From Oceanispirochaeta sp. (GTDB lineage: Bacteria > Spirochaetota > Spirochaetia > DSM-2461), in assembly GCF_027859075.1 (NCBI RefSeq), contig NZ_JAQIBL010000003.1, positions 1 through 60,139 of the forward strand: 60,139 nt of DNA. The letters run 5' to 3'. Under the pieces are notes generated by a model. It ran no database searches, was not told the origin of the DNA, and saw only the letters and a list, made by a program, of their open reading frames with translations. Of the stretch, positions 1-60,139 are shown in pieces (position 1 is the first letter of the stretch; each line of letters opens with the position of its first letter). The translations under genes were made by a program, and so were the position numbers.

Positions 1-506
1 TCTTCTACCTTGGCCATCCGTTCGGGTTCCCAACCGGGCATCTTGAATCCCTGGGATTCACCATCCATCCTGTGAAACATCTCTTTGGGATGTATTTTAT
101 CTACTTTTTCCTGGTCGTAGGCCAGAACAGTAGAACCGTCGGGACGGACCTTGGCCAGTTCGGACCGGGTCCAGTCAAAGACGGGCATAAAATTGTAGCA
201 CACCATATTGATACCCTCGTTTGAGAGTTTTTTCAGAGTGCTGATATAATTTTCTATATGCCGATCCCGGTCTCCATGAGCCACCTTGATCTCATCGGAA
301 ATATTAACGCTCTCCATTCCATAGATGGACAAACCTGCATCGCTGACATCTTTTTTAATCTTCCGGATATCCTCTACAGGCCAATCCGAACCGGGTGCCT
401 GATCGTAAAGGGTTGTGACAATCCCACCCACACCGGGAATTTGACGAATTTGTTCCAGGGTAATGCTGTCATACCCTTTCCCGAACCACCTTAGACTCAT
501 TTTCAT
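1..506 (-). CDS. uxuA: Mannonate dehydratase (5' part; runs off the window start)
   Basis: Not in ORF track. Manual translation [35 protein letters not shown]...[11 protein letters not shown]...[17 protein letters not shown]...PGWEPER matches UxuA motifs; AAGGA RBS upstream. Confidence 0.95.
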   Translation of the reverse strand, partial: [168 protein letters not shown]

Positions 507-522
507 AAATTTATTATTCCTT

Positions 523-765
523 TTAATATACAGGGTTAGGAAGATACATAACCATATTCTGGATGAATATCAACACAATAACCAGGACGATTATGGCGAG
601 ATAGAAGGGTCTGGTTTCCTTGATAAAATCTTCCAGGAATACATCCAGAACATCGCCACTGTCATCCATCACAGCAAGAATCTTGACTTCTGCAGCAAAG
701 AGGTTGACAACGGGAAGAGTAGAAAGAGAAAGTAAAATAATAATTTTTTCCACTACAAAACTCAT
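523..765 (-). pseudogene. Deletion-fusion remnant: solute-binding-protein leader joined to a TRAP DctM C-terminus
   Basis: N-term KIIILLSLSTLPVVNLFAA resembles the SBP leaders in this window. C-term LEDFIKETRPFYLAIIVLVIVLIFIQNMVMYLPNPVY aligns by eye with the DctM end at 9912 (IEKLSRAMIPFYLVMVSVLLAITYIPQIVMTLPNLFY). Confidence 0.65.
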
Positions 766-880
766 TTGACATGATACATAAAAATACTACCATACAAGTG
801 TGGTGATCACAACCTTTTTCTTGATGATTCAATAGTGGAAGACTAAAGTCACTCTACAGGATAGATATTTTATTTCAGTC

Positions 881-1399
881 TTAAAAATTTTCAAAAAAAA
901 CAGTTTCAGACAGGGGTTTTCGTGTTTCACTATGCCTGTCCGAAGACTTTGGATCTGCCCCGTTATACCCGATGGCCAGTAAATTGATGGGCTCCAGATG
1001 TGAAGGAATCTTAAACTCCTTTTTGATGACCGCTGGATTGAACCATGTCATCCAGAGGGTATTCAGCCCCAGATCGGTTGCGGCCATCATCATATGGTCC
1101 GTCACAATTGAAGCATCAATATCACTTGTGTCTTTTTGATCATACTCCCGTACCCAGGCTTCCCTTTTATCAGCGCAGACCACAATCATGGTGGGAGCCT
1201 TAAAAAACCTGGCAGCCCTACGTAATTTATTGAGACCCTCTTCGCTCTGAATCACTAAAAGCCTCTGGGGCTGATTATTACTTGCTGTGGGCGCCACTCT
1301 TCCGGCTTCAAGGATCATTTCAAGATCTTTGGATTCAACGGATCTTTCTGTAAAATTCCTAGCGGAATACCGCTTTTTTGCTAATTCAAGATAAGACAT
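881..1399 (-). CDS. Nitroreductase family protein
   Basis: KKRYSARNF, APTASNNQP, ATDLGLNTLW and LAIGY motifs; AGGAGG RBS. Confidence 0.92.
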   Translation of the reverse strand: MSYLELAKKRYSARNFTERSVESKDLEMILEAGRVAPTASNNQPQRLLVIQSEEGLNKLRRAARFFKAPTMIVVCADKREAWVREYDQKDTSDIDASIVTDHMMMAATDLGLNTLWMTWFNPAVIKKEFKIPSHLEPINLLAIGYNGADPKSSDRHSETRKPLSETVFFENF

Positions 1400-1563
1400 A
1401 GACTAGTTCCTCCTAAATATATTTGTTGAATCAGTATATACAATTCTTCCAGTATGTTCTCACTGGTCAGACTCGCAGAATCAGAGCTCAACGTCTGACC
1501 GGGCTGGAAGAGACCCCGGTTCATGAAGAAAATTGAATCCGCAATATTCCTGCAGTCATATCT

Positions 1564-1699
1564 ATGAACAATTTATTTGCCCGGATGAAACCCTATCGTC
1601 ACCGTTTTATCCTGTCAGCCAGCTGTAACACGGCAATCGAAACACCCTGGGAGGACCCTCAGACTCTTCAGGGAAGCCTGGAGTGAACTGGGAGTGTAA
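1564..1699 (+). pseudogene. C-terminal remnant of a URO-D/MtaA-CmuA-like protein, frameshifted
   Basis: Reads MNNLFARMKPYRHRFILSASCNTAIETPWE. Removing one base near 1653 gives TLRLFREAWSELGV*, which fits the 'FILSxxC..xxTPxEN...' C-terminus of this family. Confidence 0.55.
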
Positions 1700-1764
1700 A
1701 AGCACTGGTCAGCAGCTGGAACACAGGGTATGCTATTGACTAGAAATCACTGTTAGGATTCATC

Positions 1765-2676
1765 ATGAAAACCATTCGGTCGGCAGCAGTCCTGGGAGCC
1801 GGAGCCCTGGGTCTCCTCTATTTACAATCCATTCAAAAACAGTTGGGGGAGGCCTGCTACTTTCTGGCCGGTCCCGAACGTTTCGACTCACTCAATAGGA
1901 CAGAATTCAAAATCAACTCAAAGGGCATCCGCTTTCATACACGAAATCCTCTCCTGGAGGAGCTCAAACCCGATCTGATCCTGATAGCCGTCAAGAACTA
2001 TCATATGGATTCCATCCTTCCCCTGCTCCAGGCGGCCTCAGGTCCATCCACCATCATCCTGTCTGTCTTAAACGGCATCAGCAGTGAGGGGATTCTGGAA
2101 GCGGCACTGCCCGGGTCTACCGTGCTTTATGCTGCCGCCCTGGGAATGGATGCGGTCAAGATCGGCCCTGATTTGAACTTTTCAGTCAAAGGAAAGATCC
2201 TGCTGGGCAGCAAAGACAACAGTGAAACAGAGGAGCTTCTGCGGGTGGCAAACTTCCTGAACTCCTGTGACATAGAATATCAGATCCCACAGGATATTCA
2301 TAGAGAACTCTGGTTCAAGTGGATGATCAACATCGGGGTGAATCAGGTATCGGCGGTATGCTCCGCGACTTACGGCTTGTTTCAAAAAGAGCCTCAGCTA
2401 AGAGAGTTAATGAACAAGGCAATGCTGGAAACGATCGAAGTCGCCGGAGCCGAGGGGATTCAACTCGGAACATCAGACCTGGAACGCTGGTACAAACTGC
2501 TGGAGACTCTGGGTCCGGATGGCAAGACCTCCATGCTCCAGGACATAGAAGCCGGAAGGAAAACAGAGCTGGATTCCTTTGCCGGAGAGCTGATCCGCAG
2601 AGCCGGAAAACAGGGGATACCCGTACCGGTCAATGAAACCCTTTACAGCATACTAAAGGTTAAAGAACAGCTATGA
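1765..2676 (+). CDS. panE: Ketopantoate reductase family protein
   Basis: GAGALG Rossmann motif, AVK, LNG, WFKWMINIGVN and SMLQDIEAGRKTELDSFAG motifs. Confidence 0.9.
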   Translation: MKTIRSAAVLGAGALGLLYLQSIQKQLGEACYFLAGPERFDSLNRTEFKINSKGIRFHTRNPLLEELKPDLILIAVKNYHMDSILPLLQAASGPSTIILSVLNGISSEGILEAALPGSTVLYAAALGMDAVKIGPDLNFSVKGKILLGSKDNSETEELLRVANFLNSCDIEYQIPQDIHRELWFKWMINIGVNQVSAVCSATYGLFQKEPQLRELMNKAMLETIEVAGAEGIQLGTSDLERWYKLLETLGPDGKTSMLQDIEAGRKTELDSFAGELIRRAGKQGIPVPVNETLYSILKVKEQL

Positions 2677-4277
2677 AACAGTATTGGCTGACCGGGGGAA
2701 GAATCGCAGACGGAACCGGGTCTGAGATCTATGCCGGGCATATTCTGATACAAGAGGACAGAATCATAAAGATTCAGACCCAGCCTCCCGAGAGGGATGT
2801 GTTTCAGTATGACTGCAAGGGCGCCCTGATTACTCCGGGATTTATCGATATCCACTCCCATCTGGACTGGTTCACCGGGAATGAAGGCAGCAGCCCCCTG
2901 ATCCTGCCCTTCCTGCAGCAGGGAATCACCACGGCTGTGGGAGGAAACTGCGGTTACAGCGTTTTCGGATTCCCCGTCTCCCACCCCTACAGAGAACTCT
3001 TGACCAATAACCTCTTTCGTTCAGGAAAGTCAACTCTCTGCTGGAAAGATATAGACGAGTTTGCCGATCATATCCAGACAAACGGAAGCTCTCTGAACCT
3101 GCTCTGCTATGTGGGACACGGCACTGTCCGAACCTCAATAAGGGGCTATGATGCCAACCCTCTGACTGATGAAGAACTGACACAGATGCTTGGATTGCTG
3201 GAAGACAACCTGAATATGGGGGCCGCCGGAGTCTCATTGGGTCTGCAGTATGAACCGGGAATTTTTGCCGACAAAAAAGAGCTTAAGGCCGTAGCCGCAC
3301 TGGTCGCCTCCCATAAGAAAGTGCTGGCCGTTCATCCCCGGGCAGCTTCTGCTGTCTCGGGTAAGTATCCTATTAAACCATTTGGTACAGCCCACCACCT
3401 GCTGGCCATTCAGGATATGATAGATCTGGCAGAAGAAACAGGGGTAAGACTCCAGTTTTCCCATCTCATTTTTGTGGGCTCCCTCAGCTGGAAAAGTGCT
3501 GATAAAGCCCTTAAACTATTCGATGATGCCTGGAACAGAGGCGTCGATATTGCCTTTGATACTTTTGGATATTCCCTGGGGGCCAGCCGGATTAATGTCA
3601 TCCTTCCCGAATGGTTCCGCACCCATCTCGGGAAAAACCTTAAAAACCCCTGGGCAATCCAGCGGCTCCGGTTAGAGACTATGGCGATGGAACTGGTTTT
3701 AGGCTTTGGCTATGAACATATCCGGGTGACCAATGCTGTTCATCCCGACTGGAAAAAATACAATGGAATGTACCTTTCTCACATAGCCCGGCAGAGAAAG
3801 TCCAGTCAATTCAAGACCCTCTGCGACCTGCTACGGGTGAGTGACGGAACGGCCGGGGTCCTGATGGAACGCTACTCCAACCCTGAGATTATGAACAAAA
3901 TGATTGCCCACCCCCTGTCCCATTTTCAAACGGATGCCTGGGTAGAACGGGAGGGTGTGAACAATCCGGCCATCTACGGTTCGCTCCCCCGTATTTTCAG
4001 GCTCAATCGAGAAAACAATCTGCTCCCGGTGGAAGAGATCGTCAGAAAAATGACCGGGGCTCCCGCCGACAGGATGGGAATTGCCGAACGGGGATACCTC
4101 AAAGAGGGTTACTTCGCCGACCTTGTGGTGCTGGATGAACAGAGTATCTCAGACAGAGAAGAAAAGGGAATTCCCCTCCCGCCCACCGGCATCGACAAGG
4201 TGATCGTCAATGGCCGGGTGATGATAGAGAAGGGCCTGGAAGTCAGTGATAAGAGTCCGGGGCGGTTAATAAGGTAA
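2673..4277 (+). CDS. N-acyl-D-amino-acid deacylase (D-aminoacylase, amidohydrolase superfamily)
   Basis: PGFIDIHSH, QGITTAVGGNCG, GHGTVR, GLQYEPG and RGYLKEGYFADLVV motifs; ATGA overlap with panE. Confidence 0.9.
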   Translation: MKQYWLTGGRIADGTGSEIYAGHILIQEDRIIKIQTQPPERDVFQYDCKGALITPGFIDIHSHLDWFTGNEGSSPLILPFLQQGITTAVGGNCGYSVFGFPVSHPYRELLTNNLFRSGKSTLCWKDIDEFADHIQTNGSSLNLLCYVGHGTVRTSIRGYDANPLTDEELTQMLGLLEDNLNMGAAGVSLGLQYEPGIFADKKELKAVAALVASHKKVLAVHPRAASAVSGKYPIKPFGTAHHLLAIQDMIDLAEETGVRLQFSHLIFVGSLSWKSADKALKLFDDAWNRGVDIAFDTFGYSLGASRINVILPEWFRTHLGKNLKNPWAIQRLRLETMAMELVLGFGYEHIRVTNAVHPDWKKYNGMYLSHIARQRKSSQFKTLCDLLRVSDGTAGVLMERYSNPEIMNKMIAHPLSHFQTDAWVEREGVNNPAIYGSLPRIFRLNRENNLLPVEEIVRKMTGAPADRMGIAERGYLKEGYFADLVVLDEQSISDREEKGIPLPPTGIDKVIVNGRVMIEKGLEVSDKSPGRLIR

Positions 4278-4278
4278 T

Positions 4279-4300
4279 AGATCACAGTCTGGTGATCTTT
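4279..4300 (+). terminator. Weak intrinsic terminator candidate
   Basis: AGATCAC-agtctg-GTGATCT hairpin right after the stop codon, with only a short T run. Confidence 0.35.
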
Positions 4301-4479
4301 ATCGCAATTAAAGAATAGTCGTTTCTGAGCCTGTTGTCTCTGTCCGCCAGTTCATGCCTGGTTCACAATAAAAATTAAGACCCAAGTATGGATATTACTC
4401 TTACCGAACGAAAATTACCCTACAGGATCATCCCGAAAAAGAGTAAAATAAGACAGAAAGATACACAAAAGGAATATTC

Positions 4480-5934
4480 ATGTCCTATAAACCTAATGTC
4501 CTCCTTATCAATACGGATCACTGGCCTGCGTCTCTCATGGGAATCACCGGTCATCCTTCCCTACTGACTCCCACTCTGAATTCATTGGCAAGGGACGGAA
4601 TTCGATTCCAGAATGCCTACTCGGAATGCCCAGTCTGTATTCCCGCCCGGCGCAGCCTGATGACAGGAACCAGTCCCCGGACACATGGGGACAGGGTCTA
4701 CACCGATACAATGGAGATGCCCGATGTACCCACACTGGCAGAAACCTTCGGAAACAACGGATACCAGACATTTGCCGTAGGAAAACTCCATGTATACCCT
4801 CAGCGCAACCGCATAGGTTTCGATGATGCTCTTATAACTGAAGAAGCCCGTTACGATTTCGGCGTGGTGGATGATTATCAGATATGGCTGGGAGAGCAGG
4901 GGTATACGGGGCAGGAATTCATGCACGGGATGGGCAATAACAACTACCAGAGCCGTCCCTGGCACCTGCCTGAGGAAACTCATCAGACAAACTGGATCAC
5001 CCGGGAAATGATTAAGGTTCTCAAAAGGAGAGATCCCGGAAAACCGGGCTTTTACTACCTCTCCTACCCGGCCCCTCATCCTCCTCTGGTTCCCCTGCAG
5101 CACTATTTTGACCTTTACAGCAAGGAAGAGATTCCCGAACCCCTGACTGGAGACTGGAACGGGGATAACTGTTATGCCTTGAAAGCTCTCACCGACAAGA
5201 CGGACCATTACTCCCCGAAGGAAAAAACTGATGCCCTCAGGGCTTTCTACGGCCTCTGTACCCATATAGACCATCAGATCCGTCTGGTTATAGGAACCCT
5301 CCGGGAGATGAGCTTATTAGAGAACACAATCATCATGTTTATCAGCGACCATGGAGATATGCTCTTTAATCACAAGATGCTTGCAAAACGAGTTTTTTAT
5401 GAAGGATCGGCCAATATACCCTGCCTTATTTCAGGAAAACCTGTTGAAAAATTACGCGGACAAATTGACAACAGACTGGTCTGTCTGGCTGATGTTATGC
5501 CGACCCTTCTGGATCTCTGCGGCCTAATAATACCCGATTCTGTGGAGGGCTTGAGTGCTGTCAGGGATGAAAAAAGATCCTATCTGTATGGAGAGATCGG
5601 CGAAGGGGACACGGCCAGCCGCATGATCCATGATGGACGTTTCAAACTGATCTATTATCCTCTGGGAAACTACAGTCAGCTCTTTGATTTACAGGAAGAT
5701 CCGACAGAGCTGCATAATCTATCAGGAGAAGCGGACCACGCGGACAAGCTCAAAGAGTTACAAAAAGAGCTCATGTCCCGCCTGTATAAAGAGGACAGCC
5801 AATGGATTCAAGATGCGTCCCTACAGGGGCTTCCTGACAAGGAATATCAAAGGTCCCCCGATTACAGTCTCTACAATCAGAGAGGTGGCCATTGGCCGCC
5901 CCCATCAGGTTATGGTTCATTAGGGAAATCCTGA
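4480..5934 (+). CDS. Cys-type formylglycine sulfatase (S1 family), cytoplasmic
   Basis: CIPARRSLMTG (CxPxR), GKLH, APHPP and SDHG motifs; no signal peptide. Confidence 0.93.
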   Translation: MSYKPNVLLINTDHWPASLMGITGHPSLLTPTLNSLARDGIRFQNAYSECPVCIPARRSLMTGTSPRTHGDRVYTDTMEMPDVPTLAETFGNNGYQTFAVGKLHVYPQRNRIGFDDALITEEARYDFGVVDDYQIWLGEQGYTGQEFMHGMGNNNYQSRPWHLPEETHQTNWITREMIKVLKRRDPGKPGFYYLSYPAPHPPLVPLQHYFDLYSKEEIPEPLTGDWNGDNCYALKALTDKTDHYSPKEKTDALRAFYGLCTHIDHQIRLVIGTLREMSLLENTIIMFISDHGDMLFNHKMLAKRVFYEGSANIPCLISGKPVEKLRGQIDNRLVCLADVMPTLLDLCGLIIPDSVEGLSAVRDEKRSYLYGEIGEGDTASRMIHDGRFKLIYYPLGNYSQLFDLQEDPTELHNLSGEADHADKLKELQKELMSRLYKEDSQWIQDASLQGLPDKEYQRSPDYSLYNQRGGHWPPPSGYGSLGKS

Positions 5935-5947
5935 TTCCGGGATAGGA

Positions 5948-6829
5948 TCAGAAACTGCCCAAAGTGACCACAAGTGCACCGGCGACAATAAGGAACACTC
6001 CCCAGATCTTGGGGGCAGTCGCTTTCTCTTTCAGGATTAATGCCGAAAGGATCAAAGTAAACAAGACCTGTGTCAACAGGAGGGCTGATGTCACAACAGG
6101 CCCCAGCGTCTCCAGCGAAATCAGTCTGAAATTGAAATAGACCACCCGGACGAGTATCCCATTGAGGAGGGAAAGAAGTATAATCCTCCCCCGATTCTTC
6201 ATCGGCTTGAGAGTGCTGAACCCACCCAGTCGGAAAAACAGGATGCCAGCGAGAAGAGCATTGGCAAGATTCTGGGCAATCAATAGAGCAGGCCTCCCCA
6301 GATCCGGCAGGATGATGGAAAGGATCACCAAATTTACACCGTTCACAGCCGCGGAAGCGACTCCGAAGAATACGGAGAGAGGAGTAGTTCCCGGGGAAGA
6401 GCCTCGCCTGAACAAAAAACCAGCCAGAATCATTACAGCAAAAATGATAAGCCCCAATCCTGTCCAGGAAAGCATTCCGGGACGATGTGAGAGTATAAGA
6501 ATATCTGATATGACAACAAAGGCAGGGGTGATCTGGAGCAGTGCATTCTGGGCACCGATATCACCCCGTTCAACTCCATTAAAAAAGAGAAGATTCATTG
6601 AAAATGGTACAAGAACGACCGACAGGAGCAGGAGCAGGAGTGATGAATGTGGAACTTCTGCCAGAGAGACTAAAGGAATGAAAAACAGAGCAACTGCCAG
6701 ACCGGCAAATGACCTGAAAAACATAAAGGTGATTGAGTTTGTCTGCTTCAGAACAGACTTGGCCATCAACATACCTATGGACATGATAAACGCAGCCCCG
6801 ATAGGCAGGAAGTATATGGCACTATTCAT
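5948..6829 (-). CDS. DMT/EamA family transporter
   Basis: About 10 hydrophobic segments in two repeats; ILKEK...WGVFLIVAGALVV C-terminus. Confidence 0.85.
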   Translation of the reverse strand: MNSAIYFLPIGAAFIMSIGMLMAKSVLKQTNSITFMFFRSFAGLAVALFFIPLVSLAEVPHSSLLLLLLSVVLVPFSMNLLFFNGVERGDIGAQNALLQITPAFVVISDILILSHRPGMLSWTGLGLIIFAVMILAGFLFRRGSSPGTTPLSVFFGVASAAVNGVNLVILSIILPDLGRPALLIAQNLANALLAGILFFRLGGFSTLKPMKNRGRIILLSLLNGILVRVVYFNFRLISLETLGPVVTSALLLTQVLFTLILSALILKEKATAPKIWGVFLIVAGALVVTLGSF

Positions 6830-6880
6830 GGGACCATCATAGCCTGCCCCTGGGACAGAAAACCATTCACAATACAGCGA

Positions 6881-8359
6881 TTATTTATACGATTCGCCAT
6901 CCGCATAGGCTCGGGGAGACAGGCCGGTCTCCCTCTTAAAGGCCTTACTGAAATAATTGGGATCAGCAAAACCCGTGGCGGCGGCGGCATCGGCGACGGT
7001 CATGCCCGGGGTCAGAAGGAGTTCTTTCGCCATTTCCATGCGGTGCATGATTTGAAATTCCTTGTAGCTCAGCCCCGTGACCCGCCTGAAACAGCGGCTG
7101 ATGTAACTGGGACTCTTTTTCAATCGGTCTGAAACCTCCTGCAGAGAAGGTGGTTCTCCACTGTGATCTTCCAGAAATGCCCGGATTTCTCCGACCAGGC
7201 GCTGCTCCCGTGTGCGGTGGGTCTGTCTGATCTGCCGGGACACATCGCAGAAGAGGCTGTCCAGAATCTCCAGAACTTCGCCAGTCTCGCTAAAGTCATT
7301 CAAGCGGGGTGTGAGAACTTCCGGATCGAGGGAGTCGAACCGCACCGCAAAGAGAGAGATCAGACGCCTGTCGATGACGGTGATAAGTTCCAATGCATAG
7401 CTTCTTGCTTCTCCCGGACCTGCGACAGCTTTTTTGTATTGAAAAAGATTCGCCAGCTTTCCATGAATCAGATGAAGCCGTCCCTCAACCAGATCATCCC
7501 CCAGGGAACGTTCCAGACTCACACGGCTCAGGGAGCCGGGAACCCAGGGGGATTCTCGTTCCCGGAGCGATTTCTCGTTTATTTCACGGACTAAATCTCC
7601 AAAGTCCGTATGAGGACCCAATAGCAGAGGCTCAGGAAGAAGGGTAGAATCCTGATTGTTGTCTTCAAGGGCATTCAGGATCTTCCCCGGGGAGATCTCT
7701 CCTTCCCGGCTCTGAATAATGAGTTCTGCCGCACCGGCAATACAGGCTCCAAAACAATCACAGCCCATTCCGTCAAACCGTGTTTTCAGGGAGAGCAACA
7801 AAGGTCTGCCGCTTCTGCGGGCCAGGGGCAGAGAATGAAAATAGAAGGGGGTGTTTTTCATTTTAAGGATTTGTGACAACTCATTCAGATTGGTTCTGAA
7901 TTCCGGTCCGGGATGCCGGAGACGCCAGATAAGTTCCCGTTCCTGGGACCGTTGATTCCGGCCAGGGACCTCCTGCTTTTTTTTATCGATCCTCTCCATG
8001 CTTTTTCTGATGGATTCGGAAAAATTTCTTCGTGAAATCGGTTTGAGGAGGTAATCGGCGGCCTGATATTTGACAGCCAATCGGGCATAATCAAACTCAC
8101 TATAGGCCGTTAATATCAGGGCTTCCCCGGAGAGACCATTCTCCCTGAGAAGATTCAAAGCCTCCAGACCCGACATTTCGGGCATTTCAATATCCACCAG
8201 CATCAGGTCAGGGTCCAACTCCAGAGCGGTCTCAAGAAAAGTACGGCCTGTAGCGCATTCGGCAATGATCTCTATGGATTTAGAGAACTCAGCTTCCACT
8301 AAACTGCGGAGTGCCTTTCTTTCAAGGGCCTCATCCTCTGCAATTATCAAGCGTATCAT
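6881..8359 (-). CDS. YesN-type response regulator (REC + AraC HTH)
   Basis: IAEDE, DIEMPEMSG, YLLKP; C-terminal GFADPNYFSKAFKRETGLSP. Confidence 0.93.
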   Translation of the reverse strand: MIRLIIAEDEALERKALRSLVEAEFSKSIEIIAECATGRTFLETALELDPDLMLVDIEMPEMSGLEALNLLRENGLSGEALILTAYSEFDYARLAVKYQAADYLLKPISRRNFSESIRKSMERIDKKKQEVPGRNQRSQERELIWRLRHPGPEFRTNLNELSQILKMKNTPFYFHSLPLARRSGRPLLLSLKTRFDGMGCDCFGACIAGAAELIIQSREGEISPGKILNALEDNNQDSTLLPEPLLLGPHTDFGDLVREINEKSLRERESPWVPGSLSRVSLERSLGDDLVEGRLHLIHGKLANLFQYKKAVAGPGEARSYALELITVIDRRLISLFAVRFDSLDPEVLTPRLNDFSETGEVLEILDSLFCDVSRQIRQTHRTREQRLVGEIRAFLEDHSGEPPSLQEVSDRLKKSPSYISRCFRRVTGLSYKEFQIMHRMEMAKELLLTPGMTVADAAAATGFADPNYFSKAFKRETGLSPRAYADGESYK

Positions 8360-9837
8360 GCCAGCCGCTCTTTGCAGGGAATCCTGAGACTCACAATGGT
8401 GCCTCCCTCGGGGGCATTGGTAATGGCAAAGCCGGCACGCTCGGAAAATGACAGCTCCAGTCTGTCCCGGACATTGGTGACACCGATTCCCTTACGGGAT
8501 TCATCCCCTCTCCTATTCCAGAGATTCGCCAAGGATTCTTCTGAAATGCCGCATCCGTTATCCCGGACTTCAATATTCAGGAATCCTTCCTGTATCACCG
8601 TGGAAACTTGGAGTAAACCATTTTCAGTGACATCCTTTAATCCGTGAGTAATGGAATTTTCGACAAGGGGCTGTAAGATCATGGGAGGAACCGAAACATC
8701 CTGTCCCGCCTCATCAATATCAAGGAGAAAACGAATTCTGTCTCCATGACGAACTTCCTGAATCAGGATGTAGGCTTTCAGTACGCCCAGCTCTTTGCTG
8801 AAGAAGACCTCTTTTCCTTCATTATCCAGACTGTAGCGGAGGATACTCGAAATAGATTCCACAAGTGACACTGTCACATCAGAATCCAAAAACATGGCGC
8901 TCCGTCCAACCATATTCAGGGTATTGAACAGAAAGTGAGGATTGATCTGCAGCTGCAGTGCCCGGAGTTGGGTTTCTCTGTGCGTCTTTTCCCTTTCGGA
9001 AGCAGCCAGTTTTTCCTTATTCAAGAGAGCATCCAATTGGGCATTATGCTCGATGTCTTCAACGAAGCCGATGATATTCTTCTTCATGTCATTGAAGGCA
9101 TCTCCAACAGATTTCAGCTCGCTGTAACGGGTTTCTCTTAAATCTGGAATCAACCAGTTTTTAAGAGAGAGTTCCCTTGCTGCATTTTCCACAGAAAACA
9201 GATGGGATGACAAATCCCTTATAAAGAATAGGACAGTACCAAAGTCGAGAAGCAGCAGGATAGCCAGAACTGCGAAAAGCCGCCCCTGTGTCCGTTGCCA
9301 TTTCAATAAAAAGGACTCATGAGCCTCATTGGAGGCATCCAGATAGGCCACAACAAGTTCCTGGGCCCTGACAACAATATAGACAGCCTGGGTCTTCAAA
9401 TAACTCATTTCCAGAAATGTAGCATCGTCGAATTTTTCAAGACTCATAATGGTACGGGCGGAATTATCATAATATTCCACCATGCCCAGCAGACTGCGCC
9501 TGTAAATGGAATAGGCAGGAGTGCCCGGAGGCGTGATAGCGTAAAAGTGTTCAGCCCTCAAAAGCTCATTCACCCGGTCTAATCCCTGGTCATATCGCTC
9601 TATTAGAGAGGGGTCCCTCTGGAGGATATAAGATTCGAACACATCGATCATATGGCCGAGCTCAATGGGTAACCGGGCCATACGGGAGTGGCGTTCCATC
9701 ATGATCCTGTACTCCTTGATGACCAGGACATAGGCCCCGAAGGAGGCTCCGTATCCTGCAAAAACAGTAAACAATAAGAACAGGAGTTTAATGAGAAATT
9801 GATTTCTGATTGATCGGATCTTTGTTTTAAATGCCAT
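8356..9837 (-). CDS. YesM/LytS-type sensor histidine kinase
   Basis: Two TM segments, LQLQINPHFLFNTLN, LQPLVENSITHG, DNGCG, GIGVTNV; overlaps the response-regulator start. Confidence 0.93.
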   Translation of the reverse strand: MAFKTKIRSIRNQFLIKLLFLLFTVFAGYGASFGAYVLVIKEYRIMMERHSRMARLPIELGHMIDVFESYILQRDPSLIERYDQGLDRVNELLRAEHFYAITPPGTPAYSIYRRSLLGMVEYYDNSARTIMSLEKFDDATFLEMSYLKTQAVYIVVRAQELVVAYLDASNEAHESFLLKWQRTQGRLFAVLAILLLLDFGTVLFFIRDLSSHLFSVENAARELSLKNWLIPDLRETRYSELKSVGDAFNDMKKNIIGFVEDIEHNAQLDALLNKEKLAASEREKTHRETQLRALQLQINPHFLFNTLNMVGRSAMFLDSDVTVSLVESISSILRYSLDNEGKEVFFSKELGVLKAYILIQEVRHGDRIRFLLDIDEAGQDVSVPPMILQPLVENSITHGLKDVTENGLLQVSTVIQEGFLNIEVRDNGCGISEESLANLWNRRGDESRKGIGVTNVRDRLELSFSERAGFAITNAPEGGTIVSLRIPCKERLA

Positions 9838-9867
9838 TGTGGAACAAGTATAACACCCGCCATACCT

Positions 9868-9897
9868 CCGGGGATAGCGGATAACAACTATCCCCGG
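9868..9897. terminator. Perfect 10-bp stem-loop between dctM and the sensor kinase
   Basis: CCGGGGATAG-cggataacaa-CTATCCCCGG with no U tract; could be a stability or pause hairpin. Confidence 0.5.
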
Positions 9898-9911
9898 TGG
9901 AGAAGGAGACT

Positions 9912-11207
9912 TTATTGATAGAAGAGATTCGGCAGAGTCATTACGATCTGCGGAATATAGGTTATGGCCAGTAAAACGCTCACCATGACCAGGTAAAAGG
10001 GAATCATCGCCCTGGACAATTTCTCAATGGGGATGCGGGATATAGCACTGCCGATAAACAGAACCCCTCCGACAGGAGGTGTAATCAAACCGATACCCAG
10101 ATTCAGAATCATGACTACACCAAAATGCACAGGATCCATTCCCATTTCCAGAACGATAGGCAGAAGAATGGGGGTCATAATAACAATAAGTGCCGACATA
10201 CCAGTCAATGTCCCCAGAAAGAGGAGCAGGAGGTTAATCAGAATTAAGATAACAAACTTGCTGCTGGTTAAAGCCATGATTCCGCTGGCAAAAAGTGCCG
10301 GTATCTTCAGAAAAGCAACAAGCCAGCCGAAAGCACCGGCTGAGGCAATCAATATCATCACGATGGACAGGGTTTCCAGAGAGGTCCGCAAGATCTTGAA
10401 GAATGACCTTAAAGGGATTTCCCTGTATATCACAAATGTGACGAAGAGTGACCAGATGACAGCAATTGCCGCGGCTTCTGTTGCCGTAAAGATCCCGCCG
10501 ACAACTCCAACAACAACGATGAGGACCGTCAGAAGCCCCCAGGAAGAGTCATATGTTGATTTCAAGGCGAATCTCAGATCAAACTTGTCACCCTTGGGAT
10601 ACTTCCGCAGAACACTGAAAACATAACAGTAGACCATAAGGGCGATACCCAGGAAGATTCCCGGAACCAGGCCTCCCATAAAGAGCTTACCGATACTCAC
10701 ACCTCCGGCAGCCATGGCAAAGATGACAAAATTATGGCTGGGAGGAACAAGAAGCCCCTGTATGGAGCTCGCCATGGTAACAGTAGTGGCGAATTCACCG
10801 TCGTACCCATCTTTTTTCATCATAGGAATCATGATAGAACCGATAGAAGACGTATCGGCTGAGGCAGATCCTGAGATTCCCCCAAAAAACATACTGGCCA
10901 GGATGTTCACCATAGCCAGGCCTCCCCGCATCCAGCCGATGAGAGCCTTGGAGAGAACAATGAGTCGGTTGGAAATTCCACCTTCACCCATAAGGGCACC
11001 GGCAATAACAAAAAAAGGGACCGCCTGAAGAACAAAAACATGGGCTCCTTTTACGAGATTGATGGCAATCATCTGCACCGGCATTTCGAGATAAAGAGTA
11101 GTGAGTACTGCTGAGATTCCCATTGCCAGGGCAATTCTCTGCCCGAGAAACATCATGAGCAGAAAGCTCCCCAGTAATATGGCAATGGCAATATTTGGAT
11201 CAGGCAT
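9912..11207 (-). CDS. dctM: TRAP transporter large permease
   Basis: FFGGISGSASAD, LVPPSH, GGIFTATEAAA and IGLITPPVG motifs; start placed at MPDPN after AAGGAGG. Confidence 0.95.
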   Translation of the reverse strand: MPDPNIAIAILLGSFLLMMFLGQRIALAMGISAVLTTLYLEMPVQMIAINLVKGAHVFVLQAVPFFVIAGALMGEGGISNRLIVLSKALIGWMRGGLAMVNILASMFFGGISGSASADTSSIGSIMIPMMKKDGYDGEFATTVTMASSIQGLLVPPSHNFVIFAMAAGGVSIGKLFMGGLVPGIFLGIALMVYCYVFSVLRKYPKGDKFDLRFALKSTYDSSWGLLTVLIVVVGVVGGIFTATEAAAIAVIWSLFVTFVIYREIPLRSFFKILRTSLETLSIVMILIASAGAFGWLVAFLKIPALFASGIMALTSSKFVILILINLLLLFLGTLTGMSALIVIMTPILLPIVLEMGMDPVHFGVVMILNLGIGLITPPVGGVLFIGSAISRIPIEKLSRAMIPFYLVMVSVLLAITYIPQIVMTLPNLFYQ

Positions 11208-11721
11208 TTCTAGCCTCCTTGGGAGAAATTCCTGTGGATATTTCAAAAATCAGTTTGAAGCTGAGCATGGCCGCCAGCAGGATGCCCCCTACGGGAACAG
11301 AGAGATACAACCAGCCTTTTGATATGCCAATAGCTGAATCAATCCAGTTTTTATTCAGTTCAACAACTTTAAATCCTTCCACACAGAGAAAGATGGCAAA
11401 GGCGATGATTGTCAAGTCATTAAAGATAGCAATGCCGTTCTTCCACTTGGAAGGAAGGTACTGTTCCAGCAAGGTGATACGGATATGATTTTCATTCCTG
11501 ATCCCGATGGCAATGCTGAGCATTGAAAACCAGACCATACAGAGAAGGGAAATCCCTTCTCCCCAGGCGGGGCTTTTATTCAGGACAAAACGTCCGAATA
11601 CGACGATCGTAATTACGATTATCTGCATAGTCATCAAGGCACTGCAGAGGGCATTGATCGACTCATACATGCCCTCCATTACCTTCATCAGACTGCGGGG
11701 CAGTTTGCTGTTGGTTGTCAT
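11200..11721 (-). CDS. dctQ: TRAP transporter small permease
   Basis: VFGRFVLNKSPAWGE, HIRI and WLYLSVPVGG motifs; 4 TM segments; lies between dctP and dctM. Confidence 0.92.
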   Translation of the reverse strand: MTTNSKLPRSLMKVMEGMYESINALCSALMTMQIIVITIVVFGRFVLNKSPAWGEGISLLCMVWFSMLSIAIGIRNENHIRITLLEQYLPSKWKNGIAIFNDLTIIAFAIFLCVEGFKVVELNKNWIDSAIGISKGWLYLSVPVGGILLAAMLSFKLIFEISTGISPKEARNA

Positions 11722-11735
11722 TTTGTTCTCCCGAC

Positions 11736-11768
11736 AAAAAAACCGGCAGGAGCCGCAGCTCCGGCCGG
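11736..11768 (-). terminator. Intrinsic terminator/attenuator after dctP
   Basis: Minus strand CCGGCCGGAGC-tgcg-GCTCCTGCCGG followed by T7. Confidence 0.75.
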
Positions 11769-11795
11769 TACTATATTGTCCTTCAGTTTATTAAA

Positions 11796-12815
11796 TTATT
11801 TTACAGCCTGAATCTCTTTGATCAGATCTGTCAGACCGGCGCCGTACTGATAGAATACGGGGGTCGCGGCTTCAATCCATGCGTCCTTGTCACTCAGTTC
11901 ATAAAACGTTGCCCCTTTGGACTCCATATCGGCAATATACTCTTTGTTTTTCCTTTCTACAAATTCCTTAACGAAACCTGTACTGGCCACAGCAGCATCT
12001 TTGATGATCTTCTGATCTGCAGAACTCAGCTTGTTCCAAGAGATTTCAGACATGTGAATGAGACTGGGTGCCATGGTATGTGTATCGAAGGTAAAGTAGG
12101 GAGCCACTTCAAAAAAGTTGTTTGTGTAGTAACCAGCAACGGGGTTTTCAGCAGCATCAACAACGCCGGTCTGAAGTGCTGAATACAGTTCGCTGTAGGC
12201 GATGGGTGTGGCAGAAGCACCGAAGCCTTCCATGAGATCCACAAACATCTGAATGTTTTGAACCCTTACTTTCAGACCTTTCATGTCATCCAGACTCTTA
12301 ATGGGTTTTTTTGTTGTAAAGAAGCTTCTGGCACCGTCTGAATGGTATGCCAGGGAAACCAGCTTTGTACCACCGGCCTGAACGCTGGCCAGAATTTTTT
12401 CTCCCACTTCACCAAGCATAACTTTGTTAAGATGGTCTTCGTCTCTGAAAACATAAGGAAGCTCATAGACATAGACCTCTTTGACGCCCATATCCGCGAT
12501 GGTTCCGGGCTTTGAAAAAGTAAAGTCCAGGGCTCCGACCTGTACGGCCTGTACCATTTCGCTTACTCCACCCAGCTGGCTGGAGGGATACAGATCTATG
12601 GTAATTCTACCCCCTGAGTTCTTCTTTACTTCATCAGCAAAGAACTGTGCGCCCTGCAGGAAGGGGTGGTTTGTTGGGTTAACAGCACCAAAACGCAGTG
12701 TGATAGGTTCGGTAGACTGTTTAACAACTTTTGCTGGTGCGGCTTCCTGCTGACCTGCAGCAAATACAGCGGAAGAGAGCAGGACGGCCAATAAGATGGT
12801 CATTAACTTTTTCAT
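11796..12815 (-). CDS. dctP: TRAP transporter substrate-binding protein (probably for a sugar acid)
   Basis: Signal peptide; YPSSQLG, GLKVRVQ (carboxylate-binding Arg) and LQTGVVDAAENP motifs. Confidence 0.95.
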   Translation of the reverse strand: MKKLMTILLAVLLSSAVFAAGQQEAAPAKVVKQSTEPITLRFGAVNPTNHPFLQGAQFFADEVKKNSGGRITIDLYPSSQLGGVSEMVQAVQVGALDFTFSKPGTIADMGVKEVYVYELPYVFRDEDHLNKVMLGEVGEKILASVQAGGTKLVSLAYHSDGARSFFTTKKPIKSLDDMKGLKVRVQNIQMFVDLMEGFGASATPIAYSELYSALQTGVVDAAENPVAGYYTNNFFEVAPYFTFDTHTMAPSLIHMSEISWNKLSSADQKIIKDAAVASTGFVKEFVERKNKEYIADMESKGATFYELSDKDAWIEAATPVFYQYGAGLTDLIKEIQAVK

Positions 12816-12962
12816 TAGAATACTCCTTTAATTTAGTAAGTAAATGGTATATCCACTTTGTTACAACTGAAAAGGGTAATAATCGAGCCAGACCTGGCTT
12901 TAGCAATCCATATCCCTATAGATTACTCATTCCTTCCTGCCATTTTGATGATAGAATTAATT

Positions 12963-13598
12963 ATGAAGCAAGAAAAAAAATCCTTCTTTCTCCTGGGAGA
13001 CTCCATATCAATCCATTACAGACCTTTTCTAATCCACCATCTTGGATCGTCCTGGACTATTTTTGGAAAAGACGGAACTGCCAGGGATCTGGAAGATCTT
13101 GATTTCCCCAGAGGAGCCAATGGTGGAGATTCGGCCATGGTTCTCGAATACCTGAAAAACGAGCTCCCCTTTTCCCAGACGAAAACCCTTCTCCTCAATT
13201 GCGGGCTACATGATATAAAACGGTATGAGAGTCAGTCGGGGTATCAGGTAACAACTGATGAGTATAAAAAGAATCTGACAGCCATCACAAAACTTTGTAA
13301 AGATAGTGGAATGACACTGATCTGGATTACAACTACGGGATTTGATGAGATCCGGCACAACACTCTTCAAAAAGAATTTAAACGACATGAAGCCGATGGA
13401 GAACTCTTCAACAGTATTGCCCTGGATGTAATGCATCAGGCAGAGCTGCCGGTCATAGACCTGAGAAGATTTACAGCGTCACTGGAAGGTGATGAGATAT
13501 TCGACGATCATATCCACTTTTCCCTGCCCGTGCGGAGAAGGCAGGGGGAATTTCTGTCATTGGAGGTCAGAAAAATTCTGGATGGAATCAGTGACTAG
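12963..13598 (+). CDS. SGNH/GDSL esterase (possible carbohydrate de-acetylase)
   Basis: GDSIS, NGGDS, NCGLHD and DHIHF catalytic blocks; start reassigned to MKQEK. Confidence 0.88.
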   Translation: MKQEKKSFFLLGDSISIHYRPFLIHHLGSSWTIFGKDGTARDLEDLDFPRGANGGDSAMVLEYLKNELPFSQTKTLLLNCGLHDIKRYESQSGYQVTTDEYKKNLTAITKLCKDSGMTLIWITTTGFDEIRHNTLQKEFKRHEADGELFNSIALDVMHQAELPVIDLRRFTASLEGDEIFDDHIHFSLPVRRRQGEFLSLEVRKILDGISD

Positions 13599-13664
13599 TC
13601 CCCAGGAAAGACAGCTTTCTTTTTTGAAAGGATACGCCCTTATGCAGAATCGACTCCTATTAAT

Positions 13665-14582
13665 TCAGCCGTAGCTGACCTTTTTCATCCCTTCCCCGTC
13701 AATACAGGTCGCCAGATGATCAAGAATGACCGAGGATTTCCGTCCTTCTATCCCGTCACAGAGCAACTCTTCTTTTCCTTCTACGGCTTTATTGAAATTA
13801 TCTATCAGTCCCCAATGGGTATAGCGCAGCCCACCCACATGAACAGAGCGCTCTTGACCGTCTACCTGAAAGATCATCTGTCCCGCTTTTAAATCATGGA
13901 GGTAAATCCTTCCCTTACTCCCCTGAATGATCAGGCTTTCGGGCATGCCTGTCTCTAACCAGCCCATGGCCATGCGGACAGTAACACCGGAATGAGTCAA
14001 AGCTTCAATATAGGGAATCCTCCGTGCCGGGAGGAAGGGATCATCCGTGCTGCCGCCGATCCCGGCGCTGGCAATCTCTCCAAAAAAATAATGTACCAGA
14101 TCAAGGCGGTGGGAAGTTGGAAATTCATTACAAAAATAAAGAGCTTCCGGGGTCCCGATAATCCCTTCTCTGAGCTTATCGGCAATGTAGCGGATCGATG
14201 GATAGCCCCGTCTATAATATGCCACTCCCAGGGAGCAGCCTGATTTATCCGCAGCGGCAATCATGGAATCACAACCTTTACTGTCGATAGACATGGGCTT
14301 TTCAACCAGAACATGCTTACCAGCTTCCAGGGCCTTCATTGTATGTTCCCGGTGAAGAGGATGGGGGCTCGCCACATAGATGGCATTAATTTCAGGAGAA
14401 GAAATCAATTCATCAAAGGAAGAGACATAGCGGCCATGACCGTGGCGCTGCACAAAGTCTTCCCCGGCATCCCTGTTTCGTCTGTGAACGAGAATCAGAT
14501 CAGAATTATACAGTAAATACAAAGGCGGTCCCGATTTCCGCTCACACACATCTCCAGCACCAATCATTCCCCATTTAACCAT
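13665..14582 (-). CDS. Gfo/Idh/MocA family oxidoreductase
   Basis: WGMIGAGDV, GKHVLVEKP, AYYRR and HRLD motifs; start at MVKWG. Confidence 0.9.
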   Translation of the reverse strand: MVKWGMIGAGDVCERKSGPPLYLLYNSDLILVHRRNRDAGEDFVQRHGHGRYVSSFDELISSPEINAIYVASPHPLHREHTMKALEAGKHVLVEKPMSIDSKGCDSMIAAADKSGCSLGVAYYRRGYPSIRYIADKLREGIIGTPEALYFCNEFPTSHRLDLVHYFFGEIASAGIGGSTDDPFLPARRIPYIEALTHSGVTVRMAMGWLETGMPESLIIQGSKGRIYLHDLKAGQMIFQVDGQERSVHVGGLRYTHWGLIDNFNKAVEGKEELLCDGIEGRKSSVILDHLATCIDGEGMKKVSYG

Positions 14583-14745
14583 TTTACAATCCCTTATTAA
14601 CCAATGCTTATTCACTTGATTCAAAAAGTCAATGACTGCAAAAGTAGTAAAAACAATAATCGAAAAGTCCAAATAAAATTCTGTTTGCACCATGGTGTTC
14701 TGAAGCTAAGGATGGAATAATTAGATTCTCAATATAGAGGAAAGA

Positions 14746-15033
14746 ATGAGCACCCTAAAGAACAAGAGAACCCCATTGCTAGGTTTGTATTTTGATGAAG
14801 ACCAGATGAGTTTGCTCCTGAAGCGCCGGAGTGACCCCCGATTGTTACCCCACTTCAACTCCCCTGACAATATCAATTATGCCGCCTACGGTGATAAACA
14901 GGAACACTACCACATGCACATTGTCCCCAAGAAAAAAGATATTCCGGGCTGAGGATCTCATTTTGAAATGCGTCCCCATCCGGGGATCTATATGGATGAA
15001 GACGCTACAGCAGAACGGGGATCTAACTTATGA
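14746..15033 (+). pseudogene. Chimeric remnant: unknown N-terminus fused to a HIT-family C-terminal half with an internal stop
   Basis: PDNINYAAYGDKQEHYHMHIVPK carries the histidine triad HxHxH. After TGA at 14950 the frame continues GSHFEMRP..., consistent with TGG(W)>TGA. The HIT N-terminal half is absent. Confidence 0.65.
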
Positions 15034-15131
15034 TCAGGAATCCGGAAGGTCCTGGAGAACTGAAACCTGAGCGCCGGATCAGATTGTCAACGACCCAGCT
15101 GTTCCGGTACTATCTTCAAACAAAGGTTAAT

Positions 15132-15923
15132 TTAAGCTATGGGATTCTTCCCGATATAAGCCAGGATTCCCCCGTCAACATACAGGACATGACCATTAAC
15201 AAAGTCAGATGAACTGGATGCCAGGAATACAGCAGGCCCCATCAGGTCATCAGTCTTTCCCCATCTGGCCGCGGGAGTCTTGGAAAGAATGAATTTGTTA
15301 AAAGGATGTTCGGGAGTCCTCAAAGGAGCAGTCTGAGGAGTCTCAAAGTATCCTGGACCAATACCGTTACACTGAATATTATACTCCCCGTATTCACTGC
15401 AGATATTACGGGTTAGCATTTTCAGACCTCCCTTTGCCGCAGCATAAGCGGATACAGTTTCCCGCCCTAATTCACTCATCATGGAACAGATATTGATAAT
15501 TTTTCCTGAGTTTCTTTTCATCATGGAAGGTAAAACAGCTTTAGACACAATAAACGGGCCAGTCAGGTCGATGTCTATGACCTGGCGAAACTCTTCTGCT
15601 GTCATTTCATGCATGGGGATACGTTATATGATACCTGCATTATTCACAAGGATATCAATAGGAGCCAGATCTGATTCAATCTGTTTCACCAGGTCGACCA
15701 TCTGATCTTCATCAGTCACATCTGCGACATACCCTTTTACGGGAATTCCTGCTTCCTTGTATGCTGCCAATCCCTTGTCTACCAGATCCTGATTGATATC
15801 ATTGAAAGCAACCTTGGCACCGAATGTAGCCAGTCCCTTGGCGATAGCAAATCCAATACCATAGGAACCACCGGTGACCAGGGCCACCTTTCCTGACAAA
15901 TCAAAGCTTAGTTCATTAAACAT
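15132..15923 (-). pseudogene. Gluconate 5-dehydrogenase / DhuD-KduD-like SDR, interrupted by one in-frame stop
   Basis: The two track ORFs are in the same frame: NNAGII-TAA(15624-26)-RIPMHEM, where K (AAA) is expected. TGGSYGIG and YAAAKGG motifs are intact. Confidence 0.88.
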
Positions 15924-15989
15924 CTTTTTCTCCTTCTACAGAACCGGAACCCTGATGAATTCCAGAACATGATTGAATACACTAAAATT

Positions 15990-17006
15990 TTAATTACCCT
16001 TAATGAGTATTTTCATAAGATCTGCCTGTTCATCCAGAGATTCAAAGCAGGATTGTGCATCTTCCAGTGATGCAACTTTCGAAATAACCTTTCTCCAGGG
16101 AGCCTTATTTTCATGCAGCAACTTGATGGCCCTGTCAAAATCTTCTGACTGATACACCCTGGCTCCACGGATATCAAGTTCTCTGAGAAAGATTTCCTTA
16201 AGCACAACCTCAGCTGGAGCTCCGAAGATTCCCACCAAAACAATGACACCACGGGGACGGGCAAGGCCGGTCATCAAAGCAGCACCGGGCTTTGAACCGG
16301 ATACTTCAAAAACAATATCTGCTCCATCCCCTCCAGTCCATTGGAATACTGCTTCTACAGGATTCACAGTAAGGGAATCTATAGTCTTGATACCCATGTC
16401 CTCAGCAACATCCCTTCTCTCCTTACTGATTTCCAAAAGCCTGACATCAGCACCGTCCAACTGAGCCAGAAGGGCGATTAGCAGACCGATAGGTCCTCCC
16501 CCGATTATGGCTACCCGGTCGCCTTTCTTTAAACCTGAACGTGATACATCATGGCAGGCTACGGCCAGAGGTTCCGTCAGAGCAGCCACTTCCAGATCCA
16601 TATCCTCTGGAAGTGCATGAAGAATGTCAGCTTTTACTTTCCAGTACTGCTGAAAGGCTCCTTCCGAATCGACACCAATAAAATTAAGGTTCTGGCAGAT
16701 ATGGGAGTATCCCATCCTACAGGCAATACAATCCTTATCGGGATCTAATGGACGGACGGTCACCTTCTGTCCTTTTTCATAGCCTGTCACACCGGCACCC
16801 AGTTCATGAATAGTTCCGGACATTTCATGACCGAATGTCATGGGAGGCTTCACTCTTTCATCCATTATGCCATGATAGATATGGCGGTCAGTTCCGCAGA
16901 TTCCGCAATAGGCAATCTTGATGACAACTTCACTGGAACCAGCCTCCGGGATCTCTTTATCTACTACAGTCAGTAATTTCGCATTGTTATAAACGAGGGA
17001 TTTCAT
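15990..17006 (-). CDS. Zn-dependent medium-chain dehydrogenase (sugar-acid/polyol type)
   Basis: CGICGTD, GHEMSG, EPLAVACH and GGGPIG motifs; start MKSLV after AAGGAG. Confidence 0.9.
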   Translation of the reverse strand: MKSLVYNNAKLLTVVDKEIPEAGSSEVVIKIAYCGICGTDRHIYHGIMDERVKPPMTFGHEMSGTIHELGAGVTGYEKGQKVTVRPLDPDKDCIACRMGYSHICQNLNFIGVDSEGAFQQYWKVKADILHALPEDMDLEVAALTEPLAVACHDVSRSGLKKGDRVAIIGGGPIGLLIALLAQLDGADVRLLEISKERRDVAEDMGIKTIDSLTVNPVEAVFQWTGGDGADIVFEVSGSKPGAALMTGLARPRGVIVLVGIFGAPAEVVLKEIFLRELDIRGARVYQSEDFDRAIKLLHENKAPWRKVISKVASLEDAQSCFESLDEQADLMKILIKGN

Positions 17007-17072
17007 ACCTTCTCCTTGTGTAAAAACTTGATTATCCCCGGCAATATATTGATACCGGGATAGAAAATACAA

Positions 17073-18245
17073 TCAGCTCATAAAATTGCACTGATGCAGA
17101 GACTTGCGGTTCAGTCTGTAGGGACCTTCGTAGCCGCTGTCCCCCAGAATCATAGAGACTAAAGCTATGGACAGGGGATAGAACCAGCTGCCCAGCATAA
17201 TGTGGGTCCTGTTGATATCATCATCTCTATGTTCAGCACTGACCTCCGATTCTCCCTCTTTCCAGATCCAGTGGGGTCTTGGTTTCCATTCAGCATATTT
17301 GCTGCCTCGCCGGTGCAAGCGGAATCCGACGCCCTTTTCATCTTCATGCATCAGTGCATGGTCCAGATACAAACGGGCCGCCTTTCGTATTTCATCACTT
17401 TTATAGTCAGTCATACGGGCCAGATTCAGGAGCATATAGGCTCCGTCAAAGTCGGGACAGTCAGAACCACCCGCCCAGAAGGAACCGTCTTTCAATTGGG
17501 TTTCAAAGGTGGTATCCACACTTTCATTAAGATACCGGACAGGCCAGCCCTGGGCAAAATACATGGGCAGCACATGGATGGTACCGAACTGACCGTTCCA
17601 GATATCCGCTCCCAGCTGAGTCCCCCAGTAACCTGTCTTTGGATCCTGCAGTTCCTCCAGAGCCGGATACATTTCCTTTTCCAGAATCTCATCCACCCGG
17701 GATTCGCCAAAGAAGTCTCTGGCTCCCATCATGGCCGTGGCCACGGCACAGATCTGGTTTCCCGCAGCCCAGGAGTTTTTCCAGTTATAACGCTTGATAT
17801 AATTATACATGTAACCCTTGTCAAAAAAGGGCTCCAGGAAGTTGTAAGGGTAATCGGGTTTTTCTCCCAAGAGGTACAGAGACCAGGTATTCCCCCTTGT
17901 GTAATGCCACAAAGGGTCCATCTCTTCGGGGCTACGCTGCCTATCATTCTCTGGATCATGAGCAAAGTGTCCCCACTTGGTCTGGTGTTTTTTATACTGC
18001 TCTGCCCAGTGTTTCAGGACAGCCCTGTCTGTGGGAGCCTCGCCGAATAAGTCCAGGATATGAAAGCCGTGATACGAGCCGTAGAGGCTCTCTCCCTCCC
18101 CTTCTTCCTTGGCATACTGACCAGGAGCATCTCCTATTTTCATTTTATCAACATAAGCCAGGGCTGTTTTTTTGATTCGTTCATATCCGGGTGTGGGGTC
18201 ATGGAGGCAAAGTTCATGCCGTCCCGAAATCTCACTTTTTACCAT
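17073..18245 (-). CDS. Hypothetical protein with prenyltransferase/squalene-cyclase-like alpha/alpha-toroid repeats
   Basis: QW-like turns HQTKWGHF, LQDPKTGYWG and QLKDGSFW; Trp/His/Asp-rich; AAGGAG RBS; inside an operon. Confidence 0.6.
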   Translation of the reverse strand: MVKSEISGRHELCLHDPTPGYERIKKTALAYVDKMKIGDAPGQYAKEEGEGESLYGSYHGFHILDLFGEAPTDRAVLKHWAEQYKKHQTKWGHFAHDPENDRQRSPEEMDPLWHYTRGNTWSLYLLGEKPDYPYNFLEPFFDKGYMYNYIKRYNWKNSWAAGNQICAVATAMMGARDFFGESRVDEILEKEMYPALEELQDPKTGYWGTQLGADIWNGQFGTIHVLPMYFAQGWPVRYLNESVDTTFETQLKDGSFWAGGSDCPDFDGAYMLLNLARMTDYKSDEIRKAARLYLDHALMHEDEKGVGFRLHRRGSKYAEWKPRPHWIWKEGESEVSAEHRDDDINRTHIMLGSWFYPLSIALVSMILGDSGYEGPYRLNRKSLHQCNFMS

Positions 18246-18335
18246 GGGGTTCTCCTTTTTAATAAAGCCCACCCTCCCCATACCTTATTCAAAGGCCGTA
18301 GAATGAGGGCTGATATTTTTACTTACCTGAGGGAA

Positions 18336-19049
18336 TTATTTCATCTTGTCAAAGCTTTCGAACTCTATATCCTGAATCACAACATTGCTTTCTCTTGTGA
18401 GGATAAAATAGATGACCTCGGCGACATTTTTGGTCTTCAAAAACAGCTCACGGGGCACCTTGCGGTCTCCCCAAAAGGGGCTGTCTGCAGCACCAGGACA
18501 GACATTGCTGACCTTGACATTCTTTTCGATGGCATTGATCTGTGTGGCCTGGCTCATCATGGTGACTGCCGCTTTTGCCGCACAGTAGAGGGGCGCTCCC
18601 CCATTGGCTCTTTTGGAAGCCATGGAAGCAAAGTTGATGATGGCTCCACCCTTTTCTACATCCACCAGGTTCATAAAATGCTTGGAAGTAAGAAAGGTTC
18701 CTTTCACATTGACATCCATCATGAGATCAAATTTTTCCACATCCAGGTCCTGAACCTTGCCGGGAATGCTGAGACCTGCCAGGTTGATGAGTGTATCAAG
18801 AGATCCCAGCTGCGCCTTGGCATCTGAGAGAAATGATTTAACAGCGGCTTCGTCTGTAACATCCAGTTCACGGGCAAAGACCTTGTGTCCCCTGGCTTCT
18901 TCGGCGGCAGCCTGTTCTTTTAAAAGATCCGGCTGGTTGGAAGCGAGGGCCAGTTTTACAGAATCTCCCGCTACTTCTTCTAAAATGGCCGATCCGATAC
19001 CGCCGGTTGATCCTATGAGTACAAGTACTTCTCCGTTCAATTTTTTCAT
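18336..19049 (-). CDS. Short-chain dehydrogenase/reductase
   Basis: GSTGGIG, INLAG, YCAAK and CPG motifs. Confidence 0.9.
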   Translation of the reverse strand: MKKLNGEVLVLIGSTGGIGSAILEEVAGDSVKLALASNQPDLLKEQAAAEEARGHKVFARELDVTDEAAVKSFLSDAKAQLGSLDTLINLAGLSIPGKVQDLDVEKFDLMMDVNVKGTFLTSKHFMNLVDVEKGGAIINFASMASKRANGGAPLYCAAKAAVTMMSQATQINAIEKNVKVSNVCPGAADSPFWGDRKVPRELFLKTKNVAEVIYFILTRESNVVIQDIEFESFDKMK

Positions 19050-19173
19050 ACATTATATCCTTGAGAGGGACGGCATATCACTGTTAGATTAAACAAGATC
19101 GGTCCCTACTTGATTTTGTTAAGTCAATTGTAGACTCCCTTGAGGGGACAGACCATTAACGAAGGAGTCAATG

Positions 19174-19191
19174 TTTATACGATTTGATCAT
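19174..19191. promoter_or_regulatory. Putative AraC-type activator site, copy 1
   Basis: TTTATACGATTTGATCAT is 16/18 identical to 22194-22211 and lies upstream of a minus-strand TACAAT -10 at 19127-32. Confidence 0.5.
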
Positions 19192-19194
19192 AAA

Positions 19195-19989
19195 TCAGCG
19201 CCGCAGGAATTCCGAAGGATTAACATGAGCCACTCTTTTAAAAAGACGGCTGAAATAGTAGACGTTTTCGAATCCCAGCTGATCCGCTGCCTCGCTGACA
19301 TTGCACTCCCCCGAGAGAAGGAGGTCCTTGGCTTTGTTAATTTTCACCCAATGCTGGTATTGTACGGGAGTCAGATCGGTGACCTGCTTGAAGAGCCGGC
19401 GGAAATAGGGAGCGCTGAGACCGGCCCTGCCGGAGAGGTCACTGACGGCCCAGCTTTTCTCAGGCCGGTTTTCGATGAGACGGCAAATCTCCTGAATAGC
19501 ATGCACATGAGGGACTGATTTCTGTTGAACCTCCTGATCCAGGGACCGGATCATGGAGAAGAGAATCTCTTCAACAATGGAGCGGCAGCGGAGGGTATAG
19601 GCCAGGCGTTTTCCGGACCATTCATGGGAAAGTTCTTCCATCAGGGCGGCAACCTGAAAGGGATTGGGCAGCCGGAAGAAATGGGGAATCCCCGCCAGGT
19701 AGGCGGCACTTTCTTCATTCATTCCTTTCAGGCTGAACCCGACGGAACTGAAGCGCCAGGGATCTTCCGGATCACTCCAGGCATCATGCAGACAGCCGGG
19801 AGCAAAACAGACCATATCACCTTGACTCACGGTAAAAGCTTCATCACCGACACGGTAATGGGCTTTCCCTTCGATGGCATAGGCGATGACCCAGAGTTCC
19901 GAATGAGACAGGCTTTCAATCTTCCATTCCCTATCGGGTTCACGGGAAACGACAAAATCAAAAGAATCAATGGAAAAATCAATAATCAG
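19195..19989 (-). CDS. AraC family regulator (cupin + HTH) with probable non-AUG start
   Basis: The frame stays open upstream of the track GTG through a full cupin N-terminus (DREWKIE...WVIAYAIEGKAHY). AGGAGG at 20000-19995 is followed by CTG/ATT, with no ATG/GTG/TTG before the upstream TAA. C-terminal GFENVYYFSRLFK. Confidence 0.85.
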   Translation of the reverse strand: MIIDFSIDSFDFVVSREPDREWKIESLSHSELWVIAYAIEGKAHYRVGDEAFTVSQGDMVCFAPGCLHDAWSDPEDPWRFSSVGFSLKGMNEESAAYLAGIPHFFRLPNPFQVAALMEELSHEWSGKRLAYTLRCRSIVEEILFSMIRSLDQEVQQKSVPHVHAIQEICRLIENRPEKSWAVSDLSGRAGLSAPYFRRLFKQVTDLTPVQYQHWVKINKAKDLLLSGECNVSEAADQLGFENVYYFSRLFKRVAHVNPSEFLRR

Positions 19990-20021
19990 ACCGTCCTCCT
20001 GAAAGTTGCTTTTGAAATCAG

Positions 20022-20048
20022 ATTATATCATGGATGGTTCAAAGTCAA
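20022..20048 (-). promoter_or_regulatory. Sigma70 promoter of the AraC gene
   Basis: Extended -10 TGATATAAT (20030-20022); TTGACT at 20048-43. Confidence 0.55.
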
Positions 20049-20098
20049 AAAAAGGAACCAGTCCCATGCCGATTCCTCTATGATCTTCAGAGAACGAA

Positions 20099-22138
20099 TT
20101 AAAGAGACCACTCCTCCCTATCCCATCTGAACAGCATGCTGCCTCCTGAGAGCTGAAGGGAGGAACGGACCGCCCCTTTCTCTAGAAGAGAAAACTGGTC
20201 TCCCTTAACGTCCAGAGACCAGTCCGTCACTTCTCCGGCAGGAGCCATGGCTATGGCATGCACTCTGCGACGGCTGGTCTTTGATGACTTTTCGGTCCAG
20301 CGGTAAAGCTGACCCGACCCGGATTTCCCCTCAGCTTCCTGAGCAGGAGAAGGGTGATAAAAATCATGAATGTGGGCATAATAGGGTCCCATCAATCCCG
20401 CATCTTCGGAGCAGTGAAACATCCGCATTCCGCTGTCACCCCTATAGGCAGTAAAGCTGTTGGGCGTATCCACTGTAAAATCAAGGGCTCCGTCTCGGTT
20501 GTTGAACTGCCAGTTCCAGATGGTTTTCACAGGACTGACGCTCTCGATATCATCAACAACAAACAGCATTTGAGTTCCACAGAGGATCCAGGTCCGTTTA
20601 AAACTCTTTATGGGGGCTCCGTAAACACCCCCGGCTTCACTTGTATAAACAAAGGTATTCCCGCGGCGTTCCTGCACCAGTTTTCCACCAGGGCGTTTAA
20701 CCGGAGGCTCGGGTTTTCCCTTGGAGAATCCTCGCAGCAATGATGCATCCTGGCTTAAGATCTTGAGTTTAAACATGTCTTCCTGGCGTACATCCTTTTG
20801 ATTATCAAATGCGGCATCAGGAACCAGGAAGGTACAGGTATTATGAAAAGCGGTGGCAATATCCAGTTCGTGGATAGTATTGCGGTAACAGCTGTGCCCG
20901 GGATCGGCCAGGAAACGCTCCTTGCCATAGACCAGCATGAAATGATTCAGATCTGCATGGATATGGGAGGGTCCGTACAACTCTTCTCCCGAAGATCGGA
21001 TAGCCAGAACCGTGGGGCTGTCAAAGGACTCTCTGACAATCATATCCCCATTGGAAAAGTACATATCGCTCTCCCAGCCGCAGTCTTTCAGAGCCCTGGC
21101 GGATGCTTTTCCCAGATAGAGAGGAAAGCTGAGGAATCCAAAATCATTATACATACCAAAGCAGGCCAGATCATGGGGTGCCAGATCCAGGTTTTCAATA
21201 TTTCTATAGTGAAGATCAAACAGACTGGAAGCCAAAGCTGCTTCCACAGGCATGGACTCACCGCACCTGGTGGAGATATGCAGGAGCATGTCCCCAGTGG
21301 GTCTGTAGGTAGAAGCACAATCGTTGAAATTGACAGCACGAGGACGGTCATAAGGGCCAAATCCCGATAGTGGTTTGTGATAAAGATGGCTGTAGGCATC
21401 CCATTTTACTTTTTTTCCATAACGGTCGGGAGACATTCTTGTTTTATAGGCCGGATCCTTCCGAACAAGGGCTTCATAGACCATCATCAATCCCCAGGCG
21501 GCATAATTTCCATACTGCAAGGACTCTGCGGAAGTCCCATCGGGCTGGAACTGCTCGATGCAGACATTGAATTCCAGACAGGCCCGTTCCATCATGTCCC
21601 GGTCATCCAGATAAGCGGCACAGAAGGCGAGGCCACCGCTGAGGATACAGCGCCAGTTGTTCAGCCTTTCTGCAAAGTTCAGCCAGTTCAAACAGAGGGG
21701 CATGGCCGTATTTTTCAAAAAAGCACGTATGCTTTTCATTTCATCCTCTGAAAACAGATCGGCTCCCAGGTCGGCGGCGGCCACAACTCCGATGGAGAGA
21801 TGGGCCGTTTCCAGATGTCCCAGAGATGGTTTTGTCAGATGATCCCTGTACCAGGGGCCGATCCATTCATCCTCAGTCTTGGCAATAAGGTCCAAGGTGA
21901 TGGCCTTCACCCAACGACCGATCTGTTCATTTCCAGTCAAACGGTACGCCATGGCACCATCACTCAGATACTCACAGACATGGTAATACCACTCGGTTGT
22001 TGTTTCGTCGTCTCCGAGACCGGGAGTCCGGCTTCTTTTCAAACAGCGCCGCAGGAGGGCGGCTTCCAGTTTCTTATACCCCGGATCTTCCAATACTCTC
22101 AGGGATTCGTATTCTTTGTCAGTCAGTAATATGCTCAT
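20099..22138 (-). CDS. Heparinase II/III-like oligosaccharide lyase, cytoplasmic
   Basis: NNW, PDGTSAESLQYGNY, NFND, HIHADLNHF, DPG and TAFHNT motifs of the alpha/alpha + beta-sandwich Hepar_II_III lyases; no signal peptide. Confidence 0.85.
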   Translation of the reverse strand: MSILLTDKEYESLRVLEDPGYKKLEAALLRRCLKRSRTPGLGDDETTTEWYYHVCEYLSDGAMAYRLTGNEQIGRWVKAITLDLIAKTEDEWIGPWYRDHLTKPSLGHLETAHLSIGVVAAADLGADLFSEDEMKSIRAFLKNTAMPLCLNWLNFAERLNNWRCILSGGLAFCAAYLDDRDMMERACLEFNVCIEQFQPDGTSAESLQYGNYAAWGLMMVYEALVRKDPAYKTRMSPDRYGKKVKWDAYSHLYHKPLSGFGPYDRPRAVNFNDCASTYRPTGDMLLHISTRCGESMPVEAALASSLFDLHYRNIENLDLAPHDLACFGMYNDFGFLSFPLYLGKASARALKDCGWESDMYFSNGDMIVRESFDSPTVLAIRSSGEELYGPSHIHADLNHFMLVYGKERFLADPGHSCYRNTIHELDIATAFHNTCTFLVPDAAFDNQKDVRQEDMFKLKILSQDASLLRGFSKGKPEPPVKRPGGKLVQERRGNTFVYTSEAGGVYGAPIKSFKRTWILCGTQMLFVVDDIESVSPVKTIWNWQFNNRDGALDFTVDTPNSFTAYRGDSGMRMFHCSEDAGLMGPYYAHIHDFYHPSPAQEAEGKSGSGQLYRWTEKSSKTSRRRVHAIAMAPAGEVTDWSLDVKGDQFSLLEKGAVRSSLQLSGGSMLFRWDREEWSL

Positions 22139-22193
22139 GAGTCCATCTTAATGGCAGGTTCCATGATCCCGCAATTTTCAAAAGGGTTAAAAA

Positions 22194-22211
22194 TTTAAAC
22201 GATTCGATCAT
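22194..22211. promoter_or_regulatory. Putative AraC-type activator site, copy 2
   Basis: TTTAAACGATTCGATCAT lies upstream of the minus-strand TTGCGG-N18-TAAGAT promoter of the lyase gene. Confidence 0.5.
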
Positions 22212-22347
22212 CCTCCCTGCTTACTACCCTCATCCTGACTTCATACTGACATGATGGGAACCGTTTCATGTAAATTTTACTCACATCCGACATGGCCCGC
22301 TTCAGGGATGGGAGCGTATGATTGGTTTAATAATTTGAAAAGGAAAA

Positions 22348-23076
22348 ATGCTTATGCCCATGAAAGTAGAGAAGCTGGTTGCCCAGCGGAAAAAAGACGG
22401 AAGGGAGATCAAACCCTTTCCTGTATCTGATGAAGAGTTAATCCAACGCTATGAAAAATTATGGACTGCCGCGGTGAATGATGTGCTGAGAGAAAACATG
22501 TTCCTCTATCAGTCTCTGCCCTCAAACATAACTCCCTTGGATGATGAGAAAGTAAGCTGCGGTATCGCTTTTACGATTAAAGGATTGGCAGACATCCAGG
22601 TCGATCCCAACGACATGGCCCGCCGGGGCGTCATGCTGGATGAAATTCCTAAAAACTCTTTCATAGTCTGGGACACTTCCGGAGATACAGAATCTGCCCA
22701 GTGGGGAGAAATGATGACCAAAGCAGCCAAACAGAAAGGCTGCCGCGGTGCCGCGGTGGATGGTGGCCTGCGCGACACCAGACAGGTTAAGGGTCTGAAT
22801 TTTCCTCTCTGGACAAAATATAAGACATCCAATGCCATGATGGGCCGTTTCCGGATTATCGACTGGCAGGTTCCCATTAAAATTGGAACAGCCTTCTGCT
22901 ATCCGGGAGATGTGGTGCTGGCAGATATTGACGGTGTCCTCATCATCCCCCGGGAGCAAGCCTGGGAATCCCTGCTCAGGGCCGAGGAGATACAAAAAGA
23001 AGAAGTAGAAATTGCTAAATGGGTGGACAGCGGCATGACCGCAAAAGAAGTCATCGACAAGGGCGGATATTTCTAA
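22348..23076 (+). CDS. RraA family / HMG-CHA-type class II pyruvate aldolase
   Basis: TAAVNDVL, AQWGEMMT, VDGGLRD and PGDVVLADIDGV motifs. Confidence 0.88.
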   Translation: MLMPMKVEKLVAQRKKDGREIKPFPVSDEELIQRYEKLWTAAVNDVLRENMFLYQSLPSNITPLDDEKVSCGIAFTIKGLADIQVDPNDMARRGVMLDEIPKNSFIVWDTSGDTESAQWGEMMTKAAKQKGCRGAAVDGGLRDTRQVKGLNFPLWTKYKTSNAMMGRFRIIDWQVPIKIGTAFCYPGDVVLADIDGVLIIPREQAWESLLRAEEIQKEEVEIAKWVDSGMTAKEVIDKGGYF

Positions 23077-23093
23077 TCAAATAATTATTTCCT

Positions 23094-23142
23094 GGAAAAA
23101 CGGATTGAGGGCCCTCTATTCCTCTTTCCGTTTTTCCTTTTT
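23094..23142 (+). terminator. Intra-operon terminator/attenuator after the RraA gene
   Basis: GGAAAAACGGA...TCCGTTTTTCC 11-bp stem followed by T5. Confidence 0.6.
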
Positions 23143-23169
23143 AATTCAGGGGGAAACAATCTCCGTAAT

Positions 23170-23736
23170 ATGAATTATCAGGATGATCAGAACATGAAAA
23201 AAATGGATTTAACAGAGTTCAACAAGATCGGATTCCCGGATGTGACAAAGTGTGAAGCCCTTTTTGACGGTTTCAGGGATGGATTATTCCAGGCTGAGTA
23301 CAGTCCGAACTGTAAAAGATCCATCAAGATTCAACTGGATATAAAGCCCGAAAGTGGAGGAGGATTCGAACAGAGATTCTTTCATCTGGGTCATCCCGGC
23401 GATGGTGCAGCCAACTCAAGGCTGATGATAGAACTGCGAAGCAAGACAGACGGATTCTGGTACCTGGATGTGTATTACTCCAACGGAGAAAAAGGGCAGG
23501 CTCTGATTGATGAAAACAGGCTTTATCCCCATGGTCAGTGGTATACCCTTGAAATTGATGTAACAGAGAAGGGGATCAGCGGATATATCGATGGTAAGAT
23601 AGAGTGCAGGAGCGAAGAAGTCCCTTTCCGCCCCCTGCCCTTTCCCGGACTCTCTTTGGGAGTCAGGCAGAATCAGGTCTCCTGGTATAAGGGCGGCCTG
23701 CGAAACCTCAGCATAGGAGAAGTGAATGAGCGATAA
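23170..23736 (+). CDS. Hypothetical LamG/concanavalin-like beta-sandwich protein
   Basis: GQWYTLEI, GYIDGK, LSLGVR and YKGGLRNL pattern typical of LamG-like jelly rolls. Confidence 0.55.
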   Translation: MNYQDDQNMKKMDLTEFNKIGFPDVTKCEALFDGFRDGLFQAEYSPNCKRSIKIQLDIKPESGGGFEQRFFHLGHPGDGAANSRLMIELRSKTDGFWYLDVYYSNGEKGQALIDENRLYPHGQWYTLEIDVTEKGISGYIDGKIECRSEEVPFRPLPFPGLSLGVRQNQVSWYKGGLRNLSIGEVNER

Positions 23737-24718
23737 AATGAAAATCCTCTTTGCCTGCAAAATTGCAGATGAACAGGCCAAAGCCAGAATAGAAGAAACA
23801 TTTGATCTGATCGAAATCGAGACAGCCGATGAAGCGGCCCTCCTCCAGTACGCAGACCAGGTAGAGGGAATCATCATCCCCTTCACGAAAGATGTCATCC
23901 TGACAGAAAAAGTCATCGATAAAGGCAAAAACCTTAAAATCATAGGGACAACCTATGGAGGAACCCGCCAGGGAATAGCCGATGCCTATGCTGTGGCAAA
24001 AAGATTGACAGTCATTCATACCGGTGCCACACGCCCCAGGCCTATGGCGGAATATACACTGGGACTGGCTCTTTCCTCCCTGTTGCAGATACACAGCTAT
24101 CATCATTACATGAAAGGGGAAGATCCCTGGCCCCGTTTCCGTCTGGGAAGAAGCCGGATACTACAGGATAGAAAGGTCGGGATAATCGGATTTGGGCGAA
24201 TCGGCAGAGGGATATTCGACATCTTTCGCTTGTTTACATCCGAAATCAGCATCCAGTCAGGACACATGTCCCCTCAAGAAGCACAGGATCTGGGAGTACA
24301 ATTGAAGAGTGTTGATCAGGTATTCGAAAGTTGTGATATCATCATCCTGGCGGGAGGGTACACCGAAAAGACCCATCATATGATCCGGTATGAACATTTT
24401 ATGAAGATGCAGAGTGATGCTCACTTTATAAATATTGCCAGAGGAAAAATGGTTGATGAAAAAGGGATGGTTAAAGCCCTTAAAGAGCGGGATGACTTTT
24501 ATCTGGCCCTGGATGTTTATGAAGAAGAACCACTCCCTGATGACAGCCCCTTAAGGCAGTCGGACAAGGTCCTTATGACACCTCATAGAGCCAACAATTC
24601 TATGGAATTTGAGGAACGCTGGCAGTGCCTGGCTGACGAACTGGAGCTATTTGCCGGGGGAAACCGGCCTGAATCAGCCCTCAACGCGGAACGGCTCCAA
24701 TACATGAGTGAATCCTGA
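23726..24718 (+). CDS. D-isomer-specific 2-hydroxyacid dehydrogenase
   Basis: GIIGFGRIG, FINIARG, LDVYEEEP and MTPHRA motifs. Confidence 0.92.
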   Translation: MSDKMKILFACKIADEQAKARIEETFDLIEIETADEAALLQYADQVEGIIIPFTKDVILTEKVIDKGKNLKIIGTTYGGTRQGIADAYAVAKRLTVIHTGATRPRPMAEYTLGLALSSLLQIHSYHHYMKGEDPWPRFRLGRSRILQDRKVGIIGFGRIGRGIFDIFRLFTSEISIQSGHMSPQEAQDLGVQLKSVDQVFESCDIIILAGGYTEKTHHMIRYEHFMKMQSDAHFINIARGKMVDEKGMVKALKERDDFYLALDVYEEEPLPDDSPLRQSDKVLMTPHRANNSMEFEERWQCLADELELFAGGNRPESALNAERLQYMSES

Positions 24719-24733
24719 GGATAAAGACATAAT

Positions 24734-26062
24734 ATGAACATAGAAGTAAATCCTCTCATCCAAGGGGGTACCCCCGGCCAGATTCCTCTGGGAGGGATGA
24801 GGGCTTTCAGAATACAGAAGGGAGTCCGGGTTTCCTGGGAGCCGGGAAATGAGAAGGCCCTTCTCAGTCTGACCGTCGCCTGCGATTTGAGACAGAACTG
24901 TGTGCTCACCCTCACATCAGGAGACTGGAAAATGCAGCTGGATGCATCCTTCGCCTCACATGGTCAGAAGCTCAGAATCCCAATGGGTAACCGCATTAGC
25001 AGTTTTGTTGTGACTGCGGCAGAGGGAGACGGAGAGCTCTGGATCGCATTAGAAGCACCCATTGCCCCGTCCTTCTGCCCCTATTCTGCCGATAGAAACA
25101 CCCGCCTGGAGGAAGCCGAAACCAGGCTGAAAGAGAACGCCCTGGCACAGTTCAGCTGGATGGGGGGATGCGTGCTGAACGGTTTATCAGAGATGCACCG
25201 TGTGTACCCGGATCAGGGCTGGAAAATAGCGCTGACAAGCTGGGCATCCCATTTCATCGGCCCCGAAGGCCAGCTGCTCTATCAAAATCCCAGAGGCACA
25301 GAAGTCAGAAACAAATTTATAAATATCGAATCCACACTCCCTGTTGCCAGTCTTGCAGGTCAGCCCGGGTTCGAGGCAATCGGATTCTATGCACGCCAGA
25401 TGTGGGATGAAAGAACTGGAGAGGATGGAGCCGTGACAGACGGAGAAAGCACGGCAGAAGGGTGCTACACTATCGCCTACCCCATGGCGACTCTGGCTGT
25501 CAGAGAGGGAAATAAAGCCCTGATCGATTCTGTTCTCACTCAGCTGAGGACGAGAAAAGAGAAGCTCTTTCGAAAGGGCAAGCTGTACCTGAGGAACAAA
25601 GAAGAGACCCTGAGTTTTGAAAATTGGACCCGGGGAATCTGCTGGTATATCCTTGGCAACTACAGATGCCTGTCTCTTCTGGGGGATTCCTATCCGGATG
25701 ATCTGATGAATCATTTCAAGGAAAGGTGCAGCTGGATTATTTCTAAGCAGAGACCCGACGGACTCTGGGATAACTTTCTGGATGAAGAGGGGTTCCCACC
25801 AGACAGCTCAGGATCAGCAGGGATTGCCGCGGCACTGGCGGGGGCTTACAGGAAGGGCCTACTCGGTGAAGAGGCACTGGAGGCGGCGAAAAGATGTTTC
25901 GACGGTCTTTGTTCTCTACTAGAACCCGACGGCTGGTTATCCTCGGTAGCCCCGAACAACAAGCGCGGAGAAAAAGAACAACACACACATCTCAGAACAG
26001 TGGAACCTTTTGCCCTGGGTCTTTTTGCCCAACTGTGGGCAGTCCTGGATGAAATAGAATAG
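24734..26062 (+). CDS. GH88/GH105-like (alpha/alpha)6 hydrolase with an extra N-terminal domain
   Basis: WTRGICWYILG, QRPDGLW and DSSGSAGIAAAL motifs; no signal peptide. Confidence 0.8.
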   Translation: MNIEVNPLIQGGTPGQIPLGGMRAFRIQKGVRVSWEPGNEKALLSLTVACDLRQNCVLTLTSGDWKMQLDASFASHGQKLRIPMGNRISSFVVTAAEGDGELWIALEAPIAPSFCPYSADRNTRLEEAETRLKENALAQFSWMGGCVLNGLSEMHRVYPDQGWKIALTSWASHFIGPEGQLLYQNPRGTEVRNKFINIESTLPVASLAGQPGFEAIGFYARQMWDERTGEDGAVTDGESTAEGCYTIAYPMATLAVREGNKALIDSVLTQLRTRKEKLFRKGKLYLRNKEETLSFENWTRGICWYILGNYRCLSLLGDSYPDDLMNHFKERCSWIISKQRPDGLWDNFLDEEGFPPDSSGSAGIAAALAGAYRKGLLGEEALEAAKRCFDGLCSLLEPDGWLSSVAPNNKRGEKEQHTHLRTVEPFALGLFAQLWAVLDEIE

Positions 26063-26078
26063 TACATGGAGAAATAAT

Positions 26079-26477
26079 ATGAGTAAACAACCTGAATTCA
26101 CCTTTGCCCACACCGGGCTGAATGTAAAAGACAGAGACGCAACGGCCGCCTGGTATGAAAAGAACCTGAATATGAGGATCGTCCGCAGTGTCCCTGGTGC
26201 CATGCACTTTCTGGCAGACCCCACGGGTCGTGTCATTCTGGAAATATACTCGAACGAATCAGCACCCATGCTGGATCTGGGTGCCACACACTTTCTGACC
26301 CTCCACCTGGCGGTTCTGACTGAAACTCCTAAAGAAACGGAAGCTCAACTTCAGAAAGCTGGAGCTGTGACTGTAGATCCCTACAAAATCACAGGAGCAG
26401 GGGATGAATTGATCATGATGCGTGATCCCTTCGGACTGGGTCTGCAGCTGATCAAGCGGAAGGAGCCGATGTTTTAA
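26079..26477 (+). CDS. VOC/glyoxalase family protein
   Basis: HTGLNV, ILEI, HLAV and RDPFGLGLQL metal-ligand pattern (H, E, H, Q). Confidence 0.85.
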   Translation: MSKQPEFTFAHTGLNVKDRDATAAWYEKNLNMRIVRSVPGAMHFLADPTGRVILEIYSNESAPMLDLGATHFLTLHLAVLTETPKETEAQLQKAGAVTVDPYKITGAGDELIMMRDPFGLGLQLIKRKEPMF

Positions 26478-26769
26478 TTCGGTTGATTTGCGTTTTATGC
26501 AGTTTCTGAGAGTCAGATCGGTTATGAGAGACTATATCATATTCATTTTCAGTAGAGATCTACTTAAATTATTACTCATAGTTTTACCCCAAAAGCAATA
26601 TCTCAATCACTGAAAGATCTCATACCAAACGGATTCATTGTTTGAAGACATGGTGTAATCAAAAAGAAGATAATATTAGGAGGTATTCATCATTATTTCC
26701 GTTGCAGTGCATGAAATGGAGTTCCACGAAAAAAACTACAGGACTGGGTAAATTGTTCTCAGAATATCT

Positions 26770-27849
26770 TTATACCAAAGTAATCAGACAGACAGGAGAC
26801 CCCAAGTTCAGTGGTTCTGCCCACTTTTCCCCAGGTAAACCAGTTGCCGGATCGAATGCCCTGATCTGCACATCATCCGAGTCCTGATGAGCCATAAGAA
26901 GCCATTTCCCCGATGGTGAAAAACAGATATCCCGGGGTACCTTCCCCCTGGTGCTGAATGTATCAAAAGCCTCTAAAGACACAGAACCATCCTTCCCATT
27001 CCGGTGAATACAGAAAACGGTGACCGTATCGTCAAAGCGGTTGGAAACGACAAGGCTCCGCCCGGAAGGATGTACCTTGACGGCGGCGGGAGCCGCTCCG
27101 CCGGGAGAATTGTCTCCCACTGAGGGTAGATCCTGTTCCAGGGTCAGACTGCCGTCGTTACGGTTTAACCGGGCTACCAGCAATCGGGGCACAAGCTCAC
27201 AGAGGATATACACAGACTTCCCTTCCGGGTCGAATGCCAGATGCCGGGGACCGTACCCGGGTGGGACCGAGAGGGATGAAACAACAGGCAGTTCATCATC
27301 CGCAGCATCGTGAATCCAGACCTTGTCACTCCCCAGGTCGCAGACATAGATGTGTTTTTTATCAGTGCCGGGAAGAACCTGATGAGCATGGGGCGACTCC
27401 TGACGGACAGCATTGGGCCCGCTTCCTGAATATTCAAAGGATTTGATGGACTTGCCAACATCGCCCTCTTCAAGACCATAGGACTTTAAACAGCCGCCCC
27501 GGTAGGAAGCAGCAAAGATCCTCTCCATATCCTTCACAGCTCGGATATGACATCCTGCGGGGCCGGGTCCGGTTTGAAGTGACCCTAGAGTCAAAGTAAA
27601 ATTAGATTCAAGAGTGAAAGAGCGAACCTCCCCTTCCCCCCGGGGATTCTCTGTGATGGCATAAAGCTTCTGTAGATCACCATCCCAGTCCAGATAAGAA
27701 GGATTTGTAACTCCTCCTGTTACTGTCAATTTTGACAGTACACCCGTCTCTTCTTCAAAAGTCAGCAGTACAATGCCCTCACCGCAGGCGCCGGGGATAT
27801 TTACGGACTTCTCCGTGTAGCAACCGGATGCAAATATTATCTTATTCAT
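26770..27849 (-). CDS. pgl: 6-phosphogluconolactonase / sugar lactonase (7-blade propeller)
   Basis: NPSYL, RQESPHAHQ, CDLGSD, GPRHL, SNR and PRD motifs. Confidence 0.9.
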   Translation of the reverse strand: MNKIIFASGCYTEKSVNIPGACGEGIVLLTFEEETGVLSKLTVTGGVTNPSYLDWDGDLQKLYAITENPRGEGEVRSFTLESNFTLTLGSLQTGPGPAGCHIRAVKDMERIFAASYRGGCLKSYGLEEGDVGKSIKSFEYSGSGPNAVRQESPHAHQVLPGTDKKHIYVCDLGSDKVWIHDAADDELPVVSSLSVPPGYGPRHLAFDPEGKSVYILCELVPRLLVARLNRNDGSLTLEQDLPSVGDNSPGGAAPAAVKVHPSGRSLVVSNRFDDTVTVFCIHRNGKDGSVSLEAFDTFSTRGKVPRDICFSPSGKWLLMAHQDSDDVQIRAFDPATGLPGEKWAEPLNLGSPVCLITLV

Positions 27850-27904
27850 TATGTTCAGCTCTCCTGTTCCAAAACACACCCAACCCCTTCAGGGACGTTC
27901 TGAT

Positions 27905-28396
27905 CTAATGATGATGATGGCCCCCCTCATGAACATGACCATGACTGAGCTCTTCTTTAGTGGCTTTACGGATATCAACTATATCAACTTCAAAATTAAG
28001 ATTCATTCCTGCTAAGGGATGATTGGCATCAATCGTCACCTTATCTTTTTCTATTTTTTTTATTTCGACGAGAGTCAATTCCCCCTCTTCATCCTCGGAT
28101 TCAAATTCCATGCCCACTTCAATTGGTTCCAATTCTGCAAGTTCTTTTCTATCCACTTCCTCGACAAGATCAGGGAGAATATCTCCATAGGCATCAGCAG
28201 CATCCACTCTTACTTTCAGTGAATCCCCGATACTTTTATCATTCAGGACCTTTTCCAATCCCGGAACCAGACTATCTGTTCCATGAATATAAGCCAGAGT
28301 TTCATCCCCTTCTGTGCTGTCCAGTAGATTTCCTTCATCATCTGATAATTTATAGTGTATGGTTACAACCAGTTTATTCGCTACTTTTAATGACAT
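27905..28396 (-). CDS. slyD: FKBP-type peptidyl-prolyl isomerase SlyD
   Basis: GLEK, AYG, DANHPLAG and His-rich tail HGHVHEGGHHHH. Confidence 0.93.
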   Translation of the reverse strand: MSLKVANKLVVTIHYKLSDDEGNLLDSTEGDETLAYIHGTDSLVPGLEKVLNDKSIGDSLKVRVDAADAYGDILPDLVEEVDRKELAELEPIEVGMEFESEDEEGELTLVEIKKIEKDKVTIDANHPLAGMNLNFEVDIVDIRKATKEELSHGHVHEGGHHHH

Positions 28397-28500
28397 TTCA
28401 TTCCTCCTCAACGTTTAAGATATCATAATCATAAACGCCATCAATTAGAATCTCAGTCTGGCTTTTTTCAGAATACTTTCCGATTCTCTTTCAGCTCTTA

Positions 28501-28514
28501 TTGGTCTTACCAGT
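28501..28514. promoter_or_regulatory. FadR/LldR-type operator (autoregulatory)
   Basis: TGGTCTTACCA. Its reverse complement ACTGGTAAGACCA also occurs at 32852-64, upstream of etfB. Confidence 0.75.
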
Positions 28515-28572
28515 ATAATAAGTTATTATTTATCTTGTCTCTGAAGGCCATCACAGCCTATAATACTCCATC

Positions 28573-29283
28573 ATGGATGTGAAACCGATTGTTACGAAGA
28601 GAGTCTACCAGGAAATCATTTCTCAATTTGTAGAGATGATCCGCACCGATAGAATTAAAGCCGGAGAAAAACTACCGGCCGAACGGATACTGGCAGAAAT
28701 GTTTCAGGTTTCCCGGCCTTCGGTAAGAGAAGCCCTCAGGGCTATGGAAACCATCGGAATGGTTGAAATCAGAGCCGGTGGGGGTGCCTATGTGACCGAC
28801 CTCAATCTGGCACCCTTTTTCAATACCTTTGCACCACTCCTCACAAAACACGAAAACTTTGAGCTGGAACTCCTTGATTTAAGAGAACTCCTGGAGATCC
28901 GCTCTGCCGAACTGGCTGCAGAACACTGCACTCCCGAAATTGCGGACTACCTGGAAGAGCCCATCCTCCGGATGGAAGCCTCCATACAAAGCGGAGACGG
29001 TGCCGAAGGTTTGGCGGGAGACCTTCTGTTTCACAAACGAATCTCTGAAAAATCCGGCAATTACATCCTGAAAAAAGCTTCGGAGTTCGTAAACTCTCTC
29101 CTGGAAATTTCCATCAAAGGAGGCCGGGCCCTGGTCCTTCAGAATAAAGGAAATGTCAGCCTCCTCTACAAAGAACACAGAAATATCTTTGACGCCATCA
29201 AGGCTAATGATCCCGCAGGGGCCCGGGAATCTATGAGCCGCCACCTGATGAATGTCAAAGAGATCTACCAGAAAAACCTTTAA
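28573..29283 (+). CDS. FadR/GntR regulator (LctA/LldR-like)
   Basis: LPAERILAEMFQVSRPSVREAL wHTH; FCD domain with DLLFH, EH and HL. Confidence 0.92.
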   Translation: MDVKPIVTKRVYQEIISQFVEMIRTDRIKAGEKLPAERILAEMFQVSRPSVREALRAMETIGMVEIRAGGGAYVTDLNLAPFFNTFAPLLTKHENFELELLDLRELLEIRSAELAAEHCTPEIADYLEEPILRMEASIQSGDGAEGLAGDLLFHKRISEKSGNYILKKASEFVNSLLEISIKGGRALVLQNKGNVSLLYKEHRNIFDAIKANDPAGARESMSRHLMNVKEIYQKNL

Positions 29284-30708
29284 TCAGCTGTTCACTACTT
29301 TTCCGGGATTCAGGAGCATCTTGGGATCAAATGCCTGCTTGATCCTGTAGATCAGCTCCATCGAGTCATCTCCCATGCTTTTTTGAAGGTAAGGCCGTTT
29401 AGCAAATCCGATACCATGCTCTCCAGAAACCTTCCCACCGAACTCTTCGGCCTTGTTATACATATCTTCAAAAACAGCTTCCAGCTTCAGATTCCAGGTC
29501 TCTTCATCCAGATCGTCCTTCAGGACGTAGATATGAAGGTTCCCGTCTCCCGCATGGCCAAAACTCTTGATGCGGATATTGTGCTTTTCCTTCAGCTCAT
29601 GGGTATAGAGGATAAAATCGGCCACACTCTTGCGGGGAACCACCACATCGCACTCATCCATTTCTGTGGTAGAGGCTTTGATGGCCTCCAGAAAAGCCCC
29701 CCGGGCCGACCAGATGGACTCCTGCCTCTCCTGGGTATCCGATATAAATACATCGCTGGCACCGTTGGCCAGGCAGATCTCCGCCACCGGTTCATAGGCT
29801 TTTTCGATGTCTTCCCTGCTGTTTCCGTCAAAGGTCAGAAGCAGATAGGCGTCGGCCGACTTATCGGGAAAGTGCTTTCCCAGAAATTCTTCAGAGGAAA
29901 CAATAACATCCCGTTCCATAAACTCGATGGCTGTGGGTGTGCTTTTTGACTTGATGATGGTAGGAACCGTTTCAATGGCAGAGCGGATATCCCGGAAGGG
30001 AATCAGCAGACTCACGGCTACAGGGGGCAGAGGCAAAAGGCGAAGGATGGCCCGGGTCACGATTCCCAGAGTCCCCTCGGAACCGACAATCAGATCCTTG
30101 ATGCTGTATCCTGAGGAGTTTTTCACCACTTTACCGCCGGTTTCAATAATACGGCCGTCAGGCAGCACCACTTCCAGGCCCCGGACAAAATCCCGGGTGA
30201 CCCCGTATTTTACGGCCCTCATTCCCCCGGCATTGGTATTGATATTCCCGCCGATGGTGGCACTCTTCTCTCCCGGGTCGGGCGGATAGAACAGGTCGTG
30301 ATCTTCCACATATTTGGAGATTTCCATCAGGAGTACACCCGGTTCCACCGTCAGGGTCAGGTTATCCTCATCCAGTTCGATGATCTTATTCATCTTCTGG
30401 AGGCTCAGCATGATGCCCCCGTGAATACTCACAGAACCGCCTACAAGTCCGGTTCCCTGCCCCCGGGGAGTCACAGGGATATCCCGTTCATAGGCATACT
30501 GTAAAATGGCAGAAACTTCACGGCTGCTGAGGGCTTCAATCAGGACCTCAGGATAGGCATGTATCCCCGCCAGTTCATCATGGCTGTAGTCTTCATGAAT
30601 TGACGTTCCTGTAAAAACCCGGCTCTCTTCGGTCATGCCGATAAGAGCCCGGATATCCTCAGAACTTATCTTTTTGTATATTTTTGCATCTGTCGTCGTC
30701 ATTTTCAT
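29284..30708 (-). CDS. lctD: FAD-linked D-lactate dehydrogenase subunit (GlcD/LctD-type)
   Basis: [46 protein letters not shown] and SGEHGIG motifs; downstream of etfBA. Confidence 0.85.
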
Positions 30709-30716
30709 TCTCTCCT

Positions 30717-31958
30717 TTAAACCTGCAAAACAGCGGCATCGGCCCTGGATTTAATATCTTCCAAAAGGAAGGGCAGTATCTCATACAGGTCCCCTTCAAG
30801 AGCAATATGGGCCACCTTCATGATGGGCGCCGCCGCATCGGTATTAATGGCGATGATGAGCTCGGAAGAATTCATCCCGGCCACAAACTGTATGGCCCCG
30901 GAAACACCGCAGGTGATGATCAGTCTCGGCTTGACGGTTCTTCCCGAAAGACCGATCTGCTTGCGGGGGTCCGCCCAGCCGGCTTCAATCAGGGAACGGG
31001 TTGCCGCCAGTTGTCCTCCCAGGGAAGAAGCGAGTTCTTCCAGCATCTTAAGGTCTTCCTGTTTTTTGACACCCCGTCCGGCCACAACAATGACCTCGGC
31101 TTCTTCAATACCCACATCCAGAACCTTGGGTTTTACCTCCAGGACTTCAATCCTGGAAGACAGTTTTTCTACAGGGAGCTGTCTCTCCTCAACCACTCCC
31201 CTGACCTCTGACTCCAGAAGAGCCTCGGGAGCGGAAAAGATCTTATACCGGACCGTGGCAAACTGGGGTCTGTGAGCGGGGGTATGGATGTGTGCCATGA
31301 TATTCCCGCCGAAGGCCGGCCTGATCTGATCCAGATCTGTATTCTCTTTGATATCCAGGAAAGTGCAGTCGGCGGTCAGTCCTGTTCGGAACCGGGCGGC
31401 GGTCCTCGGAGCCAGGGAGCGTCCCACAGTAGTACCTCCTACCAGACAGACAGAGGGTTTGACTTCATTAATAAAATCTTCAAAGACTGCTGTGTAGGGC
31501 TCAATCCTGAAATGCTCCAGCTCTTTCTGATCATACACAAAGACTTTATCCACACCGTAAAGCAGGGTCTGCCGGGCCATGGAAGCTATCCCGGAACCCA
31601 TGCAGAGGGCATAAACAGGAGCATTCACCTTGGCCGCCAGCTCCCGGGCCTTGCCGATGAGTTCAAAGCTGACAGGATGGACTTCTCCCTCCACCTGGTC
31701 TATATAGACGGCGATGCCCTTCCAATCCTCTTTGTTCAGCGGCTTTTTCCCTGGGTGAGAGTCATCTATCTCGATCAGTTCAAAAACACCCGCAGGTCCG
31801 TTTTTCACGCAGAGACCACACATTTTACAGGCAGCGGTTATTTCAATGTAATCTTCGGAAGCTGGACCGCAGGCTATAGCAGCAAAGGGACAGAGGTCTT
31901 CCAGTGTTTGTTTATTCAAGCCTTTTGACATGCTCTGATGTATTACTAATTCTTTCAT
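30717..31958 (-). CDS. lctC: ETF alpha subunit with an N-terminal [4Fe-4S] domain
   Basis: CPFAAI...[30 protein letters not shown] and GVSGAIQ motifs. Confidence 0.88.
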
Positions 31959-31970
31959 ATTGCGGTCCTC

Positions 31971-32765
31971 CTATTGAACCAAAAGCTTTTCATCCCGGAG
32001 CTTCTCAAAAAGTCTCCGGGTCAATTCTTTAGAACTGCCGGACCATACTTCATGATCATCACGGGTTTCCGGGGGGAAGATCCTCTCCACCTGAGTGGGA
32101 GAACCTTTGAGACCATAGCGGGAGACGCCCTGATCAGGAAGGTCCTTCAGAGACAGTACAGTAATGGGTTTGCCCACTGTTTCTTTCTTTTTTACATAGG
32201 AGGGAAGCCTGGACTGGTAGATACCCTTTTCAACAGAGATAAGGCAGGGATAGAGGACTCTGGCAATTTCTACGGTATGGGGCATGTCCATCTCGACAGT
32301 GATGGATTCTTCATCCGTTTTCAGAATAGAGCGGACATTGGTTACATGAGGGATATTCAGGAACTCGGCGATTTCCGCACCCACCTGAGCGGTATCACCA
32401 TCGGTGGTCTGCTTGCCGCAGATAATCAGATCGGAAGATCCTGATTTCATGATTCCCTGACTCAGGGTGTAGGCTGTAGCCAGAACATCAGAGCCGGCAA
32501 ACTGCCTGTCAGAGATGAGAAAAGCCTCATCAGCGCCCATCATAAAGGCTTCCCGAAGAATCTGTTCTGCCTGGGGAGGGCCCATTGTAACAGCTCTCAC
32601 CTTCCCGCCTTTGGATTCTTTCAGCCTCAAGGCTGTTTCGATGGCATATAAATCGTAAGGGTTCATCTTGGAGTCGATTCCATCTCTCTGGAGCACTCCA
32701 GTTTCAGGATCGACCTTGACTTCAGAGGTACCAGGAACCTGTTTTATACAGACTGTTATATCCAT
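31971..32765 (-). CDS. lctB: ETF beta subunit
   Basis: CIKQVP, MGPPQA, FAGSDVLAT, GKQTTDGDTAQVG and GLKGSPT motifs. Confidence 0.9.
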   Translation of the reverse strand: MDITVCIKQVPGTSEVKVDPETGVLQRDGIDSKMNPYDLYAIETALRLKESKGGKVRAVTMGPPQAEQILREAFMMGADEAFLISDRQFAGSDVLATAYTLSQGIMKSGSSDLIICGKQTTDGDTAQVGAEIAEFLNIPHVTNVRSILKTDEESITVEMDMPHTVEIARVLYPCLISVEKGIYQSRLPSYVKKKETVGKPITVLSLKDLPDQGVSRYGLKGSPTQVERIFPPETRDDHEVWSGSSKELTRRLFEKLRDEKLLVQ

Positions 32766-32824
32766 AGATTATTATTCCTTGTGTTAATCATATGATTCAG
32801 AGCCCTCATCCCGGGCATTATGAA

Positions 32825-32864
32825 ACTATACCACAGATATCTTACTTGTCAACTGGTAAGACCA
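32825..32864 (-). promoter_or_regulatory. lct promoter and operator
   Basis: TTGACA (32852-47)-N16-TATAGT (32830-25) with TG extension; TGGT-N3-ACCA at 32854-64. Confidence 0.75.
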
Positions 32865-32909
32865 CACAAAGGCATAGAAATCATAGAACCATTGAATGAA
32901 AAAAAAGCC

Positions 32910-33180
32910 TCAAACCCGGGGAGGATCTTTCTCTGGCAAATCAACGATAAAGGTAGTACCTTTACACGTCTCACTCATAAAGCTGAGGGTTCCATTGAAT
33001 TCTTCTATGATTTTATTGGAGATTGTCAGGCCCAATCCTATATTACTCTTTGTAATTTTAGTGCTGAAGAAAGGATTTAGAATTCGCTCTTTAATGGCAT
33101 CGTCAATACCGCAGCCATTGTCCTCAATTTGAGACGGTGAGGGAATTCAATTCCTGATCTAGACCTTTTCTGGGTTGTAT
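32910..33180 (-). pseudogene. Orphan HATPase_c C-terminal fragment of a histidine kinase
   Basis: EDNGCGIDDAIKERILNPFFSTK...IGLGLTISNKIIEEFNGTLSF...KGTTFIVDLP (G1, F and G2 boxes); frameshift near 33128; no start codon or H box. Confidence 0.8.
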
Positions 33181-33223
33181 AGCCGTTAAATTAGTATGGT
33201 AAAGATGATATTCCAGACAACGG

Positions 33224-34432
33224 CTATACAACAACACAGTTTCTTCCCGCGTCCTTCGCCTTATAAAGATTCCGATCTGCAGCAAGGATAGACTCTTCAA
33301 AGTCTTTATCTCTGGGTAGCATACCGGCAATTCCGAAACTCATGGTAATTGAAAAACCTTCATTTTCATAATCAAAATTCAACCCCTCAATTTCCTTTCT
33401 GATACGATCTGCTGAAAGCGCCGCCTGTGAGAGATCCATCTTTTGGAGAAGTATAAATTCTTCTCCACCCCATCGGGCCAGGCAATCCTGATCTCTCACA
33501 TTCCTGCGGAGTGCAGCAGCGATTTCTTTAAGAACAAGATCCCCACAATCATGACCGTAACGGTCATTTACCTTCTTGAAGAAATCGATATCGCAAAGGG
33601 TAACGGCAAAGGACTCTCCACTCCGTTGGATCTGTTTAAATTCATACTCCATAAATTGGTTGAATCCTCTCCGGTTTTGAAGATTAGTCAAAGCATCCGT
33701 CAGGGAAAGCCTCTCCAATTCTTTCATCAGGCGCTCCTTTTCCACCATTTCGTCCATCAGATCAACTTTGAACTTGTGCATGACAGCAACATAGATGGAA
33801 AAAAGGACAAAGGTATTTCTCCAGATCAGTGAAAAAGATAAATCAACTCGTAAAGACTGGGAAATGGAATCGGCCTCCATCATGTTCCCCGTGAAGATAG
33901 GAAGGGCAGTGGCAACAAGTCCCAGAAAAATTAAAAAAACAAGAGAAATGGAAGCATATTTATGATTTTGCAATTTCATTCTTATCAAAAAAATTAGAAG
34001 CAGAAACAAGACAAGACAATTAAAAAAACCGAAAATGAGCAAGGGAGAGACATTCAGATGCTTTGAGGTTACTGCAAAGACAAGAGCCATTAGAAACAGT
34101 ATTGCTTTGTAAATAATTTGTGCAGGTACCTCGAAGAAACGTCGCCACCCCACTTCAAGGAAAAGATTCCCCAGGAAAAAGCTTACAATAGTGATGACGG
34201 CAGGCATAGACAAGGATTCCGGCTGTACTAAGGGTATTATGGGAATCATAGAATATTTTAGAAAAATATAATTATAGGCGACGACTGGTAGAATCATAGA
34301 TAGAAACCAGAGCATAGTCCCCTGAAACTGATTTCTAAAATGGATTTTTATTAAAAGTATTAAGATGCTATATACAATTGATATAGGTATGATTATAAAA
34401 CTGAGAGTGGCATAATCAAATTGAAATTGCAT
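33224..34432 (-). CDS. Membrane-bound diguanylate cyclase
   Basis: Multi-TM N-terminus; DALTNLQNRR, DIDFFKKVND, RDQD I-site and GGEEF motifs. The start may be 34432 or 34450. Confidence 0.92.
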   Translation of the reverse strand: MQFQFDYATLSFIIIPISIVYSILILLIKIHFRNQFQGTMLWFLSMILPVVAYNYIFLKYSMIPIIPLVQPESLSMPAVITIVSFFLGNLFLEVGWRRFFEVPAQIIYKAILFLMALVFAVTSKHLNVSPLLIFGFFNCLVLFLLLIFLIRMKLQNHKYASISLVFLIFLGLVATALPIFTGNMMEADSISQSLRVDLSFSLIWRNTFVLFSIYVAVMHKFKVDLMDEMVEKERLMKELERLSLTDALTNLQNRRGFNQFMEYEFKQIQRSGESFAVTLCDIDFFKKVNDRYGHDCGDLVLKEIAAALRRNVRDQDCLARWGGEEFILLQKMDLSQAALSADRIRKEIEGLNFDYENEGFSITMSFGIAGMLPRDKDFEESILAADRNLYKAKDAGRNCVVV

Positions 34433-34542
34433 GTTCACATGATAAACCATAATATTGGGAATGCAAAGTATTTCAGATCTTCAAGGTTGAAAATTCACGA
34501 TCAAACGAAAGGGTAAAAAAATGATTCTACTCCATCTTTTTA

Positions 34543-35666
34543 CTATGATATAATCCGCCTCACCGTCCGTGCATAGGCCCTGATATTCTCAAGGGGGGTA
34601 TCCCTCTCCAGAAAGTCCGCTGACTGGAGCACAAAAGGAAATCCCGAGTCCATCCCAGTTTTCAGGGCGGCCTCGGTAGCCTTGATCACATCCTCCACCC
34701 TTCCATTCTGCAGCACATTGATCTGGTCCACACCTCCGGTGATGGTATAACGGCCCTTTACTGTTGCCAGGGCGTCAGCCAGAGCAGCATCACCCAGTGG
34801 GGGCGGAGAAAAAGGTTCCACCCAATCTGCTTCTGCTGCCACATAGGATTCCACCAGATTCATGATCTCACCGCAATTGTGATAAAGCGTCTTGATTCCG
34901 ATCTCACGGCAGGAAGCAAAAAAACGTTTTTCATAGGGCAGGATGTACTTGTCAAACATCTCTTTACCCAGAAATCCACCGGCTACATTACCACCGACAA
35001 TCATGACATCCGCTCCGGATTCTGCGATGGCCCTGGCGTATGTGGAGATCCTTTTCAGTGAAAATTCCATTAGTTCACTGAAGAAATCAGGTTCCGTCAG
35101 AAACAGACAATATAATTCTTCCAGTTCTAACAGACGAGAGGCATTATTAAACACGCCATTAGGACACCAGACACCGACAATCCCGTCTTCACCCACGGAA
35201 GCCTGGGCGGATGTCACCCTTTGTTTTACAGGATCAAAAAACTCAGAGGAACACCCCGGTTCATAGGCAACCGCCATTTTCAGGTCTTTCATCGATTTGA
35301 TCGGTTTCTCGGTACAGGCATGGAGGAAAGTCCCCGGATAAGGCTCATTGACAGAGAGTTCCTGAGTCAATTCTCCATCCGGGGTCTGGATGGTATACCT
35401 GGTTTTTGTGACAGTCTCTTTCCGGGAGTCAGTTTCCTTGTGGAATTCAACTCCTTGCCGGGGCATTGCCGAAAATTCTTCCATATCAAAAAGAATACGG
35501 ACAAATATATCAAGCCCCATCTCTCTCTGAAATGCGGCAACCGCTTTATCCAGAGCGGCACCGTCTAAAGGAGAAATCTCCGGATAGAGCTGCTGAATAG
35601 AGTGGCCGGGGGAGCATCAGGCAACTCCTTGTTAATTACTTTTAGAAACCTTTCACGTCCCGTCAT
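34543..35666 (-). pseudogene. URO-D/MtaA-CmuA family protein, frameshifted near the N-terminus
   Basis: AAGGAG RBS + MTGRERFLKVINKELPDAPPATLF, then a frame change at about 35595 into IQQLYPEISP...MGLDIFVR. HNCG, GGVDQ and SADFLERDTPLENI motifs. Confidence 0.8.
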
Positions 35667-37089
35667 TCTGATTCTCCTTTATTCTAATTCCGCTTAAGGC
35701 GGCAGTAAGCTGCAGATACAATCCGCCCCCAAACTGGGCACAAACCCGAAACTCTTCTTTTTGAAAATCCGGCGTCCCTCTGTTCAGCTGGGAAGCACCG
35801 CATAAAAAACCATCTTGATTAATTTGTTTTGATAATGCCCTCTCTACCAGCCGGGCACAATCAAGATATTCTTTGCCCAAGAGTCCTTCCCTGTATCCCA
35901 GTGCAAAGGCCGCTCCGATTCCGGCACAGCCGGAGGTATCTGCAAGAGTCTCAGGTTCATAAAAATACACCGGAAAAAGGCCATCCTCCTTGAAGGTATC
36001 CAAAACTGATGCGGCAACTGACTGGAAGGCTTCAATCAAATACTGACAACCCATGTCTTTCCGGGCAAGTGCAATGGTTTTCACTAAGCCTAAAAGGAAC
36101 CAGCAATACGCCCTGGCCCAGTATGGTTGATAAAAGTGTCCGGAAATGGAGGATTTTTGATACACAATTCCCTCCTTCAGCACATAGGGAAGCCTGAGGC
36201 GGATCTGATCCACGGCGGTTTTCATTAAAGAGAGATCATTCAACTGTCCAGCTCGCAGAGCAAGCGGATAAGCCAGGGTATAGAACCCCTCTACAGAAAC
36301 AAAATAATCCTCCAGAATCAGTCCCTCAGCATCCACTCCCCTATCCATGATCAATCCATCTGGACCCAGATGTTTCTTGCAGAATTCATCAAAAATCCTG
36401 ATTCCCGGATGGTCGGGAATAAAGCGAAGAAGAGGGATGAAACAGAGGAGCTGTTCAATACCGAAAAGCTCATTTTCCCGCTTTTCACTGTGAGGTCCCG
36501 TATACTCTAAACTCCCCTTTTCACTGAAAAACCAGGAAATTTGTTTCCTGATTCCGGAAAACAGGCTTTCCGATGGCTGAACCAGCATTTGATCACTCAG
36601 CCCGTCAACAACACAACCGTAAATCCAATTGAAGGGCTGAAGTCCCCAAGGGCCGGTATGAGCTTCCAGAAGGTTTTGTTCAGAACGCGTTTCTTCTGCA
36701 CCGGTTAAAAAGGCAGGGGCAAAGCAGTTCTCAAAGGGATCTCCCGTAAAAACCCAGAAGGAGGATTGAGATGAGAGACGATCAGAATCCTCCTTCAGAA
36801 CCAGGCTGACCTCGATGTCTCCAGAGGGAGCATTTTTAAAATCGATATAGAATGGCTGGAACTGACAGGTATAACTGACTTCACAACGGCCCAATTCCAG
36901 GCCGGATTTCACATCCTTCAAAACCAGGCTTCCCCTGGAATGGAATTCCGAACCGGCGAAGACCCTGCACCGGCAGATGTCTTCACAATTTAGAGGTACA
37001 GGAAGTCTGAGTACCACACCCTCAGGTCCCCCCAGAGCGGCTCCGGATAATCCTTCGGAAAAGTAGGGAGTCTTATTATTGATATGCAT
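35653..37089 (-). CDS. GH88/GH105-like hydrolase (paralog of 24734..26062)
   Basis: WARAYCWFLLG, DGLF and DTSGCAGIGAAFA motifs; start placed at MHINN. Confidence 0.78.
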   Translation of the reverse strand: MHINNKTPYFSEGLSGAALGGPEGVVLRLPVPLNCEDICRCRVFAGSEFHSRGSLVLKDVKSGLELGRCEVSYTCQFQPFYIDFKNAPSGDIEVSLVLKEDSDRLSSQSSFWVFTGDPFENCFAPAFLTGAEETRSEQNLLEAHTGPWGLQPFNWIYGCVVDGLSDQMLVQPSESLFSGIRKQISWFFSEKGSLEYTGPHSEKRENELFGIEQLLCFIPLLRFIPDHPGIRIFDEFCKKHLGPDGLIMDRGVDAEGLILEDYFVSVEGFYTLAYPLALRAGQLNDLSLMKTAVDQIRLRLPYVLKEGIVYQKSSISGHFYQPYWARAYCWFLLGLVKTIALARKDMGCQYLIEAFQSVAASVLDTFKEDGLFPVYFYEPETLADTSGCAGIGAAFALGYREGLLGKEYLDCARLVERALSKQINQDGFLCGASQLNRGTPDFQKEEFRVCAQFGGGLYLQLTAALSGIRIKENQNDGT

Positions 37090-37094
37090 AATGA

Positions 37095-38531
37095 CTATCC
37101 CTGATGCGGAAAAGGATAGGGCCGTGTCCATCCCGCCTGATTGAAAGGGTCTTCGGCATTATCCGTAGCTGGAACAACTTTCTTATCCAGATGAGCTGTC
37201 CTGGAGGACTCCAGAATCCAGACACTCAGCCGGCGGTCCAGCTGGTTCAGGATCTCCGAACAGGTCTTATCAAGTATCAGATTGTTATTCTCCAGAGGAT
37301 CAGCCTCTAGGTTAAAAAGGTAGGCTTCCCCATTGTAATACCGTGACAACCGCCAATTTTTCCAGGCTGCAAAAAATCCCGTATCCAAGGCTCCGAAAAT
37401 GTACCTTTCCGGATTTTCAGACCCGTCAAGAATCTGACAGTCTTCTGAAGGGGATGATTCTATTCCGGCAATGCTAAAAATAGTGTTGTATACATCCGTC
37501 AGATTGACCAGACTGTCCACCTGAGTGCCGGGTGTAAAACCGGCTCCTCTGATAAGAAGAGGAACTGACACAGCCTGATCCAAAAAGTAACGTTTACCGA
37601 TGAGATCATGATCTCCCAGAAAATCACCATGATCTGATGTGAAAAGAACGGTGGTTGTCTCTGCAAGACCGCTCTGATCCAGATAGTTCAAAATGAGTCC
37701 CACCGCATCATCGATCTGTTTCACAAGAGCCAGATAGTGATGACGAATGCGGAGATAGTCTTCCTGGGAAGCATCAGAATAATCCACACCATTCCAGGGC
37801 ATCCTGTTGATGCGGTCTGCATCGGATTTCATCCAATCAACAGGATTCCCGACGGGAGCTTTGATTTGAGAGAGATCAACCTGATCCAGGTGTTCCGCTG
37901 GAGGATCATAAGGACAATGAGGTCCCGGAAATCCTGCAATCACCGCAAAGGACTGATCCTGGTCAAGGGCAGCCAGGTAAGATATCGTCTGATCAGCCAC
38001 CCAGGTATCCACTTGATCTTCCAGAGGAATACGGCTGACGACCGCTCCTTTCTGTACCAGATAGTCTTTGTGATCCATCCCGTGATATTTGTGCATCCCT
38101 TTTGATTTAAGATAGTTCTGGTAGTCATCCTGAATATGGGTGTGCCGTTTATCTTCACTGATGATACGGTCCTGAAACCCTTCAGGACTGTCCCAGGGAT
38201 AAAAGTGCATCTTACCAATGGCAGCTGTTCTATACCCTGCTTTATTCAGGATTTCCGGCCAGGACTTCATACCCAGAACCTCACGGTCCGTACGGAGCCA
38301 GGACCCGTTATTCAGAACTCCTGTCACTAAAGCATTCTGTCCTGTCAGCATGGAAGCCCTGGCGGGAACACAAAGAGGAGTGGGACTGAGGGCCCTTTTA
38401 TAGTTAACACCTTCCGCAGCCAGACGGTCTAAGTGGGGAGTAGATATGGCCTTACATCCATTACAGCTGAGCGCATCAGCTCTCAGCTGATCAGGAAACA
38501 AAACCAGTATGTTCTGTTTTTTTTCCAGCAT
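37095..38531 (-). CDS. Cys-type formylglycine sulfatase (S1 family), cytoplasmic
   Basis: CVPARASMLTG, GKMH, GPHCPYD and SDHG motifs. Confidence 0.93.
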   Translation of the reverse strand: MLEKKQNILVLFPDQLRADALSCNGCKAISTPHLDRLAAEGVNYKRALSPTPLCVPARASMLTGQNALVTGVLNNGSWLRTDREVLGMKSWPEILNKAGYRTAAIGKMHFYPWDSPEGFQDRIISEDKRHTHIQDDYQNYLKSKGMHKYHGMDHKDYLVQKGAVVSRIPLEDQVDTWVADQTISYLAALDQDQSFAVIAGFPGPHCPYDPPAEHLDQVDLSQIKAPVGNPVDWMKSDADRINRMPWNGVDYSDASQEDYLRIRHHYLALVKQIDDAVGLILNYLDQSGLAETTTVLFTSDHGDFLGDHDLIGKRYFLDQAVSVPLLIRGAGFTPGTQVDSLVNLTDVYNTIFSIAGIESSPSEDCQILDGSENPERYIFGALDTGFFAAWKNWRLSRYYNGEAYLFNLEADPLENNNLILDKTCSEILNQLDRRLSVWILESSRTAHLDKKVVPATDNAEDPFNQAGWTRPYPFPHQG

Positions 38532-38536
38532 TAGAA

Positions 38537-39379
38537 TTAACCCTTTACAGATCCGGTGGTCAGACCGGAAACCATATTCTTCTGAAGAAGAATAAAGAGA
38601 ATAACCAAAGGGGCAGATGCGGCAACGGAGACAGTCATCATACCCACATAATTATGCACATATTCTCCCAGGAAACTGACGGCAATTCCGACAGGAAGGG
38701 TTCTCATGGCATCTCTTGTGATAATGACGAGAGAGAATAGAAAGTCATCCCAGGTTTTCAAGGTGGTATAGATAGCCACAGAGAGCAGACCGGGCTTAAC
38801 AAGGGGAACAATAATTGTAAAAAGAGTTCTCATCCTGCTGCATCCATCAATATAGGCCGCTTCATCCAGAGAACGGGGTACCGTATTGAAATAGGCCCAT
38901 AAAAACCAGATAGCAAAGGGAAGAGACAGGGTAATATCCGTGAGGATCAGCCCCGTGAATGTATTCAACAGGTGAAGCTTGGCATAGAAGGTATACAGAG
39001 AGATCAGAATGGCCACCAGGGGAAACATCTGCACGGAAAGCACAAGAAGCATGGCAACTTTCTTTCCCTTGAAGGTATACCTGGAGAAAGAGTAACCCGC
39101 CAGAATGGAGATGATAATGGTCAGTACGACAGTGATTGAAGTGACTATTAGACTGTTTTTATAATAGATCAGATACTTGGGGGTTCCCAGGATTTCAATG
39201 TAATTTGCCAATGTGACAGAGCTTGGTATAAACTCTGGAGGCAGTGTCAGCAACTGATTATTTGTTTTAAAAGATGACAGAAGCATCCAGTAAATGGGAA
39301 AGAGAACGATGACTAGCATCAGATTCACAAAGGCATATTTGGTAATATTCAAACCATGTCTATTTAAAAATTGTTTCAT
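38537..39379 (-). CDS. Carbohydrate ABC permease (CUT1, MalG-like)
   Basis: EAA loop DEAAYIDGCSR; GLTTGSVKG C-terminus. Confidence 0.93.
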   Translation of the reverse strand: MKQFLNRHGLNITKYAFVNLMLVIVLFPIYWMLLSSFKTNNQLLTLPPEFIPSSVTLANYIEILGTPKYLIYYKNSLIVTSITVVLTIIISILAGYSFSRYTFKGKKVAMLLVLSVQMFPLVAILISLYTFYAKLHLLNTFTGLILTDITLSLPFAIWFLWAYFNTVPRSLDEAAYIDGCSRMRTLFTIIVPLVKPGLLSVAIYTTLKTWDDFLFSLVIITRDAMRTLPVGIAVSFLGEYVHNYVGMMTVSVAASAPLVILFILLQKNMVSGLTTGSVKG

Positions 39380-39390
39380 TCCTGGAGTCC

Positions 39391-40290
39391 TTAAATATAA
39401 CCGGAGTTCTTCTTTTCAGAAGCTCTAATATTAATCACTGAAAAAACACTGAGAACGATCAGCCATAAGACACCGATTGCAGAACCGCTTCCTAAATCAT
39501 GCTGTACGAACGCAGCGTGATAGGCTCCGACAGAAAGGGTCATGGTTTTATCCATGGGGCCGCCGCCAGTCATATTGTAGATGATCGTAAACATCTGGAA
39601 GTTGTTGATGATTGAGATGGTGATTGTCGTTACCAGCACCGTGGAAATTGAGGGGAAAATAACATGCTGCAGTACTCTCAGTCTATTACAGCCATCAATG
39701 GTAGCCGCTTCTATCAATTCTCTGGAAACGGATAATAAACCGGCAACCAGCATTGTTACCATATAAGGCAACTGGCGCCACATGACAGCCACTATCACTG
39801 TAATCATGGCCCTCTCAGGACTCTGAGTCCATAACAAATTGGAATCGCTGATCCATCCGACGCTGCTTAGCAGATAGTTTATAATACCGTACTGAGACTG
39901 GAACATCAGCGTCCAGAGCATAGCAACAGCTACAGACGGTATCGTCCAGGCAATCAGAAACAATCCCCTGTAAACTTCCCGACCCTTCAGATTAAAGCTC
40001 AAGGCTAAAGCCAGCATAAAAGCCAGCAGGAACTGTATTCCCACTTCAAAAAATACATAAAAAAAAGTATTTTTAAAATATGTGAGGATGATCCCGCTCT
40101 TGAAGAGCTTGATATAGTTATCCAACCCGTTAAAAACAGGATGGGCCATATTGTATATGGTGTGATCCATAAAACTCATTATTATTCCCTTAATAATGGG
40201 AACAAATATCACAATGGAAAAGACAAGAAATGCAGGGACCAATAAATTGATAGCGAAGATCCGGTCTCTTTTTTCTCTAGTTGAAATCAT
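39391..40290 (-). CDS. Carbohydrate ABC permease (CUT1, MalF-like)
   Basis: GLDNY, IEAATIDG and MTGGGP motifs. Confidence 0.93.
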   Translation of the reverse strand: MISTREKRDRIFAINLLVPAFLVFSIVIFVPIIKGIIMSFMDHTIYNMAHPVFNGLDNYIKLFKSGIILTYFKNTFFYVFFEVGIQFLLAFMLALALSFNLKGREVYRGLFLIAWTIPSVAVAMLWTLMFQSQYGIINYLLSSVGWISDSNLLWTQSPERAMITVIVAVMWRQLPYMVTMLVAGLLSVSRELIEAATIDGCNRLRVLQHVIFPSISTVLVTTITISIINNFQMFTIIYNMTGGGPMDKTMTLSVGAYHAAFVQHDLGSGSAIGVLWLIVLSVFSVINIRASEKKNSGYI

Positions 40291-40356
40291 AATTACTTAC
40301 CTATTTAAATCTGTTTAATTAAGACTGACAGCCAATAACCAGCCCCGGAAATAATT

Positions 40357-40388
40357 AATCCGGCATATTGATTTTAACATACCGGATT
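40357..40388 (-). terminator. Stem-loop after the SBP gene (mRNA stability/attenuation)
   Basis: Minus strand AATCCGGTATGTT-aaaatc-AATATGCCGGATT, a 13-bp stem including G-U pairs. Confidence 0.55.
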
Positions 40389-40401
40389 GAATATATTCTA
40401 A

Positions 40402-41694
40402 TTATTCTGCATAGATTGCTTTAACTTCTTTATCCATTTCCGCAACGATTTGCTTAATGGGCTCATCTGTCAGGGCAACTTTCTGAATACCAACAGCCAC
40501 TGATTCCATGGCTTCAAGGAAGCTTGGGTTTTTACAGGGCAGAGGCAGGGCATTATCAAGAATCTTTAGAAATGTTGCCATGTAAGGATCCGTTGATGCT
40601 TTGTAGAAATCAATCTGTGATGATGATTTTCGAGCTGTGTATTTGGGTAGGATTTTAGTGTAAATAGCCATCCCCTCAGGACCTGACATAAAATCAACAA
40701 ATTCAGCGGCTAATTTGGGATCCTTAGAATCCTTAAAAACAACCAGATCATGTTCAACAAAAGCAGTTACACCCTTTCGACCGTTCATTCCAGGAATCTC
40801 TGCCAATCCAACTTTTTCATTGAAGGCTGCGCCTTCGGGAGCGGCTCCGCCAAAAATTGCGGGACCGGCTTCAATATCAAGGTGGAACCCCAGCTGTCCC
40901 TGTGCAAACAGGTTTCTCAGGTCCTTAATTTCGACACCCAATGGTGAAACACCTTCCTCAAAGAGGGCTCTTGTATCTTCAAAGGTTTTGATATTTTCAG
41001 CAGAGTTCAACATGACATTCCCTTTGCTGTCCACAAACTGCCCACCGTAATTCCAGAAGTAAAGGAGAAAAAAGTAACCTGTACCGGTCAGTTTTTTCGA
41101 TGAAATACCCAGACCATAGATCGTATTGCCTCTGGCATCCTTACCTAAAGAAGCAATGGCTCTGGACTGTTCCTGAAGTTCCGCCCAGGTTGCGGGCGGC
41201 CCGTCGAATCCGGCTTTAGCCACAAGTTCTTTGTTGTACCATAGTCCGATGGGGCTGGGACACCAGGGAGCGGCCATGATCTGTCCATCATAGGTGGTGC
41301 CTTCCAGTGCGGCAGGAAGAAAGTCATCGATTGTGCTCTGGGGAAGCAAGTCATTTAGTGGAGCCAATACACCGGCTTTATGCAGCGCAGGAACCCATTC
41401 TGTTTTAACCTGAGCCAGATCCGGTGCACTTCCGGCAGCTGACATAATAAGAAGCTGGTCTTTCACATTGTTATAGGGAAAAGGAACATGCGTGATGGTC
41501 AGTCCCGGTTTTGTTGCAGCAAAAGCATCTGCCATGGCTTCAAAAGCCGCTTTTCCCTGACCCTCTGCGGCACCCCAGGATACAAAATCCAGATTTACAG
41601 GACCATCTGCTGCTGCAGACTTTTCTCCCTGACCGGCGGCATATAGGGATAAAGATACTAGTAATGCAAGTGACAATAACATTAGTTTTTTCAT
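40402..41694 (-). CDS. Carbohydrate ABC substrate-binding protein (family 1)
   Basis: Leader MKKLMLLSLALLVSLSLYAAGQGE; APDL, WYNKEL and PATWAEL motifs. Confidence 0.92.
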   Translation of the reverse strand: MKKLMLLSLALLVSLSLYAAGQGEKSAAADGPVNLDFVSWGAAEGQGKAAFEAMADAFAATKPGLTITHVPFPYNNVKDQLLIMSAAGSAPDLAQVKTEWVPALHKAGVLAPLNDLLPQSTIDDFLPAALEGTTYDGQIMAAPWCPSPIGLWYNKELVAKAGFDGPPATWAELQEQSRAIASLGKDARGNTIYGLGISSKKLTGTGYFFLLYFWNYGGQFVDSKGNVMLNSAENIKTFEDTRALFEEGVSPLGVEIKDLRNLFAQGQLGFHLDIEAGPAIFGGAAPEGAAFNEKVGLAEIPGMNGRKGVTAFVEHDLVVFKDSKDPKLAAEFVDFMSGPEGMAIYTKILPKYTARKSSSQIDFYKASTDPYMATFLKILDNALPLPCKNPSFLEAMESVAVGIQKVALTDEPIKQIVAEMDKEVKAIYAE

Positions 41695-41764
41695 AAAATA
41701 AAATCTCCTCTCTTTATTTTTCGACATGAAGTAATTTGATTTCCATTGGCTATAAGATATAAAA

Positions 41765-41805
41765 ATTGTAACCCTGGTTTGCCCAGCTGTCAAGTGGTAG
41801 TACCA
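41765..41805 (-). promoter_or_regulatory. Promoter and FadR-type operators of the ABC/sulfatase operon
   Basis: TTGACA (41793-88)-N17-TACAAT (41770-65); TGGTAGTACCA at 41795-805; weaker TGGTTTGCCCA in the spacer. Confidence 0.75.
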
Positions 41806-41978
41806 ATTTATAATCAAACCAATTCAATTCTTTTTAAAAGCAATTCCGAATGCTGATCAAGTATCAGATGGAGGGAAATTATTTCAATATTTTATTACAT
41901 GGAAATACTTTAAATAGTATTCCATAAAAATGAAATTATTTCATTAAATAGCCGTCTTTCTTCTATGGATTCAGGTTT

Positions 41979-42022
41979 ACTGGCTAAACCAGTTGACAGA
42001 TGCATAAAATAGAACATAAAGT
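41979..42022 (+). promoter_or_regulatory. GntR gene promoter and operator
   Basis: ACTGGCTAAACCAGT followed by TTGACA-N18-TAAAGT; ATG 6 nt downstream. Confidence 0.65.
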
Positions 42023-42028
42023 ATAAGA

Positions 42029-42742
42029 ATGGAAGACACTTTCAGCCGGATAAGCTTTAAAAAAAAGACAGAAGCTATCAGTGAGCAAATCGTCGGTCTC
42101 ATTAACTCCAGGGATCTGACACGGGGAGACAAACTTCCCTCAGAGAGATACCTGTCGGAAACGATGGGTGTCAGCAGAGGAGCTCTGAGAGAAGCCCTCC
42201 GCGCTCTGGAGATGATTGGAATTATTGAAACAAAAACCGGTTCAGGCAGCTTCATCAAGGTAAATGGTCCTATCGAAAAGACCACAGACCTTTCAAAAAT
42301 GATGGAAAGAGATGACAATCCCCTGAATCTGATCATTGTCCGTAAAACAATTGAACCCCTTTCGGCAAAACTGGCGGCAAAAAATGCCGGTGAATCCGAA
42401 ATACTTCATCTCAAGGATTTTTATTCAGGTTATGACATACCCGCTGGGGAAAAAGAGATCAATTATGACCTGGATGGAGATTTCCACCTCTATATTGCTG
42501 AGATGTCTCAGAACAAATCCCTTTATGATGTGATGAAAGTCATTACAGACAGAATGAAGTCTGATAATTTCTGGCGCTTTGCCAAGGAAAAAACGACAGG
42601 ATTACTCCATCACCTTGGTCCTCATATTGATGAGCATGAAATGCTTGTCAATGCCATTGCCAATCATGATGAGAAAGAAGCTGAGAAGGCAATGAAACAG
42701 CACCTCAGGAGTGTTGAAAAGGGACTGCTTCAGTTCTTTTAA
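42029..42742 (+). CDS. FadR/GntR family regulator
   Basis: LPSERYLSETMGVSRGALREAL wHTH; DGDFH, EH and HL in the FCD domain. Confidence 0.93.
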   Translation: MEDTFSRISFKKKTEAISEQIVGLINSRDLTRGDKLPSERYLSETMGVSRGALREALRALEMIGIIETKTGSGSFIKVNGPIEKTTDLSKMMERDDNPLNLIIVRKTIEPLSAKLAAKNAGESEILHLKDFYSGYDIPAGEKEINYDLDGDFHLYIAEMSQNKSLYDVMKVITDRMKSDNFWRFAKEKTTGLLHHLGPHIDEHEMLVNAIANHDEKEAEKAMKQHLRSVEKGLLQFF

Positions 42743-42764
42743 ACTTTTGACTGCTTCTTTATAG

Positions 42765-42796
42765 AAAAAAACCCCGCCTTCCCGGTGGGGTTTTTT
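42765..42796. terminator. Bidirectional intrinsic terminator
   Basis: A7-CCCCGCC-ttccc-GGTGGGG-T6 between convergent genes. Confidence 0.85.
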
Positions 42797-42810
42797 ATGG
42801 AGCATACAGC

Positions 42811-43974
42811 CTACTTCTTCACAAACTGAAAGAGTGATTCATTGGGTTCTGCCCCTATTCCTGGTTCCTGTGGAACCATAAAGAATCCTTCAGAGCAGCT
42901 CATGGTCGTATTCAGATACTTCAGATTCTTGTCGAAAATGGAGTGTTGATACTCATGGTAAACCAGATTGTTCAAAGCTGCGGCAACCTGCAGGCTGGCA
43001 GCCTGGAAAATACCTACACCAATGCTGGCATGGGGCATAACAGTCATATTGAATGCCTGACTCATCTGGCAGATATTCCACATGGATGTCAGTCCAGTTC
43101 GGCCCATCTCCGGTTGAATCACATGCATGCAAAGCTGTTCAAATCGTGGCCTATACTCATATATGGTTCTCAATTCCTCCCCTATTGCCACTTGCACTGG
43201 TACAGATCGGACCACAAGAGCCTGACCAGCTATGTCTTCAGGTTTAACCGGGGCTTCCGCCACATACAAATCAAACTGATTCAGTTTATGAATCATGGCA
43301 ATCGCCTCGGCCGCGTTGAATTTCCAGTGCATGTCTATGAGAATTTTCGGCTTGGACCCCACAGCAGTTCTCAGGGCTTCCATTTCAGGCATGATGCCGT
43401 CTGCGGACACGGCGGAAGCAAATTTAAAGGCATCAAAGCCGCTATCAATCCACTTTTTTGCCAGATCGGCTCTTTTATCTATCGTGTTTTCTGGCAAACC
43501 GGAAACATAACCCGGCAGTTTCTTGTATCTTTTTGATCCCAAAAGAGCCGCAACAGGCTGCCTCAGTTCTTTTCCTTTCAGGTCCCAGAGGGCAATGTCG
43601 ATTCCCGCCAGAGCATCATGATAAAAGCCGCCGAAGAAACCACGAACCCTCATGGCATCATAGAGATCTTCATAGATCATCAGTACATCCTGGGGATCCT
43701 TTCCAATCAGGAGCGGTCCCACCAGTTCTTCAATTATGGTTTTCACAATCTCCGGCGCATAGAAAGCAACACATTCACCCCAACCGACAGTGCCGTCTTC
43801 TATCGTAACCTTCACAAGAACGCTCTGATCAGTCAGGTGATAGATGCTCTTGTTCCCGGGGCGGATAAAATAGCCCTGAGGTGTCGGTTTGTTTCCATCC
43901 TCAAGAGGCCCCAGATAAGGGGTATCCCGGGGTATTGAAATAATGATCGGTTCTACCGATTTAATCATACTCAC
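42811..43974 (-). CDS. Mandelate racemase subgroup enolase-superfamily enzyme (acid-sugar dehydratase or cycloisomerase)
   Basis: GWGE, DIALWDLKGK, metal ligands D(MH), E(AP) and GEE, MPH motifs. Confidence 0.88.
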   Translation of the reverse strand: MSMIKSVEPIIISIPRDTPYLGPLEDGNKPTPQGYFIRPGNKSIYHLTDQSVLVKVTIEDGTVGWGECVAFYAPEIVKTIIEELVGPLLIGKDPQDVLMIYEDLYDAMRVRGFFGGFYHDALAGIDIALWDLKGKELRQPVAALLGSKRYKKLPGYVSGLPENTIDKRADLAKKWIDSGFDAFKFASAVSADGIMPEMEALRTAVGSKPKILIDMHWKFNAAEAIAMIHKLNQFDLYVAEAPVKPEDIAGQALVVRSVPVQVAIGEELRTIYEYRPRFEQLCMHVIQPEMGRTGLTSMWNICQMSQAFNMTVMPHASIGVGIFQAASLQVAAALNNLVYHEYQHSIFDKNLKYLNTTMSCSEGFFMVPQEPGIGAEPNESLFQFVKK

Positions 43975-43988
43975 TTGCGTCTCCTTAA

Positions 43989-44897
43989 TTATACGGTGAA
44001 ATACTCTGAAATAACCTCATAGAGTTCTTCAAATGTATCATCAAATATTTTATCACTGGTAAAGCCGGGAGAGCGGCAGTAATCCGACTTGATAAAGCCT
44101 CTTTTCTTCATAACTTTCTTCTCAAAGGCAATGATCATTTCCACATTCTGCCGGATATGATTCAGAAAATAAACCAGTTCTTTATGAACTTTGAAAGCTT
44201 CCTGGCGTTTGCCATCCATATACAGGTCGTAAATGCTCCTGTACACATCAAACATGGAGGGACCGGGCATTACACCGGCGGCACCTCTATCCAGTCCTTC
44301 GATCATCTGGTATCCCGCATTGCCGACAAAGACCTCGGTTCCCGGCCGGGCCTTTTTGACAACATTGTCGATATAGAGTCCCGGGGGCTTGCACTCAATC
44401 TTGTAGTAAATGATATTGGGGCACTCTTCGTTGAGCCTAAGAAGAACATCAGGACTGATGGCCACACCGGTCTGTTCAGGGGCATATTGCACCATCACCG
44501 GGATTTTCACAGCCTTTCCAACCGCCTTCATATGCTCATACAGAGAGGCTCCACCAGGCTTTAAAAAGAATGGGGGAAGAACCATCATACAGTCGGCACC
44601 GCTGGCCTCAATGTGCTTAGCCCACTCGATAGCAACCTCTGTGGAGTGTCTTGTATTTGAAATGATACAGGGTTTACCGTGCTTCCTGGAAGATTCCACA
44701 GTCACATCAATAAGTTTTAATTCTTCTTCATAAGATAATTTATAATACTCTCCGGCAATGCCGAAGAGGGTAATCCCATGGCTGCCTTCGTCAAACATAC
44801 AGCTCAGAGCAGAGGCATAATCTTCATAGTCCACCTGCCCTTTATTATTATACACAGCAGGGGCAATCGGTAAGATCCCCTTGATTTCTTTACTCAT
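43989..44897 (-). CDS. DHDPS/NAL family enzyme (2-keto-3-deoxy sugar-acid dehydratase or aldolase)
   Basis: GIAGEYY, LPPFF, VQYAP, Schiff-base YYKIE and GVMPG motifs. Confidence 0.88.
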   Translation of the reverse strand: MSKEIKGILPIAPAVYNNKGQVDYEDYASALSCMFDEGSHGITLFGIAGEYYKLSYEEELKLIDVTVESSRKHGKPCIISNTRHSTEVAIEWAKHIEASGADCMMVLPPFFLKPGGASLYEHMKAVGKAVKIPVMVQYAPEQTGVAISPDVLLRLNEECPNIIYYKIECKPPGLYIDNVVKKARPGTEVFVGNAGYQMIEGLDRGAAGVMPGPSMFDVYRSIYDLYMDGKRQEAFKVHKELVYFLNHIRQNVEMIIAFEKKVMKKRGFIKSDYCRSPGFTSDKIFDDTFEELYEVISEYFTV

Positions 44898-44921
44898 AGT
44901 GTTCTCCAAAATATTTATTCG

Positions 44922-45692
44922 TCACAATTGAGCGATGGTCACACCACCGTCAATATAGTAGGAAGCTCCGGTGATGTAATTGGCCCTCTGACTGGCCAGA
45001 AATACAAAGAGATCTGCGCATTCATCAGCCTGCCCCAGGCGCCCCATAGGAATTAAATCGATTAGATGCTGTTTAAATTCCGGCTCTTTCTCCAGTTTAT
45101 CTCCCAGGATTTTAGTCTCAATAATTCCCGGGTTTACATTGTTCACCTGGATATTATAAGGGGCCAGCTCCACCGCCAGAGATCGGGCCAGAGCACCGAT
45201 TCCACCCTTAGAGACACAGTAGGTTGTCAGGTTTGGACGGGCAATGGCTTCAACCATGGATGAATTATTTATAATCTTGCCCCTTTCTCCCCGATCCGCC
45301 ATATGACGGGCACAGAGTTGAGAAACCATAAAATAGCTCTTGAGGTTGATGTCAATGACTGTATCCCAGTCGGACATGTCCATATCCAGGAATTTTTTAT
45401 GATAGGAAATCCCTGCATTGTTGATGAGGATATCAATGTGGCCCAATTTCTCAATGGTGAAATCCACAAGATTCCTGACTTCCTCTTCCTGACTGACATT
45501 AGCCTTGAAGACCTCGGATTTCAAACCCATTCCTGTAAATTTATCTTTGAGTCGAAGAACTTCCTTGTCATTACTGTTGTAATTCAAACAGGTATGAACC
45601 CCTTCTGCGGCTAAACCTTCTGCAATAGCAGAACCGATTCCTCCGCTGGCCCCTGTAATGAGAGCCGTTTTACCTTTCAGTTTTAAATCCAT
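44922..45692 (-). CDS. SDR family sugar dehydrogenase
   Basis: TGASGGIG, NNAG, YCVSKGG and NPG motifs. Confidence 0.9.
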   Translation of the reverse strand: MDLKLKGKTALITGASGGIGSAIAEGLAAEGVHTCLNYNSNDKEVLRLKDKFTGMGLKSEVFKANVSQEEEVRNLVDFTIEKLGHIDILINNAGISYHKKFLDMDMSDWDTVIDINLKSYFMVSQLCARHMADRGERGKIINNSSMVEAIARPNLTTYCVSKGGIGALARSLAVELAPYNIQVNNVNPGIIETKILGDKLEKEPEFKQHLIDLIPMGRLGQADECADLFVFLASQRANYITGASYYIDGGVTIAQL

Positions 45693-45764
45693 TCGGACCT
45701 CCAGATCTCCCTCTCCAGCCAATGGAATATTTGGGAGATCTTTGAATTATCATTATCTTATTTC

Positions 45765-45840
45765 ATCTTATAGCCAACCATTGGTTAGACCAATTAAATA
45801 TACATTGTCTTTGTGGACTTGTCAACAATTGGTAGAACCA
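45765..45840 (-). promoter_or_regulatory. Promoter and two FadR-type operators of the SDR-DHDPS-MR operon
   Basis: TTGACA (45825-20)-N17-TATATT; TGGTAGAACCA at 45830-40 and ATTGGTTAGACCAAT at 45780-94. Confidence 0.75.
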
Positions 45841-45983
45841 CTTTACAGATTTGCCGGTATAGAAAGATCAAACGATAGTAATAATTGCTTTTATGATGAG
45901 ATATAAATAGAGAAAAGAGAATGGGAATAATTTGGATGAAAAACAAAAGGCCTATGACTGGTTCAGCTACAGAAGAATCTGGT

Positions 45984-46010
45984 AAAGGGGAGGAAGCCCC
46001 CCCCTTTTTT
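45984..46010. terminator. Intrinsic terminator downstream of kdgK
   Basis: AAAGGGGAGG-aagc-CCCCCCCTTTTTT. Confidence 0.6.
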
Positions 46011-46028
46011 AATATTCACAGTGTAAAC

Positions 46029-47123
46029 TTATCTCTTAACCCGACCCGTAGTGCTTCCGTTCTTCAAGGCCGTCACTTCTTCATAACTGGAGTAATTGAA
46101 ATCTCCTTCAATGGAGTGGCAGAGGCAGGAAGAAGCAACTGCGAATTCCAGTGCATCCCCGGGAGAATCTTTGAACTCTCCACTGAGTCCATAAATCAAA
46201 CCTGCAGAAAAGGAGTCTCCCCCGCCCAGGCGGTCTACTATGTTGCGAATCTCATAGGGTTTGTACCCATCCCCATCCATGGGGGCGAAATGGGCAGAGC
46301 CGTCTTTGCATGTATAGAGCATGGCTCCCCAGTTGTTATGATTGGCAGAGATGCTTTCTCTCAGTGTGATCGCTACATGGCTGACATGGGAAAACTGCTG
46401 TTGAATCTGCCTGGCTACATCTGGATACCGGTTGATATCCAGATCTCCTGCTTCCACATCAGTGTCTCCCGCTTGGATGCCAAGAACATCATGGGCATCT
46501 TCTTCATTTCCGATGACAACATCCACGTATTTCAAAAGACGGCGCATGGTTTTTTCTGCCAGATCCCTGGAATTGGTCCCGGCCTCCCAGTTCCATAATT
46601 TTTTTCTGAAGTTCAAGTCACAAGAGACAGTCACACCGGCGTCCTTTGCATGTCTCGCCGCCAGAATGGAAGCTTCGGCAGCTTCTCTGGAGATGGCCTG
46701 GGTAATACCGCTGATATGAAACCATTTGGCATCGGCGAATATATTTTTCCAGTCGTAAGAATCTCCTGGAGTAAGGGAAACAGAAGAGTCGGCTCTGTCA
46801 TAAATAACCTGGCTGGGTCTCTGGTTGGCTCCCGTTTCCATGAAATACAGACCGAGACGGCCCTTGTCGGTCCTGAGGATGTAGGATGTGTCTACACCAA
46901 AACGTCTCACTGAATCTTCACAGGCATCGGCGATGCTATGTTTGGGAAGTGCTGTTACATACCGGGTTTGGCAGCCGAGCAGCTGGAGGGAGACAACAAC
47001 GCTGGATTCAGCCCCGGCAAAGGTGACATTCAGATTTCCAGGCATAGTCTGCCTGAACCGTCTGTTGTTATCCGGAGAAAAACGTCCCATGATTTCTCCA
47101 TAGCTTACGATAACGTCTTTCAT
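46029..47123 (-). CDS. kdgK: 2-keto-3-deoxygluconate kinase (PfkB family)
   Basis: GEIMGR, YDRADS, DLNFRKKLW, GNEED and DRLGGGDSFSAG motifs; follows eda. Confidence 0.9.
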   Translation of the reverse strand: MKDVIVSYGEIMGRFSPDNNRRFRQTMPGNLNVTFAGAESSVVVSLQLLGCQTRYVTALPKHSIADACEDSVRRFGVDTSYILRTDKGRLGLYFMETGANQRPSQVIYDRADSSVSLTPGDSYDWKNIFADAKWFHISGITQAISREAAEASILAARHAKDAGVTVSCDLNFRKKLWNWEAGTNSRDLAEKTMRRLLKYVDVVIGNEEDAHDVLGIQAGDTDVEAGDLDINRYPDVARQIQQQFSHVSHVAITLRESISANHNNWGAMLYTCKDGSAHFAPMDGDGYKPYEIRNIVDRLGGGDSFSAGLIYGLSGEFKDSPGDALEFAVASSCLCHSIEGDFNYSSYEEVTALKNGSTTGRVKR

Positions 47124-47779
47124 CCTCTTACCTCTCTTGTGATTTTGACCGCCTCCCGGGCATTGGCAGCGATGCCGGTCCAGTCTTTTTTATCTATCAT
47201 TCCAGGAGGAGCAATCCAGGAACCACCGATTGCCAGGATCTCCGGGCGTTCAAGCCAGGAAGCCATATTCCCCGCATTCACTCCTCCCAGGGGAATATAT
47301 TGCAAATCAAGAAATCCATAGGGTCCATTGAGGGCTTTCAGATAATTAATGCCGCCCAGCTGCTCCGCCGGGAATATTTTTAAGACCTGACATCCCTTTG
47401 ATACAGCCGTCTCAACATCTGATGCGGTACTGATTCCGGGGCCGAAAGGAAACTGTCTCTCCAGGGCTCCGTCGATCACATCGGGATTACACCCGGGGGC
47501 CACTGCAAAAAGAGCCCTTCTTTTAATAATCTCATCAAGCTGAGACGCCTGAAGGACCGTTCCTACCCCGGCATTCATTTCCGGTACTTCCTTTGTTATC
47601 CTTTCAAGAGCATTCAGGGCACACTCTGTCCGCAAGGTCAGCTCCATGGCTCTGATTCCTTCATCAACAAGGAGCCTGGCCAGAGGAACAGCCTGATCGG
47701 CATCATTGATTGTAATCACAGCGATAACACCTGACGCAAAAAGTTTCCCCTTCAATTCTGATGTAAATATAGTTTTCAT
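47120..47779 (-). CDS. eda: KDPG/KHG aldolase
   Basis: ELTLRT, GVGTVL, LKIFPA, PLGGV and GGSW motifs. Confidence 0.93.
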   Translation of the reverse strand: MKTIFTSELKGKLFASGVIAVITINDADQAVPLARLLVDEGIRAMELTLRTECALNALERITKEVPEMNAGVGTVLQASQLDEIIKRRALFAVAPGCNPDVIDGALERQFPFGPGISTASDVETAVSKGCQVLKIFPAEQLGGINYLKALNGPYGFLDLQYIPLGGVNAGNMASWLERPEILAIGGSWIAPPGMIDKKDWTGIAANAREAVKITREVRG

Positions 47780-47805
47780 AATAAAACCTCCCTTTCTGTA
47801 AGATC

Positions 47806-47866
47806 ACTATAGACATACAACAAAAACCTGTCAATAATATGAGACATCAGTCTCTCTGAGAGAGAC
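47806..47866. promoter_or_regulatory. eda promoter and IclR operator candidate
   Basis: Minus strand TTGACA (47834-29)-N17-TATAGT; palindrome GTCTCTCT-g-AGAGAGAC at 47850-66. Confidence 0.65.
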
Positions 47867-47888
47867 ACAAATAGGATTGGATAAAATA

Positions 47889-48656
47889 ATGGAAACGTCC
47901 CAGACCATAGAAAAGACAATGCTCCTGCTGCAGACACTTGCAGAAAATGAACGAAGTACAGCCGCAGAAGTAACCAGGGCTCTGGAAGTACATAGAAGCA
48001 CCACCTATCGGATGCTGAAATCTCTGGTTCAGCTGGGGTTTGTGGACCATCAGGAGGAGAGCGGTTTCTATAGTCTATCCTCAAAAATGGGAGACCTTCT
48101 CCACCCAAAATCCTCCTACACCTGGCTGTCAGAGATTGTGAGTCCATACATGGAAGAGTTCCACAGCAAGGTGAATGAAACACTGCATCTGGCAGTTCTT
48201 AAAAATAATGAGCTTTGCTATCTGAATAAATGGGAATCGAGTCGTAGCCTCAGAGTCGTCATCCAATCAAAAGCAGGTGGTTTTGCTCCTCTGCACTGCA
48301 CAGGCTTAGGAAAAATGCTTCTATCAGGGCTGGATAGCCAGGAATTGAAGGAAATCCTTCCCAGGCTTACATTGATACGGTTCACAAAAAATACGATTTC
48401 AGAATTGGATACTTTTAGACATGAACTGCTGACGATTCAGAAAAGAGGCACATCTTATGATAATGAGGAACACGAGGAGGGTGTTTGCTGTATTTCAGTT
48501 CCTCTGGTCGATAAAGAGGGGAAAACAGTTGCAGCCATCAGCATCACCGTTCCTGGTGTTCGATTTACCCAGAAAAGGAAGGCAGAATTACTTGATGAAA
48601 TCACATCTATAGGACATAAGATATCGAAAGATATCTGCAACCTGGAAAAGAATTGA
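47889..48656 (+). CDS. IclR family regulator (KdgR-like)
   Basis: HRSTTYRML HTH, ETLHL, PLHCTGLGK and DNEEHEEGVCCISVP motifs; divergent from eda-kdgK. Confidence 0.92.
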   Translation: METSQTIEKTMLLLQTLAENERSTAAEVTRALEVHRSTTYRMLKSLVQLGFVDHQEESGFYSLSSKMGDLLHPKSSYTWLSEIVSPYMEEFHSKVNETLHLAVLKNNELCYLNKWESSRSLRVVIQSKAGGFAPLHCTGLGKMLLSGLDSQELKEILPRLTLIRFTKNTISELDTFRHELLTIQKRGTSYDNEEHEEGVCCISVPLVDKEGKTVAAISITVPGVRFTQKRKAELLDEITSIGHKISKDICNLEKN

Positions 48657-48859
48657 TAGTAAACATGATAAGATCTGAATCAATACACAGCGGTACTTTA
48701 AGTCCTGCATCCAGGATGTAAAAAAATAGTAGTTGAGGAAAGTGACTGGGTCATGATTTTCACCGGAATGTCAACTATAAAGAAGTCCTTTGTGTATTTT
48801 GTGATTTCAAAAATAATTCTTTTTCTCCCTGTAATTGACAGGCAAACCACCTGTAATCT

Positions 48860-49062
48860 GTTTAAAAGATCTTGCCTTCAAATGGAGTCTGTATCCCGTT
48901 TCTGAATTATTGCAAAGCGAACCCGAGACTGTTATTCAAAAAGTACAGATGCTATGTAATGAAACCAAAGGTTTACCATACATCCTGAGTGGTGGTTACG
49001 AAATTCCAGCAGCAGTATCTGATGAGGTCTTTCAAGCTTTTTGCAATGCTACAGGGAAATAA
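48860..49062 (+). pseudogene. C-terminal remnant of an MtaA/CmuA/URO-D-like protein
   Basis: LAFKWSLYPVSELLQSEPETV...PYILSGGYEIP resembles 'GNLDPV..L.GTPE.V...FILSGGCEIP'; no N-terminal part. Confidence 0.6.
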
Positions 49063-49089
49063 TGATATTCTATAAAAACGGTTATTCAT

Positions 49090-49115
49090 TGTGTGCCATG
49101 CCGGTATGACACACA
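49090..49115 (-). terminator. Stem-loop at the end of the ABC/URO-D operon
   Basis: Minus strand TGTGTGTCAT-accggc-ATGGCACACA. Confidence 0.5.
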
Positions 49116-49127
49116 TTGATTAGAACA

Positions 49128-50213
49128 TCAGGACCACTTCAAAAGCCTGTCCAGAATTGTCTTCTGCATCCCCCTGTCCGATTCAGAAATACAGAGATAG
49201 ATCCCTTTGGGAGACATCTGGGAAATAAACTCTTCCAGTTCGGACAGCTCCAGATCCACGATGACACCCTTGCCGGCGTTCTGAATCTTCTTGATCAGAG
49301 GCAGCCACTGCATAATGGGTTTTTCATTACCGACACCTTGAACCCATTGGATGGCATTGATCTCATCCAACTCTAGGATAGAGTCAATATGGTTAGCAAC
49401 ACCCTTCCCGTCCAGATGGAAGATATTGTGCTCGAAGTGTTTCACTTCCCTCTTGATATATGGCAATGAGAACTCATCAAAACTAGGCTTTGAGATCATG
49501 GACCCCAAGTCACAGCTTGGGATATGCATGGTCTTGAAAGAGGGAATATTCATCCAGGAAACGGAGAGCTGTTTCTTCGCTTTCAATTTCCTGTGCATCA
49601 TATCCATGATGCCCACAAAGGGCTTGTAACAGTTTTCAATCATCCTGTGCAGCCTGTCAGGATCATCGTACATATCCATGCATAATCCCGTTGTCCCTCT
49701 CAGAGCATCCAGACAGTCAAGGCTGGGGTGCATGTCGGTGTATCCCACCATGTATCTGTTTTCACACCTTTCCAGGGAATGATCAGTCAGCTCCATGAGC
49801 TTTGCCAGAGACTCGTTGTCCTCATCAAATTTGATCTTATCTGCATCCCCCTGGGAATGAAGGATGGGATGGACCCAGGAGGTAACATCCCCAAACTCAA
49901 TTTCTCCCCCCAGCATGGCAGCATAGACATTAGGTCCAAGATTCGGCCAATAAACCGGGAAAGTTTCTCCCAGACAAGGTCCATCCAATGAAGCTTCAAA
50001 ATGCTTGATCTGATATTCAACATCGTACCACCGGTCTTTGAGGCTCTTCCAGTTCTCCGTATCTTCAACAGTTTCGTATTCTTGATTATGAGCCGTAAAT
50101 CGAACGGGTACCCGGTCTATTATTTCGCATTCATACCAGGCATAAATCCTTTTCATAGACTCTACAAAGTCCGGTTTATATTCCAGGTCCAGATCATAAA
50201 AATCCTGATTCAT
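49128..50213 (-). CDS. URO-D/MetE-like TIM-barrel protein of unknown function
   Basis: DRVPV, NLGP, ALRG..LCMDMYDDP, SCDLGSMISKPSFDEF and FHLDG, a URO-D-like pattern; AGGAG RBS; directly after the permease. Confidence 0.7.
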   Translation of the reverse strand: MNQDFYDLDLEYKPDFVESMKRIYAWYECEIIDRVPVRFTAHNQEYETVEDTENWKSLKDRWYDVEYQIKHFEASLDGPCLGETFPVYWPNLGPNVYAAMLGGEIEFGDVTSWVHPILHSQGDADKIKFDEDNESLAKLMELTDHSLERCENRYMVGYTDMHPSLDCLDALRGTTGLCMDMYDDPDRLHRMIENCYKPFVGIMDMMHRKLKAKKQLSVSWMNIPSFKTMHIPSCDLGSMISKPSFDEFSLPYIKREVKHFEHNIFHLDGKGVANHIDSILELDEINAIQWVQGVGNEKPIMQWLPLIKKIQNAGKGVIVDLELSELEEFISQMSPKGIYLCISESDRGMQKTILDRLLKWS

Positions 50214-50223
50214 AAAAAATCTC

Positions 50224-51177
50224 CTATGCCTTGATTTTCTGTTTTTTAGAGAGGATATCAATGGAAACAGCCAGCAGCAGGACAAGTCCTTTCACGACCC
50301 GCTGCCAGTACTCGCTGATATTCAGCATCAGCATTCCATTGGCGAGAACACCCATAAACAGAACACCTATGATAACCTTGAAGAGTTTCCCTTCTCCACC
50401 GCTGACACTGACACCACCCAATACAACCGCCGTAATGATATCCATTTCGTATCCGTCTCCGGCACTGGGCTGACCACTGTTGACACGGGACATAAGGACA
50501 AGTCCTGACATGGCTGCCAGAAAGGCTTCCAGCATATAGACCTTATAGATGACAGCCTTGATGTTGACCCCGGAGAGTCTGGTAGCTTCCTCATTCCCAC
50601 CGATTCCATACACACAGCGTCCAAAGACCGTTTTATTGAGAAGAATAATACCGGCAATGAAAAAGAACACCATTATGATGACAGACACGGGGATTCCCAA
50701 AAGATTTCCCTGGCCCAGAAACTTGAAAGAGACAGGCAAACCATAGACAGGCATTCCCCCGCAGATGAGGTATATGGCCCCTCGGAGAGTGGTCATCATA
50801 GCCAGGGTCGTGATGAGGGGGGGTATGGTGACATAATTGATGAAAGTCGCAATCACGGCACCGATACCAAGGGCAATAATGAAAGTAATAAGCAGAGCCA
50901 GTAGTATGGGAACTCCACTACTGAGCATCAGGGCACAGGAAACGGCTGATAATCCAATGACAGACCCCACGGAGAGGTCAATCCCTCCGGTCAGGATCAC
51001 CGTGGTCATACCGACGGCGCAGATTCCGGTAATTGAGATTTGCCTGAGTATATTGAGCATATTATTGGTGCTTAAAAAATTTTCCGACCTGATTGAAAAA
51101 AAGGTAAACATAAGCAAAAGGGATAGCAATATCCCCACACTGGACCAATCTATATTCTTTTTATTAATATTTTGCAT
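50224..51177 (-). CDS. Monosaccharide ABC permease (CUT2, RbsC-like)
   Basis: GGIDLSVG, GGNEEATRLSG and AVVLGGVS motifs. Confidence 0.93.
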   Translation of the reverse strand: MQNINKKNIDWSSVGILLSLLLMFTFFSIRSENFLSTNNMLNILRQISITGICAVGMTTVILTGGIDLSVGSVIGLSAVSCALMLSSGVPILLALLITFIIALGIGAVIATFINYVTIPPLITTLAMMTTLRGAIYLICGGMPVYGLPVSFKFLGQGNLLGIPVSVIIMVFFFIAGIILLNKTVFGRCVYGIGGNEEATRLSGVNIKAVIYKVYMLEAFLAAMSGLVLMSRVNSGQPSAGDGYEMDIITAVVLGGVSVSGGEGKLFKVIIGVLFMGVLANGMLMLNISEYWQRVVKGLVLLLAVSIDILSKKQKIKA

Positions 51178-52672
51178 TTTCCACCTCCCTGGCAACCGAT
51201 GCTAATTCCAGGATCTTTTCCTGTGTTGTTTCTTCTTTAGATAATTCACCGGTGATTTTTCCGCCGGCCATGACGAGGATTCTGTCACTCATACCAATCA
51301 GTTCAGGCATTTCGGAAGAGATCATAATGATGACTTTTCCCATGAGAGCAAGTTCATTGATCAGGTTGTAAATCTCCTGCTTGGCACCTACATCAATTCC
51401 CCTGGTGGGTTCATCAAAAATCAGGATTTTGCTCTCCATAAGAAGCCATTTAGCCAGCACAACCTTCTGTTGGTTTCCCCCGGACAGGTTTTTGACAAGT
51501 TGATCGCTGGAGGGTGTTTTTATTTTAAGAGACCGGATCTGTTCAGCACTGAGTTTGTTCTCTTTTGCATCAGAGATGATGCCCAGGGTTCCAGTCAGAT
51601 TCTTCATATAGGCAAAGGAGATATTCTCTTTTATATTCATATGCAGCAAGGTACCCTGCTGTTTTCTATCCTCGGGAATCAAGCCGATCCCGTTCTGTAC
51701 ACCGTCTTTTGGAGAGTGAATCCCCACCTTCTTTCCATCGATCAGGATCTCACCGCTGGTCAGACGATCGGCTCCGAAGAGGACTCTAGCCACTTCGGTT
51801 CTCCCTGCTCCCACCAGACCGGCAAAACCCAGTTTCTCACCCTTAAATGCAGAGAAAGAAACATCCTTCAAAACAGAAGTATTCAGGTTTTTAACCTCAA
51901 GGACTTTTTCTCCTCTCTCCATTTCGATCTGCGGAAAAGAATGATCCAGATCCCGGTTCACCATCAGCTTGATCAGCTCATTTTTATTTGTATCTTTCAC
52001 AAGGGATGTAGAAATGTACTCACCGTCTCTGAAAACGGAAACCTTGTCACAGATTTCAAAGATCTCTTCCAGTCTATGAGAAATGTATATGATGGCGATG
52101 CCGTCAATTTTCAGTTTTTCAACAATCCGGAATAAGTATTCAAGTTCATTGTTGGTCAGAGGGGCAGAGGGTTCATCCATGATCATGATTTTGACTGTTC
52201 TGGAAACAGATTTTGCAATCTCCACCAGCTGCTGGTATCCAACAGTCAAATCTTTGACCAGCATTTTGGGATCGATCAGAACACCAAGACTGTCCAGGAC
52301 TTTTTTTGATTTCTTTTCTATGGATTTATAATCGATAAATCCTCTTTTTTTGTCATATCGATTGTAATAAATGTTCTCTGCAACAGAGAGATGATCAAAT
52401 AGATTAAACTCCTGGTAGATGGCAGTGATTCCCAGGTGCAGCCTCTCTGCAGGGCTGCTGTCTTTCAGCTTCTGCCCCTCAAAATAGACATCCCCTGAAG
52501 TGGCTTCGATAGCACCTGTAATTATTTTTATAAATGTAGATTTCCCGGCTCCATTCTCTCCCACAATGGCATGAACTTCACCTTCTCTGAACCCCAGGGA
52601 AACACCCTTCAGCGCAACAACTCCGGGGTACTCTTTTCTAATCCCTTTGAGCTCTAATAAATAGTCATCCAT
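51164..52672 (-). CDS. Monosaccharide ABC ATPase (RbsA/MglA-like)
   Basis: GENGAGKST, MDEP, LSGGNQQKV and DEPTRGIDVGAK motifs. Confidence 0.95.
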   Translation of the reverse strand: MDDYLLELKGIRKEYPGVVALKGVSLGFREGEVHAIVGENGAGKSTFIKIITGAIEATSGDVYFEGQKLKDSSPAERLHLGITAIYQEFNLFDHLSVAENIYYNRYDKKRGFIDYKSIEKKSKKVLDSLGVLIDPKMLVKDLTVGYQQLVEIAKSVSRTVKIMIMDEPSAPLTNNELEYLFRIVEKLKIDGIAIIYISHRLEEIFEICDKVSVFRDGEYISTSLVKDTNKNELIKLMVNRDLDHSFPQIEMERGEKVLEVKNLNTSVLKDVSFSAFKGEKLGFAGLVGAGRTEVARVLFGADRLTSGEILIDGKKVGIHSPKDGVQNGIGLIPEDRKQQGTLLHMNIKENISFAYMKNLTGTLGIISDAKENKLSAEQIRSLKIKTPSSDQLVKNLSGGNQQKVVLAKWLLMESKILIFDEPTRGIDVGAKQEIYNLINELALMGKVIIMISSEMPELIGMSDRILVMAGGKITGELSKEETTQEKILELASVAREVENAKY

Positions 52673-52697
52673 GCTTTGTCCTTTCATACGATCAATT

Positions 52698-52750
52698 ATA
52701 AAAAGAGAGAGAGAGGATAGAGCCCGGGGAAGGGATCACTCCTGCTCTCT
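52698..52750 (-). terminator. Hairpin with U tract after the SBP gene
   Basis: Minus strand AAGAGAG-CAGGA...TCCT-CTCTCTCTTTT, an imperfect long stem. Confidence 0.5.
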
Positions 52751-52760
52751 TCATTACAGA

Positions 52761-53750
52761 TTATTTGATGTATTCGCCGATATTGGCATCAGTTACAATT
52801 TTCATGTCAATGAGGATTTTTTCTTTTATAGGTCCGTCAGCAAGAACTTTCATTGCAATTTCAAGGGCGTCCCGGCCCAGTTTTGCAGGCTGAATATCGA
52901 CAGTTCCCTGATACATGGTATCTCCGGCAATAAGCTCAAGGGCCTGGGGAAGTGCATCCAGACCTGTGATACAGGTATTGTTAATAGTATGATTTTTACG
53001 GGCCAGACAGGCTTCGTACACACCAAGGGCAGATGAATCATTGATTCCCAGGAAGATAGCTACATTTGGATTGGCAGTCAGAGCAGTTTCGGCCACTTTA
53101 TAACCCGTATCTGCATCGGCAGCATCCTGCTCAAATACGTAGTCAAACTTTGCAGAACCTGTATATGTTTCTTCCATTCCGGCTTTCAGACCGTCACCGC
53201 GATCTATTAGGGAGGCAATCACATCATAGCGGATGACAACAACTTCGATTTCACCTTTCTTATTGAGAACATCTGAAATTGTTCCAGCAGCTTCTTTCTC
53301 ATTGAGCCACTGTCCGGCAATGATCCCGCCATTGTACCCAAAGTCATATTCACTTGTACCGATAAAAGCAGAAGATCCCTTGACTGTCTGATTAATACCG
53401 ATAACTGGAATGCCCTGAGCCTGTGCATTTGCAACGGCGTCTTCGGGTGCTTTTTCATCTACAGGGCTGATGAGAATAACATCAACCTGCTGGGCAATAA
53501 AGTTTTCAATATGAGCCACATGCTTGGAAGCATCAGCTGCCGCATCGGCGACTATAAGATCAATCCCCATATCTTTCGCGGCAACTTTCATGCCTTCCAC
53601 AACGGATACGAAATAGGCATTTTCCATGCTCTGAACGGTATAACCGATCTTCAGTTTTTTCTCACCCGAAGCAGATGCATCAGACTGTCCATTTGCCATA
53701 ACACTGAAAGTCATAAGGGTACATAATAAAACCAATAGTAATTTTCTCAT
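52761..53750 (-). CDS. Monosaccharide ABC substrate-binding protein (RbsB-like)
   Basis: Leader MRKLLLVLL...MANGQSD; NAYF, IENFIAQQVD, NDSSALG and GLD motifs. Confidence 0.92.
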   Translation of the reverse strand: MRKLLLVLLCTLMTFSVMANGQSDASASGEKKLKIGYTVQSMENAYFVSVVEGMKVAAKDMGIDLIVADAAADASKHVAHIENFIAQQVDVILISPVDEKAPEDAVANAQAQGIPVIGINQTVKGSSAFIGTSEYDFGYNGGIIAGQWLNEKEAAGTISDVLNKKGEIEVVVIRYDVIASLIDRGDGLKAGMEETYTGSAKFDYVFEQDAADADTGYKVAETALTANPNVAIFLGINDSSALGVYEACLARKNHTINNTCITGLDALPQALELIAGDTMYQGTVDIQPAKLGRDALEIAMKVLADGPIKEKILIDMKIVTDANIGEYIK

Positions 53751-53794
53751 TTAAAAGTCCTCCTGATATTTATCATTGACTGAGACTGTTCCCG

Positions 53795-53820
53795 GGATTA
53801 ATCCGGCGCCGGATTAGTCC
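53795..53820. repeat. 26-bp near-perfect palindrome in the SBP leader
   Basis: GGATTAATCCGGCGCCGGATTAGTCC with an 18-bp perfect core. Confidence 0.7.
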
Positions 53821-53919
53821 AAAAAATCATAAATCAGTACAAGATCTATGAAGACTTTAGCACCCAAATTTTCAAACGTGAATACAATATGAATCTATAA
53901 TCTTTAAATATGATCTGAT

Positions 53920-55482
53920 TTACCGGACAGTTTTAATATATCCCGAGGGAGTCATTCCGGTTTGCTTTTTAAAGGCTGATGAGAAATAGGTCGGATTATT
54001 GTACCCCACCATATAGCTGATCTCATAACTGCGGTAATTAGTATTGGACAGCAGAGTTTTGGCTTTTTCAATTCTGAAGTCTGTCAGATAATCAGTAAAA
54101 CTCGAACCTGCAGCCTCTTTGAAAACAATGCTGAAATAGCTTTTACTCAACCCGACCTCTGAGGCCACCATATTGATCCTCAGCTCCGGATTTGTATAGT
54201 TTTCCTCAATGAAGGTGAAGGCGTTGATCATCAGCTGATCCAGGGAGTGGTCACTTTTCAGATTAAGAAACTCTGAGAGAGGACAGAGTTTCTCCTTGAG
54301 AAGATCCAGGCTCTCAGAACAGGTTTCTGCTGCCAGGATTTTATCAAGAAGATCCTTACTATCTCCCATTACATCCGCAGTATGTATGGACAGTTTCAAT
54401 GCTTCACGTTCTATAGCAGCAAATATTTTGCTCAAAGTAAAAATAAATACGATTCTGGCTTTCTGACCGCAATTCCGGATACAAAGCCCGTACTCATCCA
54501 TACACTGTGGCACAGCTTTAAAATTTCCCAGCATTGTCAGCTGGGCCAGTTTATCCGCAGCCGCTTCTGACCTGAAATCATACCCGTCACTCTCTGCTTT
54601 AAAATCACTCAGATAAAGGTCTCTTTTGGGTCCATGTATAAAAAACAAATCTTCAACCCGGAGAGCCTCCTGGTAGGACTGTGACAAGTTGAGAAATTGA
54701 TTGACCGTACTTCCATTTTCAAAGAACAGAGATGACCCGTTTAAATCGGAGAAATCATCCAGCAGATTCTTTTTAACCTGGTCCAAATTCTCTTTAAGAG
54801 TCACTCGGCTTTCAGAGATGGAGAGGATCAGGATTTTTCCAAAGTGAGAAAGAATTTCAATTCCCGGAACCGGTTTTTTGTGAAGGGCCTGGCGGATCTG
54901 ATTCAGATTCTCTGACCTTGTCCTGATTATTGTGACAGAAAAAGCCTTGTACTTTTCAACAGGAAGAAGAGTCTTATACTCCCGAAGCAGATCAGGATAC
55001 CCCGGAATACCCGATAGAACCTGATTGTACATACTGATTGTATCATGACTCCTCTTTTCATCCTCAAGCCTGTCAATACTGCTGATTTTCCGGGACATAT
55101 GACTCTTCAGATCCTTGTCCTTCACAATTTTCTGCATAACAGATTCAAGGCTCTCCAGATTGATGGGTTTTAGAATATAATCTTCCGCACCCTGTTTTAT
55201 GGCCTTATGGGCATAAGAAAAATCATCATGGGCACTGATGATGACAGTGGCGATTTCAGAATCAAAGTTTTTCACCTTGCTGATCAGTTCCAGGCCATCC
55301 AGGTGGGGCATTCTGATATCCGTCAAAAGGATATCCGGGTGAAATGTTTTCACAGCATCCAATGCGATCTTCCCATCATCTGCCGTAGCCGCAATCTCAA
55401 TGCCCAGCCGAACCCAGTCAAAATTCTCAGATAACCCCCGTAACAGGATTTCATCATCATCGGCAATAACTATTGTATACAA
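53920..55482 (-). CDS. YesN-type response regulator (REC + AraC)
   Basis: IADDD, DIRMPHLDG, YILKP and GYNNPTYFSSAFKK motifs; TTG start. Confidence 0.93.
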   Translation of the reverse strand: MYTIVIADDDEILLRGLSENFDWVRLGIEIAATADDGKIALDAVKTFHPDILLTDIRMPHLDGLELISKVKNFDSEIATVIISAHDDFSYAHKAIKQGAEDYILKPINLESLESVMQKIVKDKDLKSHMSRKISSIDRLEDEKRSHDTISMYNQVLSGIPGYPDLLREYKTLLPVEKYKAFSVTIIRTRSENLNQIRQALHKKPVPGIEILSHFGKILILSISESRVTLKENLDQVKKNLLDDFSDLNGSSLFFENGSTVNQFLNLSQSYQEALRVEDLFFIHGPKRDLYLSDFKAESDGYDFRSEAAADKLAQLTMLGNFKAVPQCMDEYGLCIRNCGQKARIVFIFTLSKIFAAIEREALKLSIHTADVMGDSKDLLDKILAAETCSESLDLLKEKLCPLSEFLNLKSDHSLDQLMINAFTFIEENYTNPELRINMVASEVGLSKSYFSIVFKEAAGSSFTDYLTDFRIEKAKTLLSNTNYRSYEISYMVGYNNPTYFSSAFKKQTGMTPSGYIKTVR

Positions 55483-55483
55483 A

Positions 55484-57280
55484 TCAAAGATCTCCCCTGA
55501 TTCTCAAAGTGATTTTTGTTCCTTCTCCGATCTGGCTCTCTATACCCAGGGAGCACTTGTCCTTAAAAAAAAGAGACAGCCTCTCCTTCACATTCTTAAA
55601 CCCGTAAGAACTTAAATCGTCCTGGTCGTCCATCACCGGATCGCCTCCACACAGTGGTTCCAGCTGTTCAGGACTCATCCCGGCACCGTTGTCAGAGATG
55701 ATGATGACCACATCTTTCTTTTCTTCATAACCGTATATATGGATGAACCCGCCCTCCTGGAGGTTTTTGATGCCATGGTAGATGGCATTCTCCACCAGAG
55801 GCTGCAAAATAAGCTTGGGAAGGGGCTGGGTCATTATATCATCGGGAAGATCTATCTCATAGGACAATTTGTTCTTGTACCGCAACTGCTGGATAGTCAG
55901 ATAACTGGTAACATTCTCAATCTCCTGCTGCAGACTGATGATGTCTTTTCCTTTGCTTAGACCGGTTCTAAGAAAGACTGTCAACGCCTGAATCATCCTG
56001 ATAGAATCCTCAGACTCTTTCATCCTGATAAGCCAGATGATGGAATCCAGGGTATTATACAGAAAGTGAGGGTTGATCTGAGCCTGAAGCAGCATCAATT
56101 CATACTGTTTCAGCTTATTCTGCTCCTCATAGATTTTATCCATTAGTTTGGTAATATCAAAGATCATTTTATTGAAATCTCTACCCAGGACTCCGATTTC
56201 ATCCTCCGCCGAATTGTGGACCCTGGCCGAGAAATCGCCTTTTCGAACCAGCGCCATTGTCTGGGAGAGTTCTATGATCGGATTTGTGAGAGACCTCGAA
56301 ACACGGTAAGCCATAAGAGAGGAAATTAATATCAGTACCAGCAAAATAAAAAAAGAGAATACCAGGATGATGATCAGATTCTTAAACAGGCTTTTCTTGG
56401 ACACGGTGCTGCAGTAGATCCAGTCGCTGATTGTTGAGCGTTTATAGGCAGTGATGGATGATCTCCCCTCCTTGATATTAATTTTTCCTGCACCTGCTGC
56501 GGTATCCCAATATTTGATTCCCGGACGGCTGACACGGACAAGTTCGGGAAGAAGATCTTTTTCCTGATAGCGGCTGATCCCTGTTTTTTCGAAGACATAG
56601 GTATCCTCTTCATCCACCAGATACAAAGTGGAGAATTTCTCCTCTTCAGATTGGTTCAGATGAGAAGGAAGCCTGATGTCCACAACGATAAGACCCAGAA
56701 CTTCCTTATTCAGGACTTGTCGGATAGGAATGAGAAGAGGAACATGATTCTCGGGAAGGGTTTCTACCACAAGAGATCCTGACTGGGGACGGTACCAACT
56801 GAAACGACTCTGTTTTCTGCCATTCCTGTACCACTCTTCCTCTTTAAATGCACTGTCTATGAACATCTTATCCGCACTCTTAAAGAGCCCTCCGTTTTCA
56901 GCAATGATGTAGACTTCAATCATATTGGATGTATATTGGAGCATTTGAGTCAGTTCAGAGTTCAAAATGGTTTCATCCAGGTACTGTTCAGTCGGACTGT
57001 CATAGGTATGAGACAGGATTTCATTGATCAATGGATTTCTGCTGATGGTGTTTCCGATTTGATAGGCATCTTCCAGGAGAAGATCCATTTCAGTGGAAAC
57101 CTGTTCTATCATTGAAACTGTATCAACTCTCAGACCGCGGACTGTATTGTTCAATAGATAAATACACAAAGGGATTCCGAAAAGTAAAATAGGGATGATA
57201 GAGAAGGCTGAAAAATACTTTAAAACCCTGTTCGCCAGCTTTGAGATTTTAAAGTGCCTGGAGACTCTTCCCATTTTCAT
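55484..57280 (-). CDS. YesM-type sensor kinase (Cache + HAMP)
   Basis: DEIG HAMP, LQAQINPHFLYNTLD, LQPLVENAIYHG and DNGAG motifs. Confidence 0.93.
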   Translation of the reverse strand: MKMGRVSRHFKISKLANRVLKYFSAFSIIPILLFGIPLCIYLLNNTVRGLRVDTVSMIEQVSTEMDLLLEDAYQIGNTISRNPLINEILSHTYDSPTEQYLDETILNSELTQMLQYTSNMIEVYIIAENGGLFKSADKMFIDSAFKEEEWYRNGRKQSRFSWYRPQSGSLVVETLPENHVPLLIPIRQVLNKEVLGLIVVDIRLPSHLNQSEEEKFSTLYLVDEEDTYVFEKTGISRYQEKDLLPELVRVSRPGIKYWDTAAGAGKINIKEGRSSITAYKRSTISDWIYCSTVSKKSLFKNLIIILVFSFFILLVLILISSLMAYRVSRSLTNPIIELSQTMALVRKGDFSARVHNSAEDEIGVLGRDFNKMIFDITKLMDKIYEEQNKLKQYELMLLQAQINPHFLYNTLDSIIWLIRMKESEDSIRMIQALTVFLRTGLSKGKDIISLQQEIENVTSYLTIQQLRYKNKLSYEIDLPDDIMTQPLPKLILQPLVENAIYHGIKNLQEGGFIHIYGYEEKKDVVIIISDNGAGMSPEQLEPLCGGDPVMDDQDDLSSYGFKNVKERLSLFFKDKCSLGIESQIGEGTKITLRIRGDL

Positions 57281-58200
57281 GGTATCAGATCCCGGGCATT
57301 CTCTGCTGAAATGAAAGTGCTCTTCAGAACTATAGAATCAAAATCACTCTTATTCTCTATATGCTTCCGAATCATACTGAAAAGAGGGGAAATACCGTCT
57401 TCTCTATAAACCGTTCCGTAATAGGAAGTGGATAAAATGGCTTTGGCTGCATCCGTTGATCCGCCAATTGAAATAATGGGAATCTTATACCCTACTTCCA
57501 GCAAGGCATCCTGGACCCCCAGTCCTAGCCGGTCATTATGGGCAAAAATGGCATCAATGGAAGAACCGTATTTTTCCAGGGCTTCCCTCATATCGCTGTA
57601 GGCTTCTATTCGAGTGCCGCAATTTTCAATGACTGCGGCTATGTACAGATTTTCATACAATCCTAGCCCCTGCCGGAATCCCAAAGCCAGATCTCTTGTA
57701 ACAGAAGAGAGAATCGGTCCCTGAATCTCAAGGATCTGAGTGGATTCTCCCATAGAAAGGGTTGAAAATGCTTCTGAGACAAGCGCCCCTTCTTTAACAT
57801 GATCACAGGCAATAATACTGCTGAGAGATCCTGTATTATGGACCCTTGTCGTAGAATTCATAAGAATGGTCCCGACTCCCCTCTTATGAGACTGATCTAT
57901 CTGATCCTCTAATCCTAGGGAGGTCACAGGAGAGATGATCAGGAAATCCGGGTCTCTTTCCAGAAGGGTAGTAATACCTCTTATCTGTCCTTTAAGGCTG
58001 TTTTCACTCCCTTCAAAAATAAATTGATATCCCGAATCTGCGGCGAATCGACTCATTTCATTGATGATACCGATACAAAGAGAACTGTCACGATTTTCAA
58101 TTGAGAGGGCGATGAGGGGTGGAGCGCTTACCTCTACGGACATTCTGGTACAGCCTGTGAATAGAACCAGGAGGCATAAGACTGTGATTTTCAGTTTCAA
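57277..58200 (-). CDS. Sugar-binding lipoprotein associated with the sensor kinase (XylFII-like)
   Basis: Lipobox LFTGC; periplasmic-binding-protein type I features (ISPV, AHND); overlaps the kinase start; TTG start inferred. Confidence 0.75.
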   Translation of the reverse strand: MKLKITVLCLLVLFTGCTRMSVEVSAPPLIALSIENRDSSLCIGIINEMSRFAADSGYQFIFEGSENSLKGQIRGITTLLERDPDFLIISPVTSLGLEDQIDQSHKRGVGTILMNSTTRVHNTGSLSSIIACDHVKEGALVSEAFSTLSMGESTQILEIQGPILSSVTRDLALGFRQGLGLYENLYIAAVIENCGTRIEAYSDMREALEKYGSSIDAIFAHNDRLGLGVQDALLEVGYKIPIISIGGSTDAAKAILSTSYYGTVYREDGISPLFSMIRKHIENKSDFDSIVLKSTFISAENARDLIP

Positions 58201-58219
58201 AGAAGATTCACCTGCTCCA

Positions 58220-59095
58220 CTAGTAATTTGAATGTATTTTACCATGGATTAAAACATCCTTGGAATCCTTGATAAACTCCTGAAGAGATCGGGGATTCCT
58301 TCCCAGAAGTATTTGTGAGGTAGGAGTAGTTACATCCCCCCGTCCCAGGCGGACTACAGTATAAAGGACCAGCATCACAAGAATCATTCCCAGCTTTCTA
58401 CTCTTTTTCAGATGATAAGAGATAAAATGAATAGGACCGGGACTGATGAAATGGATAGGCTGACCCAGTTCATTGGAGAGATGCTCTGCGATTTCTCTGT
58501 GAGAGTAGCTGAGCATCCCGGTGATTGTATATGCTTTACCGATATGTCCGGTCTGCACAAAGATCCGAGCAGCGATTTCCCCGATATCACGAACATCGAT
58601 GAAGTTGGTTTTCCCCTCCCCGGAAGGCACAAAAAGACACTTTTCATCCCGGATTTCAAGAAGATGAGTGGTCGTCAGATTCTGCATAAAGAAACTGGGA
58701 CGGAGGATCGTATAAGGGATCTCAAGGGACATCAGATACTGCTCCACCTTGTGATGGGGAATTATTTTATTCCCTTCTGCCCCCTGTACAGAGAGAAAAA
58801 CCACCTGCCTGACATTCCGGGACTTCAAATGATTCAAAAAGGGAAGCATATCCCTTTTGATATGGGAGATATGAGGAGGTCTCATCAGAAAGACCCTGTC
58901 CACACCTTCCAGACAGGGTTCCCAGGTAGTCTGATCAGTAAAATCAAAGGACCGCCACTCCACCCCTTCCCGGGCTTCTGGATTTTTAAAAAGGGATTTT
59001 CCGCCGATGACAGAAACTCCGCTTTTCAGGAGATATTTGACTACTTCAGAACCTACATTCCCCGTCGCACCTGTGACGAATATTTTAAAGTTCAT
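58220..59095 (-). CDS. NmrA-like / atypical SDR NAD(P)H-binding protein
   Basis: VTGATGNVG, PHHKVE, LRPSFFMQN and IDVRDIG motifs. Confidence 0.88.
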   Translation of the reverse strand: MNFKIFVTGATGNVGSEVVKYLLKSGVSVIGGKSLFKNPEAREGVEWRSFDFTDQTTWEPCLEGVDRVFLMRPPHISHIKRDMLPFLNHLKSRNVRQVVFLSVQGAEGNKIIPHHKVEQYLMSLEIPYTILRPSFFMQNLTTTHLLEIRDEKCLFVPSGEGKTNFIDVRDIGEIAARIFVQTGHIGKAYTITGMLSYSHREIAEHLSNELGQPIHFISPGPIHFISYHLKKSRKLGMILVMLVLYTVVRLGRGDVTTPTSQILLGRNPRSLQEFIKDSKDVLIHGKIHSNY

Positions 59096-59186
59096 TTCTC
59101 TTCTCAACCCTCAAAGATCTTCACTAAAGATAAAAGCAATTTAATTGTAAACTTTGTCACAGATATGAAAAAAGATCACTTTAAAT

Positions 59187-60139
59187 CACAGCTGTCCAAG
59201 ATAATTTGAAAGGGGTTTTATAAAGCCGAAATCCAATATATATTAATGGTGACTAAACGCATACATATAAAGGAAATCGGCTATGAGTCATCAGAATACA
59301 ACTTTTCAGCAACTTCTTCAATTAATAACGAGACATGATTTTGAAAAATGGGTAAAGAAGCACCGCGGAGAGGCCTACACCAAGGGATTCAGTTGTTGGA
59401 GTCATTTTACTTCGATGCTATTTGGGCAGTTAAGTTCACAAAAAGGTTTGAGGGGAATTGAATCAGGTTTATCCATGAATAAAAATAATTTTTATCATCT
59501 AGGAATAGGCGCGGTAAAACGCTCAACGCTCTCATATGCTAATAATAACAGGCCACATGAAATCTATCAGGATTTATTTTATTCCTTACTTGGCAGACTG
59601 CATAACAATAAGAAAAAGCATAAATTTAAATTCAAAAACCCTCTCTACAGTATTGATGCATCAACCATTGATCTATGCCTGAATATATTTCCATGGGCGA
59701 ACTTCAGACAGAATAAAGGTGGGATTAAGTTGCATGTCAAACTGGATCATTCCGGTTATATCCCTTCCTTTGTCTCTGTTACAGATGCCAAAGTGCATGA
59801 GATGAATGCAATACGAGAAATGCCAAGGAAAAAAGGAGACATTTTTGTATTTGATAGAGGCTATAACGATTACAAAGAGTTTTCAAAGTATTGTAAGGAA
59901 GGGATTTACTTTGTTACAAGGATAAAACGGAATGCAGCATATCAGGTGTTAAAAGAATGTGATGTTAATAAATATGAGAATATTGGATTTGATAAATACA
60001 TCAAGATGACCGGAATAAAAACAGGGAAGGAGTGTACTCAGAGATTGAGAATCGTGGAAAGCTTTGATCCTGATACAGACAATACCATAGTACTTTTGAC
60101 AAATCATTTTTCCTGGTCTCCTGAAACAATTGCTGGGAT
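59187..60139 (+). mobile_element. IS4-family insertion sequence (left end; truncated by the window end)
   Basis: Candidate terminal IR CACAGCTGTCCAA at 59187; AT-rich; transposase ORF follows. Confidence 0.85.
59283..60139 (+). CDS. IS4 family DDE transposase (DUF4372 N-terminus), partial
   Basis: Not in ORF track (no stop in window). MSHQNTTFQQLL...MLFGQL...LRGIE...RSTLSYANNNR...IDASTI...GGIKLH...FDRGY...FVTR...LLTN. Confidence 0.92.
   Translation, partial: MSHQNTTFQQLLQLITRHDFEKWVKKHRGEAYTKGFSCWSHFTSMLFGQLSSQKGLRGIESGLSMNKNNFYHLGIGAVKRSTLSYANNNRPHEIYQDLFYSLLGRLHNNKKKHKFKFKNPLYSIDASTIDLCLNIFPWANFRQNKGGIKLHVKLDHSGYIPSFVSVTDAKVHEMNAIREMPRKKGDIFVFDRGYNDYKEFSKYCKEGIYFVTRIKRNAAYQVLKECDVNKYENIGFDKYIKMTGIKTGKECTQRLRIVESFDPDTDNTIVLLTNHFSWSPETIAG

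What the first reader, a model, noticed from the sequence alone, without database searches (positions are those of the whole stretch)
49128..58200. Dedicated sugar sensor and ABC importer whose only intact enzyme is a URO-D/MetE-like protein
Seen: a lipoprotein-kinase-regulator module, then SBP-ATPase-permease, then a single enzyme gene (URO-D-like, with SCD and HLDG motifs), then a hairpin. A second URO-D/MtaA remnant converges on it at 48860-49062. There is no kinase, isomerase or glycosidase, which monosaccharide ABC loci normally carry. Known: MtaA/CmuA-type URO-D-fold proteins are Zn-dependent corrinoid methyltransferases. Inference: this may be an uncharacterised uptake and first-step pathway for a modified monosaccharide, for example anaerobic O-demethylation of an O-methyl sugar from algal glycans, or a new hydrolase or decarboxylase on this fold.
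Basis: partly seen in the sequence, partly recalled or inferred. Interest (0 to 1): 0.72.

Follow-up and report, generated by a model that had tools for sequence, protein, structure and literature searches.

The report
Candidate B12-dependent methyl-arabinose demethylase module
A sugar sensor and importer operon ends in an unnamed enzyme whose relatives are fused to vitamin-B12 carrier and reactivating proteins, so it likely strips a methyl group from an imported methylated sugar, possibly methyl-arabinose, without oxygen, a reaction predicted here and not yet measured.

Summary
The lipoprotein, kinase, regulator, binding protein, ATPase, permease and a 361-aa URO-D-fold enzyme are real, and all seven recur together in 6 other loci.

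The enzyme is not an MtaA/CmuA member: it has invariant D235/H266/D268 and no H-x-C zinc motif. Several lines tie it to corrinoid methyl transfer:
- One relative is fused to the corrinoid activator RACo.
- Structural relatives are fused to B12-binding and homocysteine-methyltransferase domains.
- 42 of 43 Clostridia carrying the family have RACo, against 110 of 356 without it.
- This genome encodes a stand-alone corrinoid protein beside RACo on another contig.

L-arabinose genes flank 12 of 46 close-homolog loci and 0 of 30 distant ones.

Best reading: an MT-I O-demethylase for an O-methyl aldose (0.65), most likely methyl-L-arabinose or -D-galactose (about 0.4). No activity is shown, and no stand-alone folate methyltransferase was found. 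Six paper searches found no anaerobic sugar demethylase. Earlier notes of this scan proposed the same idea on other genomes (unchecked, not independent support).

The parts
49128..50213 (-). 361-aa URO-D-fold protein, predicted corrinoid-dependent methyltransferase I (sugar O-demethylase); invariant D235, H266, D268, G269
50224..51195 (-). Monosaccharide ABC permease (RbsC-like, below all named NCBIfam cut-offs)
51164..52687 (-). Monosaccharide ABC ATPase (RbsA/AraG-like, below cut-offs)
52761..53750 (-). Transport solute-binding protein; RbsB fold, at most 29% identical to solved SBPs, 58-64% to its 7 module orthologs
53880..53916 (-). Conserved 37-bp site upstream of the SBP gene, weak 21-bp repeat; likely operator of the response regulator
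   Evidence: found in 6 other module loci; top genome hit, 19.8 bits against 17.8 next, with a matrix built without this window
53920..55482 (-). Response regulator, receiver + AraC HTH (YesN type)
55484..57280 (-). Sensor histidine kinase, dCache-HAMP-His_kinase (YesM/LytS type)
57277..58245 (-). Sensor lipoprotein of SBP fold (true start may be a TTG near 58200)
49090..49115 (.). 10-bp hairpin between the converging genes; likely terminator, no U-tail
48835..49062 (+). 75-aa ORF resembling the C-terminal ~55 residues of a URO-D-fold methyltransferase; probable gene remnant
   Evidence: for; searches found nothing

Best explanation
The operon likely senses and imports an O-methylated aldose, and its URO-D-fold enzyme likely removes the methyl group by passing it to a vitamin-B12 (corrinoid) protein encoded elsewhere in the genome, which would free a plain sugar, possibly L-arabinose, for ordinary catabolism. 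Steps: (1) Shown: gene content and order, fold, conservation of the module, and the upstream site. (2) Inferred from known three-component systems: the lipoprotein binds the sugar outside, the kinase phosphorylates the AraC-type regulator, and the regulator binds 53880-53916 to switch on SBP-ATPase-permease-enzyme. (3) Inferred: the enzyme is methyltransferase I. D235/H266/D268 would hold a Lewis-acid metal or polarise the ether oxygen, and Co(I) of the corrinoid protein (G000:C2:3606-4244) would take the methyl group; RACo (C2:6002-7834) would reactivate it. (4) Inferred, weaker (about 0.4): the product is L-arabinose or its stereo-twin D-galactose, used by araBAD on C54 or the Leloir genes. 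(5) Open: the methyl acceptor. Homocysteine, through the stand-alone homocysteine methyltransferase at C329:14862-15830, is my first choice; tetrahydrofolate through the MetH pterin domain is second.
For: Fold: URO-D/MtaA Z 17-20, MetE about 11, others under 10. Fusions: P0121 joins a full-length family domain (33% to the target) to RACo. Atlas structure search gives TM 0.88 matches inside B12-binding proteins (523 aa, 73 members) and homocysteine-methyltransferase + B12 proteins (954 aa, 83 members). Co-occurrence with RACo: 42 of 43 against 110 of 356 Clostridia; 12 of 13 against 9 of 25 in the own family; 13 of 16 genomes reached through family loci. A corrinoid protein or pterin-binding methyltransferase gene lies in 9 of 83 homolog loci. 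A sugar transporter lies in at least 28 of 42 loci of 10 kb or more. L-arabinose genes lie in 12 of 46 close-homolog loci against 0 of 30 distant ones, at four separate places in a quick tree. Above NCBIfam cut-offs: araA in L019/L068, araD in L020, ribulokinase in L031/L058/L068/L095, AraG/AraH in L133. [quoted passage not shown]
Against: No activity or ligand data. No sequence-level hit to a characterised methyltransferase (best CdmB, E 0.1). No stand-alone methyl-THF methyltransferase in this 96%-complete genome; the pterin-binding hits are only FolP and MetH, and no MtaB was found. G651, G031 and G353 carry family members with no RACo found. The RACo fusion is a single sequence. Only 2 of the 7 module loci (L019/L020, near-identical) have adjacent ara genes, and the closest relative L018 has none. 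G003 (93% complete) has a 46% homolog but neither arabinose isomerase type was found; G038 lacks canonical AraA. The operator matrix finds no site at araBAD or at the corrinoid genes. araD is common anyway (23 of 38). Genomes and loci are related, so the Fisher p-values overstate.
Confidence: 0.65

Rival explanations
1. Same corrinoid chemistry, different donor: a methyl glycoside (anomeric O-methyl), an O-methyl inositol such as pinitol, or an S-methyl sugar such as methylthioribose.
For: The SBP is nearest to ribose-binding proteins, with inositol-type binders close behind. In the alignment to 2ioy the 'DR' pair is replaced by N/D-Q; that these residues contact O1/O2 is recalled, not tested.
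Against: Neighbouring catabolic genes point to L-arabinose and galactose. No ribokinase or methionine-salvage cluster stood out among the recurring neighbours; one Gfo/Idh/MocA pair lies in a separate operon of L022.
Confidence: 0.15
2. A corrinoid-independent metal hydrolase, lyase or decarboxylase on the URO-D barrel, for example a lactonase or ether-cleaving enzyme for a rare sugar.
For: An Asp/His/Asp set without Cys suits a hydrolase. UroD scores Z 19.5-20, MtaA 18.6. No corrinoid gene is in the window.
Against: Fusions to B12-binding, homocysteine-methyltransferase and RACo domains and 42 of 43 RACo co-occurrence have no ready explanation under this reading. The RQAGR motif of true UroD (recalled) is absent.
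Confidence: 0.08
3. The enzyme works as methyltransferase II, moving a methyl group from the corrinoid onto an acceptor (the imported sugar or a thiol).
For: MtaA-type MT-II enzymes share the fold. A second URO-D protein lies in 20 of 46 close loci, which could be an MT-I/MT-II pair.
Against: The Cys ligands of thiol-activating MT-II enzymes are missing. Atlas fusions already carry a homocysteine-acceptor domain, which leaves the donor role for this domain. In the module it is the only enzyme behind an importer.
Confidence: 0.07
4. The transporter carries a common sugar (arabinose or ribose) catabolised elsewhere, and the enzyme gene is a passenger.
For: The genome has araBAD and many sugar ABC systems elsewhere.
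Against: SBP, ATPase, permease and enzyme stay together at 58-70% identity in 7 loci, 6 of them with the operator. All transporter parts score below the Rbs/Ara/Xyl/Mgl cut-offs.
Confidence: 0.05

Closest known systems
Corrinoid-dependent O-demethylase / dehalogenase MT-I enzymes of the UroD superfamily (OdmB, VdmB, MtvB, MtoB, CdmB; PMC13222342, passages read)
   Same: URO-D barrel; needs a corrinoid protein and an ATP-dependent activator, which may be encoded apart; CdmB is the best, though insignificant, PDB sequence hit (E 0.1).
   Different: Known donors are aryl methyl ethers or haloalkanes. Here the context is a monosaccharide importer, there is no MT-II in the cluster, the host shows no stand-alone MT-II, and the motif is D...H-x-D.
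[quoted passage not shown]
   Same: Fold (4ay7: Z 18.6, 12% identity); mlp clusters also lack a folate methyltransferase.
   Different: No H-x-C...C zinc motif, no NCBIfam hit, no clustered corrinoid and RACE genes. That paper has 0 occurrences of 'sugar' or 'carbohydrate'.
Carbohydrate-active cytochrome P450 demethylating 6-O-methyl-D-galactose (PMC6292453, passages read)
   Same: Same predicted purpose: unmasking a methylated monosaccharide for catabolism.
   Different: O2-dependent oxidation to formaldehyde by an unrelated fold; specific for the 6-O-methyl sugar.
Three-component SBP-kinase-regulator systems XylFII-LytS-YesN and CuaDSR (PMC10384115, passages read)
   Same: A second SBP beside a sensor kinase and an AraC-type regulator, ahead of an ABC importer and its first enzyme.
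   Different: Different ligand; the enzyme is a methyltransferase-like protein rather than a phosphorylase; binding not tested here.
MtgBCD glycine betaine demethylation tied to methionine synthesis (PMC12478193, abstract and opening read)
   Same: A shared core corrinoid protein links a catabolic demethylase to methionine synthesis, a precedent for the proposed methyl sink.
   Different: N-methyl donor, aerobic host; MtgB is of the MttB superfamily (listing), not UroD.

Membership tests
UroD superfamily (fold) | URO-D-type (beta/alpha)8 barrel | tested here: met
   AF2 pLDDT 94.6; Foldseek TM about 0.6, E 7e-9; Z 17-20 over about 300 residues
HemE / uroporphyrinogen decarboxylase proper | RQAGR motif (recalled) and hemE model score | tested here: not met
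   RQAGR absent; no NCBIfam family at E 0.1; Pfam 19 bits < 23.9
MtaA/MtbA/MtsA/CmuA (MT-II type) | H-x-C...C zinc-thiolate site (recalled) | tested here: not met
   H266-x-D268 invariant in 115 of 115; no Cys conserved family-wide (C234 67/115, C341 10/115)
MtaA/MtbA/MtsA/CmuA (MT-II type) | TIGR01463 / NF004889 match | tested here: not met
   0 families for the target, while the paralog at 34543-35520 does hit them below cut-off
MetE (cobalamin-independent methionine synthase) | Meth_synt_2 domain, closest fold | tested here: not met
   No Pfam hit; MetE Z 10-11.7 against 18-20 for UroD/MtaA
Corrinoid O-demethylase system (MT-I, corrinoid protein, activator, MT-II) | UroD-fold MT-I | tested here: met
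Corrinoid O-demethylase system (MT-I, corrinoid protein, activator, MT-II) | Corrinoid protein and RACE activator available | tested here: met
   G000:C2:3606-4244 and C2:6002-7834, on another contig
Corrinoid O-demethylase system (MT-I, corrinoid protein, activator, MT-II) | Methyl-corrinoid:THF methyltransferase (MT-II) | tested here: inconclusive
   No stand-alone gene; only a MetH pterin domain; genome 96% complete; present beside homologs in L050 and L052
Corrinoid O-demethylase system (MT-I, corrinoid protein, activator, MT-II) | Methyl transfer from an ether to Co(I) | not testable with these tools
   needs an assay
Type 1 mlp gene cluster | At least 2 Mlps + corrinoid protein + Ram within one co-directed cluster (definition) | tested here: not met
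   single enzyme gene, no corrinoid or Ram gene in the operon
Three-component SBP-HK-RR sensor (XylFII-LytS-YesN / CuaDSR) | Lipoprotein SBP + Cache/HAMP kinase + receiver-AraC regulator next to an ABC operon | tested here: met
Three-component SBP-HK-RR sensor (XylFII-LytS-YesN / CuaDSR) | Physical SBP-kinase complex and ligand-dependent induction | not tested
   no complex prediction was run
Named ABC importers (RbsABC, AraFGH, XylFGH, MglBAC) | NCBIfam equivalog cut-offs | tested here: not met
   RbsB 99 < 337; AraH 240 < 378; AraG 548 < 689; RbsA 555 < 745

The most novel reading that the evidence does not exclude
This is a member of a large unnamed family (679 clusters at 50% identity with E up to 1e-30) of B12-dependent carbohydrate O-demethylases. 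They would let ordinary fermenters lacking a dedicated folate methyltransferase eat O-methyl-arabinose or -galactose without oxygen and feed the methyl group to homocysteine. That would supply the anaerobic sink for methylated sugars thought to be recalcitrant in guts and the sea.
Probability: 0.55. Interest if true: 0.85.

Novelty: new variant of a known kind. Interest (0 to 1): 0.63.

Why it matters
Methylated sugars are described as resistant to gut bacteria and as accumulating in seawater, and the sugar demethylase characterised in the paper read needs oxygen (PMC6292453). A corrinoid route would close that gap for anoxic habitats and give a selective biocatalyst for a hard deprotection. 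The single-enzyme module makes the test clean: two binding proteins report the ligand. A cultured species, Faecalicatena orotica, carries a 61% homolog that is 72% identical to a module member; its gene neighbourhood was not seen.

Tried and rejected
Sequence searches of PDB with the protein and two alignments found no significant methyltransferase; the Nrf2 and fimbrial hits are taken as chance. Profile comparison with the paralog at 34543-35520 was not significant (probability 2%), though it lines up HLDG with HNCG.

The Bacteroidota test was nearly empty: family in 2 of 351 genomes, RACo in 17 of 351; the seed genome has both, the distant hit has no RACo. Two Clostridia genomes were not scored. 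Genome-level araD is uninformative.

The operator scan found no second strong site in this genome. The second site in L018 (29 bits) has no catabolic gene behind it. The SBP model and fold search did not assign a ligand.

RNA run X4: 2 of its 5 laid contigs fall in the SBP gene and none in the enzyme gene; the share is small and contigs cannot show expression. The habitat label of the best DNA runs (saline spring) may be the source sample itself.

The neighbouring sugar-acid operon (42811-47779) and the NmrA gene were set aside because they do not recur beside homologs, apart from a generic SDR in 4 loci. The careful tree did not finish; the quick tree was used. No complex prediction was run. 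Paper searches for an anaerobic sugar demethylase listed none. In one search only 25 of 207 papers were listed, subscription papers are missing, and no supplements were read.
Full report
Observation. The region holds, on the minus strand, a lipoprotein of SBP fold, a Cache-HAMP histidine kinase, a receiver-AraC regulator, then SBP, ATPase, permease and a 361-aa ORF (49128-50213). A 10-bp hairpin follows at 49090-49115 (z -3.8). A 75-aa ORF converges on it and probably is a URO-D C-terminal remnant, with moderate support only (for; nothing). One DNA contig of a public run spans 48954-49924 without differences; it may come from the source sample. The host looks like a spirochaete from its binding-protein signal sequences (my recall; no call names it). 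The genome is 96% complete.

The enzyme. Pfam URO-D scores 19 bits, under its cut-off, and NCBIfam gives nothing; only 13 of 115 family members reach E 0.01 on Pfam. The model (pLDDT 94.6) matches UroD and MtaA at Z 17-20 and 10-14% identity, and MetE at about 11. In 115 aligned diverse members only D235, H266, D268 and G269 are invariant. It is therefore a UroD-superfamily protein but neither HemE, MtaA/CmuA nor MetE. The family is large: 1673 proteins, and 679 clusters at 50% identity with E up to 1e-30. The named hits I looked up are 'hypothetical protein' or URO-D family.

The module is a conserved unit. Among 83 homolog loci clustered, the SBP, ATPase, permease and enzyme stay together at 58-70% identity in 7 (L001, L018-L022, L024), and 6 of these also carry the three sensor genes. 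A 37-bp site upstream of the SBP gene is shared by those 6. A matrix built without this window ranks the window's site first in its 4.36-Mb genome, by a small margin (19.8 against 17.8 bits). The sensor layout is that of CuaDSR and XylFII-LytS-YesN (PMC10384115, passages), so that part is known.

Link to corrinoid chemistry. (a) P0121 fuses a full-length family domain to a RACo activator; it is a single sequence. (b) Atlas models at TM 0.88 place the domain inside B12-binding proteins (73 members) and homocysteine-methyltransferase + B12 proteins (83 members), and at TM 0.74 inside a homocysteine-methyltransferase cluster (54 members); both sides are predicted models. (c) In 399 scored Clostridia genomes, 42 of 43 with the family have RACo against 110 of 356 without; most of these 43 are distant members. 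In the own family it is 12 of 13 against 9 of 25, and across phyla 13 of 16. Kinship inflates all these tests. (d) A corrinoid-protein or pterin-methyltransferase gene lies in 9 of 83 loci; some of these also hold a classical URO-D methyltransferase that the corrinoid gene could serve instead. (e) This genome has one stand-alone corrinoid protein beside RACo, a PocR-like AraC regulator (recalled) and a mutarotase-like gene on contig C2. It has 19 URO-D matches, plus the target and two paralogs that fall under that search; several lie in sugar loci. One carrier shared by many substrate-specific enzymes explains why the operon has none.

Which sugar. Of 122 loci given to, 1 had no hit and 45 under 10 kb were dropped. 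L-arabinose genes flank 12 of 46 loci whose homolog is at least 45% identical and 0 of 30 more distant ones; galK/galT flank 5 of 46 against 0 of 30. They fall at four places in the quick tree: L019/L020 (araB-like kinase, araD and araA directly behind this same module), L096, L133/L134 (AraG/AraH above cut-off in L133), and an 11-row clade with ribulokinase, araD and galK. Methyl-arabinoses and 3-O-methyl-galactose occur in Chlorella glycans (PMC7383745, passages). Against this: the closest locus L018 and four other module loci have no adjacent ara genes; in G003 neither isomerase type was found and G038 lacks canonical AraA; the operator is not found at araBAD; and the SBP is not assignable (at most 29% to solved proteins). 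I put the arabinose/galactose identity at about 0.4 and the O-methyl aldose class at 0.65.

Methyl sink. No stand-alone folate methyltransferase and no MtaB were found. Present are a stand-alone homocysteine methyltransferase (C329), MetH domains (C99), an MTHFR domain (C327), Fhs (C252) and a URO-D protein with a C-terminal CxxC domain beside a CobW-like gene (C171). In the Bacteroidota genome G039 the counterparts of these genes (33-47% identical) sit in one cluster with RACo and two corrinoid proteins. With the fusions this favours homocysteine, though methionine synthesis alone would limit flux, so the step stays open.

Comparison and novelty. It works like the MT-I of corrinoid O-demethylases (PMC13222342, passages) and meets the fold and partner tests, but MT-II is unresolved and activity is untested. 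Six searches listed no anaerobic sugar demethylase; the sugar demethylase found in print is an O2-dependent P450. I rate it a new variant of a known kind: known system type, undescribed substrate class and subfamily. Eight earlier notes of this scan propose the same general idea for other genomes. I had stated my reading before seeing them, did not check their loci, and do not count them as support. A word look-up that added arabinose terms returned no note. What this locus adds is the H-x-D subfamily with fusion evidence, a single-enzyme module with its own sensor and operator, and the arabinose link.

Noticed in passing
G000:C171:26187-29578: URO-D protein with F-x-C in place of H-x-C and a C-terminal CxxC thioredoxin-like domain, followed by a CobW-like gene and a second GTPase-like gene; 40% identical to a gene in the RACo/corrinoid cluster of G039. 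Candidate shared methyl-accepting enzyme.
   Followed up: partly
L137 (G039:C88:1-15000): Bacteroidota cluster of RACo, an MtaB-like gene (below cut-off), two corrinoid proteins, a CobW-like gene, a homocysteine methyltransferase, three URO-D proteins and a fucosidase-like gene; methanol release or methionine synthesis could be the methyl sink there.
   Followed up: partly
window 34543-41817: Second URO-D-fold gene (H-N-C-G motif, MtaA/CmuA-like below cut-off) ending an operon of oligosaccharide ABC, sulfatase and GH88-like genes.
   Followed up: no
window 42029-48656: Sugar-acid cluster between GntR and IclR regulators: KDPG aldolase, KDG kinase, SDR, DHDPS-family enzyme and enolase-superfamily dehydratase; 3 of the 5 RNA-run contigs fall here.
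   Followed up: no
G000:C2:2361-7834: The corrinoid-protein gene is followed by a mutarotase-like gene and preceded by a PocR-like AraC regulator and RACo; the same order is kept in G005 (L140).
   Followed up: partly
P0258: Family domain fused to about 660 further residues with no match in this genome; the C-terminal part looks like a glycan-acting alpha/alpha barrel (impression, not tested).
   Followed up: no
L133:5056-8228, L134, L023, L062: ABC-ATPase-like domain fused to a histidine kinase beside an NtrC-type regulator, next to target homologs and sugar ABC genes.
   Followed up: no
window 59283-60137: Transposase (DDE_Tnp_1, DUF4372), G+C 35%, cut by the contig end, with variant copies in the reads.
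   Followed up: no
window 18336-26477: Cluster of uncharacterised glycan-degradation-like genes (lyase- or heparinase-like by eye, RraA-like, 2-hydroxyacid dehydrogenase-like); not scanned against libraries.
   Followed up: no
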